From: Pseudomonadota bacterium
GTDB taxonomy: Bacteria > Myxococcota_A > UBA9042
DNA: 64,000 bases
Assembly (NCBI GenBank): GCA_005792545.1
Contig: SXRM01000383.1
Coordinates: forward strand, 10,562 to 74,561
Reading direction: 5' to 3'
In this document: positions 1-64,000 of the stretch, one piece after another
How positions within the stretch are numbered: position 1 is the stretch's first letter
How the letters are laid out: every line of letters begins with the position of its first letter
Notes under the pieces: model-generated
What the model was told of the DNA's origin: nothing
The model's input: the letters and a program-made list of their open reading frames with translations, nothing else
Database searches by the model: none
Made by a program: the position numbers and the translations under genes

Positions 1-1037
1 CCGTCGGGTCCGGGGTCGTAGCCTTCGGCGCGCAGCCGCGCCCGAATCGCCGGGACCAGCGGGTTGGTCTCGCCTTTCTTGAGTTGCTTGGCGGCGAGCT
101 TGGGCAACGGCTGCCAGCCGCCCGCCGCGACCAGACCCTGGTAGGTGTCGTAGGCGCCCAGCAATAGAGCGTACTGGCTGTGCGTGGGCTGCCGGCTGCG
201 CAGTTCGTCGCCCAAGCGTCCGGCGCTGCCTTGGACGAATTTCACCAGTTCATCTGCGTATTTGTCGGCCATGCGTTTGATCTCGGCCGGGGCGGTGTAC
301 TTCTGCGGGTGCGCCGGCAGACCGTAAGTGGTGTCGATGGCATAGCGCAGCGTTGCGCGCAGCAGTTCGACTTCGGCGTGCACGATCGCCAGGCGACTCG
401 CCATGGCGGTCCGGGTCAGCTCGGGGATGGCGCGGTCCAGCGCCTGCAGACCGGCTTTGCCCAGTTGATCGCCGCCCTTGCGCGCCAGCTCGACGGCGCT
501 GCCTTCGCCGCCGCGCAGCCACAGGCCAGCGGCAGCGGCCACCAGCGCGGCTCGCGGTTGCCGTTCCAGCGACAGCCACACGGTGCGCTCGGCCTGCAGC
601 GCCGTCGTCACGGCGAGCGTCGCCTCGTCGATGGCCTTGAAGCGGTAGCCAGCCTTGTCCATGCCGTGGCGGTCCAGTTGCTGCAACGCGGCCAGCAGCT
701 GCTGGCCGTCGGCGGTCACGGCGCCAGCGCGATCGAGCATGCGCAGCGTGCCCGATCCGAGCAGCGCCTTGCACGCCTTGGCGTCGGAGCCGGCGGCCTT
801 GAGCTCCTTTTGCAGGGCCGCGGCTTCGGCGGCCTGCGCGGCCTTGGCGGCTTCGGCCAGCCGCGCGGTCAGCTCCGCCCAGGTGGGCACTCGCAGCGGC
901 GCAGCGGTTGGCGCGGCGCTGGCAGTCGGCGCTTCGCCGGCTTGGGCAGGCTCCTGCGGGCGCTGGGGGTCGGGGGTGCCGTCGCAGCCCAGCATGAGCA
1001 GCAGGCCGCACAGCAGGGTTGGGACGCGAATTGCCAT
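1..1037 (-). CDS. L,D-transpeptidase / peptidoglycan-binding family lipoprotein, N-terminal part (gene runs off the left edge)
   Basis: Absent from the ORF track because it has no stop inside the window. The reverse complement from the ATG at 1037 reads MAIRVPTLLCGLLLMLGCDG... (lipobox), later ...HSQYALLLGAYDTYQGLVAAGGWQPLPKLAAKQLKKGETNPLVPAIRARLRAEGYDPG. I associate this pattern with YcbB/LdtD-type scaffold plus PG-binding regions. Confidence 0.55.
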   Translation of the reverse strand, partial: MAIRVPTLLCGLLLMLGCDGTPDPQRPQEPAQAGEAPTASAAPTAAPLRVPTWAELTARLAEAAKAAQAAEAAALQKELKAAGSDAKACKALLGSGTLRMLDRAGAVTADGQQLLAALQQLDRHGMDKAGYRFKAIDEATLAVTTALQAERTVWLSLERQPRAALVAAAAGLWLRGGEGSAVELARKGGDQLGKAGLQALDRAIPELTRTAMASRLAIVHAEVELLRATLRYAIDTTYGLPAHPQKYTAPAEIKRMADKYADELVKFVQGSAGRLGDELRSRQPTHSQYALLLGAYDTYQGLVAAGGWQPLPKLAAKQLKKGETNPLVPAIRARLRAEGYDPGPD

Positions 1038-1173
1038 GCGCGGCGCGCAGTGCGTTCGGTAGGTCATGGCGGGTTTTCCAGTCGCCGGGCCGGGGTTGGG
1101 GCGGCGGCGGGACGATAATCGACGCGCGGCGTTCGTCAAAAGTTCAACGCGAGCAGGCGATCGGGCGGACTTT

Positions 1174-2319
1174 TCACAAGGCGGTGGCCAGCGCTCGCCG
1201 CAGCGCGGCGGCGTCGTTGTCATCGGCAAAATCGGGCACGTACCACACCTGGGCATGAGCCGGCAGGCCGGCTGGCACCGCGGGACGACCGGCATTGGCC
1301 GCGACGGCAAAGCTGCGCGCCGACCCGGACCACCGGCGGCACAGGGGCTCCACCGACCACGCAGCCGCCATTTGCGCCGTGCGCTCCGACAATTCCACGT
1401 CGCTGCCGATCTGGGGACCGAGCGCGTGCACGGTCAGGCCATCGGGCGCGGTGTGTGCGGCGATCGGCGCCGCCAGCGCCGACTGCCAGGCTGCCGGCAG
1501 CCGCTCGCCCAAGCCGTGTAGTGCCGACAGCGCGTCGTTGACCGGAAACAACAGCCGCAGATCGCCGCTGGTCGGCGCCACCTGCACTGCCGCGGTCGAC
1601 TGCGGCAGAGCCGAGGCCCGCAGCACCGCTGAGAACGCGCCCGGGTCACTGGCCGCCACCTTGAGGTCGTGCAGCGTCCACGCCGCGCCCGGTCCCAGAC
1701 CAGCAATGACCTCGCGAATCGCCGGCAGCGCACCGCCAAAAGAAGCGCGGCCGTTCAATGTCACCGTGTGATCACAGGTCGGAAAGCGCCAGATGTTGCG
1801 CGGCCTTTGCAGGTCCACCCGCACCAGATCCAGGTCGGCCGCCGAACCCGACGACAGCGGCTGCAACAGCGCCAGGTTGGTGGCGGCGAGATCGACGCAG
1901 AGCGCCGACAGGAATTCGGCGGCGCCCATCGCCGGCGAGCGCACCAGCACCAACTCCCACGGCTGCTGCCGACCCGAGCCGACCAGCGCGTGCAGCGCCG
2001 TCGCCCACGCCAGCGACGCCGCCGGACCGCCCAGGTGCGCGCGATCGGCCGGCCAATGCGCGCTGGAATCGGCGCCATCGGGCCCCGGCAGCTCCAGGTC
2101 CAGGGCCAGGATGACTTGGCGCGGACCGTCCGCTGGCGCCGGCGGCCCCGCGGTCCGCAGGCACAGGGCATCGCCCCACGGCAGCGCGATCGCCTGCTCG
2201 CGCACGCCACAGCCGACCGCGAACAGCAGGTCGAGCAACGCAAAGCGCAGCCCGAGCGGATCGGCGTGGCGCTGGCGCAGCTTGGCCAGCGATCGCGACA
2301 GGTCGAACGGCATCGGCAA
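1174..2319 (-). CDS. hypothetical protein (381 aa)
   Basis: This is the only frame in the interval with a natural-looking composition (A/L/D/E-rich, not the R/G/P-rich junk of the other frames). No motif recognised. Confidence 0.5.
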   Translation of the reverse strand: MPMPFDLSRSLAKLRQRHADPLGLRFALLDLLFAVGCGVREQAIALPWGDALCLRTAGPPAPADGPRQVILALDLELPGPDGADSSAHWPADRAHLGGPAASLAWATALHALVGSGRQQPWELVLVRSPAMGAAEFLSALCVDLAATNLALLQPLSSGSAADLDLVRVDLQRPRNIWRFPTCDHTVTLNGRASFGGALPAIREVIAGLGPGAAWTLHDLKVAASDPGAFSAVLRASALPQSTAAVQVAPTSGDLRLLFPVNDALSALHGLGERLPAAWQSALAAPIAAHTAPDGLTVHALGPQIGSDVELSERTAQMAAAWSVEPLCRRWSGSARSFAVAANAGRPAVPAGLPAHAQVWYVPDFADDNDAAALRRALATAL

Positions 2320-2570
2320 GGTCCGCGGCGCGCGGCGGCGCGAATAGGCCGTTTAGGCTTGCAGGGATCGCTGAATTTGGCAACGGTGGCGGTGGTGGCC
2401 TTTGTGCACCCGCCGCGTTGACCGAATCGCCACCGGCTGCTACATTTCCGCGTCCTTGCGCTGGGTTGCGCGATCTGCCCGGCCAGTTTGTCAAGCGATT
2501 TCGCACTGTTGCGCTTGTGGCCCGTGATCACCGCGGCCGCCGTGGCCTTTGCCGTCGCGCCTGGAATTCG

Positions 2571-3020
2571 ATGCTGTCACCCTTTGCGTCTGTCTTGAAC
2601 CTGGCCCTGCACGCGCAGGCGGCCGTCCTGCCGATCCTGGCGCAAGCCGATCCGCTGGCCGGCGGCGGCGCTCCTGCTGCAGCCGGTGAACCCGCCGCGG
2701 CGGTGGCGCCAGCGGGCGCCGGAGCCAACGGCGGCGCCTGGATCTCGTGGGCGATGATGCTGGGTGTGTTCGCGATCTTCTACTTCATGATCCTGCGACC
2801 CCAGCAGAAGAAAGCCAACCAGCACAAGACGTTCCTGGATGCGCTGCAGCCGGACGCCACCGTGGTCACCTCGGGCGGCATCTACGGCAAGGTGGTGTCG
2901 ATCCAGGATCAGATCGTGACCGTCGAGATCGCCGACCGCGTGCGCATCCGCGTGCACAAGAGTCACGTCGCCGGATCGGCTGCCAACGCCGCCGATGCGC
3001 TAGCCGCCCAACAGAAATAA
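2571..3020 (+). CDS. yajC: preprotein translocase subunit YajC
   Basis: ...MMLGVFAIFYFMILRPQQKKANQHKTFLDALQPDATVVTSGGIYGKVVSIQDQIVTVEI matches the YajC TM plus 'ILRPQQKR' core. The in-frame ATG at 2571 is preferred over the 2418 extension. The gene lies directly upstream of secD/secF. Confidence 0.85.
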   Translation: MLSPFASVLNLALHAQAAVLPILAQADPLAGGGAPAAAGEPAAAVAPAGAGANGGAWISWAMMLGVFAIFYFMILRPQQKKANQHKTFLDALQPDATVVTSGGIYGKVVSIQDQIVTVEIADRVRIRVHKSHVAGSAANAADALAAQQK

Positions 3021-3072
3021 CCCGATCGTCTGCCGCGGCCCGATCGGCCGCCGCCCCGCAGCTGGGAGACCC

Positions 3073-4890
3073 ATGGAATCGAAACGCAATTGGAAAGCCT
3101 GGTGGGTATTCGGCCTGTTGGCCTTGGCCATCTTGCAGCTGCTGCCGACCTTTTTGGGCGACAAGCTGCCGACCTTTTACACCGACATCTTTGAGAAGCG
3201 CCTGAGCTACGGCTTGGACCTCAAGGGTGGCCTGGAGCTGCGCTACGCCGTGGACTACAAGAAAGCCATCGGCGACAACACCAATCGCTTGCGCGACTCA
3301 GTGGCCGATCGCCTGGGCGACGCCTACGCCAAGAAGCAGGGCAAGGACTGGAACACGCTGGGCGAAGGCGAGCGCAAGACCATCGGCGAGCGTTGGACCG
3401 CCACCCGCACGGCGTTCAATACCCTTAAGATCGAGTTCAAGACGCCCGCCGACAAAGAGCTGCTGACCAGCGACCTGGTCAACACCGTCGACTCGCGCTT
3501 CGGGCTGCACGGCCAGGGCGACAACGCCAAGATCCTGGTCATGCCCGACAAGGCCGTCCAGGAGCTCAAGAAAGAAATCGTCGAGCAGACGCTGACCGTC
3601 ATCCGCAAGCGCGTCGATGCCTTTGGCCTCGTCGAACCGGATGTGCGCCAGTCCGGCGAAGCCGACATCGACCTGCAGCTGCCCGGTCTGGCCGACCGCC
3701 AGATGCGCATGGTGCGCGAGCGCATTGGTCAGGCCGCCCAGCTGACGTTTCGACCGGTCAAGACCGACGCCAAGGTGTTCGACGACAAGGCCGAGGCGGT
3801 CAACAGCTTCAAGGCGGTCGCCGACAACAAGGCACCGACGCTACAGCACGTGCCCGCGGGCAACGGCGCCTACGTCCGCGCCGACCAAAAGTCCGAACTC
3901 ATTCGCTTCGTCAAGACGGTGACGGTGCCCGACGACGTGCTCATCGGCTACGAGCAGGTCCAAGAGCGCGACCCGATGACCACCAAAGTCAAGACGAGCT
4001 ACTGGCGCACCTACAACCTGGAAAGCAAGACCGAGCTGACCGGCGACGACCTGACCCACGCAAACGTCGGCTACGAGAGCCAGGGCCGCTCGGATCCGGT
4101 GGTGTTCTTGGAGTTCAACGCCCGCGGCGCCAAGATCTTTGGCGACATGACCGAAAAGCACGTCAAGAACCAGGTGGCGATCCTGCTGGACGACGATGTC
4201 AGTTCTGCACCCACCATCAACGAGAAGATCCCCAACGGCCGCGCGCGCATTACGCTTGGCCGCGGCAGCTCGCCGCAGCTGATGATGGAAGAGGCCAAGA
4301 GCCTGGTCACGGTGCTGAACAACGGCGCCTACAAGGCCCCAGTCATCAAGGTCCACGACATCGAAGTCGGCCCGTCGCTCGGTGCGGACGCAGTCCAGGG
4401 CGGCCTGGTGTCGATGGCCGTCGGCGTGCTGCTGGTGGTCGCGTTCATGATCGTCTACTACCGCCAGGGCGGCTGGATCGCGGACGCGGCGCTGGTGCTG
4501 AACCTCATACTGCAGCTGGCGTGCTTGGTGTGGTTCAACGCCGCGCTGACGCTGCCGGGCATGGCGGGACTGACGCTGACGACCGCGATGGCCGTCGATG
4601 CCAACATCTTGATTTTCGAACGCATCCGCGAAGAGCTGCGGGCGGGCCGCAGCGTGCGCAACGCGCTGGATCTCGGCTACGGCCGGGCGTTCTGGACCAT
4701 CTTTGACTCGCACATCACCGCCGGCATGGCCGGCGCGGTGCTGATGGTCTATTCGTCAGGCCCAATTTACGGTTTCGCGGTGACGCTGCTGGTTGGCATC
4801 GGCACTTCGATGTTCACCTCCATCGTGGCCACCCGGCTGGTCTACGACTGGATGAGCGAGCGCGGCAAGCTCGAAGAACTGTCCGTCTAG
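3073..4890 (+). CDS. secD: protein translocase subunit SecD
   Basis: 605 aa with an N-terminal TM, a large periplasmic domain and a C-terminal 5-TM SecD/F block (…LTLPGMAGLTLTTAMAVDANILIFERIREE…). Synteny is yajC-secD-secF. Confidence 0.95.
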   Translation: MESKRNWKAWWVFGLLALAILQLLPTFLGDKLPTFYTDIFEKRLSYGLDLKGGLELRYAVDYKKAIGDNTNRLRDSVADRLGDAYAKKQGKDWNTLGEGERKTIGERWTATRTAFNTLKIEFKTPADKELLTSDLVNTVDSRFGLHGQGDNAKILVMPDKAVQELKKEIVEQTLTVIRKRVDAFGLVEPDVRQSGEADIDLQLPGLADRQMRMVRERIGQAAQLTFRPVKTDAKVFDDKAEAVNSFKAVADNKAPTLQHVPAGNGAYVRADQKSELIRFVKTVTVPDDVLIGYEQVQERDPMTTKVKTSYWRTYNLESKTELTGDDLTHANVGYESQGRSDPVVFLEFNARGAKIFGDMTEKHVKNQVAILLDDDVSSAPTINEKIPNGRARITLGRGSSPQLMMEEAKSLVTVLNNGAYKAPVIKVHDIEVGPSLGADAVQGGLVSMAVGVLLVVAFMIVYYRQGGWIADAALVLNLILQLACLVWFNAALTLPGMAGLTLTTAMAVDANILIFERIREELRAGRSVRNALDLGYGRAFWTIFDSHITAGMAGAVLMVYSSGPIYGFAVTLLVGIGTSMFTSIVATRLVYDWMSERGKLEELSV

Positions 4891-4944
4891 TCACGCCCCG
4901 GCCTGGACCCTGTCCCGCACCGCGCAACCGCTCGCAAGGTCACC

Positions 4945-6327
4945 ATGAGCACCGAACACAAGCACTTTACGCTGTTCAACCCCGACGCCAACTACGACTT
5001 CGTGGGTCGGCGCCAGCTGTACTACGCGCTGACCGGCATCGGTATCCTGGCGTCGATCATCGCGCTGGCGACCCTTGGCTTCAACAAGGGCATCGACTTC
5101 AAGGGCGGCAGCAAGCTCATCGTCGCGTTTGACGGCGCGGCCACTGTCGATCGCCATGCGGTGCACGACGCCGTCGCGGGGACCATCCAGCAGGCCACCG
5201 GCAAGAAAGACGTCGGCCAGGTCGAAGTGCAGGACTTCTCGACCGGCGCTGGCACTGGCGGCGGCAAGAAGCACTTTAGCGTGGTCACCGAGCTCACCTC
5301 GATGGTCACCGCTGAGAAGCGCACCGTGCTCACCGCTAAGCTCAAGGAGAAATTCCCCAAGGCCGACGTGCAGTGGGCGGCCGAAGGCGAGGACCGCGTG
5401 TTCCTGACGCTGGCCGATCCCGTCAAGGTGGCGCCGACCTACGAGACGCTGCGGGCGGTGTTCAACGAGGCCGGCTTCCCCAAGGTCGGCACCGGCTCGG
5501 ACGCGGAAAGCCAGCTCGACGTCAACCTGTTCCGGACCTTGCAGATGCTGCAGACCGAGACCAAGCAGGAAGCCGAGGTCAAAGCCGAAGAGGCCAAGCT
5601 GCGCGAGCAGAAGGCCAAGGAACTGACTGACCGCGCCGACAGCCGCTTTACCGTGGTCGTCGAGGAGTTCAAAGGCAAGATCGAGACCGGCCTGCAGGCC
5701 AAGTTTGGCAAGGGCTTTATCGGCGTCGAATCGAGCACTGCCATCTCGCCGTCGGTCGCCGATGATCTGATGAGCCAGGGTCTGGTGGCGATTCTGTACG
5801 CGATTGTCGGCATCATCCTGTACATCGTGATGCGCTTTGACGTCCGCTACGCCCCGGGGGCGCTGATTGCGCTGATTCACGACGTGGTGCTGGTCATCGG
5901 CGCTTTCTCGGTGGCGCAGGTCAAGTTCTCGATGCCGGTCATCGCCGCGGTGCTCACGGTCGCTGGCTATTCGATCACCGACACCATCGTGGTGTTCGAC
6001 CGGATCCGCGAGATGCAGGAGCGCCACGAGGGCGCCCCCATCGACGTCATCATCAACTCGGCGATCAACACCACCATGAGTCGGACGGTGCTGACGTCGT
6101 TGACGACCTTTATGACCTCGGTGTCGATTTTCTTGTTCGGCGGCGGGCTCATCCGCGACTTCGCGTTCGCGATGTGCATTGGCGTGGTGGTCGGTACCTT
6201 CAGTTCGATTTTCGTGGCGAGCCCCGTGTTCATGTGGCTGCACGAGCGTTTTGAGGCCCGCAAGGCCGCGATGGCCAAGGCCGGCGACAACCGCGCCCCG
6301 ATCCAGATCGCCCCAGCGCAGGGCTAG
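4945..6327 (+). CDS. secF: protein translocase subunit SecF (enlarged periplasmic domain)
   Basis: C-terminal block …ALIHDVVLVIGAFSV…VLTVAGYSITDTIVVFDRIRE… is typical SecF. The gene follows secD. Confidence 0.93.
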   Translation: MSTEHKHFTLFNPDANYDFVGRRQLYYALTGIGILASIIALATLGFNKGIDFKGGSKLIVAFDGAATVDRHAVHDAVAGTIQQATGKKDVGQVEVQDFSTGAGTGGGKKHFSVVTELTSMVTAEKRTVLTAKLKEKFPKADVQWAAEGEDRVFLTLADPVKVAPTYETLRAVFNEAGFPKVGTGSDAESQLDVNLFRTLQMLQTETKQEAEVKAEEAKLREQKAKELTDRADSRFTVVVEEFKGKIETGLQAKFGKGFIGVESSTAISPSVADDLMSQGLVAILYAIVGIILYIVMRFDVRYAPGALIALIHDVVLVIGAFSVAQVKFSMPVIAAVLTVAGYSITDTIVVFDRIREMQERHEGAPIDVIINSAINTTMSRTVLTSLTTFMTSVSIFLFGGGLIRDFAFAMCIGVVVGTFSSIFVASPVFMWLHERFEARKAAMAKAGDNRAPIQIAPAQG

Positions 6328-6428
6328 TCAGCGCCCCGTCCGGCACAACCGCCAGCGGCTGTCGTATGCGCCGCCGCGATCGCCGATAACCGTCGACAGC
6401 CGATCGCCAAGGTGGTCCAATCGGTGCC

Positions 6429-8159
6429 ATGCACGCCACCTGGACGCTACGCGAACCTGACTCTGCCCACTACGACAGCCTGCGCGCGGCCGGTCACGAC
6501 ACGCTGATTGCCCGTTTGCTGGCGCTGCGCGGCCTGCACGACCCCGCGAGCGCGCAGGCTTTTTTGACCCCGCAGCTGCGCGACCTGCCCGACCCGTACC
6601 AGTTGGCCGACTGCCAGGCCGCGGCCGAGCTGCTAGTGCGCGCAGTTCGCTCCGACTGGTCGATCTGCGTCTACGGGGACTACGACGTCGATGGTATCTC
6701 GGCGGCGGCGCTGTTGCACGATGTGCTGACCATGGCCGGCGGCCGGCCGCGGGTGTTCCTGCCCGACCGCATGCGCGACGGCTATGGCCTGCGGCTAGAG
6801 CGGCTGCACGAGCTCGCCGACCAGGGCGTAAAGCTGTTCATCTCGGCAGACTGTGGCAGCACGGCGGTCGCCGAAGTGGCGGCGATGCGAGCGCGCGGCA
6901 TTGACTTTGTGATCTGTGACCACCACGCGCTGGGGCCGTCGCTGCCGCCAGCGACCTGCCACCTCAACCCGCGCCGACCCGATTGTGGCTACCCGGACAA
7001 GAACCTGTGCGCGGTGGGTGTGGCATTCGTGCTGGCGCAGGCGTTCCGGCGCGCAGCTGTGCACGCGGACCTGTGTCCAGCCGAGGCCTTTGACCTGCGA
7101 TCGGTCATCGAACTGGCGGCGCTCGGCACCATCGCCGACGTGGTGGAGTTGAAGCACGTCAACCGCACGCTGGCCTGGCATGGGCTGCGCGCGCTCGGGG
7201 TGTCGGCGCGACCGGGACTGCGGGCGCTGGTGCGGCATCTGCCCGTCGGCGGCGTCGACGCCCAGAGGGTCGGTTTCGTGGTGGGTCCCAAGATCAATGC
7301 CGCCGGGCGGGTGGCGGAGCCGCGCACCGCGTTCGACGTGCTGACCGTGCGCGACGCCGACACCGCCGAGATGCTGGCCGTGCAACTCGACGTCGAGAAC
7401 AACCGCCGCAAGGCGCTGACCGACACCATGGTGGCAGAGGCGATGGAACTGGCGCGCGCGACCCCGGTGGCTGGCGCAGTGGTGGTTGGCCAGCACGGCT
7501 GGCATCCGGGCGTGGTCGGCATCGTGGCGGCGCGGTTGGTCGAGACCTTTCACATGCCGGCCTTTGCGATCGCAGTCGATGACAGCGGGACCGCGCGCGG
7601 TTCGGGGCGATCGGTGCCCGGCTACGATCTGGTTGGCGCTCTGCGCGAGTCGGGTTCGGATCTGCTGGACCGGTTTGGTGGCCACGCTTTTGCGGCCGGC
7701 ATCACCTTGCCGAGCGACGCGATCGACGCGCTGCGCCAACGCCTGAGCGAACATGCGGCCCAAAGGCTCGGTGCCACGCCGGCCACGCGCAACTTTGAGG
7801 TCGACGCCGAACTCTCGCCCGCCGACTGCGACCTGGCGCTGCTTGACCGCCTGGAGCGCCTGGAGCCGTTTGGCCGCGGCAACGAGGCACCGCGGTTCCT
7901 GCTGCGCAATGTCGAGGTGCGCGACCTGCAGGAGATCGGCAAGACCGGCGGCTGGGGGTCGGCGCGGCTGCATGTGCGCGGCGCCGGCAGCGCCCATTTT
8001 GCCCGCCCTGCGGTCAAGGCATTTGGTGCATGGCGCCTTTGGCAGGGCCGCAGCAACGGCGAACCGGTGGACGTTGTCTGCAAACTGCAGCGCAACAGCT
8101 ACAAGGGCAGCGTCTCGGTACAGGCGGTGGTCGATCTGGTGGCACCGGCGGCGTCGTGA
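6429..8159 (+). CDS. recJ: single-stranded-DNA-specific exonuclease RecJ
   Basis: DHH-family motifs are present (…VYGDYDVDGISAAALL…, …FVICDHHALG…, …GGHAFAAG…). Length 576 aa. Confidence 0.93.
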   Translation: MHATWTLREPDSAHYDSLRAAGHDTLIARLLALRGLHDPASAQAFLTPQLRDLPDPYQLADCQAAAELLVRAVRSDWSICVYGDYDVDGISAAALLHDVLTMAGGRPRVFLPDRMRDGYGLRLERLHELADQGVKLFISADCGSTAVAEVAAMRARGIDFVICDHHALGPSLPPATCHLNPRRPDCGYPDKNLCAVGVAFVLAQAFRRAAVHADLCPAEAFDLRSVIELAALGTIADVVELKHVNRTLAWHGLRALGVSARPGLRALVRHLPVGGVDAQRVGFVVGPKINAAGRVAEPRTAFDVLTVRDADTAEMLAVQLDVENNRRKALTDTMVAEAMELARATPVAGAVVVGQHGWHPGVVGIVAARLVETFHMPAFAIAVDDSGTARGSGRSVPGYDLVGALRESGSDLLDRFGGHAFAAGITLPSDAIDALRQRLSEHAAQRLGATPATRNFEVDAELSPADCDLALLDRLERLEPFGRGNEAPRFLLRNVEVRDLQEIGKTGGWGSARLHVRGAGSAHFARPAVKAFGAWRLWQGRSNGEPVDVVCKLQRNSYKGSVSVQAVVDLVAPAAS

Positions 8160-8899
8160 CGACTGTGCGGGCCTGCGCGGTGACAGTGGCCACGTGGATG
8201 GCCACTTCTTGGTCGCTGCCGGTGCTGGCTGCGGGCCTGCGCTACCCGGTTACCCAAGTCGCGCCCAAGTTTCGCGCATTGGCGGCTGAGCGACCGGCCT
8301 GTGTCGCTGTGGCGCGCTTGCCGGCGTTGCCACCAGAACCGGACGAGCGGGCGACGGCCGCCGAGATCACGGTACTGCTGGCGCTACAGGCGACCCGGAC
8401 GGCAGCCGATGTGGCGGCCATTCGCGCCGAAGTGGGTGATATCGTGCCGCTGTTGCTGACCCGCGCCGGGGTGCGCCCTCGCGAGGCGCCTGCAACGGTG
8501 GCGTTGCTGCGGCGGGCGCTGTTGGATCTCGACGCCACGCTGTTCCGCCACAAGTTGGCCATCTTGAGGCCGCGCCCCCATCAGCAGGACGCGCGCGTGC
8601 GGCCAGCGATTGCGGTGCCGCGCCATCCCGCTTACCCGAGCGGCCACGGCGGCGAAGCCCGCTTGATCGCACGCCTGCTGGCCGCGCTGCTGCCGGCACG
8701 CGGTGCCGATCTGCTCGCCTACGCGGCCCAGGTGGGCTGGCGTCGCGAGCAGGCGGGCGTGCACTTTGCAAGCGACACCGCGGCGGGGCGGGTGCTCGGC
8801 GATGCCGTCGCTGACTTGTACCTGTCTGGCGACGCGTGTGCGCGACACTGGGCGGATCCTGCGCGAGGCGAGTGGCCCCAAACGCCGACGAAGCCCTGA
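8156..8899 (+). CDS. PAP2-superfamily (acid phosphatase / haloperoxidase-like) protein
   Basis: PAP2 tripartite motif: KLAILRPRP … YPSGHG … REQAGVHFASD. The candidate GTG start overlaps the recJ stop (GTGA). Alternative starts are at 8165 and 8198. The 8030 extension lies inside recJ. Confidence 0.7.
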   Translation: MTTVRACAVTVATWMATSWSLPVLAAGLRYPVTQVAPKFRALAAERPACVAVARLPALPPEPDERATAAEITVLLALQATRTAADVAAIRAEVGDIVPLLLTRAGVRPREAPATVALLRRALLDLDATLFRHKLAILRPRPHQQDARVRPAIAVPRHPAYPSGHGGEARLIARLLAALLPARGADLLAYAAQVGWRREQAGVHFASDTAAGRVLGDAVADLYLSGDACARHWADPARGEWPQTPTKP

Positions 8900-9030
8900 C
8901 TGGTAGGCGGCCGTCGCGAATGGACAGGCCCGTGACAACGCCAGTGGGGCGTTTGCTGGACAGATGGTCGGCGCGGGTTACTTTGGCGCGCCCCGGCTCT
9001 CCCCCACAACTGCCGGCAACCAAGGAAAAT

Positions 9031-9444
9031 ATGAAGTCATTGCTCATGGCCCTGACCCTGCTGCTGTGCTGCGCCCTGATGGGTTGTGGCAGTGCCCAGA
9101 CCAAGGCGTCGACCGAACCCGCGGCGGCCCCTGCTGCGTCCGCCGCACCCGCGGCAGTTCCCGCCACTGCGCCGGCCCCGGCCGCTGGCGAAGTCAGGTG
9201 CCCGGTGTCGGGCGAAGGCTTCGTCCCGTCCGCCACCTCGCCGACGTCGGAGTACAACGGCAAGACCTACACGTTCTGCTGCCCGGGCTGCAAGAAGAAG
9301 TTCGATGCCGATCCGGCAAAGTTCGCGGCCAACCCGGCATCAGCCAAGGCCTCCGACGCCAAGCCGTGCGGCGACTGCGCTACGGGCAAGCCGTGTGCAG
9401 ATTGCACCGACAAGGACGGCGCCAAGAAGGCAGAAACGAAGTAG
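9031..9444 (+). CDS. YHS/TRASH-type metal-binding domain lipoprotein
   Basis: MKSLLMALTLLLCCALMGCGS lipobox preceded by AAGGA. VRCPVSGEGF…YNGKTYTFCCPGCKKKFDADPAKF is the YHS-domain pattern. The C-terminal tail is Cys/Asp-rich. Confidence 0.7.
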   Translation: MKSLLMALTLLLCCALMGCGSAQTKASTEPAAAPAASAAPAAVPATAPAPAAGEVRCPVSGEGFVPSATSPTSEYNGKTYTFCCPGCKKKFDADPAKFAANPASAKASDAKPCGDCATGKPCADCTDKDGAKKAETK

Positions 9445-9456
9445 CTGAGTTCCTGC

Positions 9457-11025
9457 CTACTTGCCGGCGGGCGTCGCCTGCTTGGGCGAGCACGCTTCAG
9501 GGTCCTTCTGCTGGTCGGAGCACACGCTGCTGCGCACCATCAGGTTGCCGGCGTTGTCGACGTCTTTCTTGACGGCGCTGAACTTGTTGTCGCCCTTCAG
9601 GCCCACGGCATCCGGCAGTTTGGCAAGGCCAGTCTTGTTGATCACGATGCCGAACTGACCGCCCTCGAATTCGCTGCCGGTCACGTCGATCTCGATGCCG
9701 GTCAGCGCGCCGCCGACCTTGGGCGCGTGGGCGATAACGCCGGCGCGGGCGTTGTTGGCGATGCGCGCGCCCTTGACTTGCAAGCTTGAACCGTTGAAGG
9801 CGCCGAGGCCGTCGCCGACATCCTCTGGCATGCCGCCGGCCGGTTCGGCGAACTTGCGGGCCTGCGTGGCCTCGATGCGCGCGCCGTTGACCTCGATGCG
9901 GCCGCCTTTGTTGGCGCCCGCGCCGAGCAACCCGTTCTTGCGCAGCCGCGCCTTGGGGCCCAGCTGCAGCACCGCCCCGGCACCCTGGACCCAGGCGCCG
10001 CCGGTCTCGTTGCCACTGAGTTCGCCCTCGACGCTGACCTGGGCTTGGGTGGCGGCAACCAGGCCGGCCCGGCCGTTGCCGGTGACCGCGCTTTGAGCGT
10101 CGACCACCAGGGCTCCGGCTTTAGTCTTGGCGCTGCTGGCGACCACCACGCCGTCGGCAAAGTCGCCGGTCGCGGTCTTTTGGGTGTCGCGAATCGCGGA
10201 GCGCACGATCGAGGCGCCGCCGCCAAACAACGCCAGACCGAAGTTCTTGTTTTTGGAGATGTCGGTGGCGGCAATCTGTACCGGCAGCTTGGGTGCGTCG
10301 TTGCTGCCCGGCGCGAACGCCGGATCGACGATGGCGACACCGCCGCCCTCGTTGCCAGAGATGACGCTGGCGGGCGCAAAGGCCGGATCGACAATTGCAG
10401 TGCCGCCGTCCGAGGCGCCGGGCTTGAACGCGGGATCGACGATGGACACCATCGCGACACCCACGGCCAGTACACCCGTGCCCACATTGCCCTGGATCTT
10501 GGCGGCCTCGAGCACCAATTCGGCGCCACCTTCGGCCTGGACGCCGTGGCCGCCGGCGCCATTCTTGTCGGGCTTGGTGCCGCTGACCGTGACGTCGCTC
10601 AGCACCAGCGCGACGCCTGTGGACGCAATGCCGTAGCCCGCCGCGCCGTTGACTGCAACGCCGCGAATCGTGGTTTTGCCATTGCCGGCGATGGTGATGC
10701 CGGTCCCACCGCCGGCGGACAATGTCGCCTTGCCCGCGCCGGGACCCAGCAGATTGACGCCGCCCGGCAGCGTGAACCCGCCGCTGTATCCGCCACCCGC
10801 GAGCACGATGGTGTCGCCGGCCTTGGCGACCTTGGCGGCCTCCGCGGGCGTGGCGTAGGGCGCCGCCTGGCTGCCGTCGCCGCCTGACGACCCGCAAGCC
10901 GACGATACGTACTTGGCCGAACCGTTGAAGGTCGGCCAGACCTCAGTGCACGAGTCGCCGCACCCGGCCATCAGCCAAACAGTCGAAATCGGGACGAAAA
11001 CGGTGAAAAAGCGGGCGATCTTCAT
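9457..11025 (-). CDS. right-handed parallel beta-helix repeat lipoprotein
   Basis: In-frame ATG at 11025 gives MKIARFFTVFVPISTVWLMAGCG (lipobox). It is followed by G/A/V/N-rich about 22-aa repeats typical of pectate-lyase-fold beta-helices. The gene lies 64 bp downstream of the giant gene on the same strand. Confidence 0.7.
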   Translation of the reverse strand: MKIARFFTVFVPISTVWLMAGCGDSCTEVWPTFNGSAKYVSSACGSSGGDGSQAAPYATPAEAAKVAKAGDTIVLAGGGYSGGFTLPGGVNLLGPGAGKATLSAGGGTGITIAGNGKTTIRGVAVNGAAGYGIASTGVALVLSDVTVSGTKPDKNGAGGHGVQAEGGAELVLEAAKIQGNVGTGVLAVGVAMVSIVDPAFKPGASDGGTAIVDPAFAPASVISGNEGGGVAIVDPAFAPGSNDAPKLPVQIAATDISKNKNFGLALFGGGASIVRSAIRDTQKTATGDFADGVVVASSAKTKAGALVVDAQSAVTGNGRAGLVAATQAQVSVEGELSGNETGGAWVQGAGAVLQLGPKARLRKNGLLGAGANKGGRIEVNGARIEATQARKFAEPAGGMPEDVGDGLGAFNGSSLQVKGARIANNARAGVIAHAPKVGGALTGIEIDVTGSEFEGGQFGIVINKTGLAKLPDAVGLKGDNKFSAVKKDVDNAGNLMVRSSVCSDQQKDPEACSPKQATPAGK

Positions 11026-11089
11026 GGCCGCTAGCCTAGCAAGCGGGCAGCACGCCACGCAAGCGTGGGGCAGTGGGCACAGCCGCGGG

Positions 11090-14000
11090 CTACTTGGGGC
11101 CGCAGAAAAACGCCCCGCTGGCCGAAAACGAGCGGGAGATGATGTGCCGATCGCCGCCGGAATTGAACAGACCAAAACCGATCGAGCCACCCCCCACACG
11201 CGGGAACACGCTGTGCAAGACCACTCCACCGGCTTGGGCCAGCGCGCCGGTCCACACCAGCTGGCCAGCGGCGCCGATGCCCATCGCCAGGGTGCTCGGC
11301 GTGCCGGTCACGCTGGCGGCCTGCGCCACTACCACCAGGCCATTGCCCGCCGCGTGCGCACCCAAGGCCAGCTGGTTGCCGTCAAGGGACAGAATCTTGT
11401 CGCCGAGCAGGGTGCCATCGCCGCTGAACCGCAGGGTGCGCACGTCGGACTGCCCGCTGACAGTTTGCCGTGCCACCAATAGCAAGTCGCCGCTCGGCAG
11501 GGGCACGATTTTGGCTACGTCGACGTAGCTCGGTGACGCGACCGCCGTTGACCACTGCACGATGCCCGCCGCCGACAATCGCGTCACCAGCACAGAATTC
11601 TTGACGTCCTCGTCGCCGGCAACCACCCAGCCATCGGCCACGGCGGCGACATCGGTGAACTCGCCGGCGTTGGCGGGATGCGCAAAGTTCCACAACTGTT
11701 TTCCAGCGCTATCGCGGGCATGGGCCGCGGGTCGGCGCGAGGTGGGACCGGCCGCCTCGTAGCCCGCCGCCACCAAGTTGCCCTTGCCGTCGGTGGCGAC
11801 GCCGAACCACGCTTGCGGTCCGACTTCGTCGGGATTCTCGAGCGACACCAGCTTGCCAACCGCGTCGACGCGCGCCCACACCTTGTTGCGCACGCCAGCG
11901 GCTTTGGCCTGGCTCCAGCCAACCGCCCACGCCCCGCCATCGCTGGTCGCCGCAACCCCCTGCAGCAGTTCTTCGCCGCTGGACAACAAGTCGTGGAACT
12001 GCCAGATCGCCTTGGCGCCGTCGGTATCGACGCGGGCCACCAGGCTGCCGTCGTAATCGGAGACCTGCGCACCGGTGGTGTGGTAGCCGACCAGCCACCA
12101 GCCACCTTGGGTCGCCGGCGCGCCGGCTACCGCGAATTCTTTGACCTTGGGATCGCCAAACGCCTGCAGCGTCCACGGACAGACGCCGCAATTGCCAGAC
12201 GCGCATAGGGCGTCGCCCGAACAGGCGGCGGTGGAGCTGGATGGCGTCACCAGGCAGCCGGCGGTCGCGGTACAGGTGTCGGTGGTGCATAGATTGCCAT
12301 CGTTGCAATCGTGGGTGGCGGCGCCAATGCAGGCGCCATCCAGGCACCGCTCCAGGTCCAGGCAGGCGTCGCCGTCGTCGCAATTGCCGGTTTGGCGCAC
12401 CGGACGCGGTCCGGCGGACGGGTCGCACTGCTGCCGCAGGCACGGCGGGTCGTAGCTCGCGACGGTCGGATCGAGCTGGCTCTCGCCGGTGACCAGCTCC
12501 AGGCGCGCGACCAGGCCGTGGCGGTGGCCAGCGGCGGTCTGTCGTACGCCGGTCAACACCAGCTGCTGGCCGGCGAGGCGCACGCCACCCTTGAGACGCG
12601 CGTCGCCCACTGCAGAAAACGAACCGACGTGCTGCCAGACCAGGGCGTTCTTGGCCGACAGGCGCAGGGTCCACGACGGCGCCACGACGTCGGGTCCGCT
12701 GTAGTTGACCATGCCGTAGCCGACCAGCCCGCCATCTGGCAGCGGGACCACGCCATACAGGATCCCGGCATTGGGCAGGATCGCGCCGGCCACGGACTTG
12801 TCGATGGCCGTCGCAGCGATGCGCTCGCCTTGGGCGTCAAATCGCGTGACCAGGATGCTCGAAAGCGTCGCCGCTGTCGCCCGGCCGATGGCGACGGCGC
12901 CGCCGTCCTTCGTTCGCGCAATGCCGTCCAGTTCGTCGAAAGCGACGTTGTTGCCATTCTTGCCGGTCGTGTAGTCGTAGTAGTACTGCAGAGGCATGCC
13001 ATCTTTGCCCTTGGCGATGCTGCCGTCTTGTTCGAGCACAGTCACCATCTCGTCTTGCAGCGCAGCGCTGCCGGGCGCCGACAAGCTGCGAAAGCCAACC
13101 GCGACCACGCGGGCTGTGGCTCCCCAGCCGACGAGCGCGACACCGCCAAACTGATCGTACTTGGCGTCGCCCTGCCGCAATTCCCATTGCACAGCCAGGT
13201 TGTTGTCGACGCCAATAATCCAGCCGTCGGCCAGGCCCTTGGACGCCGAGTACGAATAGCCGACCGCGACCCAGCCGCCATTGGGCAAGGGTTCCGCGCG
13301 CAGCAGCACGTCGTCTTCGGCGGCACCCACGGTCTTGTCGACCAGCACCTTGCCGGTCGCATCGAGCAGCAACAGCCAGCCATCTTGCTTGCCAGCGCCC
13401 GCCGAACTGCTGCTGCCGACGGCGAGCCAGGTGCCGCCCGGTCCGCGCGCAACGCCCAGCAAGCGATCGATGCCGGGCTTGTCGAGCACCTTGTCCCACA
13501 GCACCTTGCCCTCGGCGCTGACCGCGTGCAGCCAGCCGTCGGCAAAGCCGTTGCCGCCCAGCGTGTGCCCGACAGCCAGCACCGCGTTGCCATCGAGCGT
13601 CGCCGCGCCCGGCAGGTCGGCTTGGGTCGACGGCGCCGGCAGGTCGACGAAAAGATGGCAGTCGCAGCCGTCCTGGCCCGACGGCCCGTCAATTCGCAGC
13701 AGTAGCCCGTCGGGCATGTCCGGACTCTGAGCGTTGCTGGCTTTCTCGGGCCGCGTAGCACCGGCCAGCAGCATGTCGCCGCCGGGCAGCGTGCAGCCGC
13801 CGCGGCCGTCTTCGAGCCCGTACTGGTCGAATTCGCGCTGCCACACGGGCTTGCCCACGGCATCGACGGCGACTGCCCAAGCGTTGGACTTGTCGTAATT
13901 GTTGGCCACCATCGCCTTGTCGCCGGAAAAGTCGCGTGTGCGGGTGCCGACCGCAATCCAACCGCCTCCAGGTCGCGACCCGAGCGCGCGGACGACCTCG

Positions 14001-17000
14001 CCGCCGTCGTCGGGCAACAGCCACTGCGCCAGTTCACTGCCGTCACCGGCCAACTGCACCAGCCACCCGTCGCCCGGCGCCAAGCCGTTTTGGGCGTTGC
14101 GCACGCCACCCAACGTCCAAGTGCCGTCCGTATTGGCCATCAAGGCGAACAAAGCCTCGTGCTGGGTGGTGCCCATCGACTTGGACCACAGGGGATTGCC
14201 TTGCAAGTCCAGCCGCAGCACCCAGGCGTCTTGCTGCTGGCTCGGCGCTTTGGGATTGCCGCGCTGGCCGACCGCCCACACGCCCTGGCCGTCGGGCTGC
14301 GCGGCAACCGCCCACAGTTGTTCGGCCACCGCGGTCTGCGAGCCGGTCTGCTGGCCGATGAGCTTGCTCCACAGCACCAGCCCCGCCGCGTCGACGCGGG
14401 CCAGCAGCGCGTCGGTGGCGCCCGCCTTGGGGTTGTCGAGGCGCCCGACCGCCAACGCACCGCCGTCGGGCAGTGCCGCCACACCGTCGAAGCGACCCAG
14501 GTCAGTGGCGCCGCTGCCCGCGGGTGGTGGCAGCAGCAGCTGGGTCTGGACGTCGCCCTTGCCGTCCACGCGGAGCAACCACGGTCGCTGCGTCGGCGCA
14601 GGGCCTTGCCCCACGCCTGCGAGCCACGCGCCGCCCTGCTGGCGCGGCGCCACCGCCAGCAAGCGATCGACGCCCGTCGCTGGCGTGTGGTCCAGGGCCA
14701 GGTAGGTCCGCTCGAACTGCCAGGCGCCCTGCTCGTCGTGCCACACCGCCCAGCCGCGGGTGGCTTGAGTGCCGTCGGTCGACGCCGCACCCACGGCAAG
14801 CAGCTGGCCAGTTGACAGCACCGCAACCTCGTCGAGTTCTTCGCGCTGGGCCTTGCTGATGTACTTGCAGTTGGCCGGTACCGTGCTCGGCGGGACAGCC
14901 AGCAGCGAAACCTCGGCGCAGCCGCCGCGCGCGATGCGCCGCCATGCCGTGCACCCGCCGCACTGGCCCTGATGGCAAAGCCGATCCAGGCTACATGGCG
15001 CCGCGTTGGCGGTGTGCAGGCAGGTCTTGCCGTCGCCGGCGCAGGCGTCGTCGGTACAGGGGTTGCTGTCGTCGCAGCCGGTGGCGGTCATGCCCTGACA
15101 CAGCGCCTGGGCACAGGCGTCGCCGCCCGTGCACGGATTGTGGTCGTCGCAGGCACTGCCGCCTTTGGCCGCGTGGCTGCAGCCGCCCGCCCCGCAGCTG
15201 TCGGCCGTGCAGGCGTTGTCGTCGTCGCAAGCTGCGGCGGCGTTCAGTTCGTGGATGCAACCGTCCACCACGTCGCAGCTGTCGAACGTGCAAGGATTCT
15301 GGTCGTCGCAGCTGACCTTCTTGCCGGCGCAGCCGCCGTCCAGGCACGCATCGCCACCGGTGCAGGCGTTGCCATCGTTGCACGGAGCGCCCGGCGGGAT
15401 GGCCGCCTGCTTGCACACGCCGGTCTTGGGGTCACACTGGGCCTTGGTACAGGCGGTGTCGTTGTCGAGCTTGCACACCACCAGCGTCGCCGGCTTGACC
15501 TTGCACTGGAACGGCAACTGGGTCTTGTCACAGTACAGCGTGCCGTTGCACAGGTTGCCGTCTTCGTTGTTGGCGCAGTCGGCGTCGGCGTAGCAGCCGC
15601 ACAAGTCGCTACCGGGGATGCACTGGCCGCCAAGGCAGGTGTCGCCAAAAGTACACAGCGAGCCATCTTCGCACGGCGACTGGTTGACCAGCGGCAAGTT
15701 GCCGCACTTGCCGACCTTGGGATCGCAGGCGTAGAGGTGACAGGCGGGCGGGTTGCCGCTGTCGCACTTGACCACGGTCGCCGGATTGACCGCGCACTGA
15801 AACGGCACCTTGGCCTTGTTGCAGTACAGCGAGCCATTGCAGGGGTTGCCGTCTTCAAACGGCGCGCACTGCGCGTCGGCGGTGCAGCTGCAGATGTTGG
15901 CGCCGACCACACACATGCCGGCGTCGCAGGCGTCGGCTTCGGTGCACGGGTTGCCATCGGCGTCGCAGGCCTGTCCCTGGTTGCGCTGGGTCATCTGACA
16001 CTTGCCGGTCTGCGGGTTGCACAGGTTGGCGATGCAGAAGGTGTCGGCCACCGGGCTGCAGGCGACCACGGTGTTGGGGTTGACCTTGCACGACCCGGCA
16101 AGCTTGTCGCAGTACAGGCTGCCGTTGCAGGGGTTGCCGTCTTCCTGCCCTGCACAGTCGGCGTCGGTCTGGCACACGCACACGTTGGGTCCAGCCTTGC
16201 AGCCGCCGGCCTTGCAGGCGTCGCCGGTCGTACACGGCGTGCCGTCGGCGTCGCAGGCACTGCCGTCTGGCAGGGCGATCATGGCGCACTGGCCGTTGGC
16301 CTTCTGGCACAGGTTGTGGCTGCACGCGCTGTCGCCGCCGCTGGGACAGCTGACGACCGTGGCCGGGTTGACCGCGCACACATACGGCAGCTTGGCTTTG
16401 TCGCAGTATAGCGTGCCGTTGCACAGGTCGCCGTCGTCTTTGCCTTTGCAGTCGTCGGTGGCGGTGCAGGCGCACAGGTTGGTGACGGCTTTGCAGGCGC
16501 CTTTGTGGCAGGCGTCGTCAGGCGTGCACGGGTTGGCGTCGTCGCAAGGCGTGCCATCCTTGGCGAGTACAGCCGCACACTTGCCGGTCTTGGCGTTGCA
16601 CAGGTTCTTGCTGCATGCGGTGTCGTCGGCGCTGGGGCAAGTGACGACGGTCGCCGGGTTGATCTGGCACAAGTGCGGCGCCAGGGTTTTGTTGCAAAAC
16701 AGGGTGCCGTTGCACAGGTCGTTGTCTTCGACGGCTTTGCAGTCGGCGTCGGCCTGACAGCCGCAGGCGTTGCCGCCCGCAGCGCACGCGCCGGCCTTGC
16801 AGTTGTCGCCGACCGTGCACACCTGGCCGTCTTCGCACGGGCCGCCGTCGTTGACCGCAACGTACGCACACGCACCGGTCTTGGGGTTGCAGGTGTTTTT
16901 GCTGCAAGGCGTGTCGGTGGCGGCCGAGCAATTGACCACCGTGCCCGGATTGATCTGGCACGACCACGGCAGCGCCGACTTGTCGCAGTAGGGCGTGCCG

Positions 17001-17839
17001 TTGCACAGGTTGCCGTCGTCCGTGCAGTCGCCGTTTTGCTTGCACAGGCAGCTGTCGGGGCCGGCAACGCACGCGCCAGACAAGCACAGATCGCCGTCGG
17101 TGCAGATCTTGCCGTCTTCGCAGGGTCCGCCCTGGTTGGTGGGCGTCGCGTCGCAGGCGCCGGTCAGCGGGTTGCACACGTTGAGCAGGCACAGACTGTC
17201 GGTCGGCGGACACACCACGACCGAACCGGGCTTGGCCGAGCACACGGCTGGCATCTGCTTCTTGTCGCAGTACAGCTTGCCGTTGCACAGGTTGCCGTCG
17301 TCGAGCGCCGCGCAAGCGTCGTCGTCGGGACAGCCGCAGCCGGGCTTGCCGGACTTGCATGCGCCGTCCTGGCAGTTGTCGCCGACCGTGCAGATGTCGC
17401 CGTCGTCGCAGGCGACCGCATCCACCGACTGCACCACCGTACAGGTCTTGGTCGCGACCTGGCAGCGCGCCTCCAAGCACGGCACTTTGGGGTCAGGGCA
17501 ATCGCTGTTCTTGGTGCACGGGGGGCCGGCGTCGATGGGTGCAGCGGCGTCGACCGCATCCGACGCACTGGCGGGACCATCGGGCGCAAGGTCCTGCGGC
17601 ACTGTTTCCAGTTCCGTTTCCTGCAATGGCGCGGTGTCAGGCCCGCTGGACGCGTCGGTCGCGGCGGCATCAACTGGGCTCGTGTCTACCAGCACGTCGA
17701 CGACCGCGACCGCATCGGTCACCGTCGCTGCGCCGTCGCCAGTGCTCGCGGCCGGCGCTGCCGATTCGCCACAGGCCAGCGCGCCGCAGGCCAATGCCAC
17801 GGTCGCCGACCATGTTTGCCACGTGCGCCTGCTTGCCAT
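11090..17839 (-). CDS. giant secreted modular lipoprotein (2249 aa): Cys-rich repeats plus beta-propeller-like repeats
   Basis: Signal/lipobox is MASRRTWQTWSATVALACGALACG. Seven about 96-aa Cys-rich repeats follow (C.C..D.DC…DGNLCNG.LYCDK…CNP.TG.C…C.DG..CT.GD.C..G.C), then CDD.N.CT.D.C repeats. There are two regions of G-W-rich repeats (GGWLAVG, DGWLL..D..G..LW). The reading frame is open and unambiguous. Confidence 0.88.
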   Translation of the reverse strand: MASRRTWQTWSATVALACGALACGESAAPAASTGDGAATVTDAVAVVDVLVDTSPVDAAATDASSGPDTAPLQETELETVPQDLAPDGPASASDAVDAAAPIDAGPPCTKNSDCPDPKVPCLEARCQVATKTCTVVQSVDAVACDDGDICTVGDNCQDGACKSGKPGCGCPDDDACAALDDGNLCNGKLYCDKKQMPAVCSAKPGSVVVCPPTDSLCLLNVCNPLTGACDATPTNQGGPCEDGKICTDGDLCLSGACVAGPDSCLCKQNGDCTDDGNLCNGTPYCDKSALPWSCQINPGTVVNCSAATDTPCSKNTCNPKTGACAYVAVNDGGPCEDGQVCTVGDNCKAGACAAGGNACGCQADADCKAVEDNDLCNGTLFCNKTLAPHLCQINPATVVTCPSADDTACSKNLCNAKTGKCAAVLAKDGTPCDDANPCTPDDACHKGACKAVTNLCACTATDDCKGKDDGDLCNGTLYCDKAKLPYVCAVNPATVVSCPSGGDSACSHNLCQKANGQCAMIALPDGSACDADGTPCTTGDACKAGGCKAGPNVCVCQTDADCAGQEDGNPCNGSLYCDKLAGSCKVNPNTVVACSPVADTFCIANLCNPQTGKCQMTQRNQGQACDADGNPCTEADACDAGMCVVGANICSCTADAQCAPFEDGNPCNGSLYCNKAKVPFQCAVNPATVVKCDSGNPPACHLYACDPKVGKCGNLPLVNQSPCEDGSLCTFGDTCLGGQCIPGSDLCGCYADADCANNEDGNLCNGTLYCDKTQLPFQCKVKPATLVVCKLDNDTACTKAQCDPKTGVCKQAAIPPGAPCNDGNACTGGDACLDGGCAGKKVSCDDQNPCTFDSCDVVDGCIHELNAAAACDDDNACTADSCGAGGCSHAAKGGSACDDHNPCTGGDACAQALCQGMTATGCDDSNPCTDDACAGDGKTCLHTANAAPCSLDRLCHQGQCGGCTAWRRIARGGCAEVSLLAVPPSTVPANCKYISKAQREELDEVAVLSTGQLLAVGAASTDGTQATRGWAVWHDEQGAWQFERTYLALDHTPATGVDRLLAVAPRQQGGAWLAGVGQGPAPTQRPWLLRVDGKGDVQTQLLLPPPAGSGATDLGRFDGVAALPDGGALAVGRLDNPKAGATDALLARVDAAGLVLWSKLIGQQTGSQTAVAEQLWAVAAQPDGQGVWAVGQRGNPKAPSQQQDAWVLRLDLQGNPLWSKSMGTTQHEALFALMANTDGTWTLGGVRNAQNGLAPGDGWLVQLAGDGSELAQWLLPDDGGEVVRALGSRPGGGWIAVGTRTRDFSGDKAMVANNYDKSNAWAVAVDAVGKPVWQREFDQYGLEDGRGGCTLPGGDMLLAGATRPEKASNAQSPDMPDGLLLRIDGPSGQDGCDCHLFVDLPAPSTQADLPGAATLDGNAVLAVGHTLGGNGFADGWLHAVSAEGKVLWDKVLDKPGIDRLLGVARGPGGTWLAVGSSSSAGAGKQDGWLLLLDATGKVLVDKTVGAAEDDVLLRAEPLPNGGWVAVGYSYSASKGLADGWIIGVDNNLAVQWELRQGDAKYDQFGGVALVGWGATARVVAVGFRSLSAPGSAALQDEMVTVLEQDGSIAKGKDGMPLQYYYDYTTGKNGNNVAFDELDGIARTKDGGAVAIGRATAATLSSILVTRFDAQGERIAATAIDKSVAGAILPNAGILYGVVPLPDGGLVGYGMVNYSGPDVVAPSWTLRLSAKNALVWQHVGSFSAVGDARLKGGVRLAGQQLVLTGVRQTAAGHRHGLVARLELVTGESQLDPTVASYDPPCLRQQCDPSAGPRPVRQTGNCDDGDACLDLERCLDGACIGAATHDCNDGNLCTTDTCTATAGCLVTPSSSTAACSGDALCASGNCGVCPWTLQAFGDPKVKEFAVAGAPATQGGWWLVGYHTTGAQVSDYDGSLVARVDTDGAKAIWQFHDLLSSGEELLQGVAATSDGGAWAVGWSQAKAAGVRNKVWARVDAVGKLVSLENPDEVGPQAWFGVATDGKGNLVAAGYEAAGPTSRRPAAHARDSAGKQLWNFAHPANAGEFTDVAAVADGWVVAGDEDVKNSVLVTRLSAAGIVQWSTAVASPSYVDVAKIVPLPSGDLLLVARQTVSGQSDVRTLRFSGDGTLLGDKILSLDGNQLALGAHAAGNGLVVVAQAASVTGTPSTLAMGIGAAGQLVWTGALAQAGGVVLHSVFPRVGGGSIGFGLFNSGGDRHIISRSFSASGAFFCGPK
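15311..17338 (-). repeat. coding tandem array, 7 x about 288 bp (about 96-aa Cys-rich unit) inside the giant gene
   Basis: Unit starts at protein residues about 168, 264, 359, 456, 554, 650 and 747 (CGC/CLC/CAC/CVC/CSC). Counted by hand from the translation. Confidence 0.8.
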
Positions 17840-18040
17840 GCCACCTCCGCAGCGGTGAGCCTAGCAGAGTTGCACAGTTGCGGGCAGGGGCGACAGCGCG
17901 ATCGGTCAGACGCCGGCGTTGTTGGCGTTTTGCTGCGATGTGGCTATCTTGCGACCAGGGCGGATGCCCGTGGAGACCCCGAGATGGCCGCGACCAGGGC
18001 CCAACCCGACGCAGGGCAAGGCCACCCCGGAACCGGCGCG

Positions 18041-18586
18041 ATGGCGCCGTCGATGCTCATCGCCATGCCCGGCATGGAAGATGGCTTCTTCGCGCGCACC
18101 GTCATCCTGCTGGTCGAGCACGGCAGCGAGGGCGCCGGCGGCGTGGTGCTCAACCGGGTGGCGCCGCTCGACCTCGATACGCTGCTCAAGTCGACCGGCC
18201 TGGAAAAAGCGCCGAGCGGCCCGCACCCTGTGTGGGTGGGCGGCCCGGTGTCGCCGCAAGCCGGGCTGGTGCTGTACCTGGACGAAGGCGGCAAACGCTA
18301 CGACCACGACATCGAGGTGTTGCCGGGCTTGCGGCTGTCCGCTTCGCTCAACGTCTTGCGCGACGTGGCGGCGGGTGCCGGTCCCAAGACCTTTGGGCTG
18401 TACTTGGGGCGCGCCGGCTGGGGTCCAGGACAACTGGAAGACGAACTGGCCAAGGGCGCGTGGCTGACCACCGAGCCCGACCTCGACCTGCTGTTCTGTA
18501 CCGATGGCGACGAGGCCTGGCGGCGAGCGCTCGGCGGCCTGGGCACCGATGAGCAGCATGTCGTCCGAGAGATCGCCAGTGCCTAG
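18041..18586 (+). CDS. yqgE: YqgE/AlgH family protein (UPF0301)
   Basis: MAPSMLIAMPGMEDGFFARTVILLVEHGSEGAGGVVLNR… matches the 'LIAMP…DP.F.RSV..…EH' N-terminus of YqgE/AlgH. Only the last 181 codons of track ORF 16505..18586 are real. Confidence 0.85.
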   Translation: MAPSMLIAMPGMEDGFFARTVILLVEHGSEGAGGVVLNRVAPLDLDTLLKSTGLEKAPSGPHPVWVGGPVSPQAGLVLYLDEGGKRYDHDIEVLPGLRLSASLNVLRDVAAGAGPKTFGLYLGRAGWGPGQLEDELAKGAWLTTEPDLDLLFCTDGDEAWRRALGGLGTDEQHVVREIASA

Positions 18587-19640
18587 CTGTCGTTGGTGGA
18601 GCGTTTTCGGGTGGATGGCGTTGGCGCTGTCCAACTGTGGTCAGGCCGACCTACCTGGCGCGGACGCCGCAGCGGCCAGTGCCGATGCGCAAGACGCCAC
18701 CGCCTTTGATACCGCCGGCCGACTGATCCTGGACAGCCAGCCCGACGCTGACAGCGGCCCCGACACCGCCCCAGACAACGGACCGCCGGTGCTCGATGTC
18801 GTACTCGATGGCGCCACGGTGGTCGATGCCGCTGGCTGCACGCCCAGCTGCAAAGGCAAGGTCTGCGGCCCCAACGGTTGCGGTTCCGTGTGCGGGTTTT
18901 GCAAGTCGGGCGAATTCTGCTCGGCCGACGGCGCCAAGTGCCAGGGCTTTTGCGAAAAGAACTGCAAGGACAAGGCGTGCGGCTCCGACGGCTGCAACGG
19001 CCAGTGCGGCACCTGCGACAAGGGCTTTGCGTGCGGTGACGACTTCAAGTGCTACGCCGATGCCTGCCAGGGCTCGTGCGCGGGCAAGGTCTGCGGCGAC
19101 AACGGCTGTGGCAAGTCGTGTGGCGTGTGCGCCGGCACCGACTACTGCGACGCCGGCGCCTGTGTGGCCAACGCCTGCAAAGGCGTCGACCCCCAAAAAG
19201 GCAACTGCGAAGGCGACCTGTTGCTGACCTGCACCGGCACGGGCGCCGCGGCCAAGAAGCTGGTCAAGGACTGCGCCGCCCCGCCCAACCTGCAGAACCT
19301 GACCTGCGGCTGGGACGCGACGGCCAACAAGAACGCCTGCATCGCCAAGGCCTGCGACCCCAGCTGCACCACCGACAGCGGCGACAAGATGGTGTGCGGC
19401 AACAACGCCTGCGGCCAGCCGTGCGGCACCTGCCCCGACGGCTGGAAGTGCAACGTCACTGCCTGCGCGCCCGCCGAAGGCGCCTCGTGCACGCCGAGCA
19501 ACTTTCCGCCCGAAGGTCAGTGCAGCGGTAGCACCTGGATCTACTGCAATACCGGCAAGCTCAAGTTCGTCGACTGCAAGGCCGCCGGCATGGACAAGTG
19601 CGGTTGGAACGCTGCGGCCGGCAAGTTCGAGTGCCTCTGA
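18549..19640 (+). CDS. secreted cysteine-rich repeat protein (putative lipoprotein)
   Basis: Repeated C.GK.CG.(N/D)GCG..CG.C motif. The signal-like N-terminus is …WWSVFGWMALALSNCG. The start is uncertain (18549, 18558 or 18615). Confidence 0.65.
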   Translation: MSSMSSERSPVPSCRWWSVFGWMALALSNCGQADLPGADAAAASADAQDATAFDTAGRLILDSQPDADSGPDTAPDNGPPVLDVVLDGATVVDAAGCTPSCKGKVCGPNGCGSVCGFCKSGEFCSADGAKCQGFCEKNCKDKACGSDGCNGQCGTCDKGFACGDDFKCYADACQGSCAGKVCGDNGCGKSCGVCAGTDYCDAGACVANACKGVDPQKGNCEGDLLLTCTGTGAAAKKLVKDCAAPPNLQNLTCGWDATANKNACIAKACDPSCTTDSGDKMVCGNNACGQPCGTCPDGWKCNVTACAPAEGASCTPSNFPPEGQCSGSTWIYCNTGKLKFVDCKAAGMDKCGWNAAAGKFECL

Positions 19641-19775
19641 GGGCTTGTCCAAGGACGAGTGTTCCTGGACGTTGCCCTGCTTGCTGGCTAGGTGGGTCGC
19701 AAGCTCGCGGCTGCGGGGCCGACTCGCCGCTCCGTGGCGGTGCGAGGGCGCTGTTCCGTCGTTGAAGTTGGCTTA
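19638..19775 (+). repeat. MITE/REP-like intergenic repeat, copy 1
   Basis: Contains the family core …CTTGCTGGCTAGGTGGGTCGCAAGCTCGCGGC…GCCGACTCGCCGCTCCG… and a 5' hairpin (CCAAGGAC/GTTCCTGG). It fills the whole gap between two convergent stop codons. Confidence 0.7.
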
Positions 19776-20609
19776 TCAGCGGCCTACGGCGCGCGCCTGC
19801 TCCTGCTTGTAGCGCAGCCCTTCGCGAGCGCCGAAAGCACCATAGAACACATCGTCGAGCGTGAGTCCTTGCGCGGGCGCGGTCTGACCGGCGAGGCTGC
19901 GGTCGCGGCCGTGCAGCATGGCGTCGATATCGGCCGGGCCGAAGCGCAGGCGTCCAGCGCCGACCAGTGTGCCGGCCAGGATCCGCACCATGTTGTGCAA
20001 AAAGGCGTTGCCCTCGACGGTCAGCTCGACGACATCGCCAACGGTCGCAACATCGATGCGATGCAGCGTGCGCAAGGTCGTGGCGGCCGTGCACTGTACC
20101 GATCGGAACGCCGCGAAGTCGTGGGCGCCCACCAACCGCTCAGCCGCCGCGCGCATCGCGTCAAGGTCCAGCCGCCCTTTGCAGTGCCAGCTGTTGCGCC
20201 GCCACAGCGGCAGCCGCACCGGCCCCGGCTGGAGGCGGTACACGTAGCGCTTGCCGATCGCGTCGGCGCGCACGTCGAAGTCGGCCGGCAGGTCTTCGGC
20301 ACCCAACACCTTGAGGTCCTCGCCCAGGTAGGCGTTCAGCCCTAGCTGCACGCCTTTGGGCGGCACCGTCAGCCGCGTGCGCACCAGCACCGGCATCCTG
20401 CGCGCGTGCACGCCCGCGTCGGTGCGCGAGCTCGAGCGCATGATCACGGTCTCTTCAAACTTGCGCTGCCAGGCCGCCTCGAGGTCGCCGCCGACCGTGC
20501 GCAGTCCATTGGCTTGTCGTTGGAACCCGCAAAATCCGCCACCGTCGAACTGCACCCACAGCAGAATCGGGCGCTGGCCGAAATCGGCTGCTGCTGCTTC
20601 GTCGCGCAC
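19776..20609 (-). CDS. truA: tRNA pseudouridine(38-40) synthase TruA
   Basis: …GFQRQ…, SSSRTDAGVHARRMPV (catalytic RTD.GVHA) and …FLHNMVRILAG… are present. Length 277 aa. Confidence 0.9.
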   Translation of the reverse strand: MRDEAAAADFGQRPILLWVQFDGGGFCGFQRQANGLRTVGGDLEAAWQRKFEETVIMRSSSRTDAGVHARRMPVLVRTRLTVPPKGVQLGLNAYLGEDLKVLGAEDLPADFDVRADAIGKRYVYRLQPGPVRLPLWRRNSWHCKGRLDLDAMRAAAERLVGAHDFAAFRSVQCTAATTLRTLHRIDVATVGDVVELTVEGNAFLHNMVRILAGTLVGAGRLRFGPADIDAMLHGRDRSLAGQTAPAQGLTLDDVFYGAFGAREGLRYKQEQARAVGR

Positions 20610-20614
20610 GCGGC

Positions 20615-22357
20615 CTACAGGTCGAAAGCGAGGCCGAACGAGAACACGCCGTCGCTGAGATCGATGCTCTTGCCGCTGCCAAAGTCGTTAAGTACGCGCC
20701 GGTCGTATTCCAGGTACAGGTAGCTGTGGTTGACGCCCATCTCGATGTCGAAGCTACGGGCGGCGCTCGGCTCCAGCACGTCCAGCAAGAAGCGCAGGCC
20801 GCCCGCCGCATGCCAGCCGCCGGTGCCGCCGAGCGCCTCCAGCTTGGTGCCGCTAGTGGTCGTGTAGGTGGCGTAGTCGCCGCTACCGTTGAGCATCCAC
20901 CAAAACGCGTACATGGCGCCGATCTTGGCGTACGGCACGAACGGGATTCCGGCCTTGTGGGCCAGCGGATCGAGCCGGTAGGTCAGGTCCAGGCTCAACG
21001 GCACGATCTTGAGGGTGGTGGCGTCGGTGCTCGCTTTGCCGGTGCTGCGTTCGAGGCCCTTGCCTTCCTTGGTGAACCAGCCGTAGCCCAGGCCGATCGA
21101 CAGCGAGCCAAAGCGGTCCCACAGGCGCACGTCGGCCGTGCCGCCGATTTCCCAGTCGGCATTGCCAAAAATGTCGGCGTACGGCTTGGCCTTGCCGGCA
21201 AACGGCGCGTCGATCCCGGGCAGGTAGCGGGTCGCGCGAAACTCGGCGCTGTTGTCCAGCGGCGAGTCGGCATGGGCCGGAGTCGGCGCCAGCGCCACAG
21301 CAACCGCCGCCAGCATCGCTGTTGCCACACCAGCACGGCAACGCAGGCCAGCCAACGCAAACAGCGTCAGCAGCGCCGCCAGCCACCAGCCGCCCGTCGC
21401 CGGCCGCGACCCCGCGCTACACGGTGCAAAGCCGCCTTCTTCGGTGCCGCCGGAGGCCTGGTAGTGCTGCCAGGCGTCGACGACATCAATCGGCGTGCCC
21501 TTGCCCAGGCCCGAGTAGCCGGATTCGTTGCCGTGAGAGTCAATTGCGGTCACCGCGACGTAGTAGGGTGTGCCGTTGGTCAAGTCCTTGATCTGGTAGG
21601 TCTTGGTGGTGACCTTGGCCGACTTCTGTACCTTGACGGTGCCCGCTGCCACGGCGCTCGGGTCGATCGGCAGTGTCGCCCAGTACACGTGGCTGCCCGA
21701 GACCTTGCTGTCGTCGCTGTGCTTCCAGGTCGCGGTCAGGTTGCCGCCGCCGGGCGCGATCGACGACAGCTCGGGCGCCGGCGGACCAGCAAGGTCGACC
21801 ACGATCTTGGTCTTGAACGCCACCACCTGCTGGGCTGCGCCCACTTGAGGCTGATCCTGGACCAGGAAGTACACGAACGCGTCCTGCTCGCTGTTGTCGT
21901 CGCAGTTGGCGCTTTTACCCAGCAGATCGTGCAGGTTGACCTCCATGCTGAAGGTGCCGATCTTGAAGCTCTGCTCGCTATAGACAATGCATGAGGTGTT
22001 GGTGTCGTCTTTTTGCAGCGTGGCCTCGCCGCACGACTTGCCGCGCGGCGCAACCTTGAAGGCGCTGCTGAAATTGCCGATCGAACTCGGCGTCCAGTTC
22101 CAGTTGATCTTGATTGCCGGCTGACTGGCGGCCATGATCGCCTTGCAGTCCGCGCGGTTGATGTAGTGGACGTCGTCGGCCTGCCCCGGCGTGGACGGGC
22201 CCACACCAAAATGCGTCGGCGGCGCCCAGTCTGAGCCGGACGCGGTCTCGATGCTCTGGATGGTCACCGTGGGTACGGCCCAGCCCGCGGTGGCCCACGT
22301 CAGCACCGCACACGCAACCGTGCACGCGCCAGCCAGCTTTGGGGTCGAACGGGTCAT
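20615..22357 (-). CDS. envelope protein: FN3-like domain + MYXO-CTERM-like segment fused in frame to an outer-membrane beta-barrel-like domain
   Basis: ATG at 22357 is preceded by GGAGA. Signal is MTRSTPKLAGACTVACAVLTWATAGWA. The FN3-like stretch is …NLTATWKHSDD…YYVAVTAIDSHGNES. The internal tail is GGFAPCSAGSRPATGGWWLAALLTLFALAGLRCR. It is followed by a signal-like ATAMLAAVAVALAPTPAHA and an alternating-hydrophobic C-terminal domain ending FSFGLAFDL. Confidence 0.75.
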   Translation of the reverse strand: MTRSTPKLAGACTVACAVLTWATAGWAVPTVTIQSIETASGSDWAPPTHFGVGPSTPGQADDVHYINRADCKAIMAASQPAIKINWNWTPSSIGNFSSAFKVAPRGKSCGEATLQKDDTNTSCIVYSEQSFKIGTFSMEVNLHDLLGKSANCDDNSEQDAFVYFLVQDQPQVGAAQQVVAFKTKIVVDLAGPPAPELSSIAPGGGNLTATWKHSDDSKVSGSHVYWATLPIDPSAVAAGTVKVQKSAKVTTKTYQIKDLTNGTPYYVAVTAIDSHGNESGYSGLGKGTPIDVVDAWQHYQASGGTEEGGFAPCSAGSRPATGGWWLAALLTLFALAGLRCRAGVATAMLAAVAVALAPTPAHADSPLDNSAEFRATRYLPGIDAPFAGKAKPYADIFGNADWEIGGTADVRLWDRFGSLSIGLGYGWFTKEGKGLERSTGKASTDATTLKIVPLSLDLTYRLDPLAHKAGIPFVPYAKIGAMYAFWWMLNGSGDYATYTTTSGTKLEALGGTGGWHAAGGLRFLLDVLEPSAARSFDIEMGVNHSYLYLEYDRRVLNDFGSGKSIDLSDGVFSFGLAFDL

Positions 22358-22550
22358 GCCTCTCCTACGCGCGGCGACCGCGGTTCGCGGCCCTGTCGCC
22401 ACAGCCATGCACGCGCCGTGCCAAGGCGGCGTAGCGGCAAAAGCCTTGCGGGCGGGCATTTGTTCCCGAAGTCCTGCAACGGGCCGCGGCCAAATCGTTC
22501 ACGCCAACGCCATGGTCGGTCTTGAACGTGCCAAAATGGCAAGATCGCAC

Positions 22551-23579
22551 TTACGCGCCATGCACCAGACCACCGGCAACGGCGAGCCTGGCGATTTGCA
22601 CGGCGTTGGTGGCGGCGCCTTTGCGCAGGTTGTCGGCGACGACCCACAGGCACAGACCGTGCGGCACGGTGGGATCCTGGCGGATGCGGCCCACATAGAC
22701 CGAGTCGGTCTCGGCGCAGTCCATGGGCATCGGATACTGCTTGTTGGCGAGGTCATCGACCACCACCACGCCGTGGGCCTGGCCCAAGGCCTCCCTGGCC
22801 TGGGCGACCGTGATCGGGCGGTCAAATTCGGCGACCACCGACTCGCTGTGACCGCAGGTGACCGGCACACGCACCGCGGTCGGACAGACTTGCAGGTCGG
22901 GCAGGCCCATGATCTTGCGGGTTTCGTAGACGAGCTTTAGTTCTTCTTCGGTGTAGCCGCCCTCGCCCGGACTGCCGATGTGCGGAATGACGTTGAACGC
23001 GATCCGCGCATTGTGCACCACGACGTCAAACGGCTTGCCGTTGAGCAGCGCAGCGGTCTGCGTCGCGAGCTCTTCGATGCCTTTCTGGCCGGCGCCCGAT
23101 ACGCTCTGGTAGGTCGAGACGACCACGCGGCGCAGGCCAGCCAGGTCGTGCAGGGGCTTTAGCGCCACCACCATCTGGATGGTGCTGCAGTTGGGGTTGG
23201 CGACAATGCCCTTGTGGCCAATGAGCGCAGTCGGATTGACCTCAGGCACCAGCAACGGCACGTCGCTGTGCATGCGAAAGGCGCTGCTGTTGTCGATGCA
23301 CAGGCAGCCGCGGCGGGCGGCCTCGGGCAGCATTTGTTTGCTCACCGCCGACCCGGCCGAGGCCAGCACGATGTCGACGCCATCGAAAGCGGCGGGCTCG
23401 GCGACCTGGACGTCCAGTTGCCGTGCGCCGTAGTCCACGGTCTCACCGACCGAGCGCGGCGACGCCAGCGCCAGCACTTCGCTGCACGGAAAGCGCATCT
23501 CGTCGAGCACGCGCAGCATCTCGCGGCCGACCGCGCCCGTGGCGCCGAGCACGGCGACTTTGTAGCGTTTGTCTTGCAT
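22551..23579 (-). CDS. asd: aspartate-semialdehyde dehydrogenase
   Basis: MQDKRYKVAVLGATGAVGREMLRVL (NAD-binding), the active-site region …ANPNCSTIQMV…, and …RVPV..GHS…. Confidence 0.93.
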   Translation of the reverse strand: MQDKRYKVAVLGATGAVGREMLRVLDEMRFPCSEVLALASPRSVGETVDYGARQLDVQVAEPAAFDGVDIVLASAGSAVSKQMLPEAARRGCLCIDNSSAFRMHSDVPLLVPEVNPTALIGHKGIVANPNCSTIQMVVALKPLHDLAGLRRVVVSTYQSVSGAGQKGIEELATQTAALLNGKPFDVVVHNARIAFNVIPHIGSPGEGGYTEEELKLVYETRKIMGLPDLQVCPTAVRVPVTCGHSESVVAEFDRPITVAQAREALGQAHGVVVVDDLANKQYPMPMDCAETDSVYVGRIRQDPTVPHGLCLWVVADNLRKGAATNAVQIARLAVAGGLVHGA

Positions 23580-23637
23580 GGAAGGTTTCAATCCGCTGGC
23601 GAGGCCCGCAGCGCGAAGGGGCCCGATCGGCCCCGGC

Positions 23638-24684
23638 CTAATTCGTGGGCGCGCGCCCAGGCGGTGGCGGCGGAATGATGACCGGCGCTGCACCTGGCGG
23701 CGGGGGCGGAATCATTGGCGCGCCAGAGATACCCGGGGGCGGCGGCGGCGGAATCGCCGGGGCCGGTGGCGCCCAGGTGGGCGGATGGACCTTGACCACG
23801 ACAGTGGTGATGTTGTCGTGGCCGCCGCGCGCCTTGGCCAGATCGGTCAGTCGGTAGCAGGCGGCTTGGGCGTTCGGCGCATTGCGCATCACCAACTCGA
23901 TCTCTTCGTCGCGCACCAGATCGGTCAGACCATCGCTGCACAGCAGGTAGTGGTCGCCCTGCCGCACGGTATCCACGAACAAGTCGACGATGACCTGCTC
24001 TTGCAGGCCGAGCGCGCGCACGATGACGTTCTTGTACGGAAAGTTCTCGATCTCTTCGGGCTGCAACAAGTTCATGCGGATGTACTCGTTGAGCAGCGAA
24101 TGGTCTTCGGTCAGCTGGCGCAGCTTGCCAGCGCGCAGACGGTACATCCGACTATCGCCAACGTTGGCGATGTGAATGCGGTTGCCCTCGAACACGGCGC
24201 CGACGAGCGTGGTGCCCATGTCGCGCAGTTGTTCGTGCTGCTGGGCCAGTCGATAGACGCTGATGTTGGCGCTTTCGACCGCCTTGCGCAGCCGCAGCGC
24301 GTGAGGGCTGGACTCAGCAGGTGTCATCTCGGTCTTGGCACGCTTGGCGCGCAAGTAGGCCGAGCGCACGCGCCGGGTCAGGTCCGGGTTGCCGTAGAAC
24401 GAGCGCAGCGCTTCGATCGTGAACGCACTCGCCACCTCGCCGGCCGAGTGGCCGCCCATGCCGTCGGCGACCACGTACAACCTGTCGCCCTCGAGCAGCA
24501 ACAGCGCATCTTCATTGCCGTCGCGCACCAAACCGACGTCGGTCAGTCCGTTGGTCTCGAACTTGAAGCGCGCCTGCTTGGGTGCGCGCGGCGCTCCGAC
24601 AGCTGGCGGCGCCGGCGGTTCTGCCTTGGCGCGCTTGCCTTTGGCCGCGGCGGGCGGTGGTGCGGCGGGTTTCGACTCGGCCAT
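23638..24684 (-). CDS. PP2C-family Ser/Thr protein phosphatase with proline-rich C-terminal tail
   Basis: …TDVGLVRDGNEDA…VVADGMGGHSAGEVAS…LLCSDGLTD…GGHDNITTVVV are canonical PP2C/Stp motifs. The tail is PPTWAPPAPAIPPPPPPG…IPPPPPG. Confidence 0.85.
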   Translation of the reverse strand: MAESKPAAPPPAAAKGKRAKAEPPAPPAVGAPRAPKQARFKFETNGLTDVGLVRDGNEDALLLLEGDRLYVVADGMGGHSAGEVASAFTIEALRSFYGNPDLTRRVRSAYLRAKRAKTEMTPAESSPHALRLRKAVESANISVYRLAQQHEQLRDMGTTLVGAVFEGNRIHIANVGDSRMYRLRAGKLRQLTEDHSLLNEYIRMNLLQPEEIENFPYKNVIVRALGLQEQVIVDLFVDTVRQGDHYLLCSDGLTDLVRDEEIELVMRNAPNAQAACYRLTDLAKARGGHDNITTVVVKVHPPTWAPPAPAIPPPPPPGISGAPMIPPPPPGAAPVIIPPPPPGRAPTN

Positions 24685-24913
24685 GCGCGGTTCCCATCGG
24701 CAAGCGGTCAAAGGAGGCGGGCGCGAACAAAGACCAACGGCGCGCGTACGCGGGAGGTGGCAACCGGATCGCCACCAACCTTTGCGCAACCGACCCAATC
24801 GCGACCGGTGGGGTCCACCGACTGCGCACCGGGCGATGCGTCGCGGCGAAAGTACCTTGGCATCGGCTGGGTGTCAAACAACGCCACACAGACGTCGCAT
24901 GTCCAGCGGGCCA

Positions 24914-26323
24914 TTACGGGCGCAAGCGATCCATCAGTCGCGGAAATGCAATTGTTTCACGCACATGCGGAAGACCGCACACCCACGCCACCGTGCGCTC
25001 CAGGCCCAGACCAAAACCGCCGTGCGGCACGCTGCCATACTTGCGCAGGTCCAGGTACCAGTCGAAGGCCGCCATCGGCAGCTTGTGGTGCACAATGGCG
25101 GCGTGCAGGGTGTCGTGGTCGTCTTCGCGCTGGCCGCCGCCGATGACCTCGCCGTAGCCCTCGGGCGCCAGCATGTCGACGCTCAGGCTGCGCAGCGGAT
25201 CGGCCGGATCGCGCTTCATGTAGAACGCCTTGACCTGCGCCGGGTAGCGCCGCACGAAGATCGGCCGATCGTACTGCTGGGTCAGGATGGTCTCGTCGTC
25301 CGCGCCGAGGTCGTCGCCAAACGGAATGTCGCTGCCGAGCTGGTGCAACTGCTCGACGGCCTGCGCGTAGTCCAGCCGAATGAAGGGCTTTTGGATGTCG
25401 GCCAGCGCCTGCCGGCGCGGCTTGAGCTGCCGGTGTTCTTCAGCCTCGCTGCGTAGGCTGTCGATGAGGTCGAGTTCGGCGCCGCGGTCGCGCAGCACAT
25501 CGGCCGCGATCGTGCACACCAGGTCTTCGGCGAGATCAATGACACCGTCCAGCGTCAGGTACGCCGCCTCTGGTTCCACCATCCAAAACTCGGTCAGGTG
25601 GCGGCGAGTCTTGCTCTTCTCGGCGCGAAAGGTCGGCCCAAAGGTGTAGACCTTGCCTAGCGCCATTGCTGTCGCTTCGCTGTACAACTGGCCGGACTGG
25701 CTCAGGTAGGCTTTTTGGTCGTGGTAGTCGGTCTCGAAAAGGGTGCTGGTGCCCTCGCAGGCATTGGGCGTAAAGATCGGGGTGTCGACCAGCACGTAGT
25801 CGCGGCTGTCGAAGAAGTCGCGGATCGACTTGACGATGCGGGCGCGCACCCGCAGGATCGCAGCCTGACGCCGCGATCGCAGCCACAAGTGGCGATGATC
25901 CATGAGGAACGCCACGCCGTGCTCTTTGGGCGAGATCGGGTAGTCCGGCCGCGCCTCCGCGACCACCAAAAGCCCATCGGCCTGCAGCTCAAAGCCGCTG
26001 GGCGCACGCTCGTCGGCGCGTACAGTGCCGGCGACGATGATCGATGACTCTTGCTGCAGGTGGTCGGCGCGCGCAAAGGTCGAGTCGTCGAAATCGCCCT
26101 TGAACATGACCGCTTGGATGATGCCGCTGCCATCGCGGACTTGCAGGAAGTGCAGCTTGCCCTTGCTGCGGCGGTTGTGCAGCCAGCCACGGATCTGCAC
26201 GCGTTGGCTGGCAAAGGCCGCGATGTCGGCAATGCGCGCAACCGGCAGGTCGCTGATCGCAGTCGGCAGGTGGATTGAGCGCGGCGCCTGTTCAGCGTCG
26301 GCTGGGGCGGTGTCAGTGGTCAT
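24914..26323 (-). CDS. asnS: asparagine--tRNA ligase
   Basis: …[28 protein letters not shown]…, …VKAFYMK…, …[18 protein letters not shown]…, …[15 protein letters not shown]…. These are class IIb motifs closest to AsnRS. The ATG at 26323 is used, and the upstream 196 codons of the track ORF are an artefact. Confidence 0.92.
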
Positions 26324-26436
26324 GGGCGTTGGTCCAAGCTTTGCGAAAAACACAGCGACCGCAGGCCGGCGGCCCGAGCGTGGGCGCGGGACCTCGACCT
26401 GCGGCCGCAGGGACTGACGAAGATCGGGGCGGCGGC

Positions 26437-26715
26437 TTACTTGCCGTCGACCTTGTTCTTGAGCTCCAAGCCGACTTTGAAGAACGGCATCTTCTTGGGG
26501 CCAACCTTGACCGCAGTGCCCGTCTTGGGGTTGCGACCGGTGTACGCTGGGTAGTTGCGCACAGTGAAGTTGCCGAAGTTGCGGATCTCGATGCGCTCGT
26601 CCTTCTTCATCGCGTCGACCATCAGGTCGAAGATCTTGTTGACAACGGTGGACGCCTTGTCCTTGGTCAGGTTGGCTTTGGACGCGACGGCTTCGATCAG
26701 GTCGGACTTGGTCAT
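26437..26715 (-). CDS. integration host factor subunit (IHF-beta-like), HU family
   Basis: [10 protein letters not shown]…[47 protein letters not shown] is close to the HimD pattern (…RIEIRGFGSF…GRNPKTG…). Confidence 0.88.
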
Positions 26716-26992
26716 GGCAGGGCCTCTGGGTTGGCGGGTTGCGCAGCGGGTGCGGCAACCGGTTGATAGCATGGACAGCGGAACCGTTGGGACAAATGCG
26801 CTCGCCCACGGATGCGGACAAGCGCGCCGTCTGGGCGGTCGCGGGACGTTGCATCGGCGGCGAGGCGCTGCGGCGGTGGCGGCCCCGAAACCGGTTTGCA
26901 GCCCGTCGGAGCATCGGGCGCTGGACCCAACCCCTTGAACTGGCTGCGAGATCCTCGCCTGCGCGACCCCGCGCGGCAAGGGGATGCGGAGT

Positions 26993-27090
26993 TTAGGGCT
27001 GTTGCACCCAAGGTGCAAGAGGCCGCCATGTTTTTTCGGCAGGTTGCAGCGGACCGCGGCAACGGCAACGGCCGGCGGCGGCGGCGCCTA
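26993..27090 (+). repeat. MITE/REP-like repeat, degenerate short copy 7
   Basis: Starts TTAGGGC and carries a hairpin TTGCACC-CAA-GGTGCAA at the family position, then …GCCGCCATGTTT… (compare GCGCCCATTTGCC). It ends …GGCGCCTA, where CTA is the stop of the gene at 27088. The central core is poorly conserved. Confidence 0.4.
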
Positions 27091-29406
27091 CAGACACTTC
27101 AAGTTCTTGTTCGGCTGCAAAGGATACTTCTTGCTCAACAAATCGCCTTTTGAATCCGCGCCCTTGCATGGCTTGAAGCTGGCCGGCGACCACGTCGCCA
27201 CGCCGGCACACCACATATCCTGCATATCCATCACCGGGCCGATCTTGGTGGTGTGGAGTTTGCCGTCCAGGTACACCTTGATCGTCGGCGTCGACTTGCC
27301 AAATGCGTTGGCGGAGAAGTAGTACACACCCACGAAGTAGGCCAGTGCGGGCTGCGGAACGTGCACGGCGATGATTTCGGGTCCCCAGCCGTCCTTGTCG
27401 TCACGGTCGAGCGCTGCGTCGTCGTCAAAATCACCGCCTTTGCCCCACTTGCCGACGACGTTCCACACCGAGCAGTCCAGGCACGGCGCGTACCACGGGT
27501 CGGGCTCGCCATTCTTGTCCAAGTCGGGCTGCCCAGGCTCGTCGGGCGCATCGGCGTGGGCCAGGTGCACGTCCATGTCAGAGCCGACCGCCTTTGCGCC
27601 CGGGGTCGGATCGGTCTCGTCGGTCTTGGTGGGATCTGCCGGGGTATCCCAGGTCAACTCGACGTAGAGCTTGTCGTCGCTGACCACATTCAACTCGTAG
27701 GTCGTCGGCCCGCAGCCGGGCGTGTCGAGCGCGTCGGCGATGTCCAATGTGACCATGTACTTGCCGGCGATGTTGGGCTGCAGCTGCGGCGTTTTGACGT
27801 TGGGCGACGGCAAGAAGGTGGCATAGGAGCCGGCCGGTTGCTGCAGCGACCACTTGTACTTGCTGACCGGCTGGCCGCTCGAGCCCGGCACTGAGCAACT
27901 GGCGTCGAACTTGAGCTTGCTCTGCGGCAACACGTCGCCCGTCAGCGACCCGCCGTTGGCGAGCTTGACCGACATGCAGGCCTTGGGGCACTGCACGGTG
28001 GTGGCGGCCTTGCCGACGACCCCGAGTTCGCCCTTGCCAGCGTTGCTGGTGACCACGACCTTGCCCTTGTTGCTAGCGCCCAACTGCGGCGCTGTGTAGC
28101 TGACGCCCAGGCTGCATGTCGCGCCCTTGGGAACGACCACCGGGCTGGCGGTGCTCGGCGCCTTGCCGCCAAAACAGGTCGAATTGAAGCTGACCGCAAA
28201 GCCCTGGTCGGCGCCTTCAGCCACGGCGACGTTGGTCAGCGACAGGTCTTCGGTGCCACAAGCTTGCAGAAGGACCTCGCGCGGCTGCGGGACGCCGACA
28301 GGTGCCACGCCAAAGTCCAGGGGTCCTGCCGGCACGAACTTCAAGCATGGGCCAGTGGTGTTGACTACGAAGCTCAAGTCGACCTTTTCCTTGCCGATTT
28401 CGTTGGTGGCGAGGCGCAGAATCGCCTGGGCCTTCTCCTCGCTCGGCAAATTCTTGAATTCGACCGGAATTTCCAGCGCGGTGCCGGCAGGGATCTCGAT
28501 GGTCTTGCCGGCCGGCAGATCGCTGCCCTTGGCGATGAGGTAGCTGCCGAGTTGCGCTTGCAGCGGCAGCGTCCCCAACATGGTGGCCGACGAAATCACG
28601 GCCGCGCCCTTGCCGTCGTTGGCGCACAACACGGTCGCCGTGGCGCCCTGGGCCAGCCCAACCTTGCCGAAGTCGGTGTACGGCGGCGTACAGTCGAGCT
28701 TGGGCGAGCCCAGCCGAGTCGAGAACACCGCCGTCCACGGCGTGTCCGCCTGCTTGGTGTCGCCTGAAAACGTAAAGCTTACCTTGAACTTGCGAAGCTC
28801 TGAGCTGGTTGGCCGGGTGTAGCGGACGGTGAAATTAGCCAAAGCGATGGCGCCGCTGGGCGCGCAGGCCGCGTCAAAGCCGACCGGGATAACCGCCGGA
28901 AAGCCAGCGGGCGCGCACGGCTTGCCGTCGTGGCCGAGACAACTGAACGCGGGCGCCGCCACCGGCTTGCCATCGGCATCGGTTTCTTGCACCGCAACGG
29001 TCTTGACCAGCAGGGCCCGACCAGAGACCGCCTGGGCATTGTTGATGATGCGAAAGCCGAATTCGCGTACACCGCCTGGCTGCATCGCCACCATGTCGAT
29101 GTCGTAGGCCAGCGCGGCCGCATTGCCCGAGCCGTCTGAGATGCGCAGCACCGCGTTGTGGTCGATGTTCTCGTTGTTGCATGCCGTGTTGGTCGGCGCC
29201 TCCGTGCCGCAGCCCGCAAGCGAAACTGCGCATGCGACGCCGAACAGAAGGGTAAGGGCCCGTAGAAAATCTACTCGATTTTCTACGTGTACCGTTTGCT
29301 TGCTCGGTGGGTCGCAAACTCGCGGCTTTGCAAGCCGACTCGTCGCTCCGCCGCCTACCGAGGTCGACTGAGTTGTGCTTTGACATGCCCTAGTTGCGCT
29401 ACGCAT
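27088..29406 (-). CDS. paralog 1 of secreted multi-Ig-like lipoprotein with YfaP/DUF2135-like C-terminal domain (start unresolved)
   Basis: Lipobox is LTLLFGVACAVSLAGCG. It has Ig-like 'choice-of-anchor-D'-type repeats (…PLDFGVAPVG…), a PKD-like unit (KYKWSLQQPAG…) and the C-terminal block ELTWDTP…DMDVHL…DPW…DRDDKDGWGPE…VGVYYF…IKVYLDG. The nearest canonical in-frame start (ATG 29406) lies beyond repeat copy 2. Confidence 0.75.
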   Translation of the reverse strand: MRSATRACQSTTQSTSVGGGATSRLAKPRVCDPPSKQTVHVENRVDFLRALTLLFGVACAVSLAGCGTEAPTNTACNNENIDHNAVLRISDGSGNAAALAYDIDMVAMQPGGVREFGFRIINNAQAVSGRALLVKTVAVQETDADGKPVAAPAFSCLGHDGKPCAPAGFPAVIPVGFDAACAPSGAIALANFTVRYTRPTSSELRKFKVSFTFSGDTKQADTPWTAVFSTRLGSPKLDCTPPYTDFGKVGLAQGATATVLCANDGKGAAVISSATMLGTLPLQAQLGSYLIAKGSDLPAGKTIEIPAGTALEIPVEFKNLPSEEKAQAILRLATNEIGKEKVDLSFVVNTTGPCLKFVPAGPLDFGVAPVGVPQPREVLLQACGTEDLSLTNVAVAEGADQGFAVSFNSTCFGGKAPSTASPVVVPKGATCSLGVSYTAPQLGASNKGKVVVTSNAGKGELGVVGKAATTVQCPKACMSVKLANGGSLTGDVLPQSKLKFDASCSVPGSSGQPVSKYKWSLQQPAGSYATFLPSPNVKTPQLQPNIAGKYMVTLDIADALDTPGCGPTTYELNVVSDDKLYVELTWDTPADPTKTDETDPTPGAKAVGSDMDVHLAHADAPDEPGQPDLDKNGEPDPWYAPCLDCSVWNVVGKWGKGGDFDDDAALDRDDKDGWGPEIIAVHVPQPALAYFVGVYYFSANAFGKSTPTIKVYLDGKLHTTKIGPVMDMQDMWCAGVATWSPASFKPCKGADSKGDLLSKKYPLQPNKNLKCL
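29253..29393 (+). repeat. MITE/REP-like intergenic repeat, copy 2
   Basis: TAAGGGCCCGTAGAAAATCTACTCGATTTTCTACG… (11-bp perfect stem) …GGTGGGTCGCAAACTCGCGGCTTTGCAAGCCGACTCGTCGCTCCGCC…GAGGTCGACTGAGTT…GACATGCCCTAG. Confidence 0.85.
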
Positions 29407-29482
29407 CAAGTCGGCACCGCCCGCGACCTGACCGGCCGCAAGCCGGCAGTTTGCCATGCAGCCGGTCCGCGGTCCAAATCGG

Positions 29483-31819
29483 CTATTTCGCGCAAGCTTT
29501 GAGCGTAATCGAGGTCAGGCTCCAGTACTTGGGCACGATCTTGCCCGCCGAGGGGGCCTGCAAGTTGGCGCCGCCAAAGTCTGCCAGGTCGCAGCTGGGC
29601 CACTTGACCTGGGTCACCCACCACATTTCACATTGATTCATCTGCTGGTCAAAAGTGGCCTTGAGCGTACCCAGGCAATAGATGCGCACGGTGGCCTTGG
29701 TCGGCGAATTGCTGTTGAAGCCGTGTGCATCCCAGAAGTGCACGCCCACGCCGTAGTCGACGCCGTTTTCGGGCAGCTGCAGGTTCATGTTCTCGGGGCC
29801 CCAGCCGTTGGTGTCGTCCAGGTCCAGGCTCGGATCGTCGGTCTGCAGCGCCGCGTTGCCCCACTTGGGACTGGGGTTGATCCAATACACATCGTACACA
29901 CCATTGAACCACGGGTCGGTCTTGCCGTCTTTGTCCAGATCCGGCTGGCAGTTTTTGGTCACCGTCGCGCTGCACTGCTGCGCCTCGTAGGCCTTGCTGT
30001 GGACCACGTGCAGATCGAGGTCGGCGCCCTCTGCGGTCGGGCCGTCGTCCTGGACGGTGTCCTCTGGCGTGTTCCACAGCAGTTCGACGTGAAAGGCCAC
30101 GCTCGGCACCACCAGCACCGACAAGATCGCCGGCAGGCAATTCTCGGTGCCGCTGTCGTCCCAAACCTGCAGCTTGACCTTGTACTCGCCCGCCACCGTG
30201 AGCCAGGTCACCGGATCGCCATTAGGCTTGAGTCCGGGGACGCCAAGCGTGACATCAGCGGTGGAGTCGTTGGGGTAGAACTTGACGCCGGTCGCGCCCG
30301 CCGGTGCTTCCAAGAGCGTCCATTTATACTTGACCACCTTGCCGGGGGGCGCCGCGTAACTGGCCGAACCCTTGAGCTTGAGCGGACTCTGCGGCTCGAT
30401 CTGCTCGCCCGGGTCGGGCACGATGACCGGCGTTGGGCACTTGGCAGCGTTGCCGGTGCACGTCAGCGCAATTGACTTACTGGGCTTGGCCGTGCTGTCC
30501 ACCAGATCGAGCTTGGCGGTGAACGGCTGGTTCTTGCCGTCCTTGTCCTTGTTTTCGCTCGGCGGCGTGCAAGCGATGTCCAGCAGCACCTTGGCGTTCT
30601 TGGCGAGCGTCAGCGGCTGGGCGTCGGTCGGCAGCTTGGCGGACTTGAACGCGTAGATGCTCAGGCTGTCGTCGGCGATCTTGGCCGACTTGACCTGGAC
30701 CTCGCCCTCGCCGCAGTTGGTCAGCGTAACGGTCTTGACCGACTCAGTTCCGACGTACACCAGGCCGTGATCCAAGGTCTTCTCGGGCTTGACCAGCAAG
30801 CACGGCACGTTCATGTTGCCCTGCAGCTGCACCGTCGCCGCGCCCGCAGCGTTACTGACCAGCGTAAAGGTCGCTTTGCGGCCCTTGTCGTCGATCGGCG
30901 CGAACAGCACCTCGCCGTCCAGACTGTTGCCCGGGTCGATCTTGAGCGGCGGGGCGAAGGTGGCGTCCTTGTCGCCGGTCACCGTCTTGCCGCCGAGCTT
31001 GAGCGTGAACACCTTGTCTTGCAGCGGCCATTGCACAGCCGAGATCTCGAGCGGTGCCTCGCCGGTGTTCTGCACGGCGACCGCAAGACTAGCCGGCGGC
31101 GCGCCCGGCGCTACCACGTCGAAGTCGACGAACTGCGGCGCCACGTTGATGGCCGGCTTGCCCTGCTTGGTCTGCACCGTGAACTCGACGAACGTATGGT
31201 CGGGATCGCCGTCGGTCTTGATTTGTACCTTGACCGCTTTGGGCAAGTTGTCGGTCTTCTCGAAGCGCACCACGAAGCGGGCGGCGTCGACGGGGCTGCG
31301 CGAAGTGCACGCGGGTTCAAAGTCCTTGGGCACAACGGAGCCCCATATGTGGTCCTTGCACAGCACCGGCAGGCCGTTCTTTTTGATGACCTTGCCGTCG
31401 CTGTCGGCGGCGAGGCACGAAAACGCGGTCTCGCCGGCCGGCACCAGCAGATCCAGCTTGGTGATCAACAGCTCCAGGGCACTGCTGGCGACGGCGACGT
31501 TGCTGATCTGAAATGCGGTATCGATGGGCGGGCCGCCCTGCGTGGTCAACGAGGCGTTGACGACGACGGGCACCGTGGGATCGACCGCGGTCAGGCCTTG
31601 CCGCAGCTGCAACTTGGCCTGGCGGTCGAGCGCGGTGGTGTTGTCCTTGTCAAAGCTGCACTTCTTGGCGACGGTCGCCCCGCCATCGGCGCTGCCGGTG
31701 CCCGCAGTATCGGCGCCGCCGGGGCCATCCGAGGAACAAGCCGCGCCGGCCAGGCACACCAAGCCGATGGCGACGGCCGCGCGCGTGACCGAACGCCCCT
31801 TGCTACGCATCTGCATCAT
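29483..31819 (-). CDS. paralog 2 of secreted multi-Ig-like lipoprotein with YfaP/DUF2135-like C-terminal domain
   Basis: MMQMRSKGRSVTRAAVAIGLVCLAGAACSS (lipobox) with AGGA upstream. PKD-like unit is KYKWTLLEAPAG. C-terminal block is ELLWNTP…ADLDLHVVH…DPWF…LDLDDTNGWGPEN…VGVHFW…VRIY. Confidence 0.85.
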   Translation of the reverse strand: MMQMRSKGRSVTRAAVAIGLVCLAGAACSSDGPGGADTAGTGSADGGATVAKKCSFDKDNTTALDRQAKLQLRQGLTAVDPTVPVVVNASLTTQGGPPIDTAFQISNVAVASSALELLITKLDLLVPAGETAFSCLAADSDGKVIKKNGLPVLCKDHIWGSVVPKDFEPACTSRSPVDAARFVVRFEKTDNLPKAVKVQIKTDGDPDHTFVEFTVQTKQGKPAINVAPQFVDFDVVAPGAPPASLAVAVQNTGEAPLEISAVQWPLQDKVFTLKLGGKTVTGDKDATFAPPLKIDPGNSLDGEVLFAPIDDKGRKATFTLVSNAAGAATVQLQGNMNVPCLLVKPEKTLDHGLVYVGTESVKTVTLTNCGEGEVQVKSAKIADDSLSIYAFKSAKLPTDAQPLTLAKNAKVLLDIACTPPSENKDKDGKNQPFTAKLDLVDSTAKPSKSIALTCTGNAAKCPTPVIVPDPGEQIEPQSPLKLKGSASYAAPPGKVVKYKWTLLEAPAGATGVKFYPNDSTADVTLGVPGLKPNGDPVTWLTVAGEYKVKLQVWDDSGTENCLPAILSVLVVPSVAFHVELLWNTPEDTVQDDGPTAEGADLDLHVVHSKAYEAQQCSATVTKNCQPDLDKDGKTDPWFNGVYDVYWINPSPKWGNAALQTDDPSLDLDDTNGWGPENMNLQLPENGVDYGVGVHFWDAHGFNSNSPTKATVRIYCLGTLKATFDQQMNQCEMWWVTQVKWPSCDLADFGGANLQAPSAGKIVPKYWSLTSITLKACAK

Positions 31820-31870
31820 GTCCTTGGTCCTACGCTGGCGCGGTTCAACGCCGCCCGCCTGTTCAAGGGC

Positions 31871-32009
31871 TAGGGGACTGGAAAATTGGAATTTGAAGGC
31901 TCTCGGCACAAGACGGAGCCGCGAGTCGGCCTCCGAGGCCGCGCGCTGGCGACCCACCAAGCAAGCAAGGGGCTGCAGAAATGATTGAGCAAATCATTTC
32001 CAGGCCCTA
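31871..32009 (-). repeat. MITE/REP-like intergenic repeat, copy 3 (inverted orientation)
   Basis: The reverse complement reads CTAGGGCCTGGAAATGATTTGCTCAATCATTTC…CTTGCTTGCTTGGTGGGTCGCCAGCGCGCGGC…GCCGACTCGCGGCTCCG…CCCCTA. It has a 9-bp perfect stem. Confidence 0.8.
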
Positions 32010-34397
32010 GGGTCCGGTCGGCGTCTTGCACTGGGTGGCGGCACCGCCCACCGAGCCGTTGAACACCTTGTTGACGTAGCACTTGGTGATGCACCAATCG
32101 CCCTTGGGCTGCCACATCAGGTTCTTCTTGGCCGGGCACGAGTAGCCGGACTGGTAGCAGGTGTCGAACACCTTCTTACTGCCGCCCGACGCGGTGTTGG
32201 GCCAGTTGACGCGGCCAACGAACCACATGTCGAGCGGATCCATCTTGACCTTGGTGAACTGCAGCGCCAGACCGCCTTGGATGTAGATCGACACCGTGGC
32301 GTAGGACGTGCCGTAGCCGTGGTCATTCCAATAGTGGACGCCGACGTGGTAAGCGACCGGGTCGTCGACGGTGCCCTCGGGATCGACCAGGTTCAGATTC
32401 TCAGGGCCGGCGCCGTCGGTGTCGTCCAGGTCCAGGGTCGGGTTGTCCTTGGTGTTGCCGCTACCGCCCCACTCGGGCGCCGCGTTGAACCAGAAGGTGT
32501 CCCACGGGTTGCTGAACCACGGGTCGGCCTGACCGTCGCAGTCCAGGTCGAGCGTGGACGCCAGCGGGTGGGCGAAGTGCAAGTCGAGGTCCGCGCCGGC
32601 GGCGGGACCGCTGTCGGTCTGGTCGGGATCCGAAGGGGTGTCCCACAAAAGCTCAATGTGCAAAGCGTTATTGGGGATAACCAGCACCTTCTGGCAGGCC
32701 GGCACGCACGACTTGCTGTCGTTGGCGTCCCACACTTCGAGGCAGAACTCGTACTCGCCCGACGCGTTGGCCAAGAGCGACGGATTGACGAAGGAGGCAT
32801 TGGGCGTCAGCGCCTGGTTGGAGCCGGCCGGCTGCTTGACCGTCCACTTGTACTTCTTGATCGAGCCGCCGCCCGGGGCCTGCGACTTGTCGCCCTTCAA
32901 GTGAATCGTGGTCTGCGGCACCACCTGCTCGCCTTCGGTGACGATGACCTTGGCGATGGGGCAGGTGACCTTGACGCCGACGCCTTCAAGCTGGAGCTTG
33001 GGCGACACAAACGCATTGGACTTGACGGTCAGCACCGCGCCGTCCGGCGGCGCGCCGTCCTCGGTCAGGTCACTCGGGGCATACGCGACTTTGTAGGTGG
33101 CCTCGCCGTTGATCGGCAGGGTCATCGGGTTATCTGGGCTGATGGGGCCGGTGCCGTTCTTGGTCTTGGAGAACAGCGGCGTCTGGTCGATCGCAAACTC
33201 GTTGCTCTTGGTCTCCTCAGCGATGAAGTCGATGCTGGTGACGACCAGGTCCACCGAGCCACAGTTTTTGATCTTGACGTCGGCCGTGCCTGGGGTGCTG
33301 CCCGGTACGCCACCGCCGAAGTTGTACTTGCCGGTCGGGGTCATGCACAGCGCCGGCACCTGGGTGTTGCCATCCAAGACCAGCTTGCGGTTGGCGTTGT
33401 CGGGGTCATTGCTCTCGAATTTGAGTGTGCCCGACTTCTTCTTGTCATCTTTGGGGGCGAACACGACCTCGAACTGCGCCGACTTGCCGACGTCAATTTC
33501 GAGTGGCTTGGCAAACAACCAGGGCTTGCCGCCCACGTGGACGTCTTTGTCGTGATCGGGCGGGTCGATGAGCTTGATCGAGAACGCAGGATCGACCTCC
33601 GCCATCTTGATCGACGACAGCGTCAGCACTGCGTCGCCGCCGTTGACGGCTGCAAAGGTCTTCTTCTCGGTCTGACCGGGTTGGGTGTACGGGAACAGCA
33701 GACCGTCGGCCGGCTGCAGCTCGAGCTTGGGCTTGCCCTGCTCGGTCTTGACGTTGAAGGTGAAGGTGCGGTCGGCCTCCTCTTTGATGCCGCCCAGGGT
33801 CAGCGTCACGATCGCGTTGCGGTCCTTGGCGTCAAAGCGCGTGTAGCGCAAGTACAAGGTTTCTTTGTCAGACTGACCGGACTTGGGCGCCAGGCCGACA
33901 GGCACGACCGCTTTCCAGGATGCCTTGCCACACTTGACCGTCGCCGCAAGATCCTGGAAGCACTCCAGACCCTGTTTGTCCTCCGTCTCGTCCGGGCTGC
34001 CAAGTGTGTAGTTGAATTTGACCGACTTGATCGTCAAGGGCGCCGCGTCGGTTACGGTCTTGGTATTGCGAATCACGATCTGCAGCGGTTCGGTGCTGGA
34101 AGTCAGCTTGACCGAACCGACGGACAGCGCCACGGTGCCGCCGCGGGTCACAGTCTTGCCGGTGGACGGAACGGTCAGTTGGATGGCTGCGTTGCAGTCG
34201 ATAACGAAGCCGCTGGCGGAGACGCCCTTGCCCGACGCGCACGCAAATTCGCCGCCCGTTGGCGTATTGGGGTTGGTGTTGGGACCGCCGCCGCCGCCGT
34301 TGTCGGTGGGCCCAGTGGCTGTGCACGCCAAGCCGAGTATGGTTGCGGCTGCAAACGCGAGCACGCGGGTCGGGCGGTTCACAAGGCGGGTGTCCAT
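32007..34397 (-). CDS. paralog 3 of secreted multi-Ig-like lipoprotein with YfaP/DUF2135-like C-terminal domain
   Basis: MDTRLVNRPTRVLAFAAATILGLACTATG (lipobox) with AGGAG 7 nt upstream. PKD-like unit is KYKWTVKQPAG. C-terminal block is ELLWDTPSDP…ADLDLHFAH…DPWF…LDLDDTDGAGPEN…VGVHYW…VSIYIQG. Confidence 0.87.
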   Translation of the reverse strand: MDTRLVNRPTRVLAFAAATILGLACTATGPTDNGGGGGPNTNPNTPTGGEFACASGKGVSASGFVIDCNAAIQLTVPSTGKTVTRGGTVALSVGSVKLTSSTEPLQIVIRNTKTVTDAAPLTIKSVKFNYTLGSPDETEDKQGLECFQDLAATVKCGKASWKAVVPVGLAPKSGQSDKETLYLRYTRFDAKDRNAIVTLTLGGIKEEADRTFTFNVKTEQGKPKLELQPADGLLFPYTQPGQTEKKTFAAVNGGDAVLTLSSIKMAEVDPAFSIKLIDPPDHDKDVHVGGKPWLFAKPLEIDVGKSAQFEVVFAPKDDKKKSGTLKFESNDPDNANRKLVLDGNTQVPALCMTPTGKYNFGGGVPGSTPGTADVKIKNCGSVDLVVTSIDFIAEETKSNEFAIDQTPLFSKTKNGTGPISPDNPMTLPINGEATYKVAYAPSDLTEDGAPPDGAVLTVKSNAFVSPKLQLEGVGVKVTCPIAKVIVTEGEQVVPQTTIHLKGDKSQAPGGGSIKKYKWTVKQPAGSNQALTPNASFVNPSLLANASGEYEFCLEVWDANDSKSCVPACQKVLVIPNNALHIELLWDTPSDPDQTDSGPAAGADLDLHFAHPLASTLDLDCDGQADPWFSNPWDTFWFNAAPEWGGSGNTKDNPTLDLDDTDGAGPENLNLVDPEGTVDDPVAYHVGVHYWNDHGYGTSYATVSIYIQGGLALQFTKVKMDPLDMWFVGRVNWPNTASGGSKKVFDTCYQSGYSCPAKKNLMWQPKGDWCITKCYVNKVFNGSVGGAATQCKTPTGP

Positions 34398-34525
34398 GGC
34401 GGTACTCCTGCAAAAACGAGTGCGGTTGCGGAATCTGCTGCGGTCGTCGAGGTCGTTCGCGTTCGTGGGGCGCGCCGTTGCGCGCGAAGTCATGCCGCGG
34501 CGGTGGCCGCAGGCACAACCTCTGG

Positions 34526-34554
34526 ACTGTAACGGCGGGTCCGCAACCCGTCAA
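34526..34554 (-). promoter_or_regulatory. candidate sigma70-type promoter upstream of paralog 3 (TTGACG-N17-TACAGT)
   Basis: The minus strand reads TTGACGggttgcggacccgccgtTACAGT, about 120 nt upstream of the ATG at 34397. This is a sequence match only. Confidence 0.35.
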
Positions 34555-34620
34555 CCACAAAAAGCCACCGAAAAACGCACACCAGATCGCCTGGGGTAAA
34601 AAAGTCCCGGGCGCACGGAA

Positions 34621-36192
34621 TCAATCGCCGCCGGTCGGCACCTGGTACCACTTGCGCGTCCACTCGGTCAGCATGTTGTCGTCGGTGACAAACGGCGTAT
34701 GCAAGGTCCGTTCAACCAGCTTGGCGCAGGTTTCCGCCTGGCCGCCGTCCGGGCCATAGGTGCTCTGGTCGGCCAGGCGCAGGATTTCGTCCAACCGCGC
34801 GCGGTGCGACGGTTGGGTCAGGTCGAAGATCTTGCGACCGTCGACCACGATCTGCTCCAGCTCCGCGCGCCAGCGGTGGCGATCGAGCACCACCGGTTCA
34901 TCGCTCAGGTACACGAAATTGATGATGCGCAGCCCGTGCTTGAACGCCGAGCAACCGGTCTTTTGGGCGGTCTCGCTCCAGGTGGTGTTGTAGACGAACA
35001 GGCCACCGGGGTTCAGGTGGGCCTTGACCAGCTGCAAGTACTCCATGCTCAGCAAGTCCGTGATGTTGCCGCGCCAGTGCCAGGTGGTGTTCTGCAGCAC
35101 GGTGTCGAATTTCTCGGTCGGATGGGCGCGCAGCCAGCGGCGGCCATCGTCGAACACCAGGTGCACCTTGGGGTTTTTTAGCAGCGACTGCACCTCGGGG
35201 AACTTGCCGACCAGCTCGGGATAGCCAGGGTTGATCTCGACTACGGTCAGATCGGTCACGCCGGGCAGGTGCGCCAGCACCTGCGCCCAGGAGCCCGACG
35301 ACAAGCCAATCATCAGCACTTTTCCGGTCTTGCGCGGCAAGCCTGCCAGCGCATAGGCCCGCACGATCAAGTTGCGATCGTGCACGACGTCGGTGTTGAA
35401 CACGCCGTCGTACATGCCGCCGCCAAAGATCGCGCCGTCCTGCGACACCGTGATGACGCCCGAGCGGTTCTCGACCACGTGGGCAAAGCGCTGGCCCTCG
35501 TACTTCTTTTTGTACATCAGCTTTTCGTACATACCGGCGTGCAGGCTTGGCCCAGCCAGGGCGCCGACCACCGCAAACAGCGGCAGCACCATCGCCCCCA
35601 CGGCCTTGGGCACGGCCTCGCTACAACTGGCCCACCACAAGACCGACGTCAGCATGACGCCCAGCACCATCAGTAGCGCCGAGATGTGCTGCAGCGGCAG
35701 CACCTGCATCAGCACGAACCCGGTCAGCAGCGACCCAAGCACGCTGCCGGCGATGTTGGCGAGGTACAGGTAGCTCAGCTTTTCGCCGACCTCGGCGTTG
35801 GCTTCGATGCCGTAGTGGGCGACCAGCGGCAAGATCGCGCCCATCAGCCCCGCAGCCAGGGCCACCGCCGCGAGCGAAAACGCGTAGGTGGCAAACGTCA
35901 CCAGGTGCGCCACTGCCGGCACCAGCGCAAAGCTGACCACCGTGGAGGCGAGCACCAGGCCCGCCGGCCAACGCAGCCGCTTGGGATCGCCGCCGGTGCC
36001 GACCTCGTCGCAAACCTTGCGCGCGCCCAGGCTGCCAAAGGCGATGCCGGCCAGGTAGGCGCCGAGCATCACGCCGAAACTGGACGGCGCGCCGCCGGTC
36101 AGGTAGCCGTAGACGCGAAACCACACCATCTCATACGAGAGGGCAATGTAGCCGGCAAGACCGGTGACCAGAAGCGCCAGGCGAAACGTCAT
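34621..36192 (-). CDS. fused polytopic-membrane (MFS-like) / spermidine-synthase-like protein
   Basis: The N-terminal about 230 aa contain multiple TM helices (MTFRLALLVTGLAGYIALSYEMVWFRVYG…). The C-terminal Rossmann domain is …KVLMIGLSSGSWAQVL…VVEINPGY…FDDGRRWL…FDTVLQNT…NPGGLFVYN, which has the spermidine-synthase layout but with altered GGGDG and D-x-x-D-P motifs. Confidence 0.75.
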   Translation of the reverse strand: MTFRLALLVTGLAGYIALSYEMVWFRVYGYLTGGAPSSFGVMLGAYLAGIAFGSLGARKVCDEVGTGGDPKRLRWPAGLVLASTVVSFALVPAVAHLVTFATYAFSLAAVALAAGLMGAILPLVAHYGIEANAEVGEKLSYLYLANIAGSVLGSLLTGFVLMQVLPLQHISALLMVLGVMLTSVLWWASCSEAVPKAVGAMVLPLFAVVGALAGPSLHAGMYEKLMYKKKYEGQRFAHVVENRSGVITVSQDGAIFGGGMYDGVFNTDVVHDRNLIVRAYALAGLPRKTGKVLMIGLSSGSWAQVLAHLPGVTDLTVVEINPGYPELVGKFPEVQSLLKNPKVHLVFDDGRRWLRAHPTEKFDTVLQNTTWHWRGNITDLLSMEYLQLVKAHLNPGGLFVYNTTWSETAQKTGCSAFKHGLRIINFVYLSDEPVVLDRHRWRAELEQIVVDGRKIFDLTQPSHRARLDEILRLADQSTYGPDGGQAETCAKLVERTLHTPFVTDDNMLTEWTRKWYQVPTGGD

Positions 36193-36220
36193 GGGTAGCC
36201 TTGGGGCAAAGGGGGCAAAA

Positions 36221-36571
36221 TCACAGGTCGCCGTCGAGGTCGGCCCACAATAGGCGCGACAGCACGAGGTCTTGAAGGTCATCGGGCACGGGCTGGGCGC
36301 TCAACAGCACCGGCGCCGCGGCAATGGCCCGCGCCAACTGCCCGGGATCACTGACGGCACGCAAGCGAACCACGCCATTTTCGTCTTCTAAAATCGCGCT
36401 TGGTCCAGAGCTACAGGCAGACAGGCAACTCGACCTGCCGACCTCGAGGGTGCGACCGTGGGCTGCGGCGGCTTTCTTGGCGGCGGTGGTCAACCGCGCC
36501 AACGACGCCATCGGCGCGGGGCGCGGACAGCCGGTGCATAGCATCACGCGCAACTGCGGGGCTGCGGTCAT
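36221..36571 (-). CDS. small 4-Cys metal-binding protein (thioredoxin-like [2Fe-2S] ferredoxin / DUF1636-like)
   Basis: …VMLCTGCPRP…SSCLSACSSGPSAILEDENG… has C-x2-C … C-x3-C spacing. Its start overlaps the upstream gene's stop by 4 nt. Confidence 0.5.
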   Translation of the reverse strand: MTAAPQLRVMLCTGCPRPAPMASLARLTTAAKKAAAAHGRTLEVGRSSCLSACSSGPSAILEDENGVVRLRAVSDPGQLARAIAAAPVLLSAQPVPDDLQDLVLSRLLWADLDGDL

Positions 36572-37347
36572 TTGCCGAGCGCCTCGGGCACGAACAGCGC
36601 GTCTGGCAGTTGCGTACGGGTGTCGATGTCGCGGGTCTCGACGGTGGTGACCGAGTTTCGCAGGTGGTTGAGCATGCGGAACTTTTTCATCACGGTCCTG
36701 CCGGGCTCGCCGGCCTGCACCTGTTCGACGACCAGCGTTTTGACGTGGGCGCCGGCTTTGTCGAAGAACTTGATCTGGCGCGCCACAAACAGGCGGTCGT
36801 CAATCCACAACTGCACCTTGCCGTAGGCGTCTTCGCTGTCGGTGATGGCAACCTCGATTCGGGTGCATGGCGCGCCGCCAATGGCCTCGCTGCCGGCCAG
36901 CTTGGCCTCACCGGTCTGCAAGCCGCGGCCTTGCAGGTCGCCGAACGAAAAATCGGTGCCCATGAACGCTTCGTTGCGCTGTGAGCCACTGATGCGCCGC
37001 AACCGCCCGGTCTTGGGCAGCCACAGGTACTGGCTGGCGGCGCCGCCACCTTCTTCGAGAATGAGCAGTTCGGTGCCGACCGCGTCGGCGGGCTCCAAGA
37101 AGGTCACCCGCGACTTGAGCCGGCCGTCCTTGCCGCGCACCACGCGGCTTTGGGTCAGCCAGGTCTTGGATTTGCCACTGGCCAGAGTCAACGTGACCGC
37201 AGTCTTGCTCTGGCCGGCCTGAAAACCGCTGGCGTTGCGGTCGTTGGTGGCCTGCAGGACCTTGCGCGCAGCGGGGTCGTCGGCCGCCAGACAGGGATCG
37301 GCTGCCACAAGAGTCAGTGCGATCGCGATGGCCAGCAAGATGCGCAT
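36568..37347 (-). CDS. LolA-like 'outer membrane lipoprotein-sorting' family protein (DUF1329-related)
   Basis: Signal is MRILLAIAIALTLVAADPCLAA. …YLWLPKTGRLRRISGSQRNEAFMGTDFSFGDL… is the hallmark stretch of that family as I remember it. Confidence 0.65.
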   Translation of the reverse strand: MRILLAIAIALTLVAADPCLAADDPAARKVLQATNDRNASGFQAGQSKTAVTLTLASGKSKTWLTQSRVVRGKDGRLKSRVTFLEPADAVGTELLILEEGGGAASQYLWLPKTGRLRRISGSQRNEAFMGTDFSFGDLQGRGLQTGEAKLAGSEAIGGAPCTRIEVAITDSEDAYGKVQLWIDDRLFVARQIKFFDKAGAHVKTLVVEQVQAGEPGRTVMKKFRMLNHLRNSVTTVETRDIDTRTQLPDALFVPEALGK

Positions 37348-37358
37348 GGGAACCTCGC

Positions 37359-38168
37359 CTACGCCGGCCGGGCGTGCAGCCACGCCTTGGTGCGGGCGTG
37401 CTCGGGGGCGCGCTCGGTGCGCTTGACCCGGTAGCCACAGCCGCGCGAGATCAGTTGCACCGTGTGCGACCGACCGGGAAACGCGGCTTTGAGCTCGCTC
37501 AGCACCGCATCGGTGTCGAAAAACTTGCACGAGAAAATGTCGAAGTAGGCGCGATCACTGGCCTGTTCGATGTGCACCGCGATGTGCGATTCGGCAATCA
37601 TGGTCATGGCCGACAGCCAGCCGCCGCCATCGGGGCCGTTGGTGTCGTTGGACCGCAGCACATACGGCCGCATGATAGGGGTCATGTCGATGCGCGGCGG
37701 CAGGTTGTCGAACAGCCGGAACAGGCCGTCCATGTCGCGCGGTCCCGAGTAGCCGTCGATGTTGAGCAGCAGGTGCGGGCCGAAGTCTTCGCTGGGATGC
37801 ACCGGCACTTCGTCGAACGGCCGCGGCCGGCGCGCCGTGTGGACCTCGACCGAGCGCACCGGCAGTGCGTTCTGGATAAACGCATTGGCCTCATGGACAT
37901 CGAACGCCCGCGGCGCCACCAGGTCCACGAAGTAGCACTCGCGAAAGCTGAACGTGTGCAGCGTCAGGTGCCCGCCCGGCAGAAACACAAACGCGCTGAT
38001 GCCGCAGTCGTCGGGCTCGACGCCGTTGTAGTACGGTAAAAGCATCGGCGGCATGGCGGGTTGCAGCCCAAGGCGCACCGGCAGCTCTTCAATGAGCTCG
38101 TGAATCAGCCGGATGTCGTCAAAGCGCGATCGGTGACCGCCAAAACCGTCGAGCGTATAGTGCAGCAT
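37359..38168 (-). CDS. tandem-duplicated S-adenosylmethionine-decarboxylase-like (SpeD/SpeH fold) pyruvoyl enzyme
   Basis: The N-terminal half has …ISAFVFLPGGHLTLHTFSF…FVDL…, with GGH replacing the ESH processing site. The C-terminal half has …SAMTMIAESHIAVHIEQ…YFDIFSCKFF…, with an intact E-S-H self-cleavage motif and the D.F.C motif. Only the last 269 codons of the track ORF are used. Confidence 0.7.
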   Translation of the reverse strand: MLHYTLDGFGGHRSRFDDIRLIHELIEELPVRLGLQPAMPPMLLPYYNGVEPDDCGISAFVFLPGGHLTLHTFSFRECYFVDLVAPRAFDVHEANAFIQNALPVRSVEVHTARRPRPFDEVPVHPSEDFGPHLLLNIDGYSGPRDMDGLFRLFDNLPPRIDMTPIMRPYVLRSNDTNGPDGGGWLSAMTMIAESHIAVHIEQASDRAYFDIFSCKFFDTDAVLSELKAAFPGRSHTVQLISRGCGYRVKRTERAPEHARTKAWLHARPA

Positions 38169-38232
38169 GATTCCTGGCGCGCGGGGACAAAGGGGTCCGG
38201 CCGCGGGGCGCGCAATTGTGGCAGAGGTCGCG

Positions 38233-39861
38233 ATGGTGCAAAAGGGGTGTGCGGTGCGCACACGCGCCAACTTGCCGACGATCCGCGTGGCGATCTGGCT
38301 GTGCGTGGCCAGTTGGCCGGCGCATGCGCTCGCCCAAGCCATAGTGCCGGCGCTGACGGCGACCGCGACGGTGCTGGATGAATTCGGCGATGGCGGCGCC
38401 GTGGCGGAGTCGCCGGCAGAGGCACCGCCAGCCGGGCCGACGCTGTTCTGGGGCGCTTGGGTCGGCGTGCTCGGGCTGGATATCGCTGCCGAAGACCCGG
38501 CCGAAGACGTGCTGGCGCTGCGCAATCGCCTGGATCTGGACGTCAAGCACCCGCTGCCCGGTGGGCTGCAGGTGCGCCTCTCCGCCCGCATGCTGCACCG
38601 GGCGCAAGTAGGCCACCAGGGTGCGATCACCAAGCCTGCCTTTGCGGCCGATTTGCCCGATCTGGGCATGCGCTACGATCTGGACAGCCAGCTTCGCTTC
38701 GCCAACCTGCAGTGGTCCGCCGATTGGGGTCGGCTCACCGTCGGTCGCGACACCGTCAACTGGGGGGCGCTGGAGCTGCAAAGCGCGCTGCGGTTCCTAC
38801 ACCCGATGGACTTGAGCAACGGCCTGGTCGGCAGCCTCGGCAACGCCGAAGAGTCGCCGCTGCTGCCGTCGTGGTTGCTGCGCCTGGAGCGCCCGCTGGG
38901 GCCAGGCCAGCTCGATGTGGTGTTCTTACCGTTCTTTGATCAGCACCGGTTTTCGCCGTTTGCCACTGACGCCGCCTTCGTGCGGCCCGGCCAGGGTCCG
39001 GAGCTGTCGGGGTCGCTCGCGGTGTTGCTGCGGAGGCTGGACCTGCGGCTAGACCGCCAGCTGTCGCAGGCGTTGATGAGCGCGCTGCGGCCTGCCAGCG
39101 ACACGCCGCTCGATGGCACGCCGGCAGCGCGCTGGCGGACGACACTTGGCCAATTCGACGTTGCGCTGGTCGCAGCGTGGGCTTGGGACCGCCTGCCCGA
39201 GCTGCACCTAGATCAGGACCTGCTGCTGTTGCTGTCACGCACGGCCGACGCTGGCTTTGACACGGCCAAGCTGGCGTCGATGTTTGCCGATCCGGCGGTG
39301 GCGGCGGCCGCCGAGCGCGCCAAGGGCAAGACCGTGGCGGACCTGGCGGAGGCGACCTGGCGTCGACGCGGCATCGTGGGCGTGGAGGCCCAAGGCGAAC
39401 TCGCGCAGGGGTGGATGGCGCGCGGCGAATTGGCGTGGAGCCACCAACGGGTATTCATGGACACCGGCTTCCGACCGCTGCTGTCGCCCCTGGCGCAGGG
39501 AGGCGTCGGGCTGGAGCGCAACTGGGGCGACCGCGCCGCGGCGGTGGTGGAATTCAGCGGCCAGTGGGCCTACTTGGTGCCCAAAGACACCGAGCTGATG
39601 CTGGCAGCGGCGCTGCAGTGGCAAGTAGGCGGCGGACTGCTGGTGCGCTGGGGCGAGGCCGACGCCTGGTCGGCGCAACTGGGCGGTTACTACGGCGTGA
39701 CGTTGCGGGACTGGGCGGTGGCGCCGCGCGTGGCGTGGCAGCTGGGCGATCGCTGGCAGGCGACCGTTGGCGCTGTGGTGGCCGATGGCCCGACCAACTC
39801 GATGGGCGGGTGGTTCGGCGCCGATGATCAGGTGCTTTTCGAGGCACGGCGCACGTTCTGA
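38233..39861 (+). CDS. outer-membrane beta-barrel candidate, DUF1302-like
   Basis: Signal is …IRVAIWLCVASWPAHALA. …WGRLTVGRDTVNWGALE… resembles the DUF1302 'RlGrQ.v.WGe' motif. The C-terminus ends …EARRTF (aromatic terminal residue). The start could also be 38167. Confidence 0.6.
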   Translation: MVQKGCAVRTRANLPTIRVAIWLCVASWPAHALAQAIVPALTATATVLDEFGDGGAVAESPAEAPPAGPTLFWGAWVGVLGLDIAAEDPAEDVLALRNRLDLDVKHPLPGGLQVRLSARMLHRAQVGHQGAITKPAFAADLPDLGMRYDLDSQLRFANLQWSADWGRLTVGRDTVNWGALELQSALRFLHPMDLSNGLVGSLGNAEESPLLPSWLLRLERPLGPGQLDVVFLPFFDQHRFSPFATDAAFVRPGQGPELSGSLAVLLRRLDLRLDRQLSQALMSALRPASDTPLDGTPAARWRTTLGQFDVALVAAWAWDRLPELHLDQDLLLLLSRTADAGFDTAKLASMFADPAVAAAAERAKGKTVADLAEATWRRRGIVGVEAQGELAQGWMARGELAWSHQRVFMDTGFRPLLSPLAQGGVGLERNWGDRAAAVVEFSGQWAYLVPKDTELMLAAALQWQVGGGLLVRWGEADAWSAQLGGYYGVTLRDWAVAPRVAWQLGDRWQATVGAVVADGPTNSMGGWFGADDQVLFEARRTF

Positions 39862-40056
39862 TCGTCCTGGTGGCAGGTCGGTCAGCGGCAGGCGGTGCGA
39901 TCCCATGCCCAAAAACGACAACGCGCCCCCGGTCCGAGGCAGCCGCTTTGGGGGCGGTCGCGGTCGGATCGGTTGCGCGTTGGTCGACCAGCCGGTGTCG
40001 GCGCCGCAGCGGCGGAACCGGTGTCGGGCCTGGCCCCAGGTCGCAGAACAGTCTGG

Positions 40057-40341
40057 CTACTTGATGTGCTCGACGCCCTGCTTCTCGACGGTGGCCTTCC
40101 ACACTTTCTCGGGCAGCCACTTGGGGCGGTTGGTCGGCGCGGTGACTTCTTTGCGTCCGCCCTTGAACACGTGCACGCGCTTGGTGCCGCGCTCGCGCAG
40201 ACGGATCTCGGTGTAGCCGCGGGCGGCGGCCTTGAGCGCGGCACCGCGCGGCTGCGCGTTCGAGAACACGATGTTGGTGTCCTTGCCGTCCTCCATCAGC
40301 ACGAAGTTCTTCTTTTCCTTGGCGGCTTTCTCGTCGGCCAT
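40057..40341 (-). CDS. MC1-family chromosomal (DNA-bending) protein homolog
   Basis: MADEKAAKEKKNFVLMEDGKDTNIVFSNAQPRGAALKAAARGYTEIRLRERGTKRVHVFKGGRKEVTAPTNRPKWLPEKVWKATVEKQGVEHIK aligns along its full length with Methanosarcina MC1 as I recall it (…RNFVLRDE…VFTGKQPRQAALKAANRG…IRLRERGTKKVHVFKAWKEIVDAPKNRPAWMPEKISKPFVKKERIEKL). A GGGAGG RBS lies 4 nt before the ATG. Confidence 0.85.
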   Translation of the reverse strand: MADEKAAKEKKNFVLMEDGKDTNIVFSNAQPRGAALKAAARGYTEIRLRERGTKRVHVFKGGRKEVTAPTNRPKWLPEKVWKATVEKQGVEHIK

Positions 40342-40930
40342 GATGCCTCCCGTTGCTTTTGGACTGCATTGCGCGCAGTCGGTTGTGCGACGGCCGCGGG
40401 TGCGGCGGTCGGTCCAGGTAACCTTGCTTGGCGTACCACCGTCGAGGAACAGGGCGCCCGTTCGGAGGCAACCCTGTCGCGACGAAAGTACGGCGATCCG
40501 TCGATCGCGCCGTGTCGGACCGACTCCCGTCAGCCGGCCGCAGCGCATGATCACGGTCGCGGCGCGCATTGCGCCCTTGCGCCGCTGTATCGGCCGATTC
40601 GCGCAAGATTGCAAGGGGGCGCGCGTCTGGGGGTGCAGATTCGCTGAAAAAATCCAGACACCCGTCAGCGTACCAACCCGACAAGATCAGGCACATGGGA
40701 AAACACAGTATTGAAATTTCAATGTTTTTTCGGACGCCCGCCTGTGCAGCCATAAGCCGCGCGAGTCAAACACGGTCCATGATCACGGCCAGCGCACCGT
40801 GATCACACGCTGCGCGCAATGCCGATCGCACGATGGGTTGCTAACCAAACGTCAAAACCACGCGCCTCCGTGGTCGAGAGCGCAGCCGCCATGGTAGGGT
40901 CGCTGGCGCGGGCGCGCGACGCCGCGAGAG

Positions 40931-43489
40931 TTGACCTTGAATTTCGCCAGGCACGCCACGACCAGCGCGACCACCGCCCCGCCGGGATGGGGTGCACGCC
41001 TGCGCGCGTGGCTGGCACTGGCCATCGCCGCGTGCCTGGTCGGCGTGCTGGCTGGCGCCGAACCGGCGGCCGCTCGCTCCAAGGCCCAGGCCAAAAAGGC
41101 GAGCAGCGCTCACGACAAATCACCTACGTCCAAGGCAAAAGGGGCGGCCGCCAAAAGCGGAAAGGGGCGCAAGACTAGCGTCAAGCGAACTGGCACACGT
41201 CGGGCGGCCCGGGTGCGCGAAAAGCCCGGCAAGCTGCGCACGGTACGACCTGCCCCCGCCGCCAAAAGCGCCAAAGCCGTCCCGGAGCCAGAGGCCAACG
41301 ACGCGTCCGCCGACGAGGCGGTTGCGCTACCCGTCGCGGCGACCTGGAGCGAATTGCACCGGGTAGTGCAGTTGTGGCGGGTCGGCAAGAGCGGGCGCAT
41401 TGCGGACGACCTGCAGCGGCTGCAACGGGCCAAGGACAAGGATCTCGCCGCCGCCGCCTCCCACGTGCTGGCGCGACTGTGGGCGCGCCAGGGTCATGGC
41501 ACTGCCGCCGCCAAGGCGCTGAGCAAGACCAAAATCGTCGCCGACAGCGCGCCAGCGGCACATCGCTGGGCGACCATTGAGGTGGCGCAGGCGCAGGGCA
41601 AGACCAAGCAGGCGCTGGACAAGCTGCGGACGTTTCGGGTCGATTTCGGCAGTTTTCGCTGGGCGGCTGCCGACCTGCTGTTTTCGCGGCTGCACGAAAA
41701 GGTCGGACCCGCCGGGGCTGCGGCACAAACTGCGCTGGATCTTTACGACAAAAGCGCTGAGCACCTGCCGCGCGACGAACTGCTGGCGCGGGCGGCGCGC
41801 ATGCTGGCCGGCGTGGACCGCGACCGCAGCCACAAACTGTGGAAAAAGCTGCTGCTGACTCATCCTGAGTCGGAGTACGTGGACGAGGCGGCGCAGGCAG
41901 TGCCGCTAGAGTCGTTGACCCAGGCCGAGCAGTTCGAACGGATGGTGACGCTGTTTTCGCGGCGGGCCTACGAGCGCTGCCGGTCGGTCGGCGTGCTGCT
42001 GTGGGTCCAGGGCTATCGGCGCAACGAGGTCGGCTACTTTTTGGGCAAAATCGGCAGCGAGCGGCTGCGCGACAACTACCCCGATGCAGCGATGTACCTG
42101 GCAGAGGCGGCCACGCCGGAGGCGCCGCTCTACCAAAACGCGCTGCCGTCGTACGCGCTGGTGCTCGGCAAGATCGGCAAGACCGACGAGGCCATCGCTC
42201 GCTACGACCAGTGGCTGCGGCACTTTGCCCATGTCAAGAACGACCGTCGCATCGACCTGCACTATGACCGCGCGCGCACATTGCACATGGCGGGACGAAG
42301 CTTGCAGGCCGCGCGCGACTTGGGCGCGGCGCTCGACCAGAACGAAAAAGACATCGATGTCGGCAAGTACCGTTGGTTCGTCGGCTTTTGGACGCTGCTG
42401 GGCGGCAAGCCGGCCGAGGCCATCGAGCAGTTGCGACCGCTAATGCCCAACAGCAATCCGCTGGTCGGCGCCAAGGCGCGCTACTGGGTCGCCAAGGCGC
42501 AGGACAAGCTCGGCGACCGCAAGGCCGCCGTCGAGACGCTGCTGCAGCTTGTGGACAAGTACCCGCTGACCTATTACAGCGGGCTGGCCGAAAACCTGCT
42601 GCAAGACTGGGGACTTGCCGACAAGCTGCTGCCGCACGAGGACTTTTCGAAGGTGCCCGTGCAGGCGGCCGACCCGTTTGCCGGCATGCGCATGACCGAC
42701 AACCTGCGCGCGCTGCGGCTAGCGACTGCGCTCGGCGAGCCGGACGTAGCACGGGCGGCGTGGGACACCTTGCAGGCGGGTCTGCGCATGGAATTGGGCG
42801 CCGAGCGGCACAAAAAACTGCGCCTGGATCTCGCCGACGCCTTGGAGGAATTCGCCGACGCCAGAAGCGACGCTTTGCGCAATCACCGCGAAGTGTTGCA
42901 ACGGCCGCCGACCCGCGAAACCGTCGCGGCCTGGCGCGGCATCTATCCGCGGGCGTTTGCCACCCACGTCGTGGCGGCCGCCGAGCGGTGGGGAGCGCCG
43001 GAGTGGATGGTCTACGCGCACATGCTGCAAGAGTCGGCGTATCGGCCCGAGCTGATTTCGGGCGCGCCGGCCTACGGGCTCTTGGAATTGCTGGACCGCA
43101 CCGCCGTGCGGCTGGCGAGCGAAGCCAAAGAGGACTATCAGCTGTGGATGCTGATGCAGCCGGCCCACAACGTGCGCTGGGGCACCCAGTATCTGGCGGG
43201 GCTGTACAAGAAGTTTCACCGGCAGTTGCCGTTTGCGATCGCGTCGTACAACGGCGGACCGATGCTGATGAGCTACCACATGCGCCAGCAGGCCCGCCTC
43301 AATCGCAGTTTTGACGAGATGATTGACGACCTCGGGCCGCACGAGTCGCGCAACTATGTGCGCATGGTCATAGGCCACTTCTTGCGGTATCTGGCGATTT
43401 ACGAGCGGCCCGACAAGGCCAAGCTGTACCGCGATCAGCTGCTGCCGCGGACCTGGAACGAGGCGTGTCTGCCGGACCCGGACTACTGA
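40931..43489 (+). CDS. soluble lytic murein transglycosylase (Slt70-like) with basic N-terminal region
   Basis: The C-terminal catalytic domain is …MLQESAYRPELISGAPAYGLLELL…YLAGLYKKF…AIASYNGGP…. A superhelical repeat region lies upstream. The N-terminus is K/A-rich after a TM/signal. The TTG start is uncertain. Confidence 0.8.
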   Translation: MTLNFARHATTSATTAPPGWGARLRAWLALAIAACLVGVLAGAEPAAARSKAQAKKASSAHDKSPTSKAKGAAAKSGKGRKTSVKRTGTRRAARVREKPGKLRTVRPAPAAKSAKAVPEPEANDASADEAVALPVAATWSELHRVVQLWRVGKSGRIADDLQRLQRAKDKDLAAAASHVLARLWARQGHGTAAAKALSKTKIVADSAPAAHRWATIEVAQAQGKTKQALDKLRTFRVDFGSFRWAAADLLFSRLHEKVGPAGAAAQTALDLYDKSAEHLPRDELLARAARMLAGVDRDRSHKLWKKLLLTHPESEYVDEAAQAVPLESLTQAEQFERMVTLFSRRAYERCRSVGVLLWVQGYRRNEVGYFLGKIGSERLRDNYPDAAMYLAEAATPEAPLYQNALPSYALVLGKIGKTDEAIARYDQWLRHFAHVKNDRRIDLHYDRARTLHMAGRSLQAARDLGAALDQNEKDIDVGKYRWFVGFWTLLGGKPAEAIEQLRPLMPNSNPLVGAKARYWVAKAQDKLGDRKAAVETLLQLVDKYPLTYYSGLAENLLQDWGLADKLLPHEDFSKVPVQAADPFAGMRMTDNLRALRLATALGEPDVARAAWDTLQAGLRMELGAERHKKLRLDLADALEEFADARSDALRNHREVLQRPPTRETVAAWRGIYPRAFATHVVAAAERWGAPEWMVYAHMLQESAYRPELISGAPAYGLLELLDRTAVRLASEAKEDYQLWMLMQPAHNVRWGTQYLAGLYKKFHRQLPFAIASYNGGPMLMSYHMRQQARLNRSFDEMIDDLGPHESRNYVRMVIGHFLRYLAIYERPDKAKLYRDQLLPRTWNEACLPDPDY

Positions 43490-43498
43490 GCCGATCCG

Positions 43499-43639
43499 TT
43501 AGGGCTCGCAAAAATCTACTCGATTTTCTGCGGGCGCCCATTTGCCAGCTCAGTGGGTCGCAAGCTCGCGTCTTTGCAAGCCGGCTCGCCGCTCCGCCGT
43601 CTGCCGAGGTCGACTGAGTTATTCTCTGACATGCCCTTA
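43499..43639 (+). repeat. MITE/REP-like intergenic repeat, copy 4
   Basis: TTAGGGCTCGCAAAAATCTACTCGATTTTCTGC…CAGCTCAGTGGGTCGCAAGCTCGCGTCTTTGCAAGCCGGCTCGCCGCTCCGCCGTCTGCCGAGGTCGACTGAGTT…GACATGCCCTTA. It occupies the gap between convergent genes. Confidence 0.85.
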
Positions 43640-44932
43640 CCAGCTCAAGTCCGCCCCCACCGCTAGACGCACTTCCAACTCGCTGTACAGCGGCGATGTG
43701 CCCTCTGGCACCACTTCGCGTACCCGCCACTTGCGGCCGACCGCGCACTGCGCGTACCACGGACCCTGCACCCACAGCTTGGCCGCCAGGTTGCCCGTCC
43801 ATTGCAGCGGGTCGCCTGGGCCGCGGTCGAAAAACACCTTGGCCACCATGGCGTTGAGCTGCAGCTTCTTGTTGGGATCGGTGCCCAGCCACGCCGTCGC
43901 GTCCAGGCGCCGGTCGTGCAGCCAGTCGACCACGCCGGCAAAGCGAAACTTGTAGGCGCGCGCCCACTCGACCGAAGCCCGCACCCCGGCAGTCGCCTTG
44001 TTGGTCGCCGCCGCGTTGCGGGCAGTCGGGCCGCGCAAGCTCCGGGTCTGCAGCTCGTAGAGCGTGCCAAACCAGCCGGGCAGGTAGGGGCTGCCAAACG
44101 GCGCGACCACCCGGCTCTCCAGCGTCAGCACGGTGGCCAGATCGCCGCGGCGGTGCCAGCTGGCGCCCATGTGCACGGCCAGCGCATCAGTGGCGTGGCC
44201 AGACACCGACAGATAGGTGGTCAGCGCCCGGCGGTCGTCGCCCCAGGCCACCAGCGACAGGTCCATCGCCAGCGCCGGCGCCTCTGGCCGCCACGGGCCG
44301 TCGTCGCGATGGGTCGAGGACTCCTTGCCGTCATGGCCGGTGACCTCGCGATCCCAGGCCGCCTGCAGCCCGAACCGCAGCTTACGCCAGTAGCCCGAGC
44401 TGACCGGCCGACCCCAAGCACGCACCGCCAGCAGATCCCAGCGCAGCACATCGTTGGTCAGCAACGACAGGCCAAAGTCGGGCTTCTGCACGTCGACCAG
44501 GGCGCCAGTGTGCCAGCTGTCGTACTGCCAGTTGTTGTAGTAGCGGTAGACCAGCTCGCCGTGGCCGAGCGAGACGCCGGTCAAGTCGCCCAGGTGCACA
44601 TTGACATCGCCGGACCAGCCGCCGTAGTCGAAAAAGCGCAGGATGCGACCGTAGTCGCCCATCTCGTCCCAGTCGGGGCAGCGCAAGCCCGGGGTCTTGC
44701 AGCCGTCTTTCGGGTCGCCGTCGAGCACGCGGTAGCGCAAGGGGGCGCCGAGGCCAAATTGCCAAGCGCCCGACTGCAGCCACAGCTGAGGGCTGAGATC
44801 GACAAAGCCGTCGCTGCCCAAAAAGCTGGTGCCGAATTCGGCTCCAGCACCAACCTTGGTGTCGTCGGCGAAGGCTGGACCGGCAACAAGGACGGCAACC
44901 GCGGCGACAGCCGCCTTCCAACCGCTGGTCAT
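43637..44932 (-). CDS. outer-membrane beta-barrel candidate (hypothetical, 431 aa)
   Basis: Signal is MTSGWKAAVAAVAVLVAGPAFA. The protein is W/Y/G-rich with alternating segments and ends …AVGADLSW. Its ATG overlaps the xerC/D stop (ATGA). Confidence 0.6.
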   Translation of the reverse strand: MTSGWKAAVAAVAVLVAGPAFADDTKVGAGAEFGTSFLGSDGFVDLSPQLWLQSGAWQFGLGAPLRYRVLDGDPKDGCKTPGLRCPDWDEMGDYGRILRFFDYGGWSGDVNVHLGDLTGVSLGHGELVYRYYNNWQYDSWHTGALVDVQKPDFGLSLLTNDVLRWDLLAVRAWGRPVSSGYWRKLRFGLQAAWDREVTGHDGKESSTHRDDGPWRPEAPALAMDLSLVAWGDDRRALTTYLSVSGHATDALAVHMGASWHRRGDLATVLTLESRVVAPFGSPYLPGWFGTLYELQTRSLRGPTARNAAATNKATAGVRASVEWARAYKFRFAGVVDWLHDRRLDATAWLGTDPNKKLQLNAMVAKVFFDRGPGDPLQWTGNLAAKLWVQGPWYAQCAVGRKWRVREVVPEGTSPLYSELEVRLAVGADLSW

Positions 44933-45960
44933 GCCCTGGTTTCCGGCGGCAGCTTGGCGTGCGGGTGGGCCTTGTCGTACACGCGCATCAGGTGCGCGGT
45001 GCTGGCGTGGGTGTAGCGCTGGGTGGTTGACAGCCGAGCGTGCCCCAAAAGTTCTTGGACTTCGCGCACGTCGCTGCCGGCATCCAGCAGGTGGGTCGCG
45101 AACGAGTGGCGCAACGCGTGCGGGTTGATGGTCTTGTGCAGACCGGCCATCAAACAGCGCTTGTCGAGCATGCGGGCGACCGAGCGCGTCGACAGCCGGG
45201 AGCCGCGCCAGTTCAAGAACAGCGCCCGCTCGGCGTCCGGGCGCTGCGCCAGGGTCAGCGACCCCGACAGTACCCCGCGCTGGAGCAATTCGCGGCGGGC
45301 CGGCAGCCACGCCTGCAGCGCCGCCTGGGCCTTGGTGCCGTAGGGCACGATGCGGGTCTTTTTGCCTTTGCCGCGCACGCGCAGCAGCCGTTCATCGTCG
45401 CGGGCGTGGACGACGTCGAGGCCCACCAGCTCCGACACCCGCAGCCCCGCTCCGTACATCAGCTCCAAGATGGCGACGTCGCGCAGCTGCAACAGCGGAT
45501 CGCCGTCGTCGCCGTCGAGCGGACGCGACAAAAGTGCAATGATCTCGTCAATGCTCAGCATCCGCGGCAGGCTCTTGCGCTGGCGCGGGCCGCGCAGGCC
45601 GTCGAGCGGGTTGCTCTCAGTCCAGCCCAGCTGCAGCAGGAACCGGTAGAAGGTGCGCAGGGCACTGAGCCGCCGCGCCACCGAAGCCGGAGCCAGGGCG
45701 TCGTGCAAGGCCTCGGCGTAGTCGTGCAGGTCGTCGCGGCTGGCGACCTCGGCGGCGACGTGGCGCTGCTTGCAGAACTCGGCGAAGTGTTGGAGGTCGA
45801 CGCGGTACGCGCGGACGGAGTGCTCCGACAGGTGGCGCTCGACCACCAACGCGTCCAGAAACGCGGCGACCGGGTCGCGCGCGGTGGTTTTTTTGGCCGG
45901 GGTCGCCGGTGCGCGGTAGCCGAAAGGTGGGGTCGAGCCGTCCATGCGGCGATTGTGCAT
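44929..45960 (-). CDS. site-specific tyrosine recombinase XerC/XerD family
   Basis: …AFLDALVVERHLSEHSVRAYRVDL…, …GLRVSELVGLD…, …HALRHSFATHLL…, …LLGHARLSTTQRYTH…. The R-H-R-Y catalytic signature is present. The start is 45960 or 45945. Confidence 0.88.
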   Translation of the reverse strand: MHNRRMDGSTPPFGYRAPATPAKKTTARDPVAAFLDALVVERHLSEHSVRAYRVDLQHFAEFCKQRHVAAEVASRDDLHDYAEALHDALAPASVARRLSALRTFYRFLLQLGWTESNPLDGLRGPRQRKSLPRMLSIDEIIALLSRPLDGDDGDPLLQLRDVAILELMYGAGLRVSELVGLDVVHARDDERLLRVRGKGKKTRIVPYGTKAQAALQAWLPARRELLQRGVLSGSLTLAQRPDAERALFLNWRGSRLSTRSVARMLDKRCLMAGLHKTINPHALRHSFATHLLDAGSDVREVQELLGHARLSTTQRYTHASTAHLMRVYDKAHPHAKLPPETRA

Positions 45961-46053
45961 CGCGGGGGGCGGGTGTCGATTTTTTGACCGATCGCCCCTC
46001 CGCCTCGCCTGGTGTAGACTGCCACGACCCGCCGCCGCGGGCCTGCACGTGCC

Positions 46054-46602
46054 GTGTCCACGCCCTTTCGCTGCCAAATCCGCCTGGGGCTGTCCGACCT
46101 GGACCGCAACGTGTACGCCCAGCGCACGGTCGCCATCGCGCAGTTTCCCGACGAACCGGACCAGCACGTGCTGCTGCGCTTTTTGTGCTGGGTGTGGTTC
46201 TACGACGAGGCGCTGCAAGACGGCCAGGGTTGGCTCGACCAGAACCAGGCCGACCTGTGGGCCGCGGATCTGACTGGGGCGCTGACGCTGTGGATCGAGT
46301 GCGGCCCGCCGCCGCTCAAGCGCCTGTGCAAGGCCCTGGGCCGGTCGCGGACCGCGCGCTTTGTTGCACTGTGCGCCACAGAAGCGGAGGCGACGGACTT
46401 GCGCAAAGCGTTGCGTGCGGAGAAGCCGCGCCACTTGGAGCGCGTGGAACTGTTTTTCGTGGATCCGGAGTTCCTGGAGTGGCTGGAGGCCCACGGCCGC
46501 CGCAACATGGACTGGACCGCCACGCTATCGGACGGCACCTTGTACCTGGACTGCGACGGCAACACCCACCAGTGTCAGTTGCACCCGATCGCGGTGGCCT
46601 GA
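46054..46602 (+). CDS. yaeQ: YaeQ family protein
   Basis: …FRCQIRLGLSDLDRNVYAQRTVAIAQFPDEPDQHVLLRFLCW… and …LWIECG… resemble the YaeQ N-terminal pattern. Length 182 aa. Confidence 0.7.
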   Translation: MSTPFRCQIRLGLSDLDRNVYAQRTVAIAQFPDEPDQHVLLRFLCWVWFYDEALQDGQGWLDQNQADLWAADLTGALTLWIECGPPPLKRLCKALGRSRTARFVALCATEAEATDLRKALRAEKPRHLERVELFFVDPEFLEWLEAHGRRNMDWTATLSDGTLYLDCDGNTHQCQLHPIAVA

Positions 46603-46621
46603 CCGACGCCAACGGAAGCCC

Positions 46622-47806
46622 ATGAACGAAATCGTTTTTTTCCTGGAACGCCGCGAGGCTACTTATCTGTCGCGCCTGCGTTCGCTGGTCGACATCAACA
46701 GCGGCCTCGACAACCCCGCGGGCCGAGATCGCATCCTTGCACAACTGGAAATCGTCTACAAAACGCTAGGTTTTGCGTGCGAGCGGGTAGCGCGCCCAGG
46801 CGACATGACCCACCTGGTGGCCCGCCGACCGGCGACCAAGCCCGACGCACCCAAGGTTCTGATTCTCGGCCACTTTGACACGGTGTACGACTCGACCAGC
46901 TCGTTTCAGACCTTCAGCGAACAGGGGCCATGGCTGGCTGGTCCGGGCGTTGGCGATATGAAAGGCGGTCTGGTGGTGGCGCAGGCCGCGCTGGAGGCGC
47001 TCTATCACGTCGGCCACCTGGGCGACTTTGACTGGGTGTGCTGCCACAACGCCGACGAGGAAATTCAGTCGCCGACGTCGCGTGAGCTGATCGAACAGTG
47101 CGCCGCCGACCGCGACCTGTGCCTGGACTTCGAGATCGGCCGCAAGACCGGGGCGGTGGTGCGATCGCGCTCGGGTGTGGGGCGGTTTTTCGTGACCGTG
47201 CACGGCAAGAGCGCCCATGCCGGTATGGATCACGGCGCTGGCGTCAACGCCATCGTGGGGCTGGCCAAGATCATCGTGCAGTTGGCCGAGCTGACAGACC
47301 CGAGCCGCGGCACCACGGTCAACGTCGGCGTGGTCAAGGGCGGCACCAAGCGCAATGTGGTGCCCGACGAGGCCAAGGCCGAGGTTGACGTGCGGGTGCA
47401 GACGCTCGACGAAGGCGAACGCATTGAGCGCAGGGTCCGCGAGATCTGCAAGGGCGAACCGGTGCCAGGTGCGCGTGTTGAGCTGGTGGGCGGCATCGGC
47501 AGGCCGCCGTGGCAGCGCAACTCGGCATGCGACAAGCTGATCGCCCATTTTCAGCGGGTGGCCGACGAACACGGGATCAAGCTCGGCGCCGAAGACACCG
47601 GCGGCGGGTCCGATGCCAACTTCACGGCGGTGCTCGGCATCGCCACCATCGACGGCCTGGGGCCGGTGGGCGAAAAACCGCACACGTTTGACGAACGCAT
47701 CCAGCGCCACTCGGTCGTCGAGCGGGCCAAGCTGGTGGCGCTAGCGCTGCTGACCTACAAGCCGGACCGCGATGGCAGCGTAGCCGACCCGCGCGACGTC
47801 AACTGA
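46622..47806 (+). CDS. M20-family metallopeptidase (carboxypeptidase G2-like)
   Basis: …VLILGHFDTVY…, …GPGVGDMKGGLVVA…, …NADEEIQS…, …GKSAHAG…. ATG at 46622. Confidence 0.82.
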   Translation: MNEIVFFLERREATYLSRLRSLVDINSGLDNPAGRDRILAQLEIVYKTLGFACERVARPGDMTHLVARRPATKPDAPKVLILGHFDTVYDSTSSFQTFSEQGPWLAGPGVGDMKGGLVVAQAALEALYHVGHLGDFDWVCCHNADEEIQSPTSRELIEQCAADRDLCLDFEIGRKTGAVVRSRSGVGRFFVTVHGKSAHAGMDHGAGVNAIVGLAKIIVQLAELTDPSRGTTVNVGVVKGGTKRNVVPDEAKAEVDVRVQTLDEGERIERRVREICKGEPVPGARVELVGGIGRPPWQRNSACDKLIAHFQRVADEHGIKLGAEDTGGGSDANFTAVLGIATIDGLGPVGEKPHTFDERIQRHSVVERAKLVALALLTYKPDRDGSVADPRDVN

Positions 47807-47917
47807 CAACCGCGCACAGCGCTTGCGGTTTGGCGCTTGCCGTTTGCTTAGGGCGCCGCCGCAGCCAATACTGCCCGTGGACCCGCGCCGACCCCGCCGG
47901 GCACCGCCAAGGAATGC

Positions 47918-50209
47918 GTGGCTTCGGTCTACTTGCTGCAACCGCCGATCCTGCTGCACGGCGCGTTCATCGACTACCCGTATTTCGCCAGCCTGGGGCT
48001 GTGGCAGGCGGCGGCGGCGCTGCGCGCGGCGGGGCACACGGTCGCCGTCATCGATGCGCTGTGTCAGCCATCGTCGGGGCTGCTCGCCGAATCGGGCGGC
48101 ATGGTTCGCCTGGGGATTCCATTCTCGGGGTTTCTGGCCAAGCTGCCGACAACTGCGCCCGAAGTGGTGGTGGTCGGCCACAGCCCGTGGCTGCGCGCGC
48201 GACCGGCAGCAGCGGAGCTCAAGCGCCTGGCCGCGCACCTGCACGAAAAATGGCCAGACGCCCAGCTGGTGCTCGCCGACTGCGACGTCGGCGGCATGCA
48301 CTACATTGAGTGGGGGCAGGCGGAGCTCGACGAGCTGGGCTTTACCTGGGGCTGCAAGTACGAAGCGGACGTGACCCTGCCGACCCTGGTGGCGCAGCTG
48401 GCCGCGGGCCAGCTGCCGGCCGATCGCCTCGCGGTCGGTCCGCCCGGCGACGAGGCGCTCGACGACCTGCCGCTGCCAGCCTATGACCTGGTGGACCTGG
48501 GTGCCTTTCAAAAGTTCCTGGGGCGGACGGCCAAGGCCCGACACAAGCAAGAGATTTTTGACCTCGGCCCGCCGATGGTCGCCATCAAGACCAGCCGCGG
48601 CTGCGTGTACCAATGCAACTTTTGCACCAGCAATCCGTGGCAGCGCGCGGGGCTTGCGGGCAAGGCTTACCGGCGGCACAGCGCGGCGCAGCTCGACGCC
48701 CACGCGCAGTTGCTGACGCAGACCTACGGCATCCGGCGCTGGGTGGTGCTGGACGAGCTGGTCAACGTGCACCCGGGGCACTTTGACGCGCTGCTCGACG
48801 TGGCCGAGCGGCATGGGCTGCGGCTGGATTTTCCCAACGGCATGCGCGCCGACCGGCTGAACGAGGGCCAGGTCGCGCGGCTGGCCAGCCTGTGCCCGGT
48901 GCTGTCGATCTCGGCCGAGTCGGCCAACGAGCGCGTGGCCAATGACGTCATCGGCAAGAAATTCGACCTGTCGGCCACCGAACGGGTCGCTGGCTGGTGC
49001 CGGCAGTACGGTCTGCGGCTGGTGGTGCACTGGATGATCGGCCAGCCGAGCGAGACCCGCGCCGAGATCAAGCGCACGCTGCAGACCGCCTGGGATCTGT
49101 ACGAAGCCTTTGGTGCTGAGCCGCTTTTGCAGTTCGCAACGCCGATTCTGGGCACCGCGCTGCACAAGACAGCCACCGCCAACAACCTGTGGACAACTCG
49201 CGAAGACCTTGACATTGGTCCGCTTTTTCAAGGTCGCCCGCTGCTGCGCGGCCCCAACTGGGGGCCGGCCGACCTGTGGGCCTACAAGCGCGTGTTCGAG
49301 ACCAAGCTGGCGATGCACAAGCCGCGCAAGGTCATTATGAACACGACCTATGTCTGCAATAATCATTGCGTATTTTGCGCCACCGGCAACCGCAGCGACT
49401 GGCACGGCGAGACGGACAAGCAAATCGGCTTCTTGCGTGAGCGGCGCGAGCAGGGCTTTGACCTGTGCGACTTCGATGGCGGCGAGCCGACCACCAACCC
49501 CAAGCTGTTCGAGCTGATTCGCGCCGCCCGCGGCATGGGCTACCAGCAGGTCAACCTGACCACCAACGGCCGGATGATGGCCTTGGAGCGCAACGCCGAA
49601 AAAGTGGTGCGCTCGGGCATCACCTCGCTACTGGTGTCGCTGCACGGACCCAATGAAGCGGTGCACGAAGAGAACGTGCAGGCCAAGGGCGCGTTCGCAC
49701 AGACTATTTCTGGCATTCGCAACGCGCGGCCGCTGTGCGACCGGCTGGGCGTCGAGTTCGGCGTCAACGTGACGCTCACCAAGGTCAATACGCCGGTGCT
49801 GCTGGAATACGGGCAGCTGCTGGTCGATATGGGCGTCAAGCTCTGCAACGTGCAGTTCCTGACGCCGTTTGGCCGGGCCAGTGCCGAGTGCCAGCCGGAT
49901 CCGGCCGAAGCGGCGCAGCTGGTCATGCGCCTCATCGACCAGTTCGGCGACAAGATCCGCTTTCAGATCATCAACCTGCCGCTCTGTTACCTGCCCGGCT
50001 ACGAAGAGTATGGGCTCAGTGACATCGGCAAGCTGCAGCGGCACATGATTTTCGTCACCATGGACGACGTCAACCTGTTCGACTACTTGCAGAGCCGGCG
50101 CCGCCACGAGAAAGCCTGCGAGGACTGCCCGATGGCGGTGGCCTGCGAGGGCTTCTACTACTGGCCAGACGAGTGGCAAGACGAGGCGCGGGCGCGCTGG
50201 GGCGACTGA
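47918..50209 (+). CDS. fusion of a B12-binding-like/radical SAM domain with a second complete radical SAM domain
   Basis: There are two CxxxCxxC clusters: CVYQCNFC (nt 48602-48625) after an about 220-aa Rossmann-like N-domain, and CNNHCVFC (nt 49355-49378) followed by GGEPT and a Cys-rich tail CEDCPMAVACEGFYYW. The GTG start is preceded by AAGGA. Confidence 0.8.
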   Translation: MASVYLLQPPILLHGAFIDYPYFASLGLWQAAAALRAAGHTVAVIDALCQPSSGLLAESGGMVRLGIPFSGFLAKLPTTAPEVVVVGHSPWLRARPAAAELKRLAAHLHEKWPDAQLVLADCDVGGMHYIEWGQAELDELGFTWGCKYEADVTLPTLVAQLAAGQLPADRLAVGPPGDEALDDLPLPAYDLVDLGAFQKFLGRTAKARHKQEIFDLGPPMVAIKTSRGCVYQCNFCTSNPWQRAGLAGKAYRRHSAAQLDAHAQLLTQTYGIRRWVVLDELVNVHPGHFDALLDVAERHGLRLDFPNGMRADRLNEGQVARLASLCPVLSISAESANERVANDVIGKKFDLSATERVAGWCRQYGLRLVVHWMIGQPSETRAEIKRTLQTAWDLYEAFGAEPLLQFATPILGTALHKTATANNLWTTREDLDIGPLFQGRPLLRGPNWGPADLWAYKRVFETKLAMHKPRKVIMNTTYVCNNHCVFCATGNRSDWHGETDKQIGFLRERREQGFDLCDFDGGEPTTNPKLFELIRAARGMGYQQVNLTTNGRMMALERNAEKVVRSGITSLLVSLHGPNEAVHEENVQAKGAFAQTISGIRNARPLCDRLGVEFGVNVTLTKVNTPVLLEYGQLLVDMGVKLCNVQFLTPFGRASAECQPDPAEAAQLVMRLIDQFGDKIRFQIINLPLCYLPGYEEYGLSDIGKLQRHMIFVTMDDVNLFDYLQSRRRHEKACEDCPMAVACEGFYYWPDEWQDEARARWGD

Positions 50210-50270
50210 CCGGCCGGTCTGCCATCTGAACCTGACCCTGACCGCGAGCCTGACCCTGGCCGAGCCGCCG

Positions 50271-51143
50271 TCAGCCCGCCACCAATTCCGCCGGCCTGAC
50301 CCGCGCGTGACAGCCAACTTCGCCACAGGTCAGGCAATTGCGCGCCTGCTGCCAGCTGTGCAGCAGCACCTTGTGGTTGCGCACCAGCAGCTCGTCTGCG
50401 AGCAACCGGCCGTCTGCCAGGGCGAACGTCTTGCGCCACAGCTCATTTTCGCGTTGCCGCACGCCGGCTTGCACCCGCGTCTGGTCCTTACAGGCCCGGA
50501 TCTCACAGCGGACTTCGGCCGGCGCGCGGCCGTGCACGTCCACCAGCAGCTGGCCTTGCCCCACGCGGCAAGCGAGCCGCACCTCGTCGCGTGGCGCCAC
50601 TCGCAAGTCGACGTGGGGCCAGAACACGGTCGCGTCCAGACCCCACGGCTGATCGGCCGGCGGCGGCACCGCTTCTTTGCTGTGACCGTGGCGCTCCAGC
50701 ACCGTCCAGCCCAGGTGCGCAGCGAGGTCGAATAGCGCGTTGGAGAGCATGCACAGGCCGCCGCCGAGCGCGGGCACCAGGCAGCCGCCGCGCAACTCCA
50801 TGCCGTAGCGAAAGCCGCGACCGGCGGTCACCCGGCCGAGCGCCGTCCAGAACGACAGCGGCCGATCCGGGCCCAGCACCAGGCCGTCGAAGCACGGCGC
50901 GGCCAGCTGCAGATTGGCGTGCTTGCCAGCTTCAAGCCGCGGGTCGGCCGCCGCGTCGCCCCGGTCGATGGTTACCGTGCGCCAACCGTGCAGCTTGTCG
51001 AAACCGCCATCGGCGAAGGCATAGCGCGGCGGCGGGTAGGCAGCGGGCCGGCGCACATGGTCCCACAGCCGCTCTGCGCGGCGCACGTTGACCTTGGCGT
51101 CGCGCCACCACAGTTGCAACGGGCCTTGATCGCGCAGCGTCAT
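50271..51143 (-). CDS. VanW-family protein
   Basis: …PLSFWTALGRVTAGRGFRYGMELRGGCLVPALGGGLCMLSNALF… matches the VanW core (FSF…G.…GY…GGG.CQ.S). Confidence 0.7.
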   Translation of the reverse strand: MTLRDQGPLQLWWRDAKVNVRRAERLWDHVRRPAAYPPPRYAFADGGFDKLHGWRTVTIDRGDAAADPRLEAGKHANLQLAAPCFDGLVLGPDRPLSFWTALGRVTAGRGFRYGMELRGGCLVPALGGGLCMLSNALFDLAAHLGWTVLERHGHSKEAVPPPADQPWGLDATVFWPHVDLRVAPRDEVRLACRVGQGQLLVDVHGRAPAEVRCEIRACKDQTRVQAGVRQRENELWRKTFALADGRLLADELLVRNHKVLLHSWQQARNCLTCGEVGCHARVRPAELVAG

Positions 51144-51188
51144 CGTCCCCCTCCCGGCCGGCTGCGACGCGCCAGCGGGCGGTTTGGC

Positions 51189-53585
51189 CTAGGGCGCTTG
51201 ATAAGCGGCTGCGGCGGGCAGGACCTTGGCGGCGCCGTCGCGCAGCACGAAAAACGAGAGCTTGCGGCGGTCGTGCCACGCCGGCGGCTTGTCCCAAGTG
51301 GCCCAGGTGTAACTCAGCGTGCCTTGCGTTGGGATGCGCCACGCTTTGGTCTTGCCATCGGCGGCCAGGGCCGGCTGAGCCAGCGGCAGGGTGTCGCTCG
51401 GATCCAACTCGGCCTCGCCGGTGCCGCCGTAGCTAGCGGCGACCAGGCCAATGTGGTCGACCGCAGTGGTGTCGATGGTTACCGTGCTCTGGTTGGCGTG
51501 GTCGATGGCGGCGCGGGTGCTCGGGTCGGCGAACTGCAACAGCGCCCAGGGAATGCGCAACTCCAAGACGCCGGTCTTGATGTCGTACCAGAAGTGGCTG
51601 GCCGAATTCTGACTCTGCGGCCCGCTGCGCAGCCGACCGGTCTCCTGACCCAGCGACGTCGCCAGCAGATGAAACGCCACCTTCTTGTCCGGCAGGATCT
51701 CGTGCCAGGCGTAGTCGCCGTTGGTGCGCGCCTGCGCCAGCAGCCACTGCCCGTTGTCGTTGGCCACGGTCCGGTACTTCTGCCAGATCTGCTGGGTGCC
51801 CTGGCCAATGCCAAACAGGTCATACGGTTGGTCGACCCACAACTGCACGTCGCTGTCGCTGTGGATGCGCACCTGGAACTCGATGCGGCGCTCCGTCTGC
51901 AGCACGCCCTGCGGATCGAACCGGCTGTCGCCGCGCACCGGGTCAATGGTGTCCAGGCCGATGACGTAGTCGACGCGGTCCCACTGCACCTTGCCGTCGC
52001 CATCGGGGTCGAGGCTGTCGACCCGCAGGCGCAGGTGCAGATAGCCCGCATCGTGGTCGACGGTCACGTCTTTGAGGCTGCGCATCGCGTCAAAGCCGTC
52101 GCCGCGCGGCGCCAGTTGCGGAAAAGCCTTGACCAGTTGCGGCGCCTTGCCGGCCCAGTCGGCGTCGCTGCCGTCGACCTGGTGGCCGCGGGTAGCGTCG
52201 CCGGGCAACAGCGCCACGATGCCAAAGTGCTGGTTGGGATTTTGCGGGTTGTGCCACAGGCGCTGGCGCCCCGGCGGTAGCACCACCGGCCCGGTCAGCC
52301 ACGAGCCACGAAACCACTCGTCGACCATGTCGCCGATCATCGCGCCGTGCAGACCCGCTTGCGAGACGGTGCGCAGCGCGCGCAGGTTGGCCCAGCCCTG
52401 CTCCAGGTCGTTGTAGCCGCCGTGGTTCATGCCGCCCGGCGAGTAATGCGCACAACCAGGGCTCGACGGGTGACCGGTCTCGGCGACGAGCACCGCGAAT
52501 TTGGAGTGTGCGGCACGCACAGCTTTGAGGTAGCCAAGCCACGGATTGGGTCCGTCCGAGTCGCTGGTCGCGGCGTACTCGGGCTGGTGCAGCACGAAAT
52601 CGGGGTAGTACGGAAAGCTCTGGTAGGCCATGAACACGCCGGCCGCAAAGCCGCCGCGCAGTTCGACGTTGTTCAGATCCAGTGTCTCGTACTCTTCGGC
52701 GCTGGCCGGAAACGCGTGCTCGGTGTAGTGCTTGATGGGGTCGGTGGTTGGCCAATTCAGCCAGCCGACGGGTCGCTGTTGGCCGTAGCGGGACAACTCG
52801 GTCGCCACCACCAGGTCCATCATCTGCACGATGAAGCCCTCGATGGCCCGACCGACCGGCAGCGCGACGTGCTTGCCCTGCGGATGGCCCTGCGGCGCAT
52901 GGCTGAGCGCTGTCTCGTGCAGCGTGATCGGGTCCAACTCGCGGCCGATGAGCCAGCCGAGCGTCCACGGCGACACGTCCGCGGTGTAGGTGCCGAAGGC
53001 CCGACCCCAGTTGCCCGGGTTCTGCTCGGAGCCTGGCTCGATCGTGCGTCGGCCGTGCACGACGTCCACCGCTTTGTCGATTTCGTCTTTGATCGCCGCG
53101 ACAAGGTTGGGGTGCAGGTAGTCCTTGGTCTTCGCGGCGTCTTTGTCGTCTGCCGGGTCTTTGAGCCAGGCGCCGTGCAGCAGGAACAGCGGGCGCTTGG
53201 GGTGATTGAGGTTCCAACGGCGCAGTTCCTGATAGAACGCCGGGCTCTGGATGGTCTTGACGCGCAAGGTGTTGACGCCCATCTCGCCGGCGGTCTCCAG
53301 CCAGCGGCGAATTTGCGCGCGATCGGCGTCGTATTCGCCGGGGCTGCGGCCGGGCAGCGCCGTCGAGAAGTTCAGGCCATACGGCCACAGTGGCTGCCAG
53401 TTGCCGCCATTGGCCGCCGCGTAAAAGCCGTACTGGTCGGTGCGGAACTGGTAGCGGACGCTGACCGCCGCGGCCGACAGCGCGTCGAGGTCACCCAGCT
53501 GCGGTGCAGGATCGTCGCCACAACGGACGCTGGTCGCCAGCATCGCCGCCAGCACCGCCACCGCAATCGATCGCCCCGTCGTCAT
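51189..53585 (-). CDS. secreted glycoside-hydrolase-like (TIM-barrel, clan GH-A-like) protein
   Basis: Signal is MTTGRSIAVAVLAAMLATSVRCGDD. Also present are …MGVNTLRVKTIQSP… and …FAVLVAETGHPSS…, a candidate nucleophile Glu. The C-terminal half is unassigned. Confidence 0.55.
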   Translation of the reverse strand: MTTGRSIAVAVLAAMLATSVRCGDDPAPQLGDLDALSAAAVSVRYQFRTDQYGFYAAANGGNWQPLWPYGLNFSTALPGRSPGEYDADRAQIRRWLETAGEMGVNTLRVKTIQSPAFYQELRRWNLNHPKRPLFLLHGAWLKDPADDKDAAKTKDYLHPNLVAAIKDEIDKAVDVVHGRRTIEPGSEQNPGNWGRAFGTYTADVSPWTLGWLIGRELDPITLHETALSHAPQGHPQGKHVALPVGRAIEGFIVQMMDLVVATELSRYGQQRPVGWLNWPTTDPIKHYTEHAFPASAEEYETLDLNNVELRGGFAAGVFMAYQSFPYYPDFVLHQPEYAATSDSDGPNPWLGYLKAVRAAHSKFAVLVAETGHPSSPGCAHYSPGGMNHGGYNDLEQGWANLRALRTVSQAGLHGAMIGDMVDEWFRGSWLTGPVVLPPGRQRLWHNPQNPNQHFGIVALLPGDATRGHQVDGSDADWAGKAPQLVKAFPQLAPRGDGFDAMRSLKDVTVDHDAGYLHLRLRVDSLDPDGDGKVQWDRVDYVIGLDTIDPVRGDSRFDPQGVLQTERRIEFQVRIHSDSDVQLWVDQPYDLFGIGQGTQQIWQKYRTVANDNGQWLLAQARTNGDYAWHEILPDKKVAFHLLATSLGQETGRLRSGPQSQNSASHFWYDIKTGVLELRIPWALLQFADPSTRAAIDHANQSTVTIDTTAVDHIGLVAASYGGTGEAELDPSDTLPLAQPALAADGKTKAWRIPTQGTLSYTWATWDKPPAWHDRRKLSFFVLRDGAAKVLPAAAAYQAP

Positions 53586-53672
53586 CGGTTGCCACCTCCT
53601 GCCGGTGGACGGTAGCACAAGGCGCTGCTGCCGGCGATTGGAGGCCAGGGTCAGCCATGGCAGACTGCCGCC

Positions 53673-55256
53673 ATGGCCGACAACGCCGACCGAGCACAGT
53701 TCAGCCCGCTTTCCCGACTGGACGCCGTGCTGCCGTGGTTGGCGGCGGTGCCGCTGTGCGCGCTTTCGCTGCAGCCGATTGCGGACTCGGACGTGCCGAT
53801 GCACGCGGCGGTCGGCCGCTGGATGGTGCAGCACGGCGCCATCCTGCCCACGCCCGACCCGCTGGTGTGGACCGATCAAGGCGGCGATGCACCGCACGAG
53901 TGGCTGGCGCAGATCGCCATCGGCGCTGTGGCCAACTTGGGTGGTCTGGGTTCACTGCGCTGGCTGCTGCTGGCGGTGGTCGTCGCTTGCGCGGCAGTGC
54001 TGGTGCGGTCGCTGCGGCGGGCCGGTGCCGAGCCGGCCCAGGTCGCTGCGCTGCTGGTGGGCTGGACGGCCGCGATCGCGCCGCACGTGGCGATGCGCCC
54101 CCATGTGCTCGGCTGGCTGATGGCGCTGACCGTGCTGGGCCTGGGCCTGGCCGATCCGCGACCGTGGTCGACCGGGCGGGCGATCGGCTGGGGGTTGGCG
54201 ACGGCGCTGTGGGCCAATCTGCACAGTAGCGCGGTGGCGGCGCCGCTGTATGCCGCCTTTGGGCTCGTCGATGCCGGGTGGCACGCGCGCGCAGACCTGC
54301 GCGGGGACTGGTGGCGCCAGCCGCTGCTGCGGCTGCTGGCCGTGGGCGTAGGGGCGCTGTGCCAGCCGATGGGTCCGGGTATCGTCGGTTACGTGCTGCG
54401 GTCGCAGGCGATCAACGGCCGGCTGAGCGACGAGTGGCAAGGTCTGCTGCGCCCCGACGTGCTGCAGACCCACCCGGAAATCCTGGGGTTGTGGGCGGTC
54501 GCGCTGGCGGCGGCCGCGTTGGCCATGCGGTCGCCGTCGCCGGGCTTTCCCGGGCCAGCTGCGGCGGGCCTGGCGGTGCTGCACGCGGCGCTGACTCGCC
54601 GCATGACCGTGTTCCTGTTTGTGCCGGCGCTTTTGGCCGGGGGGCATTGGCCGCACTGGCGCGGCTGGCGGCCGATCGGCTGGGCGGCGGTGGCGCTGAG
54701 TTGCCTGTTGTGGCTGCCGGGGCTGACGGAGCGGGCACGGTCGCGTCCCGCGGTTAGCGGCGGCGCTTTTCCGGTCAAGGCGGCCGCTTTTTTGGCGCAC
54801 TCCGAGCTGGAGGGCCGCCTTTTCAACCCCGATCCGTGGGGTGGCTACCTGAGCTGGCAGCTGGCACCCCGGCAGCAGGTGTTCCTGGACGGTCGCTGGC
54901 TGCTGGCCGGCGAACAGGTGGTGCGCGATGGCCTGGCGCTGCAGATCCGCCAGCCAGGCCACGCCGCGCTATGGGATCGCTACGGGATTGAGGTGTTCGT
55001 CCAGCGCACGGCCGACTACCTGCAGGTCCCGCCGCCGGACCCGATCCAGTTTGCGCTGGCGTGGCGCGACGGCCAGGCGGTGGTGCTGCTGCGCAAAGGT
55101 CCACACCACGCCGACAATGTCGCCAAGGTCTGCGCGTTCTACCGCCGCTTGCCGACGCTGGCGGCCAACGGTCGCTGGGCGGGCAAGCTGCAGGCGCCGC
55201 CCGGCCAATCGAGTCCCACCGATGTGCCGGAGGTTATTGCGGGGTGTCCAGAGTAG
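53673..55256 (+). CDS. polytopic membrane protein with C-terminal soluble domain (GT-C-like candidate)
   Basis: About 10 predicted TM helices by eye. The first loop carries IADSDVPMH. No family recognised with certainty. Confidence 0.55.
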   Translation: MADNADRAQFSPLSRLDAVLPWLAAVPLCALSLQPIADSDVPMHAAVGRWMVQHGAILPTPDPLVWTDQGGDAPHEWLAQIAIGAVANLGGLGSLRWLLLAVVVACAAVLVRSLRRAGAEPAQVAALLVGWTAAIAPHVAMRPHVLGWLMALTVLGLGLADPRPWSTGRAIGWGLATALWANLHSSAVAAPLYAAFGLVDAGWHARADLRGDWWRQPLLRLLAVGVGALCQPMGPGIVGYVLRSQAINGRLSDEWQGLLRPDVLQTHPEILGLWAVALAAAALAMRSPSPGFPGPAAAGLAVLHAALTRRMTVFLFVPALLAGGHWPHWRGWRPIGWAAVALSCLLWLPGLTERARSRPAVSGGAFPVKAAAFLAHSELEGRLFNPDPWGGYLSWQLAPRQQVFLDGRWLLAGEQVVRDGLALQIRQPGHAALWDRYGIEVFVQRTADYLQVPPPDPIQFALAWRDGQAVVLLRKGPHHADNVAKVCAFYRRLPTLAANGRWAGKLQAPPGQSSPTDVPEVIAGCPE

Positions 55257-56685
55257 GCCCATTGGCTTGCGCCATCGCCACGGCCGGCCCAACCGCCCGC
55301 CGCCACTGCGCCGACTGCAGCACCCCGTCCGGGTCACACTGCTGCTGCCACGCGGCCCACTGTCGCAGCCGCTCGGAGCCAAACATCGCCAGGACCGTCT
55401 CGGGTCGCACAGTGGCGTCTTTGGCGAAATACACCCGGCCACCGGCCGCCGCCACGATGTCGTCGATATCGTGGCACAGTTGCCACAATGCCACGCGGTT
55501 TTCAGCGGTTACCGCGAAGTCCTGCGCCAGCGAGTAGCCGTCCAGACCGTGGCTGAGTAGGAACCGATCGGCGCGGTGGCGCTTGACCACCGACAGCCAG
55601 TTGACCAGCCCGCGCCCTTGTTGGAGCTCCAGCACCGTTTGAAAGACCTGCCGTGCGCGATCGGCCGGCACGAACACCTGATGCTGGATGAGGCCGCCCG
55701 GGCTGTAGACTTTCTTCCAGTCCGGCACGTAGTCGAGCAGAAAGTGGAAGGCGCCGTGGGTCTGGCGGTAACGCTTGTCGCGGGAGAGCAATAGCCCAGA
55801 GTACCAACGACCCAGGTTGACCAGCCGCATGCCCCAGCTGTTAGAAAATGGCTTCAGAAACCGCCACATCCACGACTTTGGCACCACGCCGAACAGCCGG
55901 CTCGGCAACTGCTGGTTGGTCACCTGCAGCGCGGTCGCCGTGTCCGGTTCGTCGCCGGCGGGCACGTGGTAGGCGGCGTGGATAAGGCTGCGGCCCATGG
56001 CTTTACCGGTCGCGAAGGCATCCAGCCACGCCACGAGGTAATCGGCCGTGGCGGCGTGGGCGTCGAAAAACGCAAACAACCCATTGAGATCAGCGGCCGT
56101 GGTCGCCCACACGTCGAGTCGCCCGGCATGCACACGCTTGAGTTGCAGCTCGACCTCGGTGATGACGCCCAGCGTGCCGGCACCCGACACCACAGCGAAG
56201 AACAGCGGATCGGCTGGGGTCAGCTCCTGTACTCCGCCGCTCGGAAAAACGACTTTGATCGCCCGCAGGTGGTCGCCGATGGGCCCCACGCGCGCCGCGT
56301 TTTTGCCGTGGATGTTCATCGCTGCGGCGCCGCCGAGCGTGGGGGCCATCGTGCCCGACACCACGGGCGGCCACCAGCCGTGCGGCACCGCGGTCTGCCA
56401 TACCTGTCTCAACGTGGCGCCGGCCTGGGCGCGGACGACGCCAGTCTGCGGGTCGAAGTGCAAAATGCGGTCCAACGCAGACAAATCGCAAACGACGTCG
56501 CCGCAGGCCGCGTCGCCGTAGGAACAGCCAGCGCCGCGCAGGGTCAGCGGTCGCCGCGCAGTACGCGCTGCCTCGAACAGCGCCGGCAGACTCTGCGCAT
56601 CGGTCGGACGCACGACGTCGGCCGGACCGCCGACGGCCATACCCCAGCCGAGCACGGTCTGGCGAGCGGGCAGCAGCGCGGTCAC
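55234..56685 (-). CDS. FAD-dependent oxidoreductase, DprE1-like (decaprenylphosphoryl-ribose 2'-oxidase family)
   Basis: …VLGWG…, …LRGAGCSYGD…, …TLGGAAAMNIHGKN…, …GRVYFAKDATV… parallel M. tuberculosis DprE1 (…LTGWGR…, RGLGRSYGD, GGAIACDIHGKN, GRLYTAKDSR). Confidence 0.8.
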   Translation of the reverse strand: MTALLPARQTVLGWGMAVGGPADVVRPTDAQSLPALFEAARTARRPLTLRGAGCSYGDAACGDVVCDLSALDRILHFDPQTGVVRAQAGATLRQVWQTAVPHGWWPPVVSGTMAPTLGGAAAMNIHGKNAARVGPIGDHLRAIKVVFPSGGVQELTPADPLFFAVVSGAGTLGVITEVELQLKRVHAGRLDVWATTAADLNGLFAFFDAHAATADYLVAWLDAFATGKAMGRSLIHAAYHVPAGDEPDTATALQVTNQQLPSRLFGVVPKSWMWRFLKPFSNSWGMRLVNLGRWYSGLLLSRDKRYRQTHGAFHFLLDYVPDWKKVYSPGGLIQHQVFVPADRARQVFQTVLELQQGRGLVNWLSVVKRHRADRFLLSHGLDGYSLAQDFAVTAENRVALWQLCHDIDDIVAAAGGRVYFAKDATVRPETVLAMFGSERLRQWAAWQQQCDPDGVLQSAQWRRAVGPAVAMAQANGPTLDTPQ

Positions 56686-56688
56686 CGG

Positions 56689-57426
56689 TCAGATCGCCAG
56701 CCGCCGGAACAGCAACGACGGGATGCAGCGAATCATGCCCATGATCAGGCGATAGCCCGGGTGCACATACACGGTGTGTTCGCCGCGCTCTATTGCCTGG
56801 GCGATACGGCGGCCGGCCACCTCGGCCGAGACCGTGAGCGGCAGCTTGCGCGCGCCGAGCATTGGCGTCTGTACCGGACCGGGCTTGATGGTGACGACGT
56901 CGACCCCGAGCACCGACAGGCGATTACGAAGCGATTCCAGGTAGGTATGCAGCGCGGCTTTGCTGGCGCCGTATGCCGGAGCCTGGCGGCGACCGCGGTC
57001 GCCAGCCACCGAGCCGATGCCACACAGCACACCCTTGCCCTGGCCGGCCATGTGGGCGGCGCCGAGGTTGAGCCAGGCCATGGCACCGATCACGTTGACC
57101 TCGATGATGTGGCGGTCTTTGGCGATGTCGAATTCGCGCGGACCGACCTCGGGCATCACGCCCGAGCTGTACACCAGGGCGTCGCAGCCGCCCATCTCGG
57201 CCACGATCGCCTGCCAGCACGCCGCCACGGCCGCGTCGTCGGAGGCGTCGCAGGTGTGCACGACCGCCTTACCACCTTTTTCGCCGACCTGTGCAGCAAC
57301 GCCATCCAACTCGCTGCGGCGTCTGGCCACCAGACCAAGCGTGCGACCCGGCCGCGCCATCGCGACAGCCAGCGCCGCGCCGATGCCCGACGAAGCGCCA
57401 ATGATAAGAATCTTGTGCAGTTCCAC
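56689..57426 (-). CDS. short-chain dehydrogenase/reductase, DprE2-like partner
   Basis: VELHKILIIGASSGIGAALA (TGxxxGIG) and …YGASKAAL… (YxxxK). The gene lies 3 nt upstream of the DprE1-like gene. GTG start at 57426. Confidence 0.75.
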   Translation of the reverse strand: MELHKILIIGASSGIGAALAVAMARPGRTLGLVARRRSELDGVAAQVGEKGGKAVVHTCDASDDAAVAACWQAIVAEMGGCDALVYSSGVMPEVGPREFDIAKDRHIIEVNVIGAMAWLNLGAAHMAGQGKGVLCGIGSVAGDRGRRQAPAYGASKAALHTYLESLRNRLSVLGVDVVTIKPGPVQTPMLGARKLPLTVSAEVAGRRIAQAIERGEHTVYVHPGYRLIMGMIRCIPSLLFRRLAI

Positions 57427-57525
57427 AGCGGCTTCCAGGGGGCCGAGACGGCGACCGGACGCGGATTGCACGCCCGACCGCGGCCGCAAGTCAAGCGTTC
57501 AACACCTGCCAGGCCGGCCCGCATT

Positions 57526-58284
57526 TCAAGGGCTGAACGCGTGCAGGGCCTTGCGAACCAACAGCGACAGCGCCGCGAACAGCAGCATCCAGTACAGCAG
57601 CCGCCGAAAGGGTTCTGGGGCGATGCGCTGGTGGGCGCGGTTGCCAATCCACTTGCCGACCAGCAGACACGGCAACAGCGCCGCGCTGCCGAGCAGCGTC
57701 TGACCCGTCAGCTGGCCAAGCGACGCATACTGGACCACCAGCACGCTGCCGAGCACCAGCCACAGCGCCGACAGCGTCGCCCGCAGCGCCGACTTGTCCT
57801 GCAATTGCCGGCTGGTCGCCCACACGATGAGCGGCCCGCCGGAGCCGTAGATGCCGTGCACCAGGCCACCACCGACCAGGCCCGCTCGCTGTGCGCGCAG
57901 CGACAGCTGGGCGCCGCCCGGACCGCGGACCAACTCCAGGCCGGCCAGGACCGCGACCAGCAGCGCATAGCCCAAGATCAGCCACGGTCCGGGTGGCGCC
58001 AGCCGATAGATCACCAAACCAGCCGCCATGCCTGCGCCAATCAGCGGCAACATCGTGCGCAGCAGCAGCGGTCGGGCCACGTAGCTGCGGTCGCGCAACG
58101 TAATCCACACCGACAGCAGTAAGTTGACCGGTACGTACAGGGGCAGCAGCGTGTCGAGCGGCAGCAGCTGCGCGCCGAGCGTGACGGTGATCACGGTGCC
58201 GCCAAAGCCGGTCAGCGCCTCGGCCGCGAACGCCAGCGCCACCACCGCAAACAGCGGCGCCGGGATATCTACAACGGCGGGCAC
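57526..58284 (-). CDS. TauE/SafE-family anion exporter membrane protein
   Basis: 252 aa with about 8 TM helices and two G-rich repeats (…GFGGTVITV…, …IYGSGGPL…). Confidence 0.7.
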   Translation of the reverse strand: MPAVVDIPAPLFAVVALAFAAEALTGFGGTVITVTLGAQLLPLDTLLPLYVPVNLLLSVWITLRDRSYVARPLLLRTMLPLIGAGMAAGLVIYRLAPPGPWLILGYALLVAVLAGLELVRGPGGAQLSLRAQRAGLVGGGLVHGIYGSGGPLIVWATSRQLQDKSALRATLSALWLVLGSVLVVQYASLGQLTGQTLLGSAALLPCLLVGKWIGNRAHQRIAPEPFRRLLYWMLLFAALSLLVRKALHAFSP

Positions 58285-58286
58285 CG

Positions 58287-59624
58287 TCAGTTCGCGCTCG
58301 GATCGTCCAAGGCGTCCAGGAAGCCGACGATGAGCTCGGCGGCCATGCCGCGGTCGGGCAGGCTGCCCATCATGCCGTACATCGCCGCCTGGCCGTCGTC
58401 GGCAGCGGGTTTGCCGCGCACCTGTTCGGCGCTCTGCCGCAGGTCCGCCAAAAAAGCCTCGACGTGCGGCGCATGGGCGGCGGTGATCATCGCGTGCAAC
58501 GCCGGCGGCAACTGCTGGCGATCCAGGTGCCAGCCGCGGGCCTGCATCGCATCACCCAGCTGATAGACGTCGCCGTCGTCGCAGGTAAAGGCAAACACGG
58601 TGGCGTCGGGTTGCCCAAGGATGCGCAAGCCTGGTATCGCTGCGATGCCTTCCATCATCGCACGTGCGGCGCCGAGGCTCTTGCGCGCCAGGCTCAGGTA
58701 ACCCGCTTGACCCAGGTGGTGCAGCACCGCCCACGCTGCCGCGATCGGGCCACCTGGTCGCGTACCCGCGGCGGACGGCGACCCCCACAGGCCGCCCGGC
58801 CAGTCGGCGTGACCCATGAACTGGTGCTTACGCAGGTCGCGATCGCGGTACAGCACCAGCGATGCCCCTTTGGCCGCGTAGCCATACTTGTGCAGATCGC
58901 AGGAAATCGACGTCACGCCAGTGACCGCCAGATTCCAAGGCGGCAGCGTGCGACCCTGCTCGCGATCCAACACCTCCACGAACGGCAGGATCATGCCGCC
59001 CAGGCACGCGTCGACGTGGCACAGAAAGCCGCGGTCTTGCGCAAGCGCCGCCAACTCGGCGATAGGGTCGACGACACCGTGCGGATAGGCCACCGAACTG
59101 CCGACCACCAGCACGGTGCGATCGCTGGCGAGTTCTGCCGCAGCCAGCGGGTCGGCACGAAAATCGGCGCGCACCGGCACCCATACGGGTTCGATGTCGA
59201 AGTAGTGCGCCGCCTTGACGAAAGCCGGGTGGGCCGTGGTTGGCAGCAACATTTGCGGCTGGCGGATGCCTTTTTCGGCGCGGGCCCAGTCGCGGGCGGT
59301 CTTGCACGCCATCAGCACCGACTCGGTGCCACCAGAGGTCAGCGTACCCACCGCGTTGGGGTCGCCCAGTAAGCCGGCGGCGATGGCGAGCACTTCGGTC
59401 TCCATCTTGCGCAGGCTCGGAAAGGCCATGGGATTGAGCGCGTTTTCGGAGAAGCAGCGCAGAAACGCCGCTTCCAGCACGGCTTTGACGTCGTCACCGG
59501 CGTGGTAGACCAGGCTGAAGGTGCGGCCGTCGCGCCAGTTGGCGTCGCCCGTGCGGTAATGGTCGATGGTGCTGAGCACGCGCTCGGCCGGCCAGCCCGT
59601 TGCGGGCAGGGCGTCAATGGACAT
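58287..59624 (-). CDS. PLP-dependent group II decarboxylase-fold enzyme, sphingosine-1-phosphate-lyase-like
   Basis: …SLVYHAGDD…NALNPMAFPSLRKMETEVL…TSGGTES…SISCDLHKYGYAAKGASLVLYR…. The S.D.HKYG..KG.S lysine motif is typical of SPL/GAD-type enzymes. Confidence 0.75.
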   Translation of the reverse strand: MSIDALPATGWPAERVLSTIDHYRTGDANWRDGRTFSLVYHAGDDVKAVLEAAFLRCFSENALNPMAFPSLRKMETEVLAIAAGLLGDPNAVGTLTSGGTESVLMACKTARDWARAEKGIRQPQMLLPTTAHPAFVKAAHYFDIEPVWVPVRADFRADPLAAAELASDRTVLVVGSSVAYPHGVVDPIAELAALAQDRGFLCHVDACLGGMILPFVEVLDREQGRTLPPWNLAVTGVTSISCDLHKYGYAAKGASLVLYRDRDLRKHQFMGHADWPGGLWGSPSAAGTRPGGPIAAAWAVLHHLGQAGYLSLARKSLGAARAMMEGIAAIPGLRILGQPDATVFAFTCDDGDVYQLGDAMQARGWHLDRQQLPPALHAMITAAHAPHVEAFLADLRQSAEQVRGKPAADDGQAAMYGMMGSLPDRGMAAELIVGFLDALDDPSAN

Positions 59625-59657
59625 TGGGTTTCCTTGTGCTGGGCCGGCGGAAGCGGA

Positions 59658-59797
59658 CTAAGCGACTAAAAAACAATAAGTTGAACGCTCACGGCCAGCG
59701 GCGGAGCCGCGAGTCGGTCTTGGAAGCCGCGAACTGGCAACCGACGAACCCAGCAAAGGGGCGAAGGCAATGATTGAGTAAATCATTCCCGGCCCTA
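59658..59797 (-). repeat. MITE/REP-like intergenic repeat, copy 5 (inverted orientation, divergent)
   Basis: The reverse complement reads TAGGGCCGGGAATGATTTACTCAATCATTGCC…GACCGACTCGCGGCTCCGCCGC…. The right-end CTA (59795-59797) is the stop of the adjacent gene. Confidence 0.7.
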
Positions 59798-60709
59798 CGG
59801 CTTGCCACAAATGGCGGTCATCGCAGTTTGCGGGTTGTCGCAGGTGTTGCCCTGCTCAAACCCCGGTAGTTTCTGGCCGTTGACCGAGCAGAAGCACTGG
59901 CTGCCATCGCAGTCGATGGCGATGGTGGTGCCGTTGCAAGTTGAACTGCAGCCGCACTGCGGCTTGGCGTTGGGGTTGCCGGGGTCCATGCCGCCGGCAT
60001 AGCAGGTGCCCATGGTGCACGGGTCTGGCGGAGGCGGTGGGTCCGGGCCGCCGCCGCCCAGACAGTCTTTGAGTTGCAGCATGACGGCCGCGCACGCCAC
60101 CGGCGGTTCGGCCTCGCCGTCGGGGCCGCAAGTCAGCACGCTGTCGGTGGCGCAGGCCAAGAAGGCCTGGACCTTGTCGGGCGGGCACTTGCTGGTCTCC
60201 TTGAGGAAGCCGTCGCAGCCGGCCAGACACTTGTCGAACGGATCGTCGTTGGGGCAGTTGGCCTTGGCGATGTTCTTGCACACCGTCTCGCACGTTGCCG
60301 GTCCCGACGGGCCGCCGTCAACGGGCTTGGGGCCACCGTCCGTGGGTACCGGTCCGCCGTCGCTCGGCTTTGGACCGCCATCGGTTGGGGCCGGACCGGC
60401 GTCGGTGCCGCCCGATTGCGCATCGAGCGCCGCGTCGGTGCTGGCCACATCGCCCGGGGTGACCGCATCGGTCGAACTGCCGTCCTTGCCAGCGGCATCG
60501 GCGGTGGACGTTCCTGCATCGGCCGATGTGCCGGCGTCGCTGCTCGAAGCGCTATCGGCGCTCGAACCACCGTCGGTACCGGCACTGGTCGCATCGACGG
60601 AGTCGGTGCCGCCGCTCGACCCGCCGCCGCCACCAGCGCCGCCGCTGGCCACGCAGGCCGTGCACAGCGCCAGCAGGGCGCCAGTCATCCAAACATACAA
60701 ACGATTCAT
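59795..60709 (-). CDS. lipoprotein with S/G/D/T low-complexity linker and Cys-rich C-terminal domain
   Basis: MNRLYVWMTGALLALCTACVASGG (lipobox). An about 130-aa G/S/D/T/A/P-rich region is followed by a 14-Cys domain. Confidence 0.7.
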   Translation of the reverse strand: MNRLYVWMTGALLALCTACVASGGAGGGGGSSGGTDSVDATSAGTDGGSSADSASSSDAGTSADAGTSTADAAGKDGSSTDAVTPGDVASTDAALDAQSGGTDAGPAPTDGGPKPSDGGPVPTDGGPKPVDGGPSGPATCETVCKNIAKANCPNDDPFDKCLAGCDGFLKETSKCPPDKVQAFLACATDSVLTCGPDGEAEPPVACAAVMLQLKDCLGGGGPDPPPPPDPCTMGTCYAGGMDPGNPNAKPQCGCSSTCNGTTIAIDCDGSQCFCSVNGQKLPGFEQGNTCDNPQTAMTAICGKP

Positions 60710-60794
60710 GGTTTCACCTTGTCGCGGCCGCCCCGCCGTACCACGGCGCCGCAAGTGTACACGCCGCCTGCGCGCGCGCAAACGCGGCGCTTTT

Positions 60795-62192
60795 TCAGCG
60801 GTTACAGGCAAGGCGTCGCCAGGCCTGCGATCCCGCGCTGGCACAGACGGCCAGCAGCAGCGGATCGAGGTAGGCGCGAAATCGGTAGTTCTCGCCGTGT
60901 TCCAAGGTGTTGCCGACGAGCGCTACCCAGGCGACCGTCCATGCCGAGACTGCGAGCAGCGCGAATTCAGGTCCGTGCTGGTCCCGGCGCGCGCTGCGCA
61001 CAAGGCGCACACCGACCAGCGTCAGCGCACCAAACACGCCAAACGTCAGCACCACGGCGGCGCCGTCGACTTCGAGGAGCACGATCTGCGCCCACGCGGT
61101 GTGAACGTCTTCGATCGGCTGCCGCGCCGGCCGCAGAAATGGGTAGACGCCAACGGGTCGTAACCACGCCAGCCACGACCCAAGCTGGGCGCGCAGCCAG
61201 GCGGTCGGTTCGGCGCCGTAGATCGCGAACGCATCGTGGACCATCTGACGCGACAATGCGATGTAGTCGGCGTGGTTGAAGTTGGGTCCACCTTGTAACT
61301 TGTGGGGTGCGCAGACGGCAGGATGCGGATCCGGGCAATGGTGATTTTTCGTTGGCGCAACGTAGGCATGCAGGTCGCGAAAGGGACCCACTACGCCGGC
61401 CTGCGACAACTGCCCGCGCGCGGCAAGATCACGACGAATCTCGGGCGCGCTAGCCGCGTGGGCGGTGCGCAGCAGGCTCATGCCAGCCCAGGTGCTGGCG
61501 TTGGCTGTGCCGAACTGCGCGAAGTTTTTGGCATAGGGCAGCGTCATCAAACCAAGCGTCAAGGTGGCTACTACCCAGGTGCGGCGGGGCAATGGTGGCC
61601 TGGTCCAGGCGATGAGCACGAAAACGCCAACGGCCCACGCCGGATGGAACAGACTGCGCAACCAGCCGAGCGCAACCACTGACGCAGCAACCGTAATCCA
61701 AGCAGCGGTTCGGCCTTGTGCGGCGACTGGTGTGGCCAACCACAAGATCGACAGCGACACCGTCACCGGCTGGTCGTAGAACAGCCAGTGCGCGACCAGC
61801 CAATAGCCTGGACTGGCCATCAGCAGGGCACCGGCCAGCGCTGCCGACCACTGTCCAGCGCCGAACCGCAGCGCCCGGCGCCAGGTCAGCAGCCCACCAA
61901 GCAAGCCCAGGCTGTCCAACAACGCATGGACGACCGCGCCGGTCGGGTTGAGATCGGCGGCCAGGATGCCGGCGATTGCGGCATTGTAGAGCGGCGGCTG
62001 GGCGTGCAGTCGCCACAAGCAGCCCCAGGGGTCGACGTGCAGCCAGTGCAGATCGAGTAGTTGCCAGGTGCGATCGAGCGGCGCAAACACACCGACGCCC
62101 CGATCGTGGGCAAACCAACACAGCAGGCCCCACCAAGCCGCGAGCCCTGCCGCGGTCTTGATCGCTGTGCGCCCGCTACCCTGGTTTGCCAT
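60795..62192 (-). CDS. polytopic membrane protein (465 aa, GT-C-like candidate)
   Basis: MANQGSGRTAIKTAAGLAAWWGLLCW… with GGAAG upstream. It has multiple TM helices plus one about 110-aa loop. Confidence 0.55.
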   Translation of the reverse strand: MANQGSGRTAIKTAAGLAAWWGLLCWFAHDRGVGVFAPLDRTWQLLDLHWLHVDPWGCLWRLHAQPPLYNAAIAGILAADLNPTGAVVHALLDSLGLLGGLLTWRRALRFGAGQWSAALAGALLMASPGYWLVAHWLFYDQPVTVSLSILWLATPVAAQGRTAAWITVAASVVALGWLRSLFHPAWAVGVFVLIAWTRPPLPRRTWVVATLTLGLMTLPYAKNFAQFGTANASTWAGMSLLRTAHAASAPEIRRDLAARGQLSQAGVVGPFRDLHAYVAPTKNHHCPDPHPAVCAPHKLQGGPNFNHADYIALSRQMVHDAFAIYGAEPTAWLRAQLGSWLAWLRPVGVYPFLRPARQPIEDVHTAWAQIVLLEVDGAAVVLTFGVFGALTLVGVRLVRSARRDQHGPEFALLAVSAWTVAWVALVGNTLEHGENYRFRAYLDPLLLAVCASAGSQAWRRLACNR

Positions 62193-62607
62193 TGCTTCCT
62201 CTGGGTGGGCCCGGAGCATAGCTTGTGCGCCTCGACAAGAGCACGGGTCCACCGGCGCTCGACAGTGAGAATTCTATTTTCTCTCTCTAAGAGAGGTGGT
62301 GGCGGAGGGCCTGTGGATGGCGGGGACGGATGCAAAAAGACATGTCGCTGTCGAGCTTTGCTGACGATCGCCCTGTGGATGACGCGGTGGAGCAACGGCG
62401 ATTGATCCCCAGGCGGTCGGCGTGCGCCCAACTTGTTCCCCAGGCCCGGGGACAACTGCACCGTGATCCACAGGCTTTTACACAGGCCCGTTCATCTACC
62501 TGGGGATGGCCATGGCTAGCCTGGCGCGGATGCGACGGTTTTCGCAAACTCACGCCGCTGGCGTCGCCTGTTGTCAGGATGTGAACAGCAAAACGCGCAG
62601 CCGACCG

Positions 62608-62636
62608 TTGACACGCCGGGTCGTCGGGCGTACTAT
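62608..62636 (+). promoter_or_regulatory. near-consensus sigma70-type promoter (TTGACA-N17-TACTAT) upstream of the tRNA pair
   Basis: TTGACAcgccgggtcgtcgggcgTACTAT lies about 120 nt before tRNA-Val. Sequence match only. Confidence 0.45.
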
Positions 62637-62756
62637 TTTGGCCCGCCGCTGGCCTCCGGGCCGGCAACGCGTGCCCCCGTGCGGGGTCGCAGGCGCTGCA
62701 TCATCGTCCGGTTCCGCCTTGGACCAAAGGCCTGTGGGGCGAAAAATCTCGTTGAA

Positions 62757-62828
62757 GGGCGAATAGCTCAGCGGTAGAGCGGCGCCTTTACACGGCGTTG
62801 GCCGCAGGTTCGATCCCTGCTTCGCCCA
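62757..62828 (+). tRNA. tRNA-Val (anticodon TAC)
   Basis: Hand-folded cloverleaf. Acceptor is GGGCGAA/TTCGCCC, D stem GCTC/GAGC, anticodon stem GCGCC/GGCGT with loop TTTACAC, and T arm GCAGG-TTCGATC-CCTGC. CCA is not encoded. Confidence 0.9.
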
Positions 62829-62900
62829 CCGTGCGGCAATTAGCCGGACTGCAGCGCATCCATGCTGCGGTCAATCGATGATGCTGCGGCGAATAGTTAC

Positions 62901-62974
62901 GGAGTGGTAGTTCAGTCGGTTAGAACGCTGGCCTGTCAAGCCAGAGGCCGCGGGTTCAAGTCCCGTCCGCTCCG
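62901..62974 (+). tRNA. tRNA-Asp (anticodon GTC)
   Basis: Hand-folded cloverleaf. Acceptor is GGAGTGG/CCGCTCC (one G-U pair), D stem GTTC/GAAC, anticodon stem CTGGC/GCCAG with loop CTGTCAA, and T arm GCGGG-TTCAAGT-CCCGT. Confidence 0.9.
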
Positions 62975-63072
62975 CCCCAAACAATCTGCGCGACCTGCAC
63001 CTGCCCAGCCGACCGGCTGACCGGTTTCGTCGTCCGTCGCGTCCAGCCTGGCGCTGGTCAGGGCTCGCCGCC

Positions 63073-63756
63073 GTGTTGCACCTGCCCGGGCTTGCACTAC
63101 GCGTTGCGGATCGGTTGCCCGAGGCGGTGACGCGCGTCCTCGCCCGCGACCTGTCCGGCCCCGTTCGCAGTTTTGGCCGCTGGGGCCGCTATCTGCGGCC
63201 TGTCGATCTGTGCGTAGCGGCCGATCAAGTCAGTTTGCGGGGCGCAGCCGAACTGCCCACCGTCCTGGACTTGCGCGGATTGTGTCGCGGCGACAGCGTG
63301 TGGTTGCTCGATCCGGCGGCGTGGCCTGATCCGCCAAGCGATCGCGAACTGGCCGATCTGCTGCTGCACGAACTCGCGCACGCCCTGTGGAATCAAAATA
63401 CGGCGCCCGCTGCTGGCGGTGTGGTCGCAACGCCCCCGACCTGGTTTCGCGAGGGCTTTGCCGTGGTGGTCGCCGAAGGGCCGCCCGCGCCCGCTATCCG
63501 CCGGCAACTGGACAGTCAGGTTGTCGCTGACGCGGCCTACGCCGACGATGCGCAACTGGTGGCCCTGGGTCCTGTCGCCTACACGGCGGCCGCCGTGGCG
63601 TTCGACGCTTGGACTGCGCAGTTTGGCCGGCGCAGTCTTGGCGCACTGCAGCGTGGGCTGCGCCGCGGTCTGACCTTTGCCCGGGCGTTTGAGACGGCCT
63701 GTGGCACGGGCGACCGCGCCTACATCGCGCAACTGACGACGACCATGCAACGTTAG
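63073..63756 (+). CDS. putative zinc metallopeptidase (HExxH, MA-clan-like)
   Basis: LLLHELAHALWN, followed 25 aa later by WFREGFAVVV (candidate third ligand Glu). GTG start. The stop TAG (63754-63756) lies in the terminus of repeat copy 6. Confidence 0.55.
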   Translation: MLHLPGLALRVADRLPEAVTRVLARDLSGPVRSFGRWGRYLRPVDLCVAADQVSLRGAAELPTVLDLRGLCRGDSVWLLDPAAWPDPPSDRELADLLLHELAHALWNQNTAPAAGGVVATPPTWFREGFAVVVAEGPPAPAIRRQLDSQVVADAAYADDAQLVALGPVAYTAAAVAFDAWTAQFGRRSLGALQRGLRRGLTFARAFETACGTGDRAYIAQLTTTMQR

Positions 63757-63893
63757 TGCTCGTAAAAAATCTACTCGATTTTCTACGGGCGCCCATTTGC
63801 CAGCTCAGTGGGTCGCAAGCGCGTGTCATTGCAAGCCGACTCGCCGCTCCGCCGTCTGCTGAGGCCGACTGAGTTATTCTTTGAATGCCCTAA
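63753..63893 (+). repeat. MITE/REP-like intergenic repeat, copy 6
   Basis: TTAGTGCTCGTAAAAAATCTACTCGATTTTCTACGGGCGCCCATTTGCCAGCTCAGTGGGTCGCAAGCGCGTGTCATTGCAAGCCGACTCGCCGCTCCGCCGTCTGCTGAGGCCGACTGAGTT…GAATGCCCTAA. It is nearly identical to copy 4. Confidence 0.85.
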
Positions 63894-63969
63894 TTAGCCC
63901 GGGCAGCGTCCGGCGCGTTGGCCGGCCTGGGGTTTTGCGCTACGGTAGCCGCCTTCGCAGGGGGCGCAC

Positions 63970-64000
63970 ATGGCCAGCAACGACGACCAGCATGACCCAG
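63970..64000 (+). CDS. possible 5' end of a gene running off the right edge
   Basis: ATG GCC AGC AAC GAC GAC CAG CAT GAC CCA. Only 10 codons are visible. Confidence 0.2.
   Translation, partial: MASNDDQHDP

What the first reader, a model, noticed from the sequence alone, without database searches (positions are those of the whole stretch)
34621..39861. Candidate undescribed envelope system: pyruvoyl decarboxylase-like + LolA-like + 4-Cys protein + membrane-fused aminopropyltransferase-like enzyme, paired with a DUF1302-like barrel
Four minus-strand genes are packed with an 11-nt gap, a 4-nt overlap and a 28-nt gap (38168->34621):
- a two-domain AdoMetDC-like enzyme
- a secreted LolA-like 'lipoprotein-sorting' protein
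- a small C-x2-C…C-x3-C protein
- a polytopic membrane protein fused to a spermidine-synthase-fold domain

A DUF1302-like outer-membrane barrel starts divergently only about 65 bp away. DUF1302 barrels and DUF1329/LolA-like proteins are known as a recurrent pair of unknown function, usually next to an RND-type transporter. Here the transporter slot is occupied by the MFS-like/aminopropyltransferase fusion. The cluster also brings its own decarboxylase that could supply a decarboxylated (aminopropyl or similar) donor.

The synthase domain has non-canonical motifs (GLSSGS for GGGDG; QNTTW for D-S-T-D-P), so the acceptor is probably not putrescine. My inference is a membrane-coupled alkylamine transfer onto a lipid, lipoprotein or exported small molecule, handed across the periplasm to an OM barrel. 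The three-paralog lipoprotein array follows directly downstream.
Basis: inference. Interest (0 to 1): 0.7.

Follow-up and report, generated by a model that had tools for sequence, protein, structure and literature searches.

The report
Barrel, LolA-like carrier and decarboxylase cluster

Summary
The genes, their spacing and most family assignments are real. The proposed five-gene "alkylamine relay" does not hold.

What is conserved is a smaller unit. The barrel gene E sits divergently from the operon D-C-B (decarboxylase, LolA-like protein, 4-Cys protein). This unit recurs in six independent genomic contexts, with E identity falling to 43%.

The membrane/spermidine-synthase-fold gene A follows B only in the window's own clade (A at least 81% identical). 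Seventy-seven other A homologs have none of the partner genes within 10 kb. A also lacks the acidic residue needed to bind decarboxylated SAM and the catalytic D-x-x-D motif. It looks like a solitary SAM-methyltransferase-like membrane protein.

- **E** is a divergent member of the DUF1302 superfamily.
- **C** is a firm match to PF17131 (LolA_like).
- **B** weakly resembles DUF1636 and thioredoxin-like [2Fe-2S] ferredoxins.
- **D** is a single-chain pseudo-dimer of the AdoMetDC fold. Only its C-terminal half has a pyruvoyl site. Its family usually stands alone, and one copy lies in a phage-like contig.

Best reading: E and C are a DUF1302/DUF1329-type envelope pair, co-transcribed with an enzyme that can work on its own to make a polyamine precursor. 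Moderate interest; a new variant of a known kind.

The parts
38233..39861 (+). E: outer-membrane beta-barrel, a divergent member of the DUF1302 superfamily (542 aa). It has a signal peptide ending ...AHALA|QA and a C-terminal Phe.
   Evidence: The window protein has no direct Pfam hit. The close family is small, 22 clusters. The AF2 model (pLDDT 75.6) is a barrel of about 18 strands with helical inserts, and it gives only generic porin fold hits. A family profile finds 749 representative proteins, and 42 of 59 sampled are Pfam DUF1302. The C-terminal ...RRTF was read from the sequence.
38169..38232 (.). 64-nt divergent intergenic region between D and E, holding the conserved motif CTCTGCCACAATTG.
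   Evidence: Upstream regions from 8 loci were printed side by side. I read the motif as overlapping E's ribosome-binding site, and perhaps a -10 element for D. A promoter-like site for E lies at 38133-38161. No Rfam match.
37359..38168 (-). D: single-chain pseudo-dimeric pyruvoyl decarboxylase with the AdoMetDC/SpeD fold (269 aa). The N-terminal half is catalytically degenerate (GGH, no Cys). The C-terminal half keeps E193-S194-H195, H199 and C214.
   Evidence: Pfam PF02675 at 73.8 bits in two stretches. Motifs are invariant in 120 homologs. The two halves are 26% identical, E=1e-10. AF2 pLDDT is 93.2, and one domain-sized region (116 aligned columns) superposes on T. maritima AdoMetDC with TM 0.83.
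36568..37347 (-). C: periplasmic LolA-fold protein, PF17131 (259 aa), with a Sec signal peptide and no lipobox in homologs.
   Evidence: Pfam 140.6 bits. PDB 3BK5 at 1.5e-17 and 9TP6 at 1.9e-16. Alignment of 7 orthologs. One hydrophobic N-terminal segment.
36221..36571 (-). B: small cytoplasmic protein (116 aa) with the pattern C-x2-C...C-L-S-x-C. It resembles DUF1636 and thioredoxin-like [2Fe-2S] ferredoxins. Its start overlaps the stop of C (ATGA).
   Evidence: The four Cys are invariant in 7 orthologs that are only 28-79% identical. The best PDB profile hit is HydC, a NuoE-like protein, at E=0.15 with both Cys pairs aligned. DUF1636 hits 2 of 7 (8.3e-4) and 2Fe-2S_thioredx hits 2 of 7.
34621..36192 (-). 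A: protein with about 7 transmembrane segments fused to a spermidine-synthase-fold (class I methyltransferase) domain, in family NF037959. It is probably co-transcribed here but is not a conserved member of the cluster.
   Evidence: describe the protein. Searches cover its neighbourhood in 80 genomes. Terminator-like hairpins follow directly at 34582-34620.

Best explanation
The real, conserved unit is the barrel gene E facing a D-C-B operon.

**E and C.** These are this lineage's version of the DUF1302/DUF1329-type pair. E is an outer-membrane barrel of about 18 strands. C is a soluble periplasmic LolA-fold partner. By analogy with that pair, they most likely dock to each other and pass a hydrophobic or amphipathic molecule between the periplasm and the outer membrane. 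This step is inferred.

**D.** D is a single-chain pseudo-dimer of the prokaryotic AdoMetDC fold with one pyruvoyl active site, in its C-terminal half. Its family works on its own in most genomes. It most likely makes a polyamine precursor: decarboxylated SAM, agmatine or putrescine. The substrate is unresolved.

**B.** B is a small cytoplasmic Cys4 protein that probably binds [2Fe-2S] or zinc. Its gene is translationally coupled to C.

**How they relate.** I read the persistent E|D-C arrangement as co-regulation of polyamine supply with an envelope trafficking function, inherited from the ancestor of this clade. I do not read it as a covalent aminopropyl relay.

**A.** A was added downstream only in the window's own genus-level clade. 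It is a member of a large family whose genes have no conserved neighbours. Its SAM pocket looks like that of a methyltransferase, not an aminopropyltransferase.
For: **Gene structure and tight spacing.**

**E|D-C(-B) kept in six contexts with unrelated flanking genes.**

| Context | E | D | C | B |
|---|---|---|---|---|
| Window clade L008-L010 | 68-83% | 90-97% | 76-88% | 62-80% |
| L088 | 46% | 78% | 57% | 30% |
| L091 | 60% | 85% | 74% | 44% |
| L093 | 44% | 76% | 59% | found by profile |
| GCA_041447055.1 contig | 59% | AdoMet_dc gene present | PF17131 gene present | 117-aa gene in B's place, not checked |
| L099 | 43% | 69% | 47% | absent; a 648-aa gene lies between D and C |

**Ancestral arrangement.** In a neighbour-joining tree of D, the linked copies include the deepest branch of the clade, and the D-only copies are nested inside. 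This points to an ancestral arrangement followed by losses.

**E is a DUF1302 relative.**. DUF1302 is an 18-strand barrel that co-occurs with DUF1329 and is predicted to bind it (ipTM 0.84; PMC13499233).

**C is a firm PF17131 member.**

**D's single active site.**

**D's family is autonomous.**

**A is not part of the unit and is not a spermidine synthase.**
Against: - No experiment or expression data link any of these genes.
- The clade is narrow: 22 E clusters, all from uncultured Myxococcota. Part of the conservation may be plain inheritance.
- The unit can come apart. E stands alone in L092. D-C occurs without E or B in L095/L096. D stands alone at 72-76% identity in L089 and L098.
- 'Co-regulation' is a weak mechanism. 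It does not explain why a cytoplasmic decarboxylase, rather than any other gene, sits between E and C.
- No inner-membrane component was found, whereas DUF1302/DUF1329 genes in Pseudomonas are cofit with RND and BNR genes.
- The E-C interaction was not modelled here.
Confidence: 0.5

Rival explanations
1. True pathway. D's product, a polyamine or a moiety derived from decarboxylated SAM, is attached to or travels with a lipid or other amphipathic envelope molecule. C then carries it across the periplasm to barrel E, for export or surface display. B supplies a redox or metal function. A is not required.
For: D always lies between E and C in six contexts whose flanks are otherwise scrambled. D-C gaps are short where measured (8-72 nt), and C-B gaps are 0-6 nt or overlapping. 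The D-C pair survives even where E and B are missing (L095). The arrangement appears ancestral to the clade.
Against: D copies at 68-76% identity work outside the cluster and are nested inside the clade, one of them in a phage-like contig. So D is not specialised for E and C. The conserved unit encodes no transferase or ligase that could join an amine to a carrier, and no inner-membrane exporter. LolA-fold cavities carry hydrophobic ligands, not free polyamines (general knowledge).
Confidence: 0.2
2. Synteny by descent only. D-C-B and E are functionally unrelated genes that have stayed adjacent in a fairly young, slowly rearranging lineage. There is no system.
For: The distribution is narrow: 22 E clusters and only 4 loci in the JGI metagenome scan. 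The unit breaks in L092, L095, L089 and L098. All the families involved also occur independently elsewhere.
Against: Flanking genes differ completely in every context outside the window clade, while E|D-C persists down to 43% E and 30% B identity. C and B are translationally coupled. E and C belong to two families already known to pair.
Confidence: 0.22
3. D supplies decarboxylated SAM to the membrane-fused aminopropyltransferase-like A. A alkylates a lipid, lipoprotein or exported molecule, which passes through C to barrel E.
For: In the window clade, D-C-B-A are packed on one strand with no terminator-like site until after A. A has a spermidine-synthase-fold domain.
Against: A is adjacent only in L008-L010 and the window. 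The other 77 of 80 A homologs lack D, C, B and E, even in profile searches. Five E|D-C contexts lack A. A has no conserved neighbour anywhere. A has an invariant Ser299 where Asp or Glu is required for decarboxylated SAM, and N368-T369 in place of the catalytic D-x-x-D (criterion in PMC10349129).
Confidence: 0.05

Closest known systems
DUF1302 (PF06980) / DUF1329 (PF07044) outer-membrane pair of Pseudomonas, e.g. P. putida PP_0765/PP_0766
   Same: Both have a barrel of about 18 strands plus a LolA-clan periplasmic partner encoded side by side. Function is unknown in both cases. E is linked to DUF1302 through remote homologs. C is in the same clan, and its homologs give faint DUF1329 hits. AlphaFold-Multimer predicts a DUF1302-DUF1329 complex (PMC13499233).
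   Different: E itself falls below Pfam detection. C belongs to PF17131, not PF07044. The two genes are divergent and separated by a decarboxylase gene. There is no LuxR or AraC regulator, and no BNR or RND gene in the cluster. The Pseudomonas genes are tied to fatty-ester and Tween phenotypes, which cannot be tested here.
SpeD1-SpeD2 (AdoMetDC-ornithine decarboxylase) fusion proteins of Li et al. 2023 (PMC10407285), and eukaryotic class 2 AdoMetDC
   Same: All are two AdoMetDC-fold domains in one chain of about 270 aa. One domain can be catalytically degenerate, as in the Victivallis vadensis fusion and in class 2 enzymes.
   Different: In D the N-terminal half is the dead one (GGH, no Cys) and the C-terminal half carries the pyruvoyl serine. 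That is the reverse of V. vadensis and of class 2 enzymes. D's halves resemble each other more (E=1e-10) than they resemble either domain of the published fusions, which suggests an independent duplication. No speE gene follows D.
NF037959 'fused MFS/spermidine synthase' family, and the fungal 7-TM N-terminal histidine methyltransferase NHMT (PMC10349129)
   Same: A passes the NF037959 cutoff (50.1 vs 40 bits). It is 43-54% identical over its full length to homologs in Mycobacterium, Planctomycetota and Acidobacteriota. Like NHMT, it has about 7 TM helices followed by a spermidine-synthase-fold domain that lacks the Asp/Glu of GxG(D/E)G.
   Different: No substrate is known for the bacterial family. 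Homology of the membrane domain to NHMT was not tested. The topology, and so whether the catalytic domain faces the cytoplasm or the periplasm, is unresolved.
Thioredoxin-like [2Fe-2S] ferredoxins (NuoE/HydC type, PF01257) and DUF1636 (PF07845)
   Same: B shares the two Cys pairs, including C-L-S/G-A-C-x2-G/A-P, and a similar size. Its best PDB profile hit is HydC, with both pairs aligned.
   Different: All scores are below family thresholds. The first pair is CxxC rather than Cx4C. Cluster binding is untested.

Membership tests
AdoMetDC/SpeD, PF02675 (prokaryotic class 1b fold) | Profile match above the curated cutoff, and the fold | tested here: met
   73.8 bits against a cutoff of 25, in two stretches. 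AF2 pLDDT 93.2. One domain-sized region (116 aligned columns) superposes on T. maritima AdoMetDC with TM 0.83 and rmsd 1.9 A.
AdoMetDC/SpeD, PF02675 (prokaryotic class 1b fold) | Self-processing Glu-Ser site with the conserved His and Cys | tested here: met
   The C-terminal half has E193-S194-H195, H199 and C214, invariant or nearly so in 120 homologs. The N-terminal half has G65-G66-H67 and no Cys.
AdoMetDC/SpeD, PF02675 (prokaryotic class 1b fold) | Decarboxylates S-adenosylmethionine (rather than Arg or Orn) and is paired with a spermidine synthase | tested here: inconclusive
   Activity cannot be tested with these tools. The only neighbouring spermidine-synthase-fold gene, A, lacks aminopropyltransferase motifs. 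The equivalog TIGR03330 scores 45.5 against a cutoff of 75.65.
SpeD-SpeDC fusion proteins (Li et al. 2023) | N-terminal domain is a bona fide AdoMetDC with its own pyruvoyl serine | tested here: not met
   The N-terminal half has invariant GGH in place of ESH and lacks the Cys. Compare the Fig. S5 alignment in PMC10407285.
DUF1302 (PF06980) | Profile match above the curated cutoff | tested here: not met
   The window protein has no hit at E<=10. Only 2 of 22 close homologs hit, best 2.3e-4.
DUF1302 (PF06980) | Homology through intermediate sequences, and an 18-strand barrel | tested here: met
   The E-family profile finds 749 representatives. Of 59 sampled, 42 are DUF1302, up to 89.6 bits. A profile of those hits E orthologs in related loci at 1e-93 to 1e-106. 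The model has about 18 strands. DUF1302 is described as an 18-strand barrel.
LolA_like / TP_0789-like (PF17131) | Profile match above the cutoff; a secreted LolA-fold protein | tested here: met
   140.6 bits against 30, covering positions 4-183 of the 184-position model. PDB 3BK5 at 1.5e-17. An N-terminal signal peptide is present.
DUF1329 (PF07044) | Profile match | tested here: not met
   C has no PF07044 hit at E<=0.01. Only 'faint' precomputed hits exist in two homologs.
Spermidine synthase / aminopropyltransferase | Asp or Glu in GxG(D/E)G, which binds decarboxylated SAM | tested here: not met
   The motif is G-L-S-S-G with Ser299 invariant in 12 diverse homologs. It aligns with GGGEG of T. 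thermophilus SpeE. The criterion is quoted from PMC10349129.
Spermidine synthase / aminopropyltransferase | Catalytic D-x-x-D(P) after strand beta-4, and equivalog-level scores | tested here: not met
   Q-N-T-T-W aligns with D-L-T-D-P, and N368 and T369 are invariant. TIGR00417 scores 32.7 against 249.55, and PRK00811 scores 39.2 against 260.
NF037959 fused MFS/spermidine synthase | Subfamily profile above the cutoff; membrane domain plus spermidine-synthase-fold domain | tested here: met
   50.1 bits against 40. About 7 hydrophobic segments in residues 1-215. Homologs that cover 91-100% of A carry this name in NCBI.
Thioredoxin-like [2Fe-2S] ferredoxin / DUF1636 | Four cluster-binding Cys and a profile match | tested here: inconclusive
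   The four Cys are invariant. Scores are sub-threshold: PF01257 E=0.42; DUF1636 8.3e-4 in 2 of 7; HydC E=0.15.
DUF1302/DUF1329 system with RND and BNR partners | Associated RND-family transporter and BNR-domain protein | tested here: not met
   Neither appears among the cluster genes or among the larger ORFs sampled across the rest of the 64-kb window. The only RND/MMPL-family hit is the SecD/SecF_C domain of the housekeeping SecD and SecF genes at 3073-6327. In L088 an RND gene lies about 6 kb away on the other strand, and it does not recur in other contexts.

The most novel reading that the evidence does not exclude
E|D-C-B is a dedicated pathway. In it, the product of an undescribed class of single-chain, 'reversed' pseudo-dimeric AdoMetDC-fold decarboxylase becomes part of an amine-bearing amphipathic envelope molecule. 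The LolA-fold protein C then ferries that molecule to the DUF1302-like barrel E. If so, this would give the first functional handle on the DUF1302/DUF1329-type pair and a new envelope role for a polyamine enzyme.
Probability: 0.15. Interest if true: 0.7.

Novelty: new variant of a known kind. Interest (0 to 1): 0.38.

Why it matters
DUF1302/DUF1329-type pairs are widespread in Gram-negative bacteria, including ESKAPE pathogens, and their function is still unknown. A lineage where such a pair is locked to an enzyme of predictable chemistry offers a testable clue to what the pair carries.

Separately, D represents a large family: at least 477 clusters at 90% identity, in Myxococcota, Armatimonadota, a Deinococcus MAG and one phage-like contig. 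These are single-chain AdoMetDC-fold enzymes whose only active site is in the C-terminal half. I could not find this architecture in the literature held here. It bears on how single-chain, eukaryote-like AdoMetDC forms arise.

The practical correction is about annotation. 'Fused MFS/spermidine synthase' proteins of this type should not be read as polyamine synthases.

Tried and rejected
- **Genome-wide scan anchored on A.** I expected a conserved A-B or A-C link and found none.
- **JGI metagenome scan anchored on C.** Only 4 loci came back, so no statistics were possible.
- **Upstream ORF in L095 as a diverged E.** Rejected: it is an alpha-amylase.
- **Fold search with the E model.** It returned only generic porins (TM about 0.35/0.52), so it was not useful for family assignment.
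- **Riboswitch or other RNA in the cluster.** Nothing credible in Rfam.
- **Two-domain D homologs in phage collections.** INPHARED and IMG/VR hold only single-domain SpeD homologs. The phage-like contig L090 is a single observation.
- **Substrate assignment for D by comparison with published fusions.** The sequences came from an OCR'd figure. Identities of 30-36% over fewer than 60 residues are too low to decide between SAM, Arg and Orn.
- **Topology of A from hydropathy.** Seven segments with the N-terminus inside would place the catalytic domain in the periplasm. The count is uncertain by one helix, so I make no claim.
- **Structure prediction for B.** Not attempted, because its homologs could not be submitted as an alignment.

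Full report
**Source and gene map**

The window is part of contig SXOF01000331.1 of the metagenome-assembled genome GCA_005776855.1. Its closest relatives are uncultured lake Myxococcota. G+C is about 65-69% throughout, and the surrounding genes are ordinary chromosomal ones: SecD/SecF, RecJ, Asd, a class II tRNA synthetase and a XerD-like recombinase.

| Gene | Coordinates | Strand | Length |
|---|---|---|---|
| D | 37359-38168 | - | 269 aa |
| C | 36568-37347 | - | 259 aa |
| B | 36221-36571 | - | 116 aa |
| A | 34621-36192 | - | 523 aa |
| E | 38233-39861 | + | 542 aa |

- There is an 11-nt gap between D and C, a 4-nt ATGA overlap between C and B, and a 28-nt gap between B and A. E starts 64 nt from D on the other strand.
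- These exact protein sequences exist as called genes in public data.
- Terminator-like hairpins follow A directly. A promoter-like site precedes the first of the three downstream lipoprotein paralogs, so that array is probably a separate transcript.

**What each protein is**

*D.*
- It matches Pfam AdoMet_dc in two stretches.
- Aligned to T. maritima AdoMetDC, the N-terminal half reads ...LPGGHLTLH...VAP where the enzyme has ...SESHLTIH...FTCG. It has lost both the pyruvoyl serine and the catalytic cysteine.
- The C-terminal half keeps AESH..H and FSC. Both patterns are invariant or nearly so in the 120 best homologs.
- The two halves are homologous to each other (26% identity, E=1e-10).
- The AF2 model is confident (pLDDT 93.2). 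One domain-sized region (116 aligned columns) superposes on T. maritima AdoMetDC at TM 0.83, and the whole chain also aligns, more loosely, with human class 2 AdoMetDC.
- So D is a single-chain pseudo-dimer with one active site, located in the C-terminal half.
- The published bacterial SpeD-SpeD fusions have a bona fide AdoMetDC in the N-terminal half and an ornithine decarboxylase, live or degraded, in the C-terminal half (PMC10407285). D is the reverse, and by sequence it looks like an independent duplication.
- I found no description of this architecture in the searchable library.

*C.*
- It is a firm member of PF17131 (140.6 bits) and is related to crystallised 'outer membrane lipoprotein-sorting proteins' such as 3BK5 and 9TP6.
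- It has a Sec signal peptide, and its orthologs have no lipobox.

*B.*
- It has four invariant cysteines, C-x2-C and C-L-S-x-C, in orthologs that are otherwise only 28-79% identical.
- Its best matches are weak but consistent: HydC/NuoE-type thioredoxin-like [2Fe-2S] ferredoxin and DUF1636.
- It has no signal peptide.

*E.*
- It has no Pfam or NCBIfam hit, and only 22 close clusters exist among 5.8 billion proteins.
- The AF2 model is a barrel of about 18 strands with helical inserts. The protein ends in Phe.
- A profile of the family, searched exhaustively, finds 749 representative proteins. Of 59 sampled, 42 are Pfam DUF1302, up to 89.6 bits.
- A profile of those remote relatives recovers the E orthologs in related loci at 1e-93 to 1e-106.
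- E is therefore a divergent member of the DUF1302 superfamily.

*A.*
- It belongs to the large NF037959 'fused MFS/spermidine synthase' family: 1864 hits, 43-54% identical across phyla.
- In this family, the Asp or Glu of GxG(D/E)G that binds decarboxylated SAM is an invariant Ser. The catalytic D-x-x-D-P is replaced by Q/N-N-T-T/S-W. The criterion comes from PMC10349129.

**Is the five-gene set co-conserved?**

*Anchored on A.* I scanned one genome per GTDB species and kept 80 loci with 10-kb flanks.
- Only L008, L009 and L010 carry B, C, D and E. In these, A is 81-94% identical and the whole neighbourhood is syntenic with the window.
- The other 77 loci come from Myxococcota, Mycobacterium, Planctomycetota and Acidobacteriota. 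They carry none of the four genes, even when searched with profile HMMs.
- The only recurrent 'neighbour' of A is the extra N-terminal membrane half of its own long isoform.

*Anchored on D, E or C.*

| Locus | E | D | C | B | A | Notes |
|---|---|---|---|---|---|---|
| Window clade (window, L008-L010) | + | + | + | + | + | Syntenic throughout |
| L088 | 46% | 78% | 57% | 30% | - | |
| L091 | 60% | 85% | 74% | 44% | - | |
| L093 | 44% | 76% | 59% | + | - | B found by profile |
| GCA_041447055.1 contig | 59% | + | + | 117-aa gene | - | D and C known from Pfam only; B's place followed by an ATP-grasp gene |
| L099 | 43% | 69% | 47% | - | - | Unrelated 648-aa gene between D and C |
| L095/L096 | - | 76% | 59% | - | - | |
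| L092 | 55% | - | - | - | - | |
| L098 | - | 76% | - | - | - | D alone |
| L089 | - | 72% | - | - | - | A lipoprotein-like methyltransferase follows D |
| L090 | - | 68% | - | - | - | Phage-like contig |
| L004, L006 | - | 51-56% | - | - | - | D alone |

- Flanking genes differ in every case outside the window clade.
- In a neighbour-joining tree of D, the E/C-linked copies include the deepest branch of the clade (L099), and the D-only copies are nested inside. E|D-C is therefore most simply ancestral, with later losses.

**Interpretation**

- The conserved unit is E facing D-C-B, not the five-gene set.
- E and C reproduce the DUF1302/DUF1329-type pairing. In Pseudomonas that pair is co-expressed and cofit with RND and BNR genes on Tween and fatty esters, and it is predicted to form a complex. 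The function of that pair is itself unknown.
- The best-supported mechanism is therefore an analogy: an outer-membrane barrel with a periplasmic hydrophobic-ligand partner.
- D belongs to a family that clearly functions alone elsewhere. I infer it makes a polyamine precursor, with the substrate unresolved among SAM, arginine and ornithine.
- D's persistent position between E and C is the one truly unusual feature. I read it as co-regulation (confidence about 0.5). A true biochemical link (0.2) and mere inherited synteny (0.22) remain open.

**Novelty and value**

All parts belong to known families, characterised or 'DUF'. The new elements are the association of a DUF1302/LolA-like pair with a pyruvoyl decarboxylase, and the reversed pseudo-dimeric architecture of D. 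This is a new variant of a known kind, of moderate interest. It would become considerably more interesting if D's product proved to be the cargo, or part of the cargo, of E and C.

Noticed in passing
window 40057-40341 (-), called as 94 aa: A homolog of the archaeal chromatin protein MC1 (Pfam PF05854, E=3.7e-28) is encoded just beyond E in this Myxococcota genome. It is 94-98% conserved in L008-L010. MC1 is normally regarded as a euryarchaeal protein.
   Followed up: no
window 37359-38168 (-), and 477+ homolog clusters: D defines a large family of single-chain, two-domain AdoMetDC-fold proteins. The N-terminal half is invariably dead (GGH) and the C-terminal half invariably keeps ESH/H/C. This is the reverse of the published SpeD-SpeDC fusions and of eukaryotic class 2 AdoMetDC. 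Named homologs come from MAGs assigned to Myxococcota, Polyangiaceae, Armatimonadota and Deinococcus.
   Followed up: partly
L090:10001-10801, with flanks 1-20801: A 68%-identical two-domain D homolog sits in a phage-like contig, among DNA polymerase A, a primase zinc-ribbon protein, thymidine kinase, a deoxynucleoside kinase and a nucleoside deoxyribosyltransferase. INPHARED and IMG/VR hold only single-domain SpeD homologs.
   Followed up: partly
L089:10785-11666, compared with L095:10001-11803: In two related genomes D is followed by the same downstream genes, an LTD-domain lipoprotein and ribulose-phosphate 3-epimerase. The slot right after D holds a LolA-like gene in L095, but in L089 it holds a methyltransferase-fold protein with a lipoprotein-like signal peptide (...VSFAC), overlapping D by 32 nt.
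   Followed up: partly
window 27088-34493 (-): Three tandem paralogous lipoproteins of about 790-830 aa, 32-34% identical to each other. Two have choice-of-anchor-D and PKD-like domains and lipobox-like N-termini. They follow A only in the window's own clade.
   Followed up: partly
L011-L087 (A homologs), e.g. L048:9968-10606: About a third of the A-family genes (26 of 77 loci) carry an extra N-terminal membrane half of about 215 aa, giving 720-770-aa isoforms. The window's A is the short 523-aa form. Some genomes hold two paralogs, for example Labilithrix luteola (L049 and L058) and Baikal-deep-G138 (L013 and L018).
   Followed up: partly
window 38169-38232, and the equivalent regions of L008-L010 and L091: The motif CTCTGCCACAATTG(C/G) is conserved in the 64-nt divergent E-D intergenic region. 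I read it as overlapping E's ribosome-binding site. It could be a shared operator or a -10 element.
   Followed up: no
window 58287-59624 (-): A second, unrelated decarboxylase candidate lies in the window: a PLP-dependent group II decarboxylase domain (PF00282, E=2.2e-12). It could be relevant to amine or polyamine metabolism in this organism.
   Followed up: no
window 11090-17839 (-): A 2249-aa ORF whose only Pfam hit is a Dictyostelium CTDC-type repeat. A 590-aa beta-helix protein lies just downstream of it.
   Followed up: no

Follow-up and report, generated by a model that had tools for sequence, protein, structure and literature searches.

The window, by which we mean the whole stretch of 64,000 nucleotides that was analyzed, carries on its reverse strand a gene of the MC1 family, hitherto best known as a family of archaeal chromatin proteins. 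The gene encodes a single-domain protein of 94 amino acids (10.6 kDa, MADEKAAKEKKNFVLMEDGKDTNIVFSNAQPRGAALKAAARGYTEIRLRERGTKRVHVFKGGRKEVTAPTNRPKWLPEKVWKATVEKQGVEHIK) and is transcribed divergently from a gene encoding a putative lytic transglycosylase of the SLT type. The positions of the gene, of its putative expression signals, and of the other features discussed below are listed in Table 1.

Table 1. Features of the MC1 locus and the IHF/HU gene of the same window.
Feature	Position	Strand	Remarks
MC1-family CDS	40057..40341	-	94 aa + stop, ATG 40341-40339; matches to Pfam MC1 and PDB 1T23
Shine-Dalgarno sequence GGGAGG	40346..40351	-	direct reading; 4 nt before ATG
5' leader, ~238 nt (inferred from the predicted start)	40342..40579	-	predicted structured
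Promoter-like box (inferred)	40586..40614	-	-35 TTGCAA 40614-40609, 17-nt spacer, -10 GATACA 40591-40586
Weak terminator-like hairpin + T-rich tail	39924..39941	-	~115 nt after stop
Divergent neighbour, TPR + SLT lytic (murein) transglycosylase, 850 aa	40931..43489	+	Pfam SLT
IHF/HU-family protein	26437..26718	-	Pfam Bac_DNA_binding 103 bits; best NCBIfam model IHF-beta

The genes found around MC1 are those of a bacterium, including genes encoding SecD, SecF, RecJ, TruA, aspartate-semialdehyde dehydrogenase (Asd), a PP2C phosphatase, and a XerC/D-type recombinase. The first-pass annotation, made from the sequence before our analysis, had placed a classical IHF/HU protein in the same window, and this protein was recovered (Table 1), its score against the NCBIfam IHF-beta model (98 bits) being under the equivalog cut-off of 115 bits. 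The interval between MC1 and the SLT gene, which had been described as about 590 bp of non-coding DNA, measures 589 bp; it contains no open reading frame (ORF) with a coding-type GC3 pattern, and the indels that distinguish aligned relatives in this interval have lengths not divisible by three. A search of the whole window with Rfam returned two tRNAs only. The GC content of the MC1 gene (0.646) is close to that of the window (0.670), in agreement with the host-like composition noticed earlier, and its GC3 (0.92) is host-like or higher, as the other candidate ORFs of at least 250 amino acids in the window have GC3 values of 0.75-0.88, all below that of MC1, and a few shorter overlapping ORFs have values of 0.89-0.92.

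At the level of sequence, every test of membership placed the protein in the MC1 family. The Pfam MC1 profile (PF05854), a check that had been proposed by the first-pass annotation, matched residues 9-93 of the protein with 100.6 bits (E = 6e-29), against a gathering score of 23 used as cut-off, and the match covered profile positions 1-95 of 96. The sole match of a phmmer search of the PDB sequences was Methanosarcina thermophila MC1 (1T23/2KHL/2NBJ, E = 9.4e-21), and a global alignment of the two proteins showed 45 identical residues among 87 aligned (51.7%). The match is thus end to end with about half of the positions identical, as had been estimated by eye, and the four motif strings quoted at that time (NFVL, QPRGAALKAAARG, IRLRERGTKRVHVFK, and APTNRPKWLPEK) were all found. 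The protein is strongly basic, with 22 lysine and arginine residues for 12 aspartate and glutamate residues and a pI of 10.16 (10.32 for the M. thermophila protein), and its length falls within the range of its homologues (87-97 amino acids). No NCBIfam model matched the protein. The MC1 family as a whole is small, with 265 clusters at 50% identity among 1.84 billion representative sequences. An archaeal host is the only feature that is missing here, and it belongs to the historical description of MC1 as a "euryarchaeal chromosomal protein", not to the protein family.

An extended ORF of 185 amino acids, starting at the TTG codon at position 40614, was also considered and was rejected, because the homologues are 87-97 amino acids long, because frame-breaking indels separate close relatives within the extension, and also because this TTG sits within the -35-like hexamer of the promoter-like box. 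The GGGAGG ribosome binding site that had been proposed was found upstream of the ATG (Table 1), and SD-like sequences (GGAGG, GGGAG, or GAGG) precede the ATG in the bacterial homologues that were compared.

Further upstream, comparison of related loci revealed a block, CTTGCAATCTTGCGCGAATCGGCCGATACAG, that is invariant in the window, in two other loci (L001 and L003), and in a more distant one (L002), while the surrounding DNA diverges. The pattern TTGCnn-N17-[C/G]ATAyn was present in 18 of 22 bacterial MC1 loci, compared to 0.6 expected in shuffled sequences, a count that overstates the significance since the pattern was derived post hoc from the same sequences. A generic scan for the sigma-70 consensus called no promoter between positions 39700 and 41100, and the box was seen by comparative alignment only. 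The leader that would be transcribed from this putative promoter is predicted to fold with a minimum free energy of -122 kcal/mol (z = -2.9 compared to shuffled sequences), and an alifold analysis of four close loci showed 13 pairs with compensatory changes; Rfam returned nothing at E<=1 between positions 39850 and 40950. The hairpin located downstream of the stop codon is the only terminator-like site between positions 39700 and 41100, at a frequency that corresponds to chance (1 found, 1.4 expected). Taken together, the SD sequence, the promoter-like box, the predicted leader, and the high GC3 fit a well-expressed and possibly post-transcriptionally regulated MC1 gene. In Marine Group II archaea, MC1 of the MGIIa group is among the highly transcribed genes (PMC9723583).

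The AlphaFold2 model of the protein, built from an alignment of homologues, had a mean pLDDT of 87 and showed the element order expected for MC1 (b1-b2-a-b3-b4-b5), with predicted strands at residues 11-17, 20-28, 45-50, 55-67, and 79-92, a helix at residues 31-40, and a long LP5 arm before b5. When this model was compared with a library of viral structures, predicted MC1-domain models of giant viruses were retrieved with TM scores of 0.6-0.75 and a probability of 1.0. A Foldseek search of the PDB missed the NMR entries of MC1 (1T23/2KHL), the best hits being unrelated proteins (best E = 0.35), so that the fold match depends on the sequence and on the predicted viral models. We did not hold this result against membership in the family, since the protein matches 1T23 at the level of sequence (E = 9e-21) and MC1-domain models were retrieved from the viral library.

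The residues of M. thermophila MC1 that contact DNA have been defined by NMR and mutagenesis, and include R25 together with Q23 and K30 on the helix, P72, W74, and M75 in the hydrophobic LP5 arm, and K85, K86, R88, and I89 in strand b5; replacing R25 by alanine or glutamine reduced the affinity more than 100-fold (PMC3928310). According to the alignment, almost all of the contact residues validated by mutagenesis are retained in the window protein. Q23, R25, and K30 correspond to Q30, R32, and K37, and the basic patch K53/K54/H56/K81 is retained as K54/R55/H57/K82. In the arm, which reads N71-R72-P73-K74-W75-L76-P77 in the window protein, N70, R71, P72, W74, and P76 are kept as N71, R72, P73, W75, and P77, and in b5, K86 is kept as K87. 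Two substitutions are conservative (M75 to L76 and I89 to V90), and R88 corresponds to G89, glycine or lysine being common at this position of MC1 (PMC3928310). The archaeal K22 and K85 are lost (A29 and E86), and a loop of six residues after the helix is missing, as in the MC1 proteins of Marine Group II (MGII). Across 34 homologues, Q30, R32, K37, R55, H57, P73, W75, and K87 were invariant, and L76, P77, and K82 were nearly so.

We found 46 MC1 loci when one genome of each GTDB species was scanned. Nineteen of them (L001-L019) are located on contigs of metagenome-assembled genomes (MAGs) of 62-70% GC, most of which are labelled Myxococcota, Myxococcales, or Deltaproteobacteria, with sample names suggestive of lakes, groundwater, river water, and activated sludge. 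MC1 is divergent from the same SLT gene in 17 of the 19 Myxococcota-type loci, and the shared flanking ORFs define a single syntenic group that includes loci labelled "Enterobacteriaceae" or "Pseudomonadota". Across the syntenic loci, identity to the window proteins ranges from 88% down to 50% for SLT and from 98% down to 73% for MC1. The pairwise distances of the two proteins are correlated (Pearson r = 0.83, Mantel p<=2e-4), which indicates that both genes have been passed down together, by vertical descent, since the ancestor of a deep clade; the divergence of MC1 is roughly half that of SLT (mean distance ratio of 0.46). The dN/dS values calculated between the window MC1 gene and its three closest relatives (L001, L002, and L003) were 0.03-0.04 at dS values of 0.13-0.69; the values obtained with distant loci (0.1-0.4) were left out since dS was saturated or GC3-biased. 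Within Myxococcota, a clade of uncultured and mainly freshwater bacteria thus stably inherits MC1 under strong purifying selection.

We also considered whether the gene could be an artefact, i.e., archaeal DNA that was mis-assembled or mis-binned, or a recent import undergoing decay. Some MAGs do hold mis-binned MGII contigs carrying MC1: three loci with bacterial labels (L022 "Salinimicrobium", L032 "Verrucomicrobiales", and L043 "Yoonia") share the synteny of MGII loci, and we therefore regard them as mis-binned MGII. For the window gene, however, an identical protein with the same neighbours was found in at least three independent assemblies (NCBI GCA_005776855.1 contig SXOF01000331.1, Logan, and ENA), the MC1-SLT arrangement recurs in 17 MAG loci with different project and sample names, the composition of the gene is that of a 67% GC host while most MGII loci have 43-50% GC (a few up to 0.61), and the dN/dS values are those given above. 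Synteny, the co-variation of MC1 with SLT, and the low dN/dS exclude contamination, chimerism, and pseudogenization, and the artefact explanation is effectively refuted. In the same way, the earlier suggestion that this is an established gene rather than a recent fragment was borne out by synteny, purifying selection, host-like composition, the SD site, and the conserved promoter-like box.

The distribution of the gene in bacteria extends beyond this syntenic group. Close relatives were found in at least 21 species-level Myxococcota-type MAGs and in about 100 metagenome clusters at 90% identity. Other bacterial contexts were also observed: MC1 adjoins a bacterial flagellin gene in one locus (L016), it lies between TPR proteins and a MopE-motif protein in two others (L020 and L021), and the gene of a protein named "chromosomal protein MC1 [Myxococcales bacterium]" by NCBI (P0124) adjoins flagellar rod genes, fliJ, and a sigma-54 activator gene (L053/54). 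Among the cluster representatives whose genomic context was inspected, P0124 and P0065 were in a bacterial context, and P0144 was in an archaeal-like one. The view that MC1 is characteristic of Methanosarcinales and Halobacteria, as put forward in the first-pass annotation, is therefore too narrow, as the protein is also present in most Marine Group II archaea (PMC7613761) and in a lineage of Myxococcota.

Once the bacterial loci are set aside, the best-matching genomes were all from Marine Group II (Poseidoniales), with 58-68% identity, compared to 52% for M. thermophila and 37-41% for the haloarchaeal copies, including megaplasmid copies. In neighbor-joining trees, the bipartition that separates the bacterial and MGII proteins from the Methanosarcina-type and haloarchaeal-type proteins received a bootstrap support of 100%, and a short loop after the helix is common to the bacterial and MGII proteins. 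On this sequence evidence, the nearest archaeal relatives of the window protein are those of Marine Group II, not those of Methanosarcina or haloarchaea. Within the joint clade, the MGII proteins (77% bootstrap) and the bacterial proteins (55%) form sister groups and are not nested. In the arm, bacteria retain the Methanosarcina-like NRP sequence, and MGII proteins have NGP or SAP. The absence of nesting and the retention of NRP indicate that the bacterial clade did not arise from within the sampled MGII diversity. No vector for a transfer was identified: a tblastn search of 50,697 phage records gave no match, no MC1 was found on bacterial plasmids, and the only plasmid matches were on haloarchaeal megaplasmids (37-39% identity).

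Most Marine Group II archaea carry MC1, and Hocher et al. concluded that they acquired it horizontally, other Diaforarchaea being devoid of it (PMC7613761). Since MGII MC1 would itself be an acquired gene, the transfer between MGII and Myxococcota may have occurred in either direction. One possibility, which we regard as rather improbable, is that MGII received MC1 from a planktonic Myxococcota-like donor, or that both groups received it from a third, unsampled lineage. The reciprocal monophyly of the two groups, the proposed status of MGII as a recipient (PMC7613761), and the Methanosarcina-like arm of the bacterial proteins would all be compatible with such a history. However, the remaining labelled members of the family are archaeal (Methanosarcina and haloarchaea), which points to an ultimately archaeal origin and makes a bacterial intermediate an extra step, and the neighbor-joining trees are based on 87 columns, and cannot be rooted with confidence; in addition, most of the representative sequences in the library are unlabelled.

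Considering these results together, we think it highly probable that the window encodes a functional bacterial MC1 DNA bender that works beside IHF/HU, and that its gene goes back to an old transfer between domains, common to this lineage and Marine Group II, has since descended vertically, and has its own promoter. As the contact residues are kept, the mechanism described for archaeal MC1 is the most likely one for the window protein. By homology, the protein would be a monomer with a preference for bent or distorted DNA, seated on the concave face of a sharp bend, where the hydrophobic LP5 arm (P73, W75, and L76) and the b5 residues K87 and V90 would make two contacts in the minor groove, and where R32 would neutralize the phosphates that approach each other across the compressed bend. 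It would thereby act as a DNA-bending nucleoid-associated protein alongside the IHF/HU of its host, and it may be abundant and act throughout the nucleoid, the indirect hints of abundance being the strong SD sequence, the GC3 of 0.92, the promoter-like box, and the high transcription of the MGIIa orthologue (PMC9723583). The gene would have entered, or left, the bacterial lineage by the old transfer shared with Marine Group II, would then have been inherited vertically in the clade of uncultured, mostly freshwater Myxococcota, and would be transcribed with a long leader from its own conserved promoter.

A real bacterial MC1 could also have a more specialized or local role, for example as a protectant of DNA during stress or stasis, or as an architectural cofactor at SLT or flagellar promoters, an option that we consider possible but the less probable one. 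Several observations are consistent with such a role. The divergent MC1-SLT pair has been kept over a deep divergence, MC1 has flagellar neighbours in two other contexts (flagellin in L016; rod genes, fliJ, and the sigma-54 activator gene in L053/54), and the leader, which is long and apparently structured, points to an expression that is regulated and not constitutive. Furthermore, archaeal MC1 protects DNA against radiation, and the DNA-binding proteins of M. acetivorans matter mainly in stress and stasis (PMC7613761; bioRxiv 10.1101/2025.11.24.690127). However, no partner gene is common to the three genomic contexts, the retained residues are those involved in non-specific minor-groove binding and bending, and a GC3 of 0.92 with a strong SD sequence fits a highly expressed gene; moreover, bacterial IHF illustrates that local and global roles are not exclusive. 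As for the flagellar connection, the SLT protein scored 81 bits against a flagellar lytic transglycosylase model, far under the cut-off of 234 bits, and no flagellar genes were found near MC1 in the window. A functional tie of MC1 to flagella is thus an unproven hint, drawn from this model match and from the neighbours observed in L016 and L053/54.

At the other extreme, MC1 could be a major chromatin constituent, on a level with HU, of a family- or order-level clade of planktonic Myxococcota, acquired in a single ancient exchange with MGII in which bacteria were possibly the donors. We put this forward as a speculative extension only, and on balance we doubt it. In work that includes mc1, M. 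acetivorans mutants affected in DNA-binding proteins even showed improved growth after stress (bioRxiv 10.1101/2025.11.24.690127), and a major, indispensable architectural role should therefore not be assumed. If MC1 did have such an HU-level role, the clade would provide another independent case, next to that of the bacterial histones, of a bacterial nucleoid that is partly run on an "archaeal" architectural protein.

The existence of MC1 in bacteria had already been noted. In one sentence of a 2017 paper, Burroughs et al. listed MC1 among the possible companions of HU in bacteria ("Fis, ... H-NS, MC1 or histones"; PMC5499826), and several orthologues of the window protein are automatically named "chromosomal protein MC1 [Myxococcales bacterium]" by NCBI. 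A full-text search of the literature, in which few subscription journals were covered, returned no account of a bacterial MC1 clade, of a link to MGII, or of a function. The first-pass annotation had envisaged that the family might prove both widespread and already characterized in this bacterial lineage; it is indeed widespread there, but no characterization was found in the literature. The clade described here thus represents an uncharacterized bacterial branch of a known family. It reveals no new mechanism and no new kind of protein, the mechanism expected being the known one.

Nucleoid proteins are usually seen as domain-specific, with HU, IHF, and H-NS in bacteria and histones, Alba, and MC1 in archaea. 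The known exceptions, such as HTa of Thermoplasma and the histones of Bdellovibrio, are informative on how freely the components of chromatin can be swapped, and the MC1 locus adds a third kind of exception, namely a clade long kept under strong constraint in bacteria that still carry IHF/HU. MC1 is a rare instance of a chromatin protein common to two domains of life, and it is unstudied in bacteria. The question that this opens is what an archaeal-type DNA bender adds to HU/IHF, and a protein of 94 amino acids with known contact residues offers a cheap test of how such a bender behaves in a bacterial nucleoid. A bacterial clade that is stable and strongly constrained, with a robust sister relationship to MGII, should be of interest to specialists of chromatin evolution, and the joint clade gives phylogenetic access to the exchange of genes between archaea and bacteria of the plankton.

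Compared with M. thermophila MC1, the window protein is in the same length class, with 51.7% identity, the same predicted element order, and a similar pI (10.2 versus 10.3), and it retains the counterparts of R25, Q23, P72, W74, K86, and most of the basic patch. It differs in its bacterial host, in the absence of the six-residue loop, and in four replacements (K22 to A, K85 to E, M75 to L, and I89 to V), and it is known here from its sequence. The MC1 proteins of Marine Group II share with it the short loop and the joint clade with 100% bootstrap support, and are likewise encoded by stand-alone genes (about 87-89 amino acids). They differ by NGP or SAP instead of NRP, KKYFVL instead of KKNFVL, and IKKA instead of VWKA, and their loci, mostly of 43-50% GC (a few up to 0.61), have genomic contexts unrelated to those of the bacterial loci.

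The resemblance to Bdellovibrio HBb and its relatives is conceptual, a class of "archaeal/eukaryotic" chromatin protein being in both cases stable in predatory-type bacteria beside bacterial nucleoid proteins (PMC10627809, PMC11317129). However, the folds are unrelated, and abundance and DNA binding have been shown experimentally for the histones, whereas bacterial MC1 is known from sequence. Like HTa of Thermoplasma, bacterial MC1 would represent an inter-domain transfer of a nucleoid protein followed by fixation in a lineage (PMC7613761), but HTa has another fold and travelled in the opposite direction, from bacterial HU to archaea, and it replaced histones as the principal protein of chromatin, whereas the bacterium of the window retains IHF/HU. 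Finally, the MC1-like proteins of giant viruses, such as Mimivirus gp275, also carry an MC1 domain outside archaea (bioRxiv 10.1101/2024.02.22.580433), but with 16-33% identity; they are often longer and are reported to be oligomeric.

A promoter-like box, TTGCAA-N17-GATACA, was conserved upstream of the MC1 gene in the window and also in the Myxococcota-type MAG loci L001-L019, the pattern being derived from these same sequences. On its 3' side lies a GC-rich leader of ~238 nt that is predicted to be structured (z = -2.9), and in the predicted fold the 5' end of the leader pairs, via a long helix, with the hairpin directly preceding the RBS. Compensatory changes were observed at 13 pairs among four close loci. 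The leader matched no Rfam family; a regulatory role in the MC1 mRNA is possible.

The GTGATCAC palindrome, located between MC1 and the divergent SLT lytic transglycosylase gene, was unchanged in the window and in its three closest loci (L001, L002, and L003), and was found four times in the window, versus 0.8 expected. Boxes containing GATC were present at a similar position in more distant loci. These boxes and the palindrome, together with a T-run, may be regulator or bending sites serving the divergent promoters.

Table. Positions of features in the window and, where a locus is named, in other bacterial contexts.
Feature	Position	Strand	Remarks
Promoter-like box and leader upstream of MC1	40342-40614	-	Comparative alignment, predicted fold
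T-run	about 40636-40641		~30 nt upstream of the MC1 -35-like hexamer; kept in many loci
GTGATCAC palindrome	40799-40806		Between SLT and MC1 genes
Spermine/spermidine-synthase-like protein	34621-36282	-	553 aa; polyamine-type
TP_0789-like protein	within 34621-38168	-	Between the synthase-like and AdoMet decarboxylase genes
AdoMet decarboxylase	about 37359-38168	-	Polyamine-type
2249-aa ORF	11090-17839	-	
Three consecutive ORFs	27088-34493	-	~800 aa each
tRNA-Val(TAC) and tRNA-Asp(GTC)	62757-62977	+	Tandem; Rfam, ARAGORN
Flagellin	L016:4872-5711		Beside MC1
Rod proteins, FliJ, sigma-54 activator	L053:22-2495 and 6158-7135		Beside MC1

In two further bacterial contexts, L016 and L053, MC1 is found beside flagellar genes, and the SLT neighbour in the window weakly matched a model for flagellar-assembly lytic transglycosylases, scoring 81 bits against a threshold of 234. 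These results suggest flagellation in these Myxococcota; a functional link between flagella and MC1 is an unproven hint.

Several public MAGs look wrongly labelled, judging from gene content and order (doubtful loci: L022, L032, L043, L009, L015, and L017-L021). The contigs labelled 'Salinimicrobium', 'Verrucomicrobiales', and 'Yoonia' (L022, L032, and L043, respectively) share synteny with loci of Marine Group II archaea, those labelled 'Enterobacteriaceae' and 'Pseudomonadota' with Myxococcota loci, and 'Rickettsiales' contigs have a Myxococcota-like content (MopE-motif protein).

Two AMMECR1-MC1 proteins of the 50%-identity library, P0123 and P0129 (293 and 282 aa), carry a C-terminal MC1 domain and are 53-59% identical to the window MC1 protein; these may represent genuine fusion proteins, or else merged gene calls. 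P0219 (1775 aa), an ankyrin-repeat protein, was rejected as a false positive.

Elsewhere in the window, the 2249-aa ORF and the three ~800-aa ORFs probably encode large secreted or surface proteins; a Pfam scan covering the latter three gave little or no signal, the sole domain detected being a PKD-like one in a single ORF. Rfam and ARAGORN searches of the whole window returned no matches besides the two tRNA genes.

Finally, polyamine-type genes (34621-38168, minus strand) adjoin the MC1 locus in the window, and synteny of the AdoMet decarboxylase and TP_0789-like genes with MC1 was limited to the closest relatives (L001-L003). DNA compaction is also an activity of polyamines.
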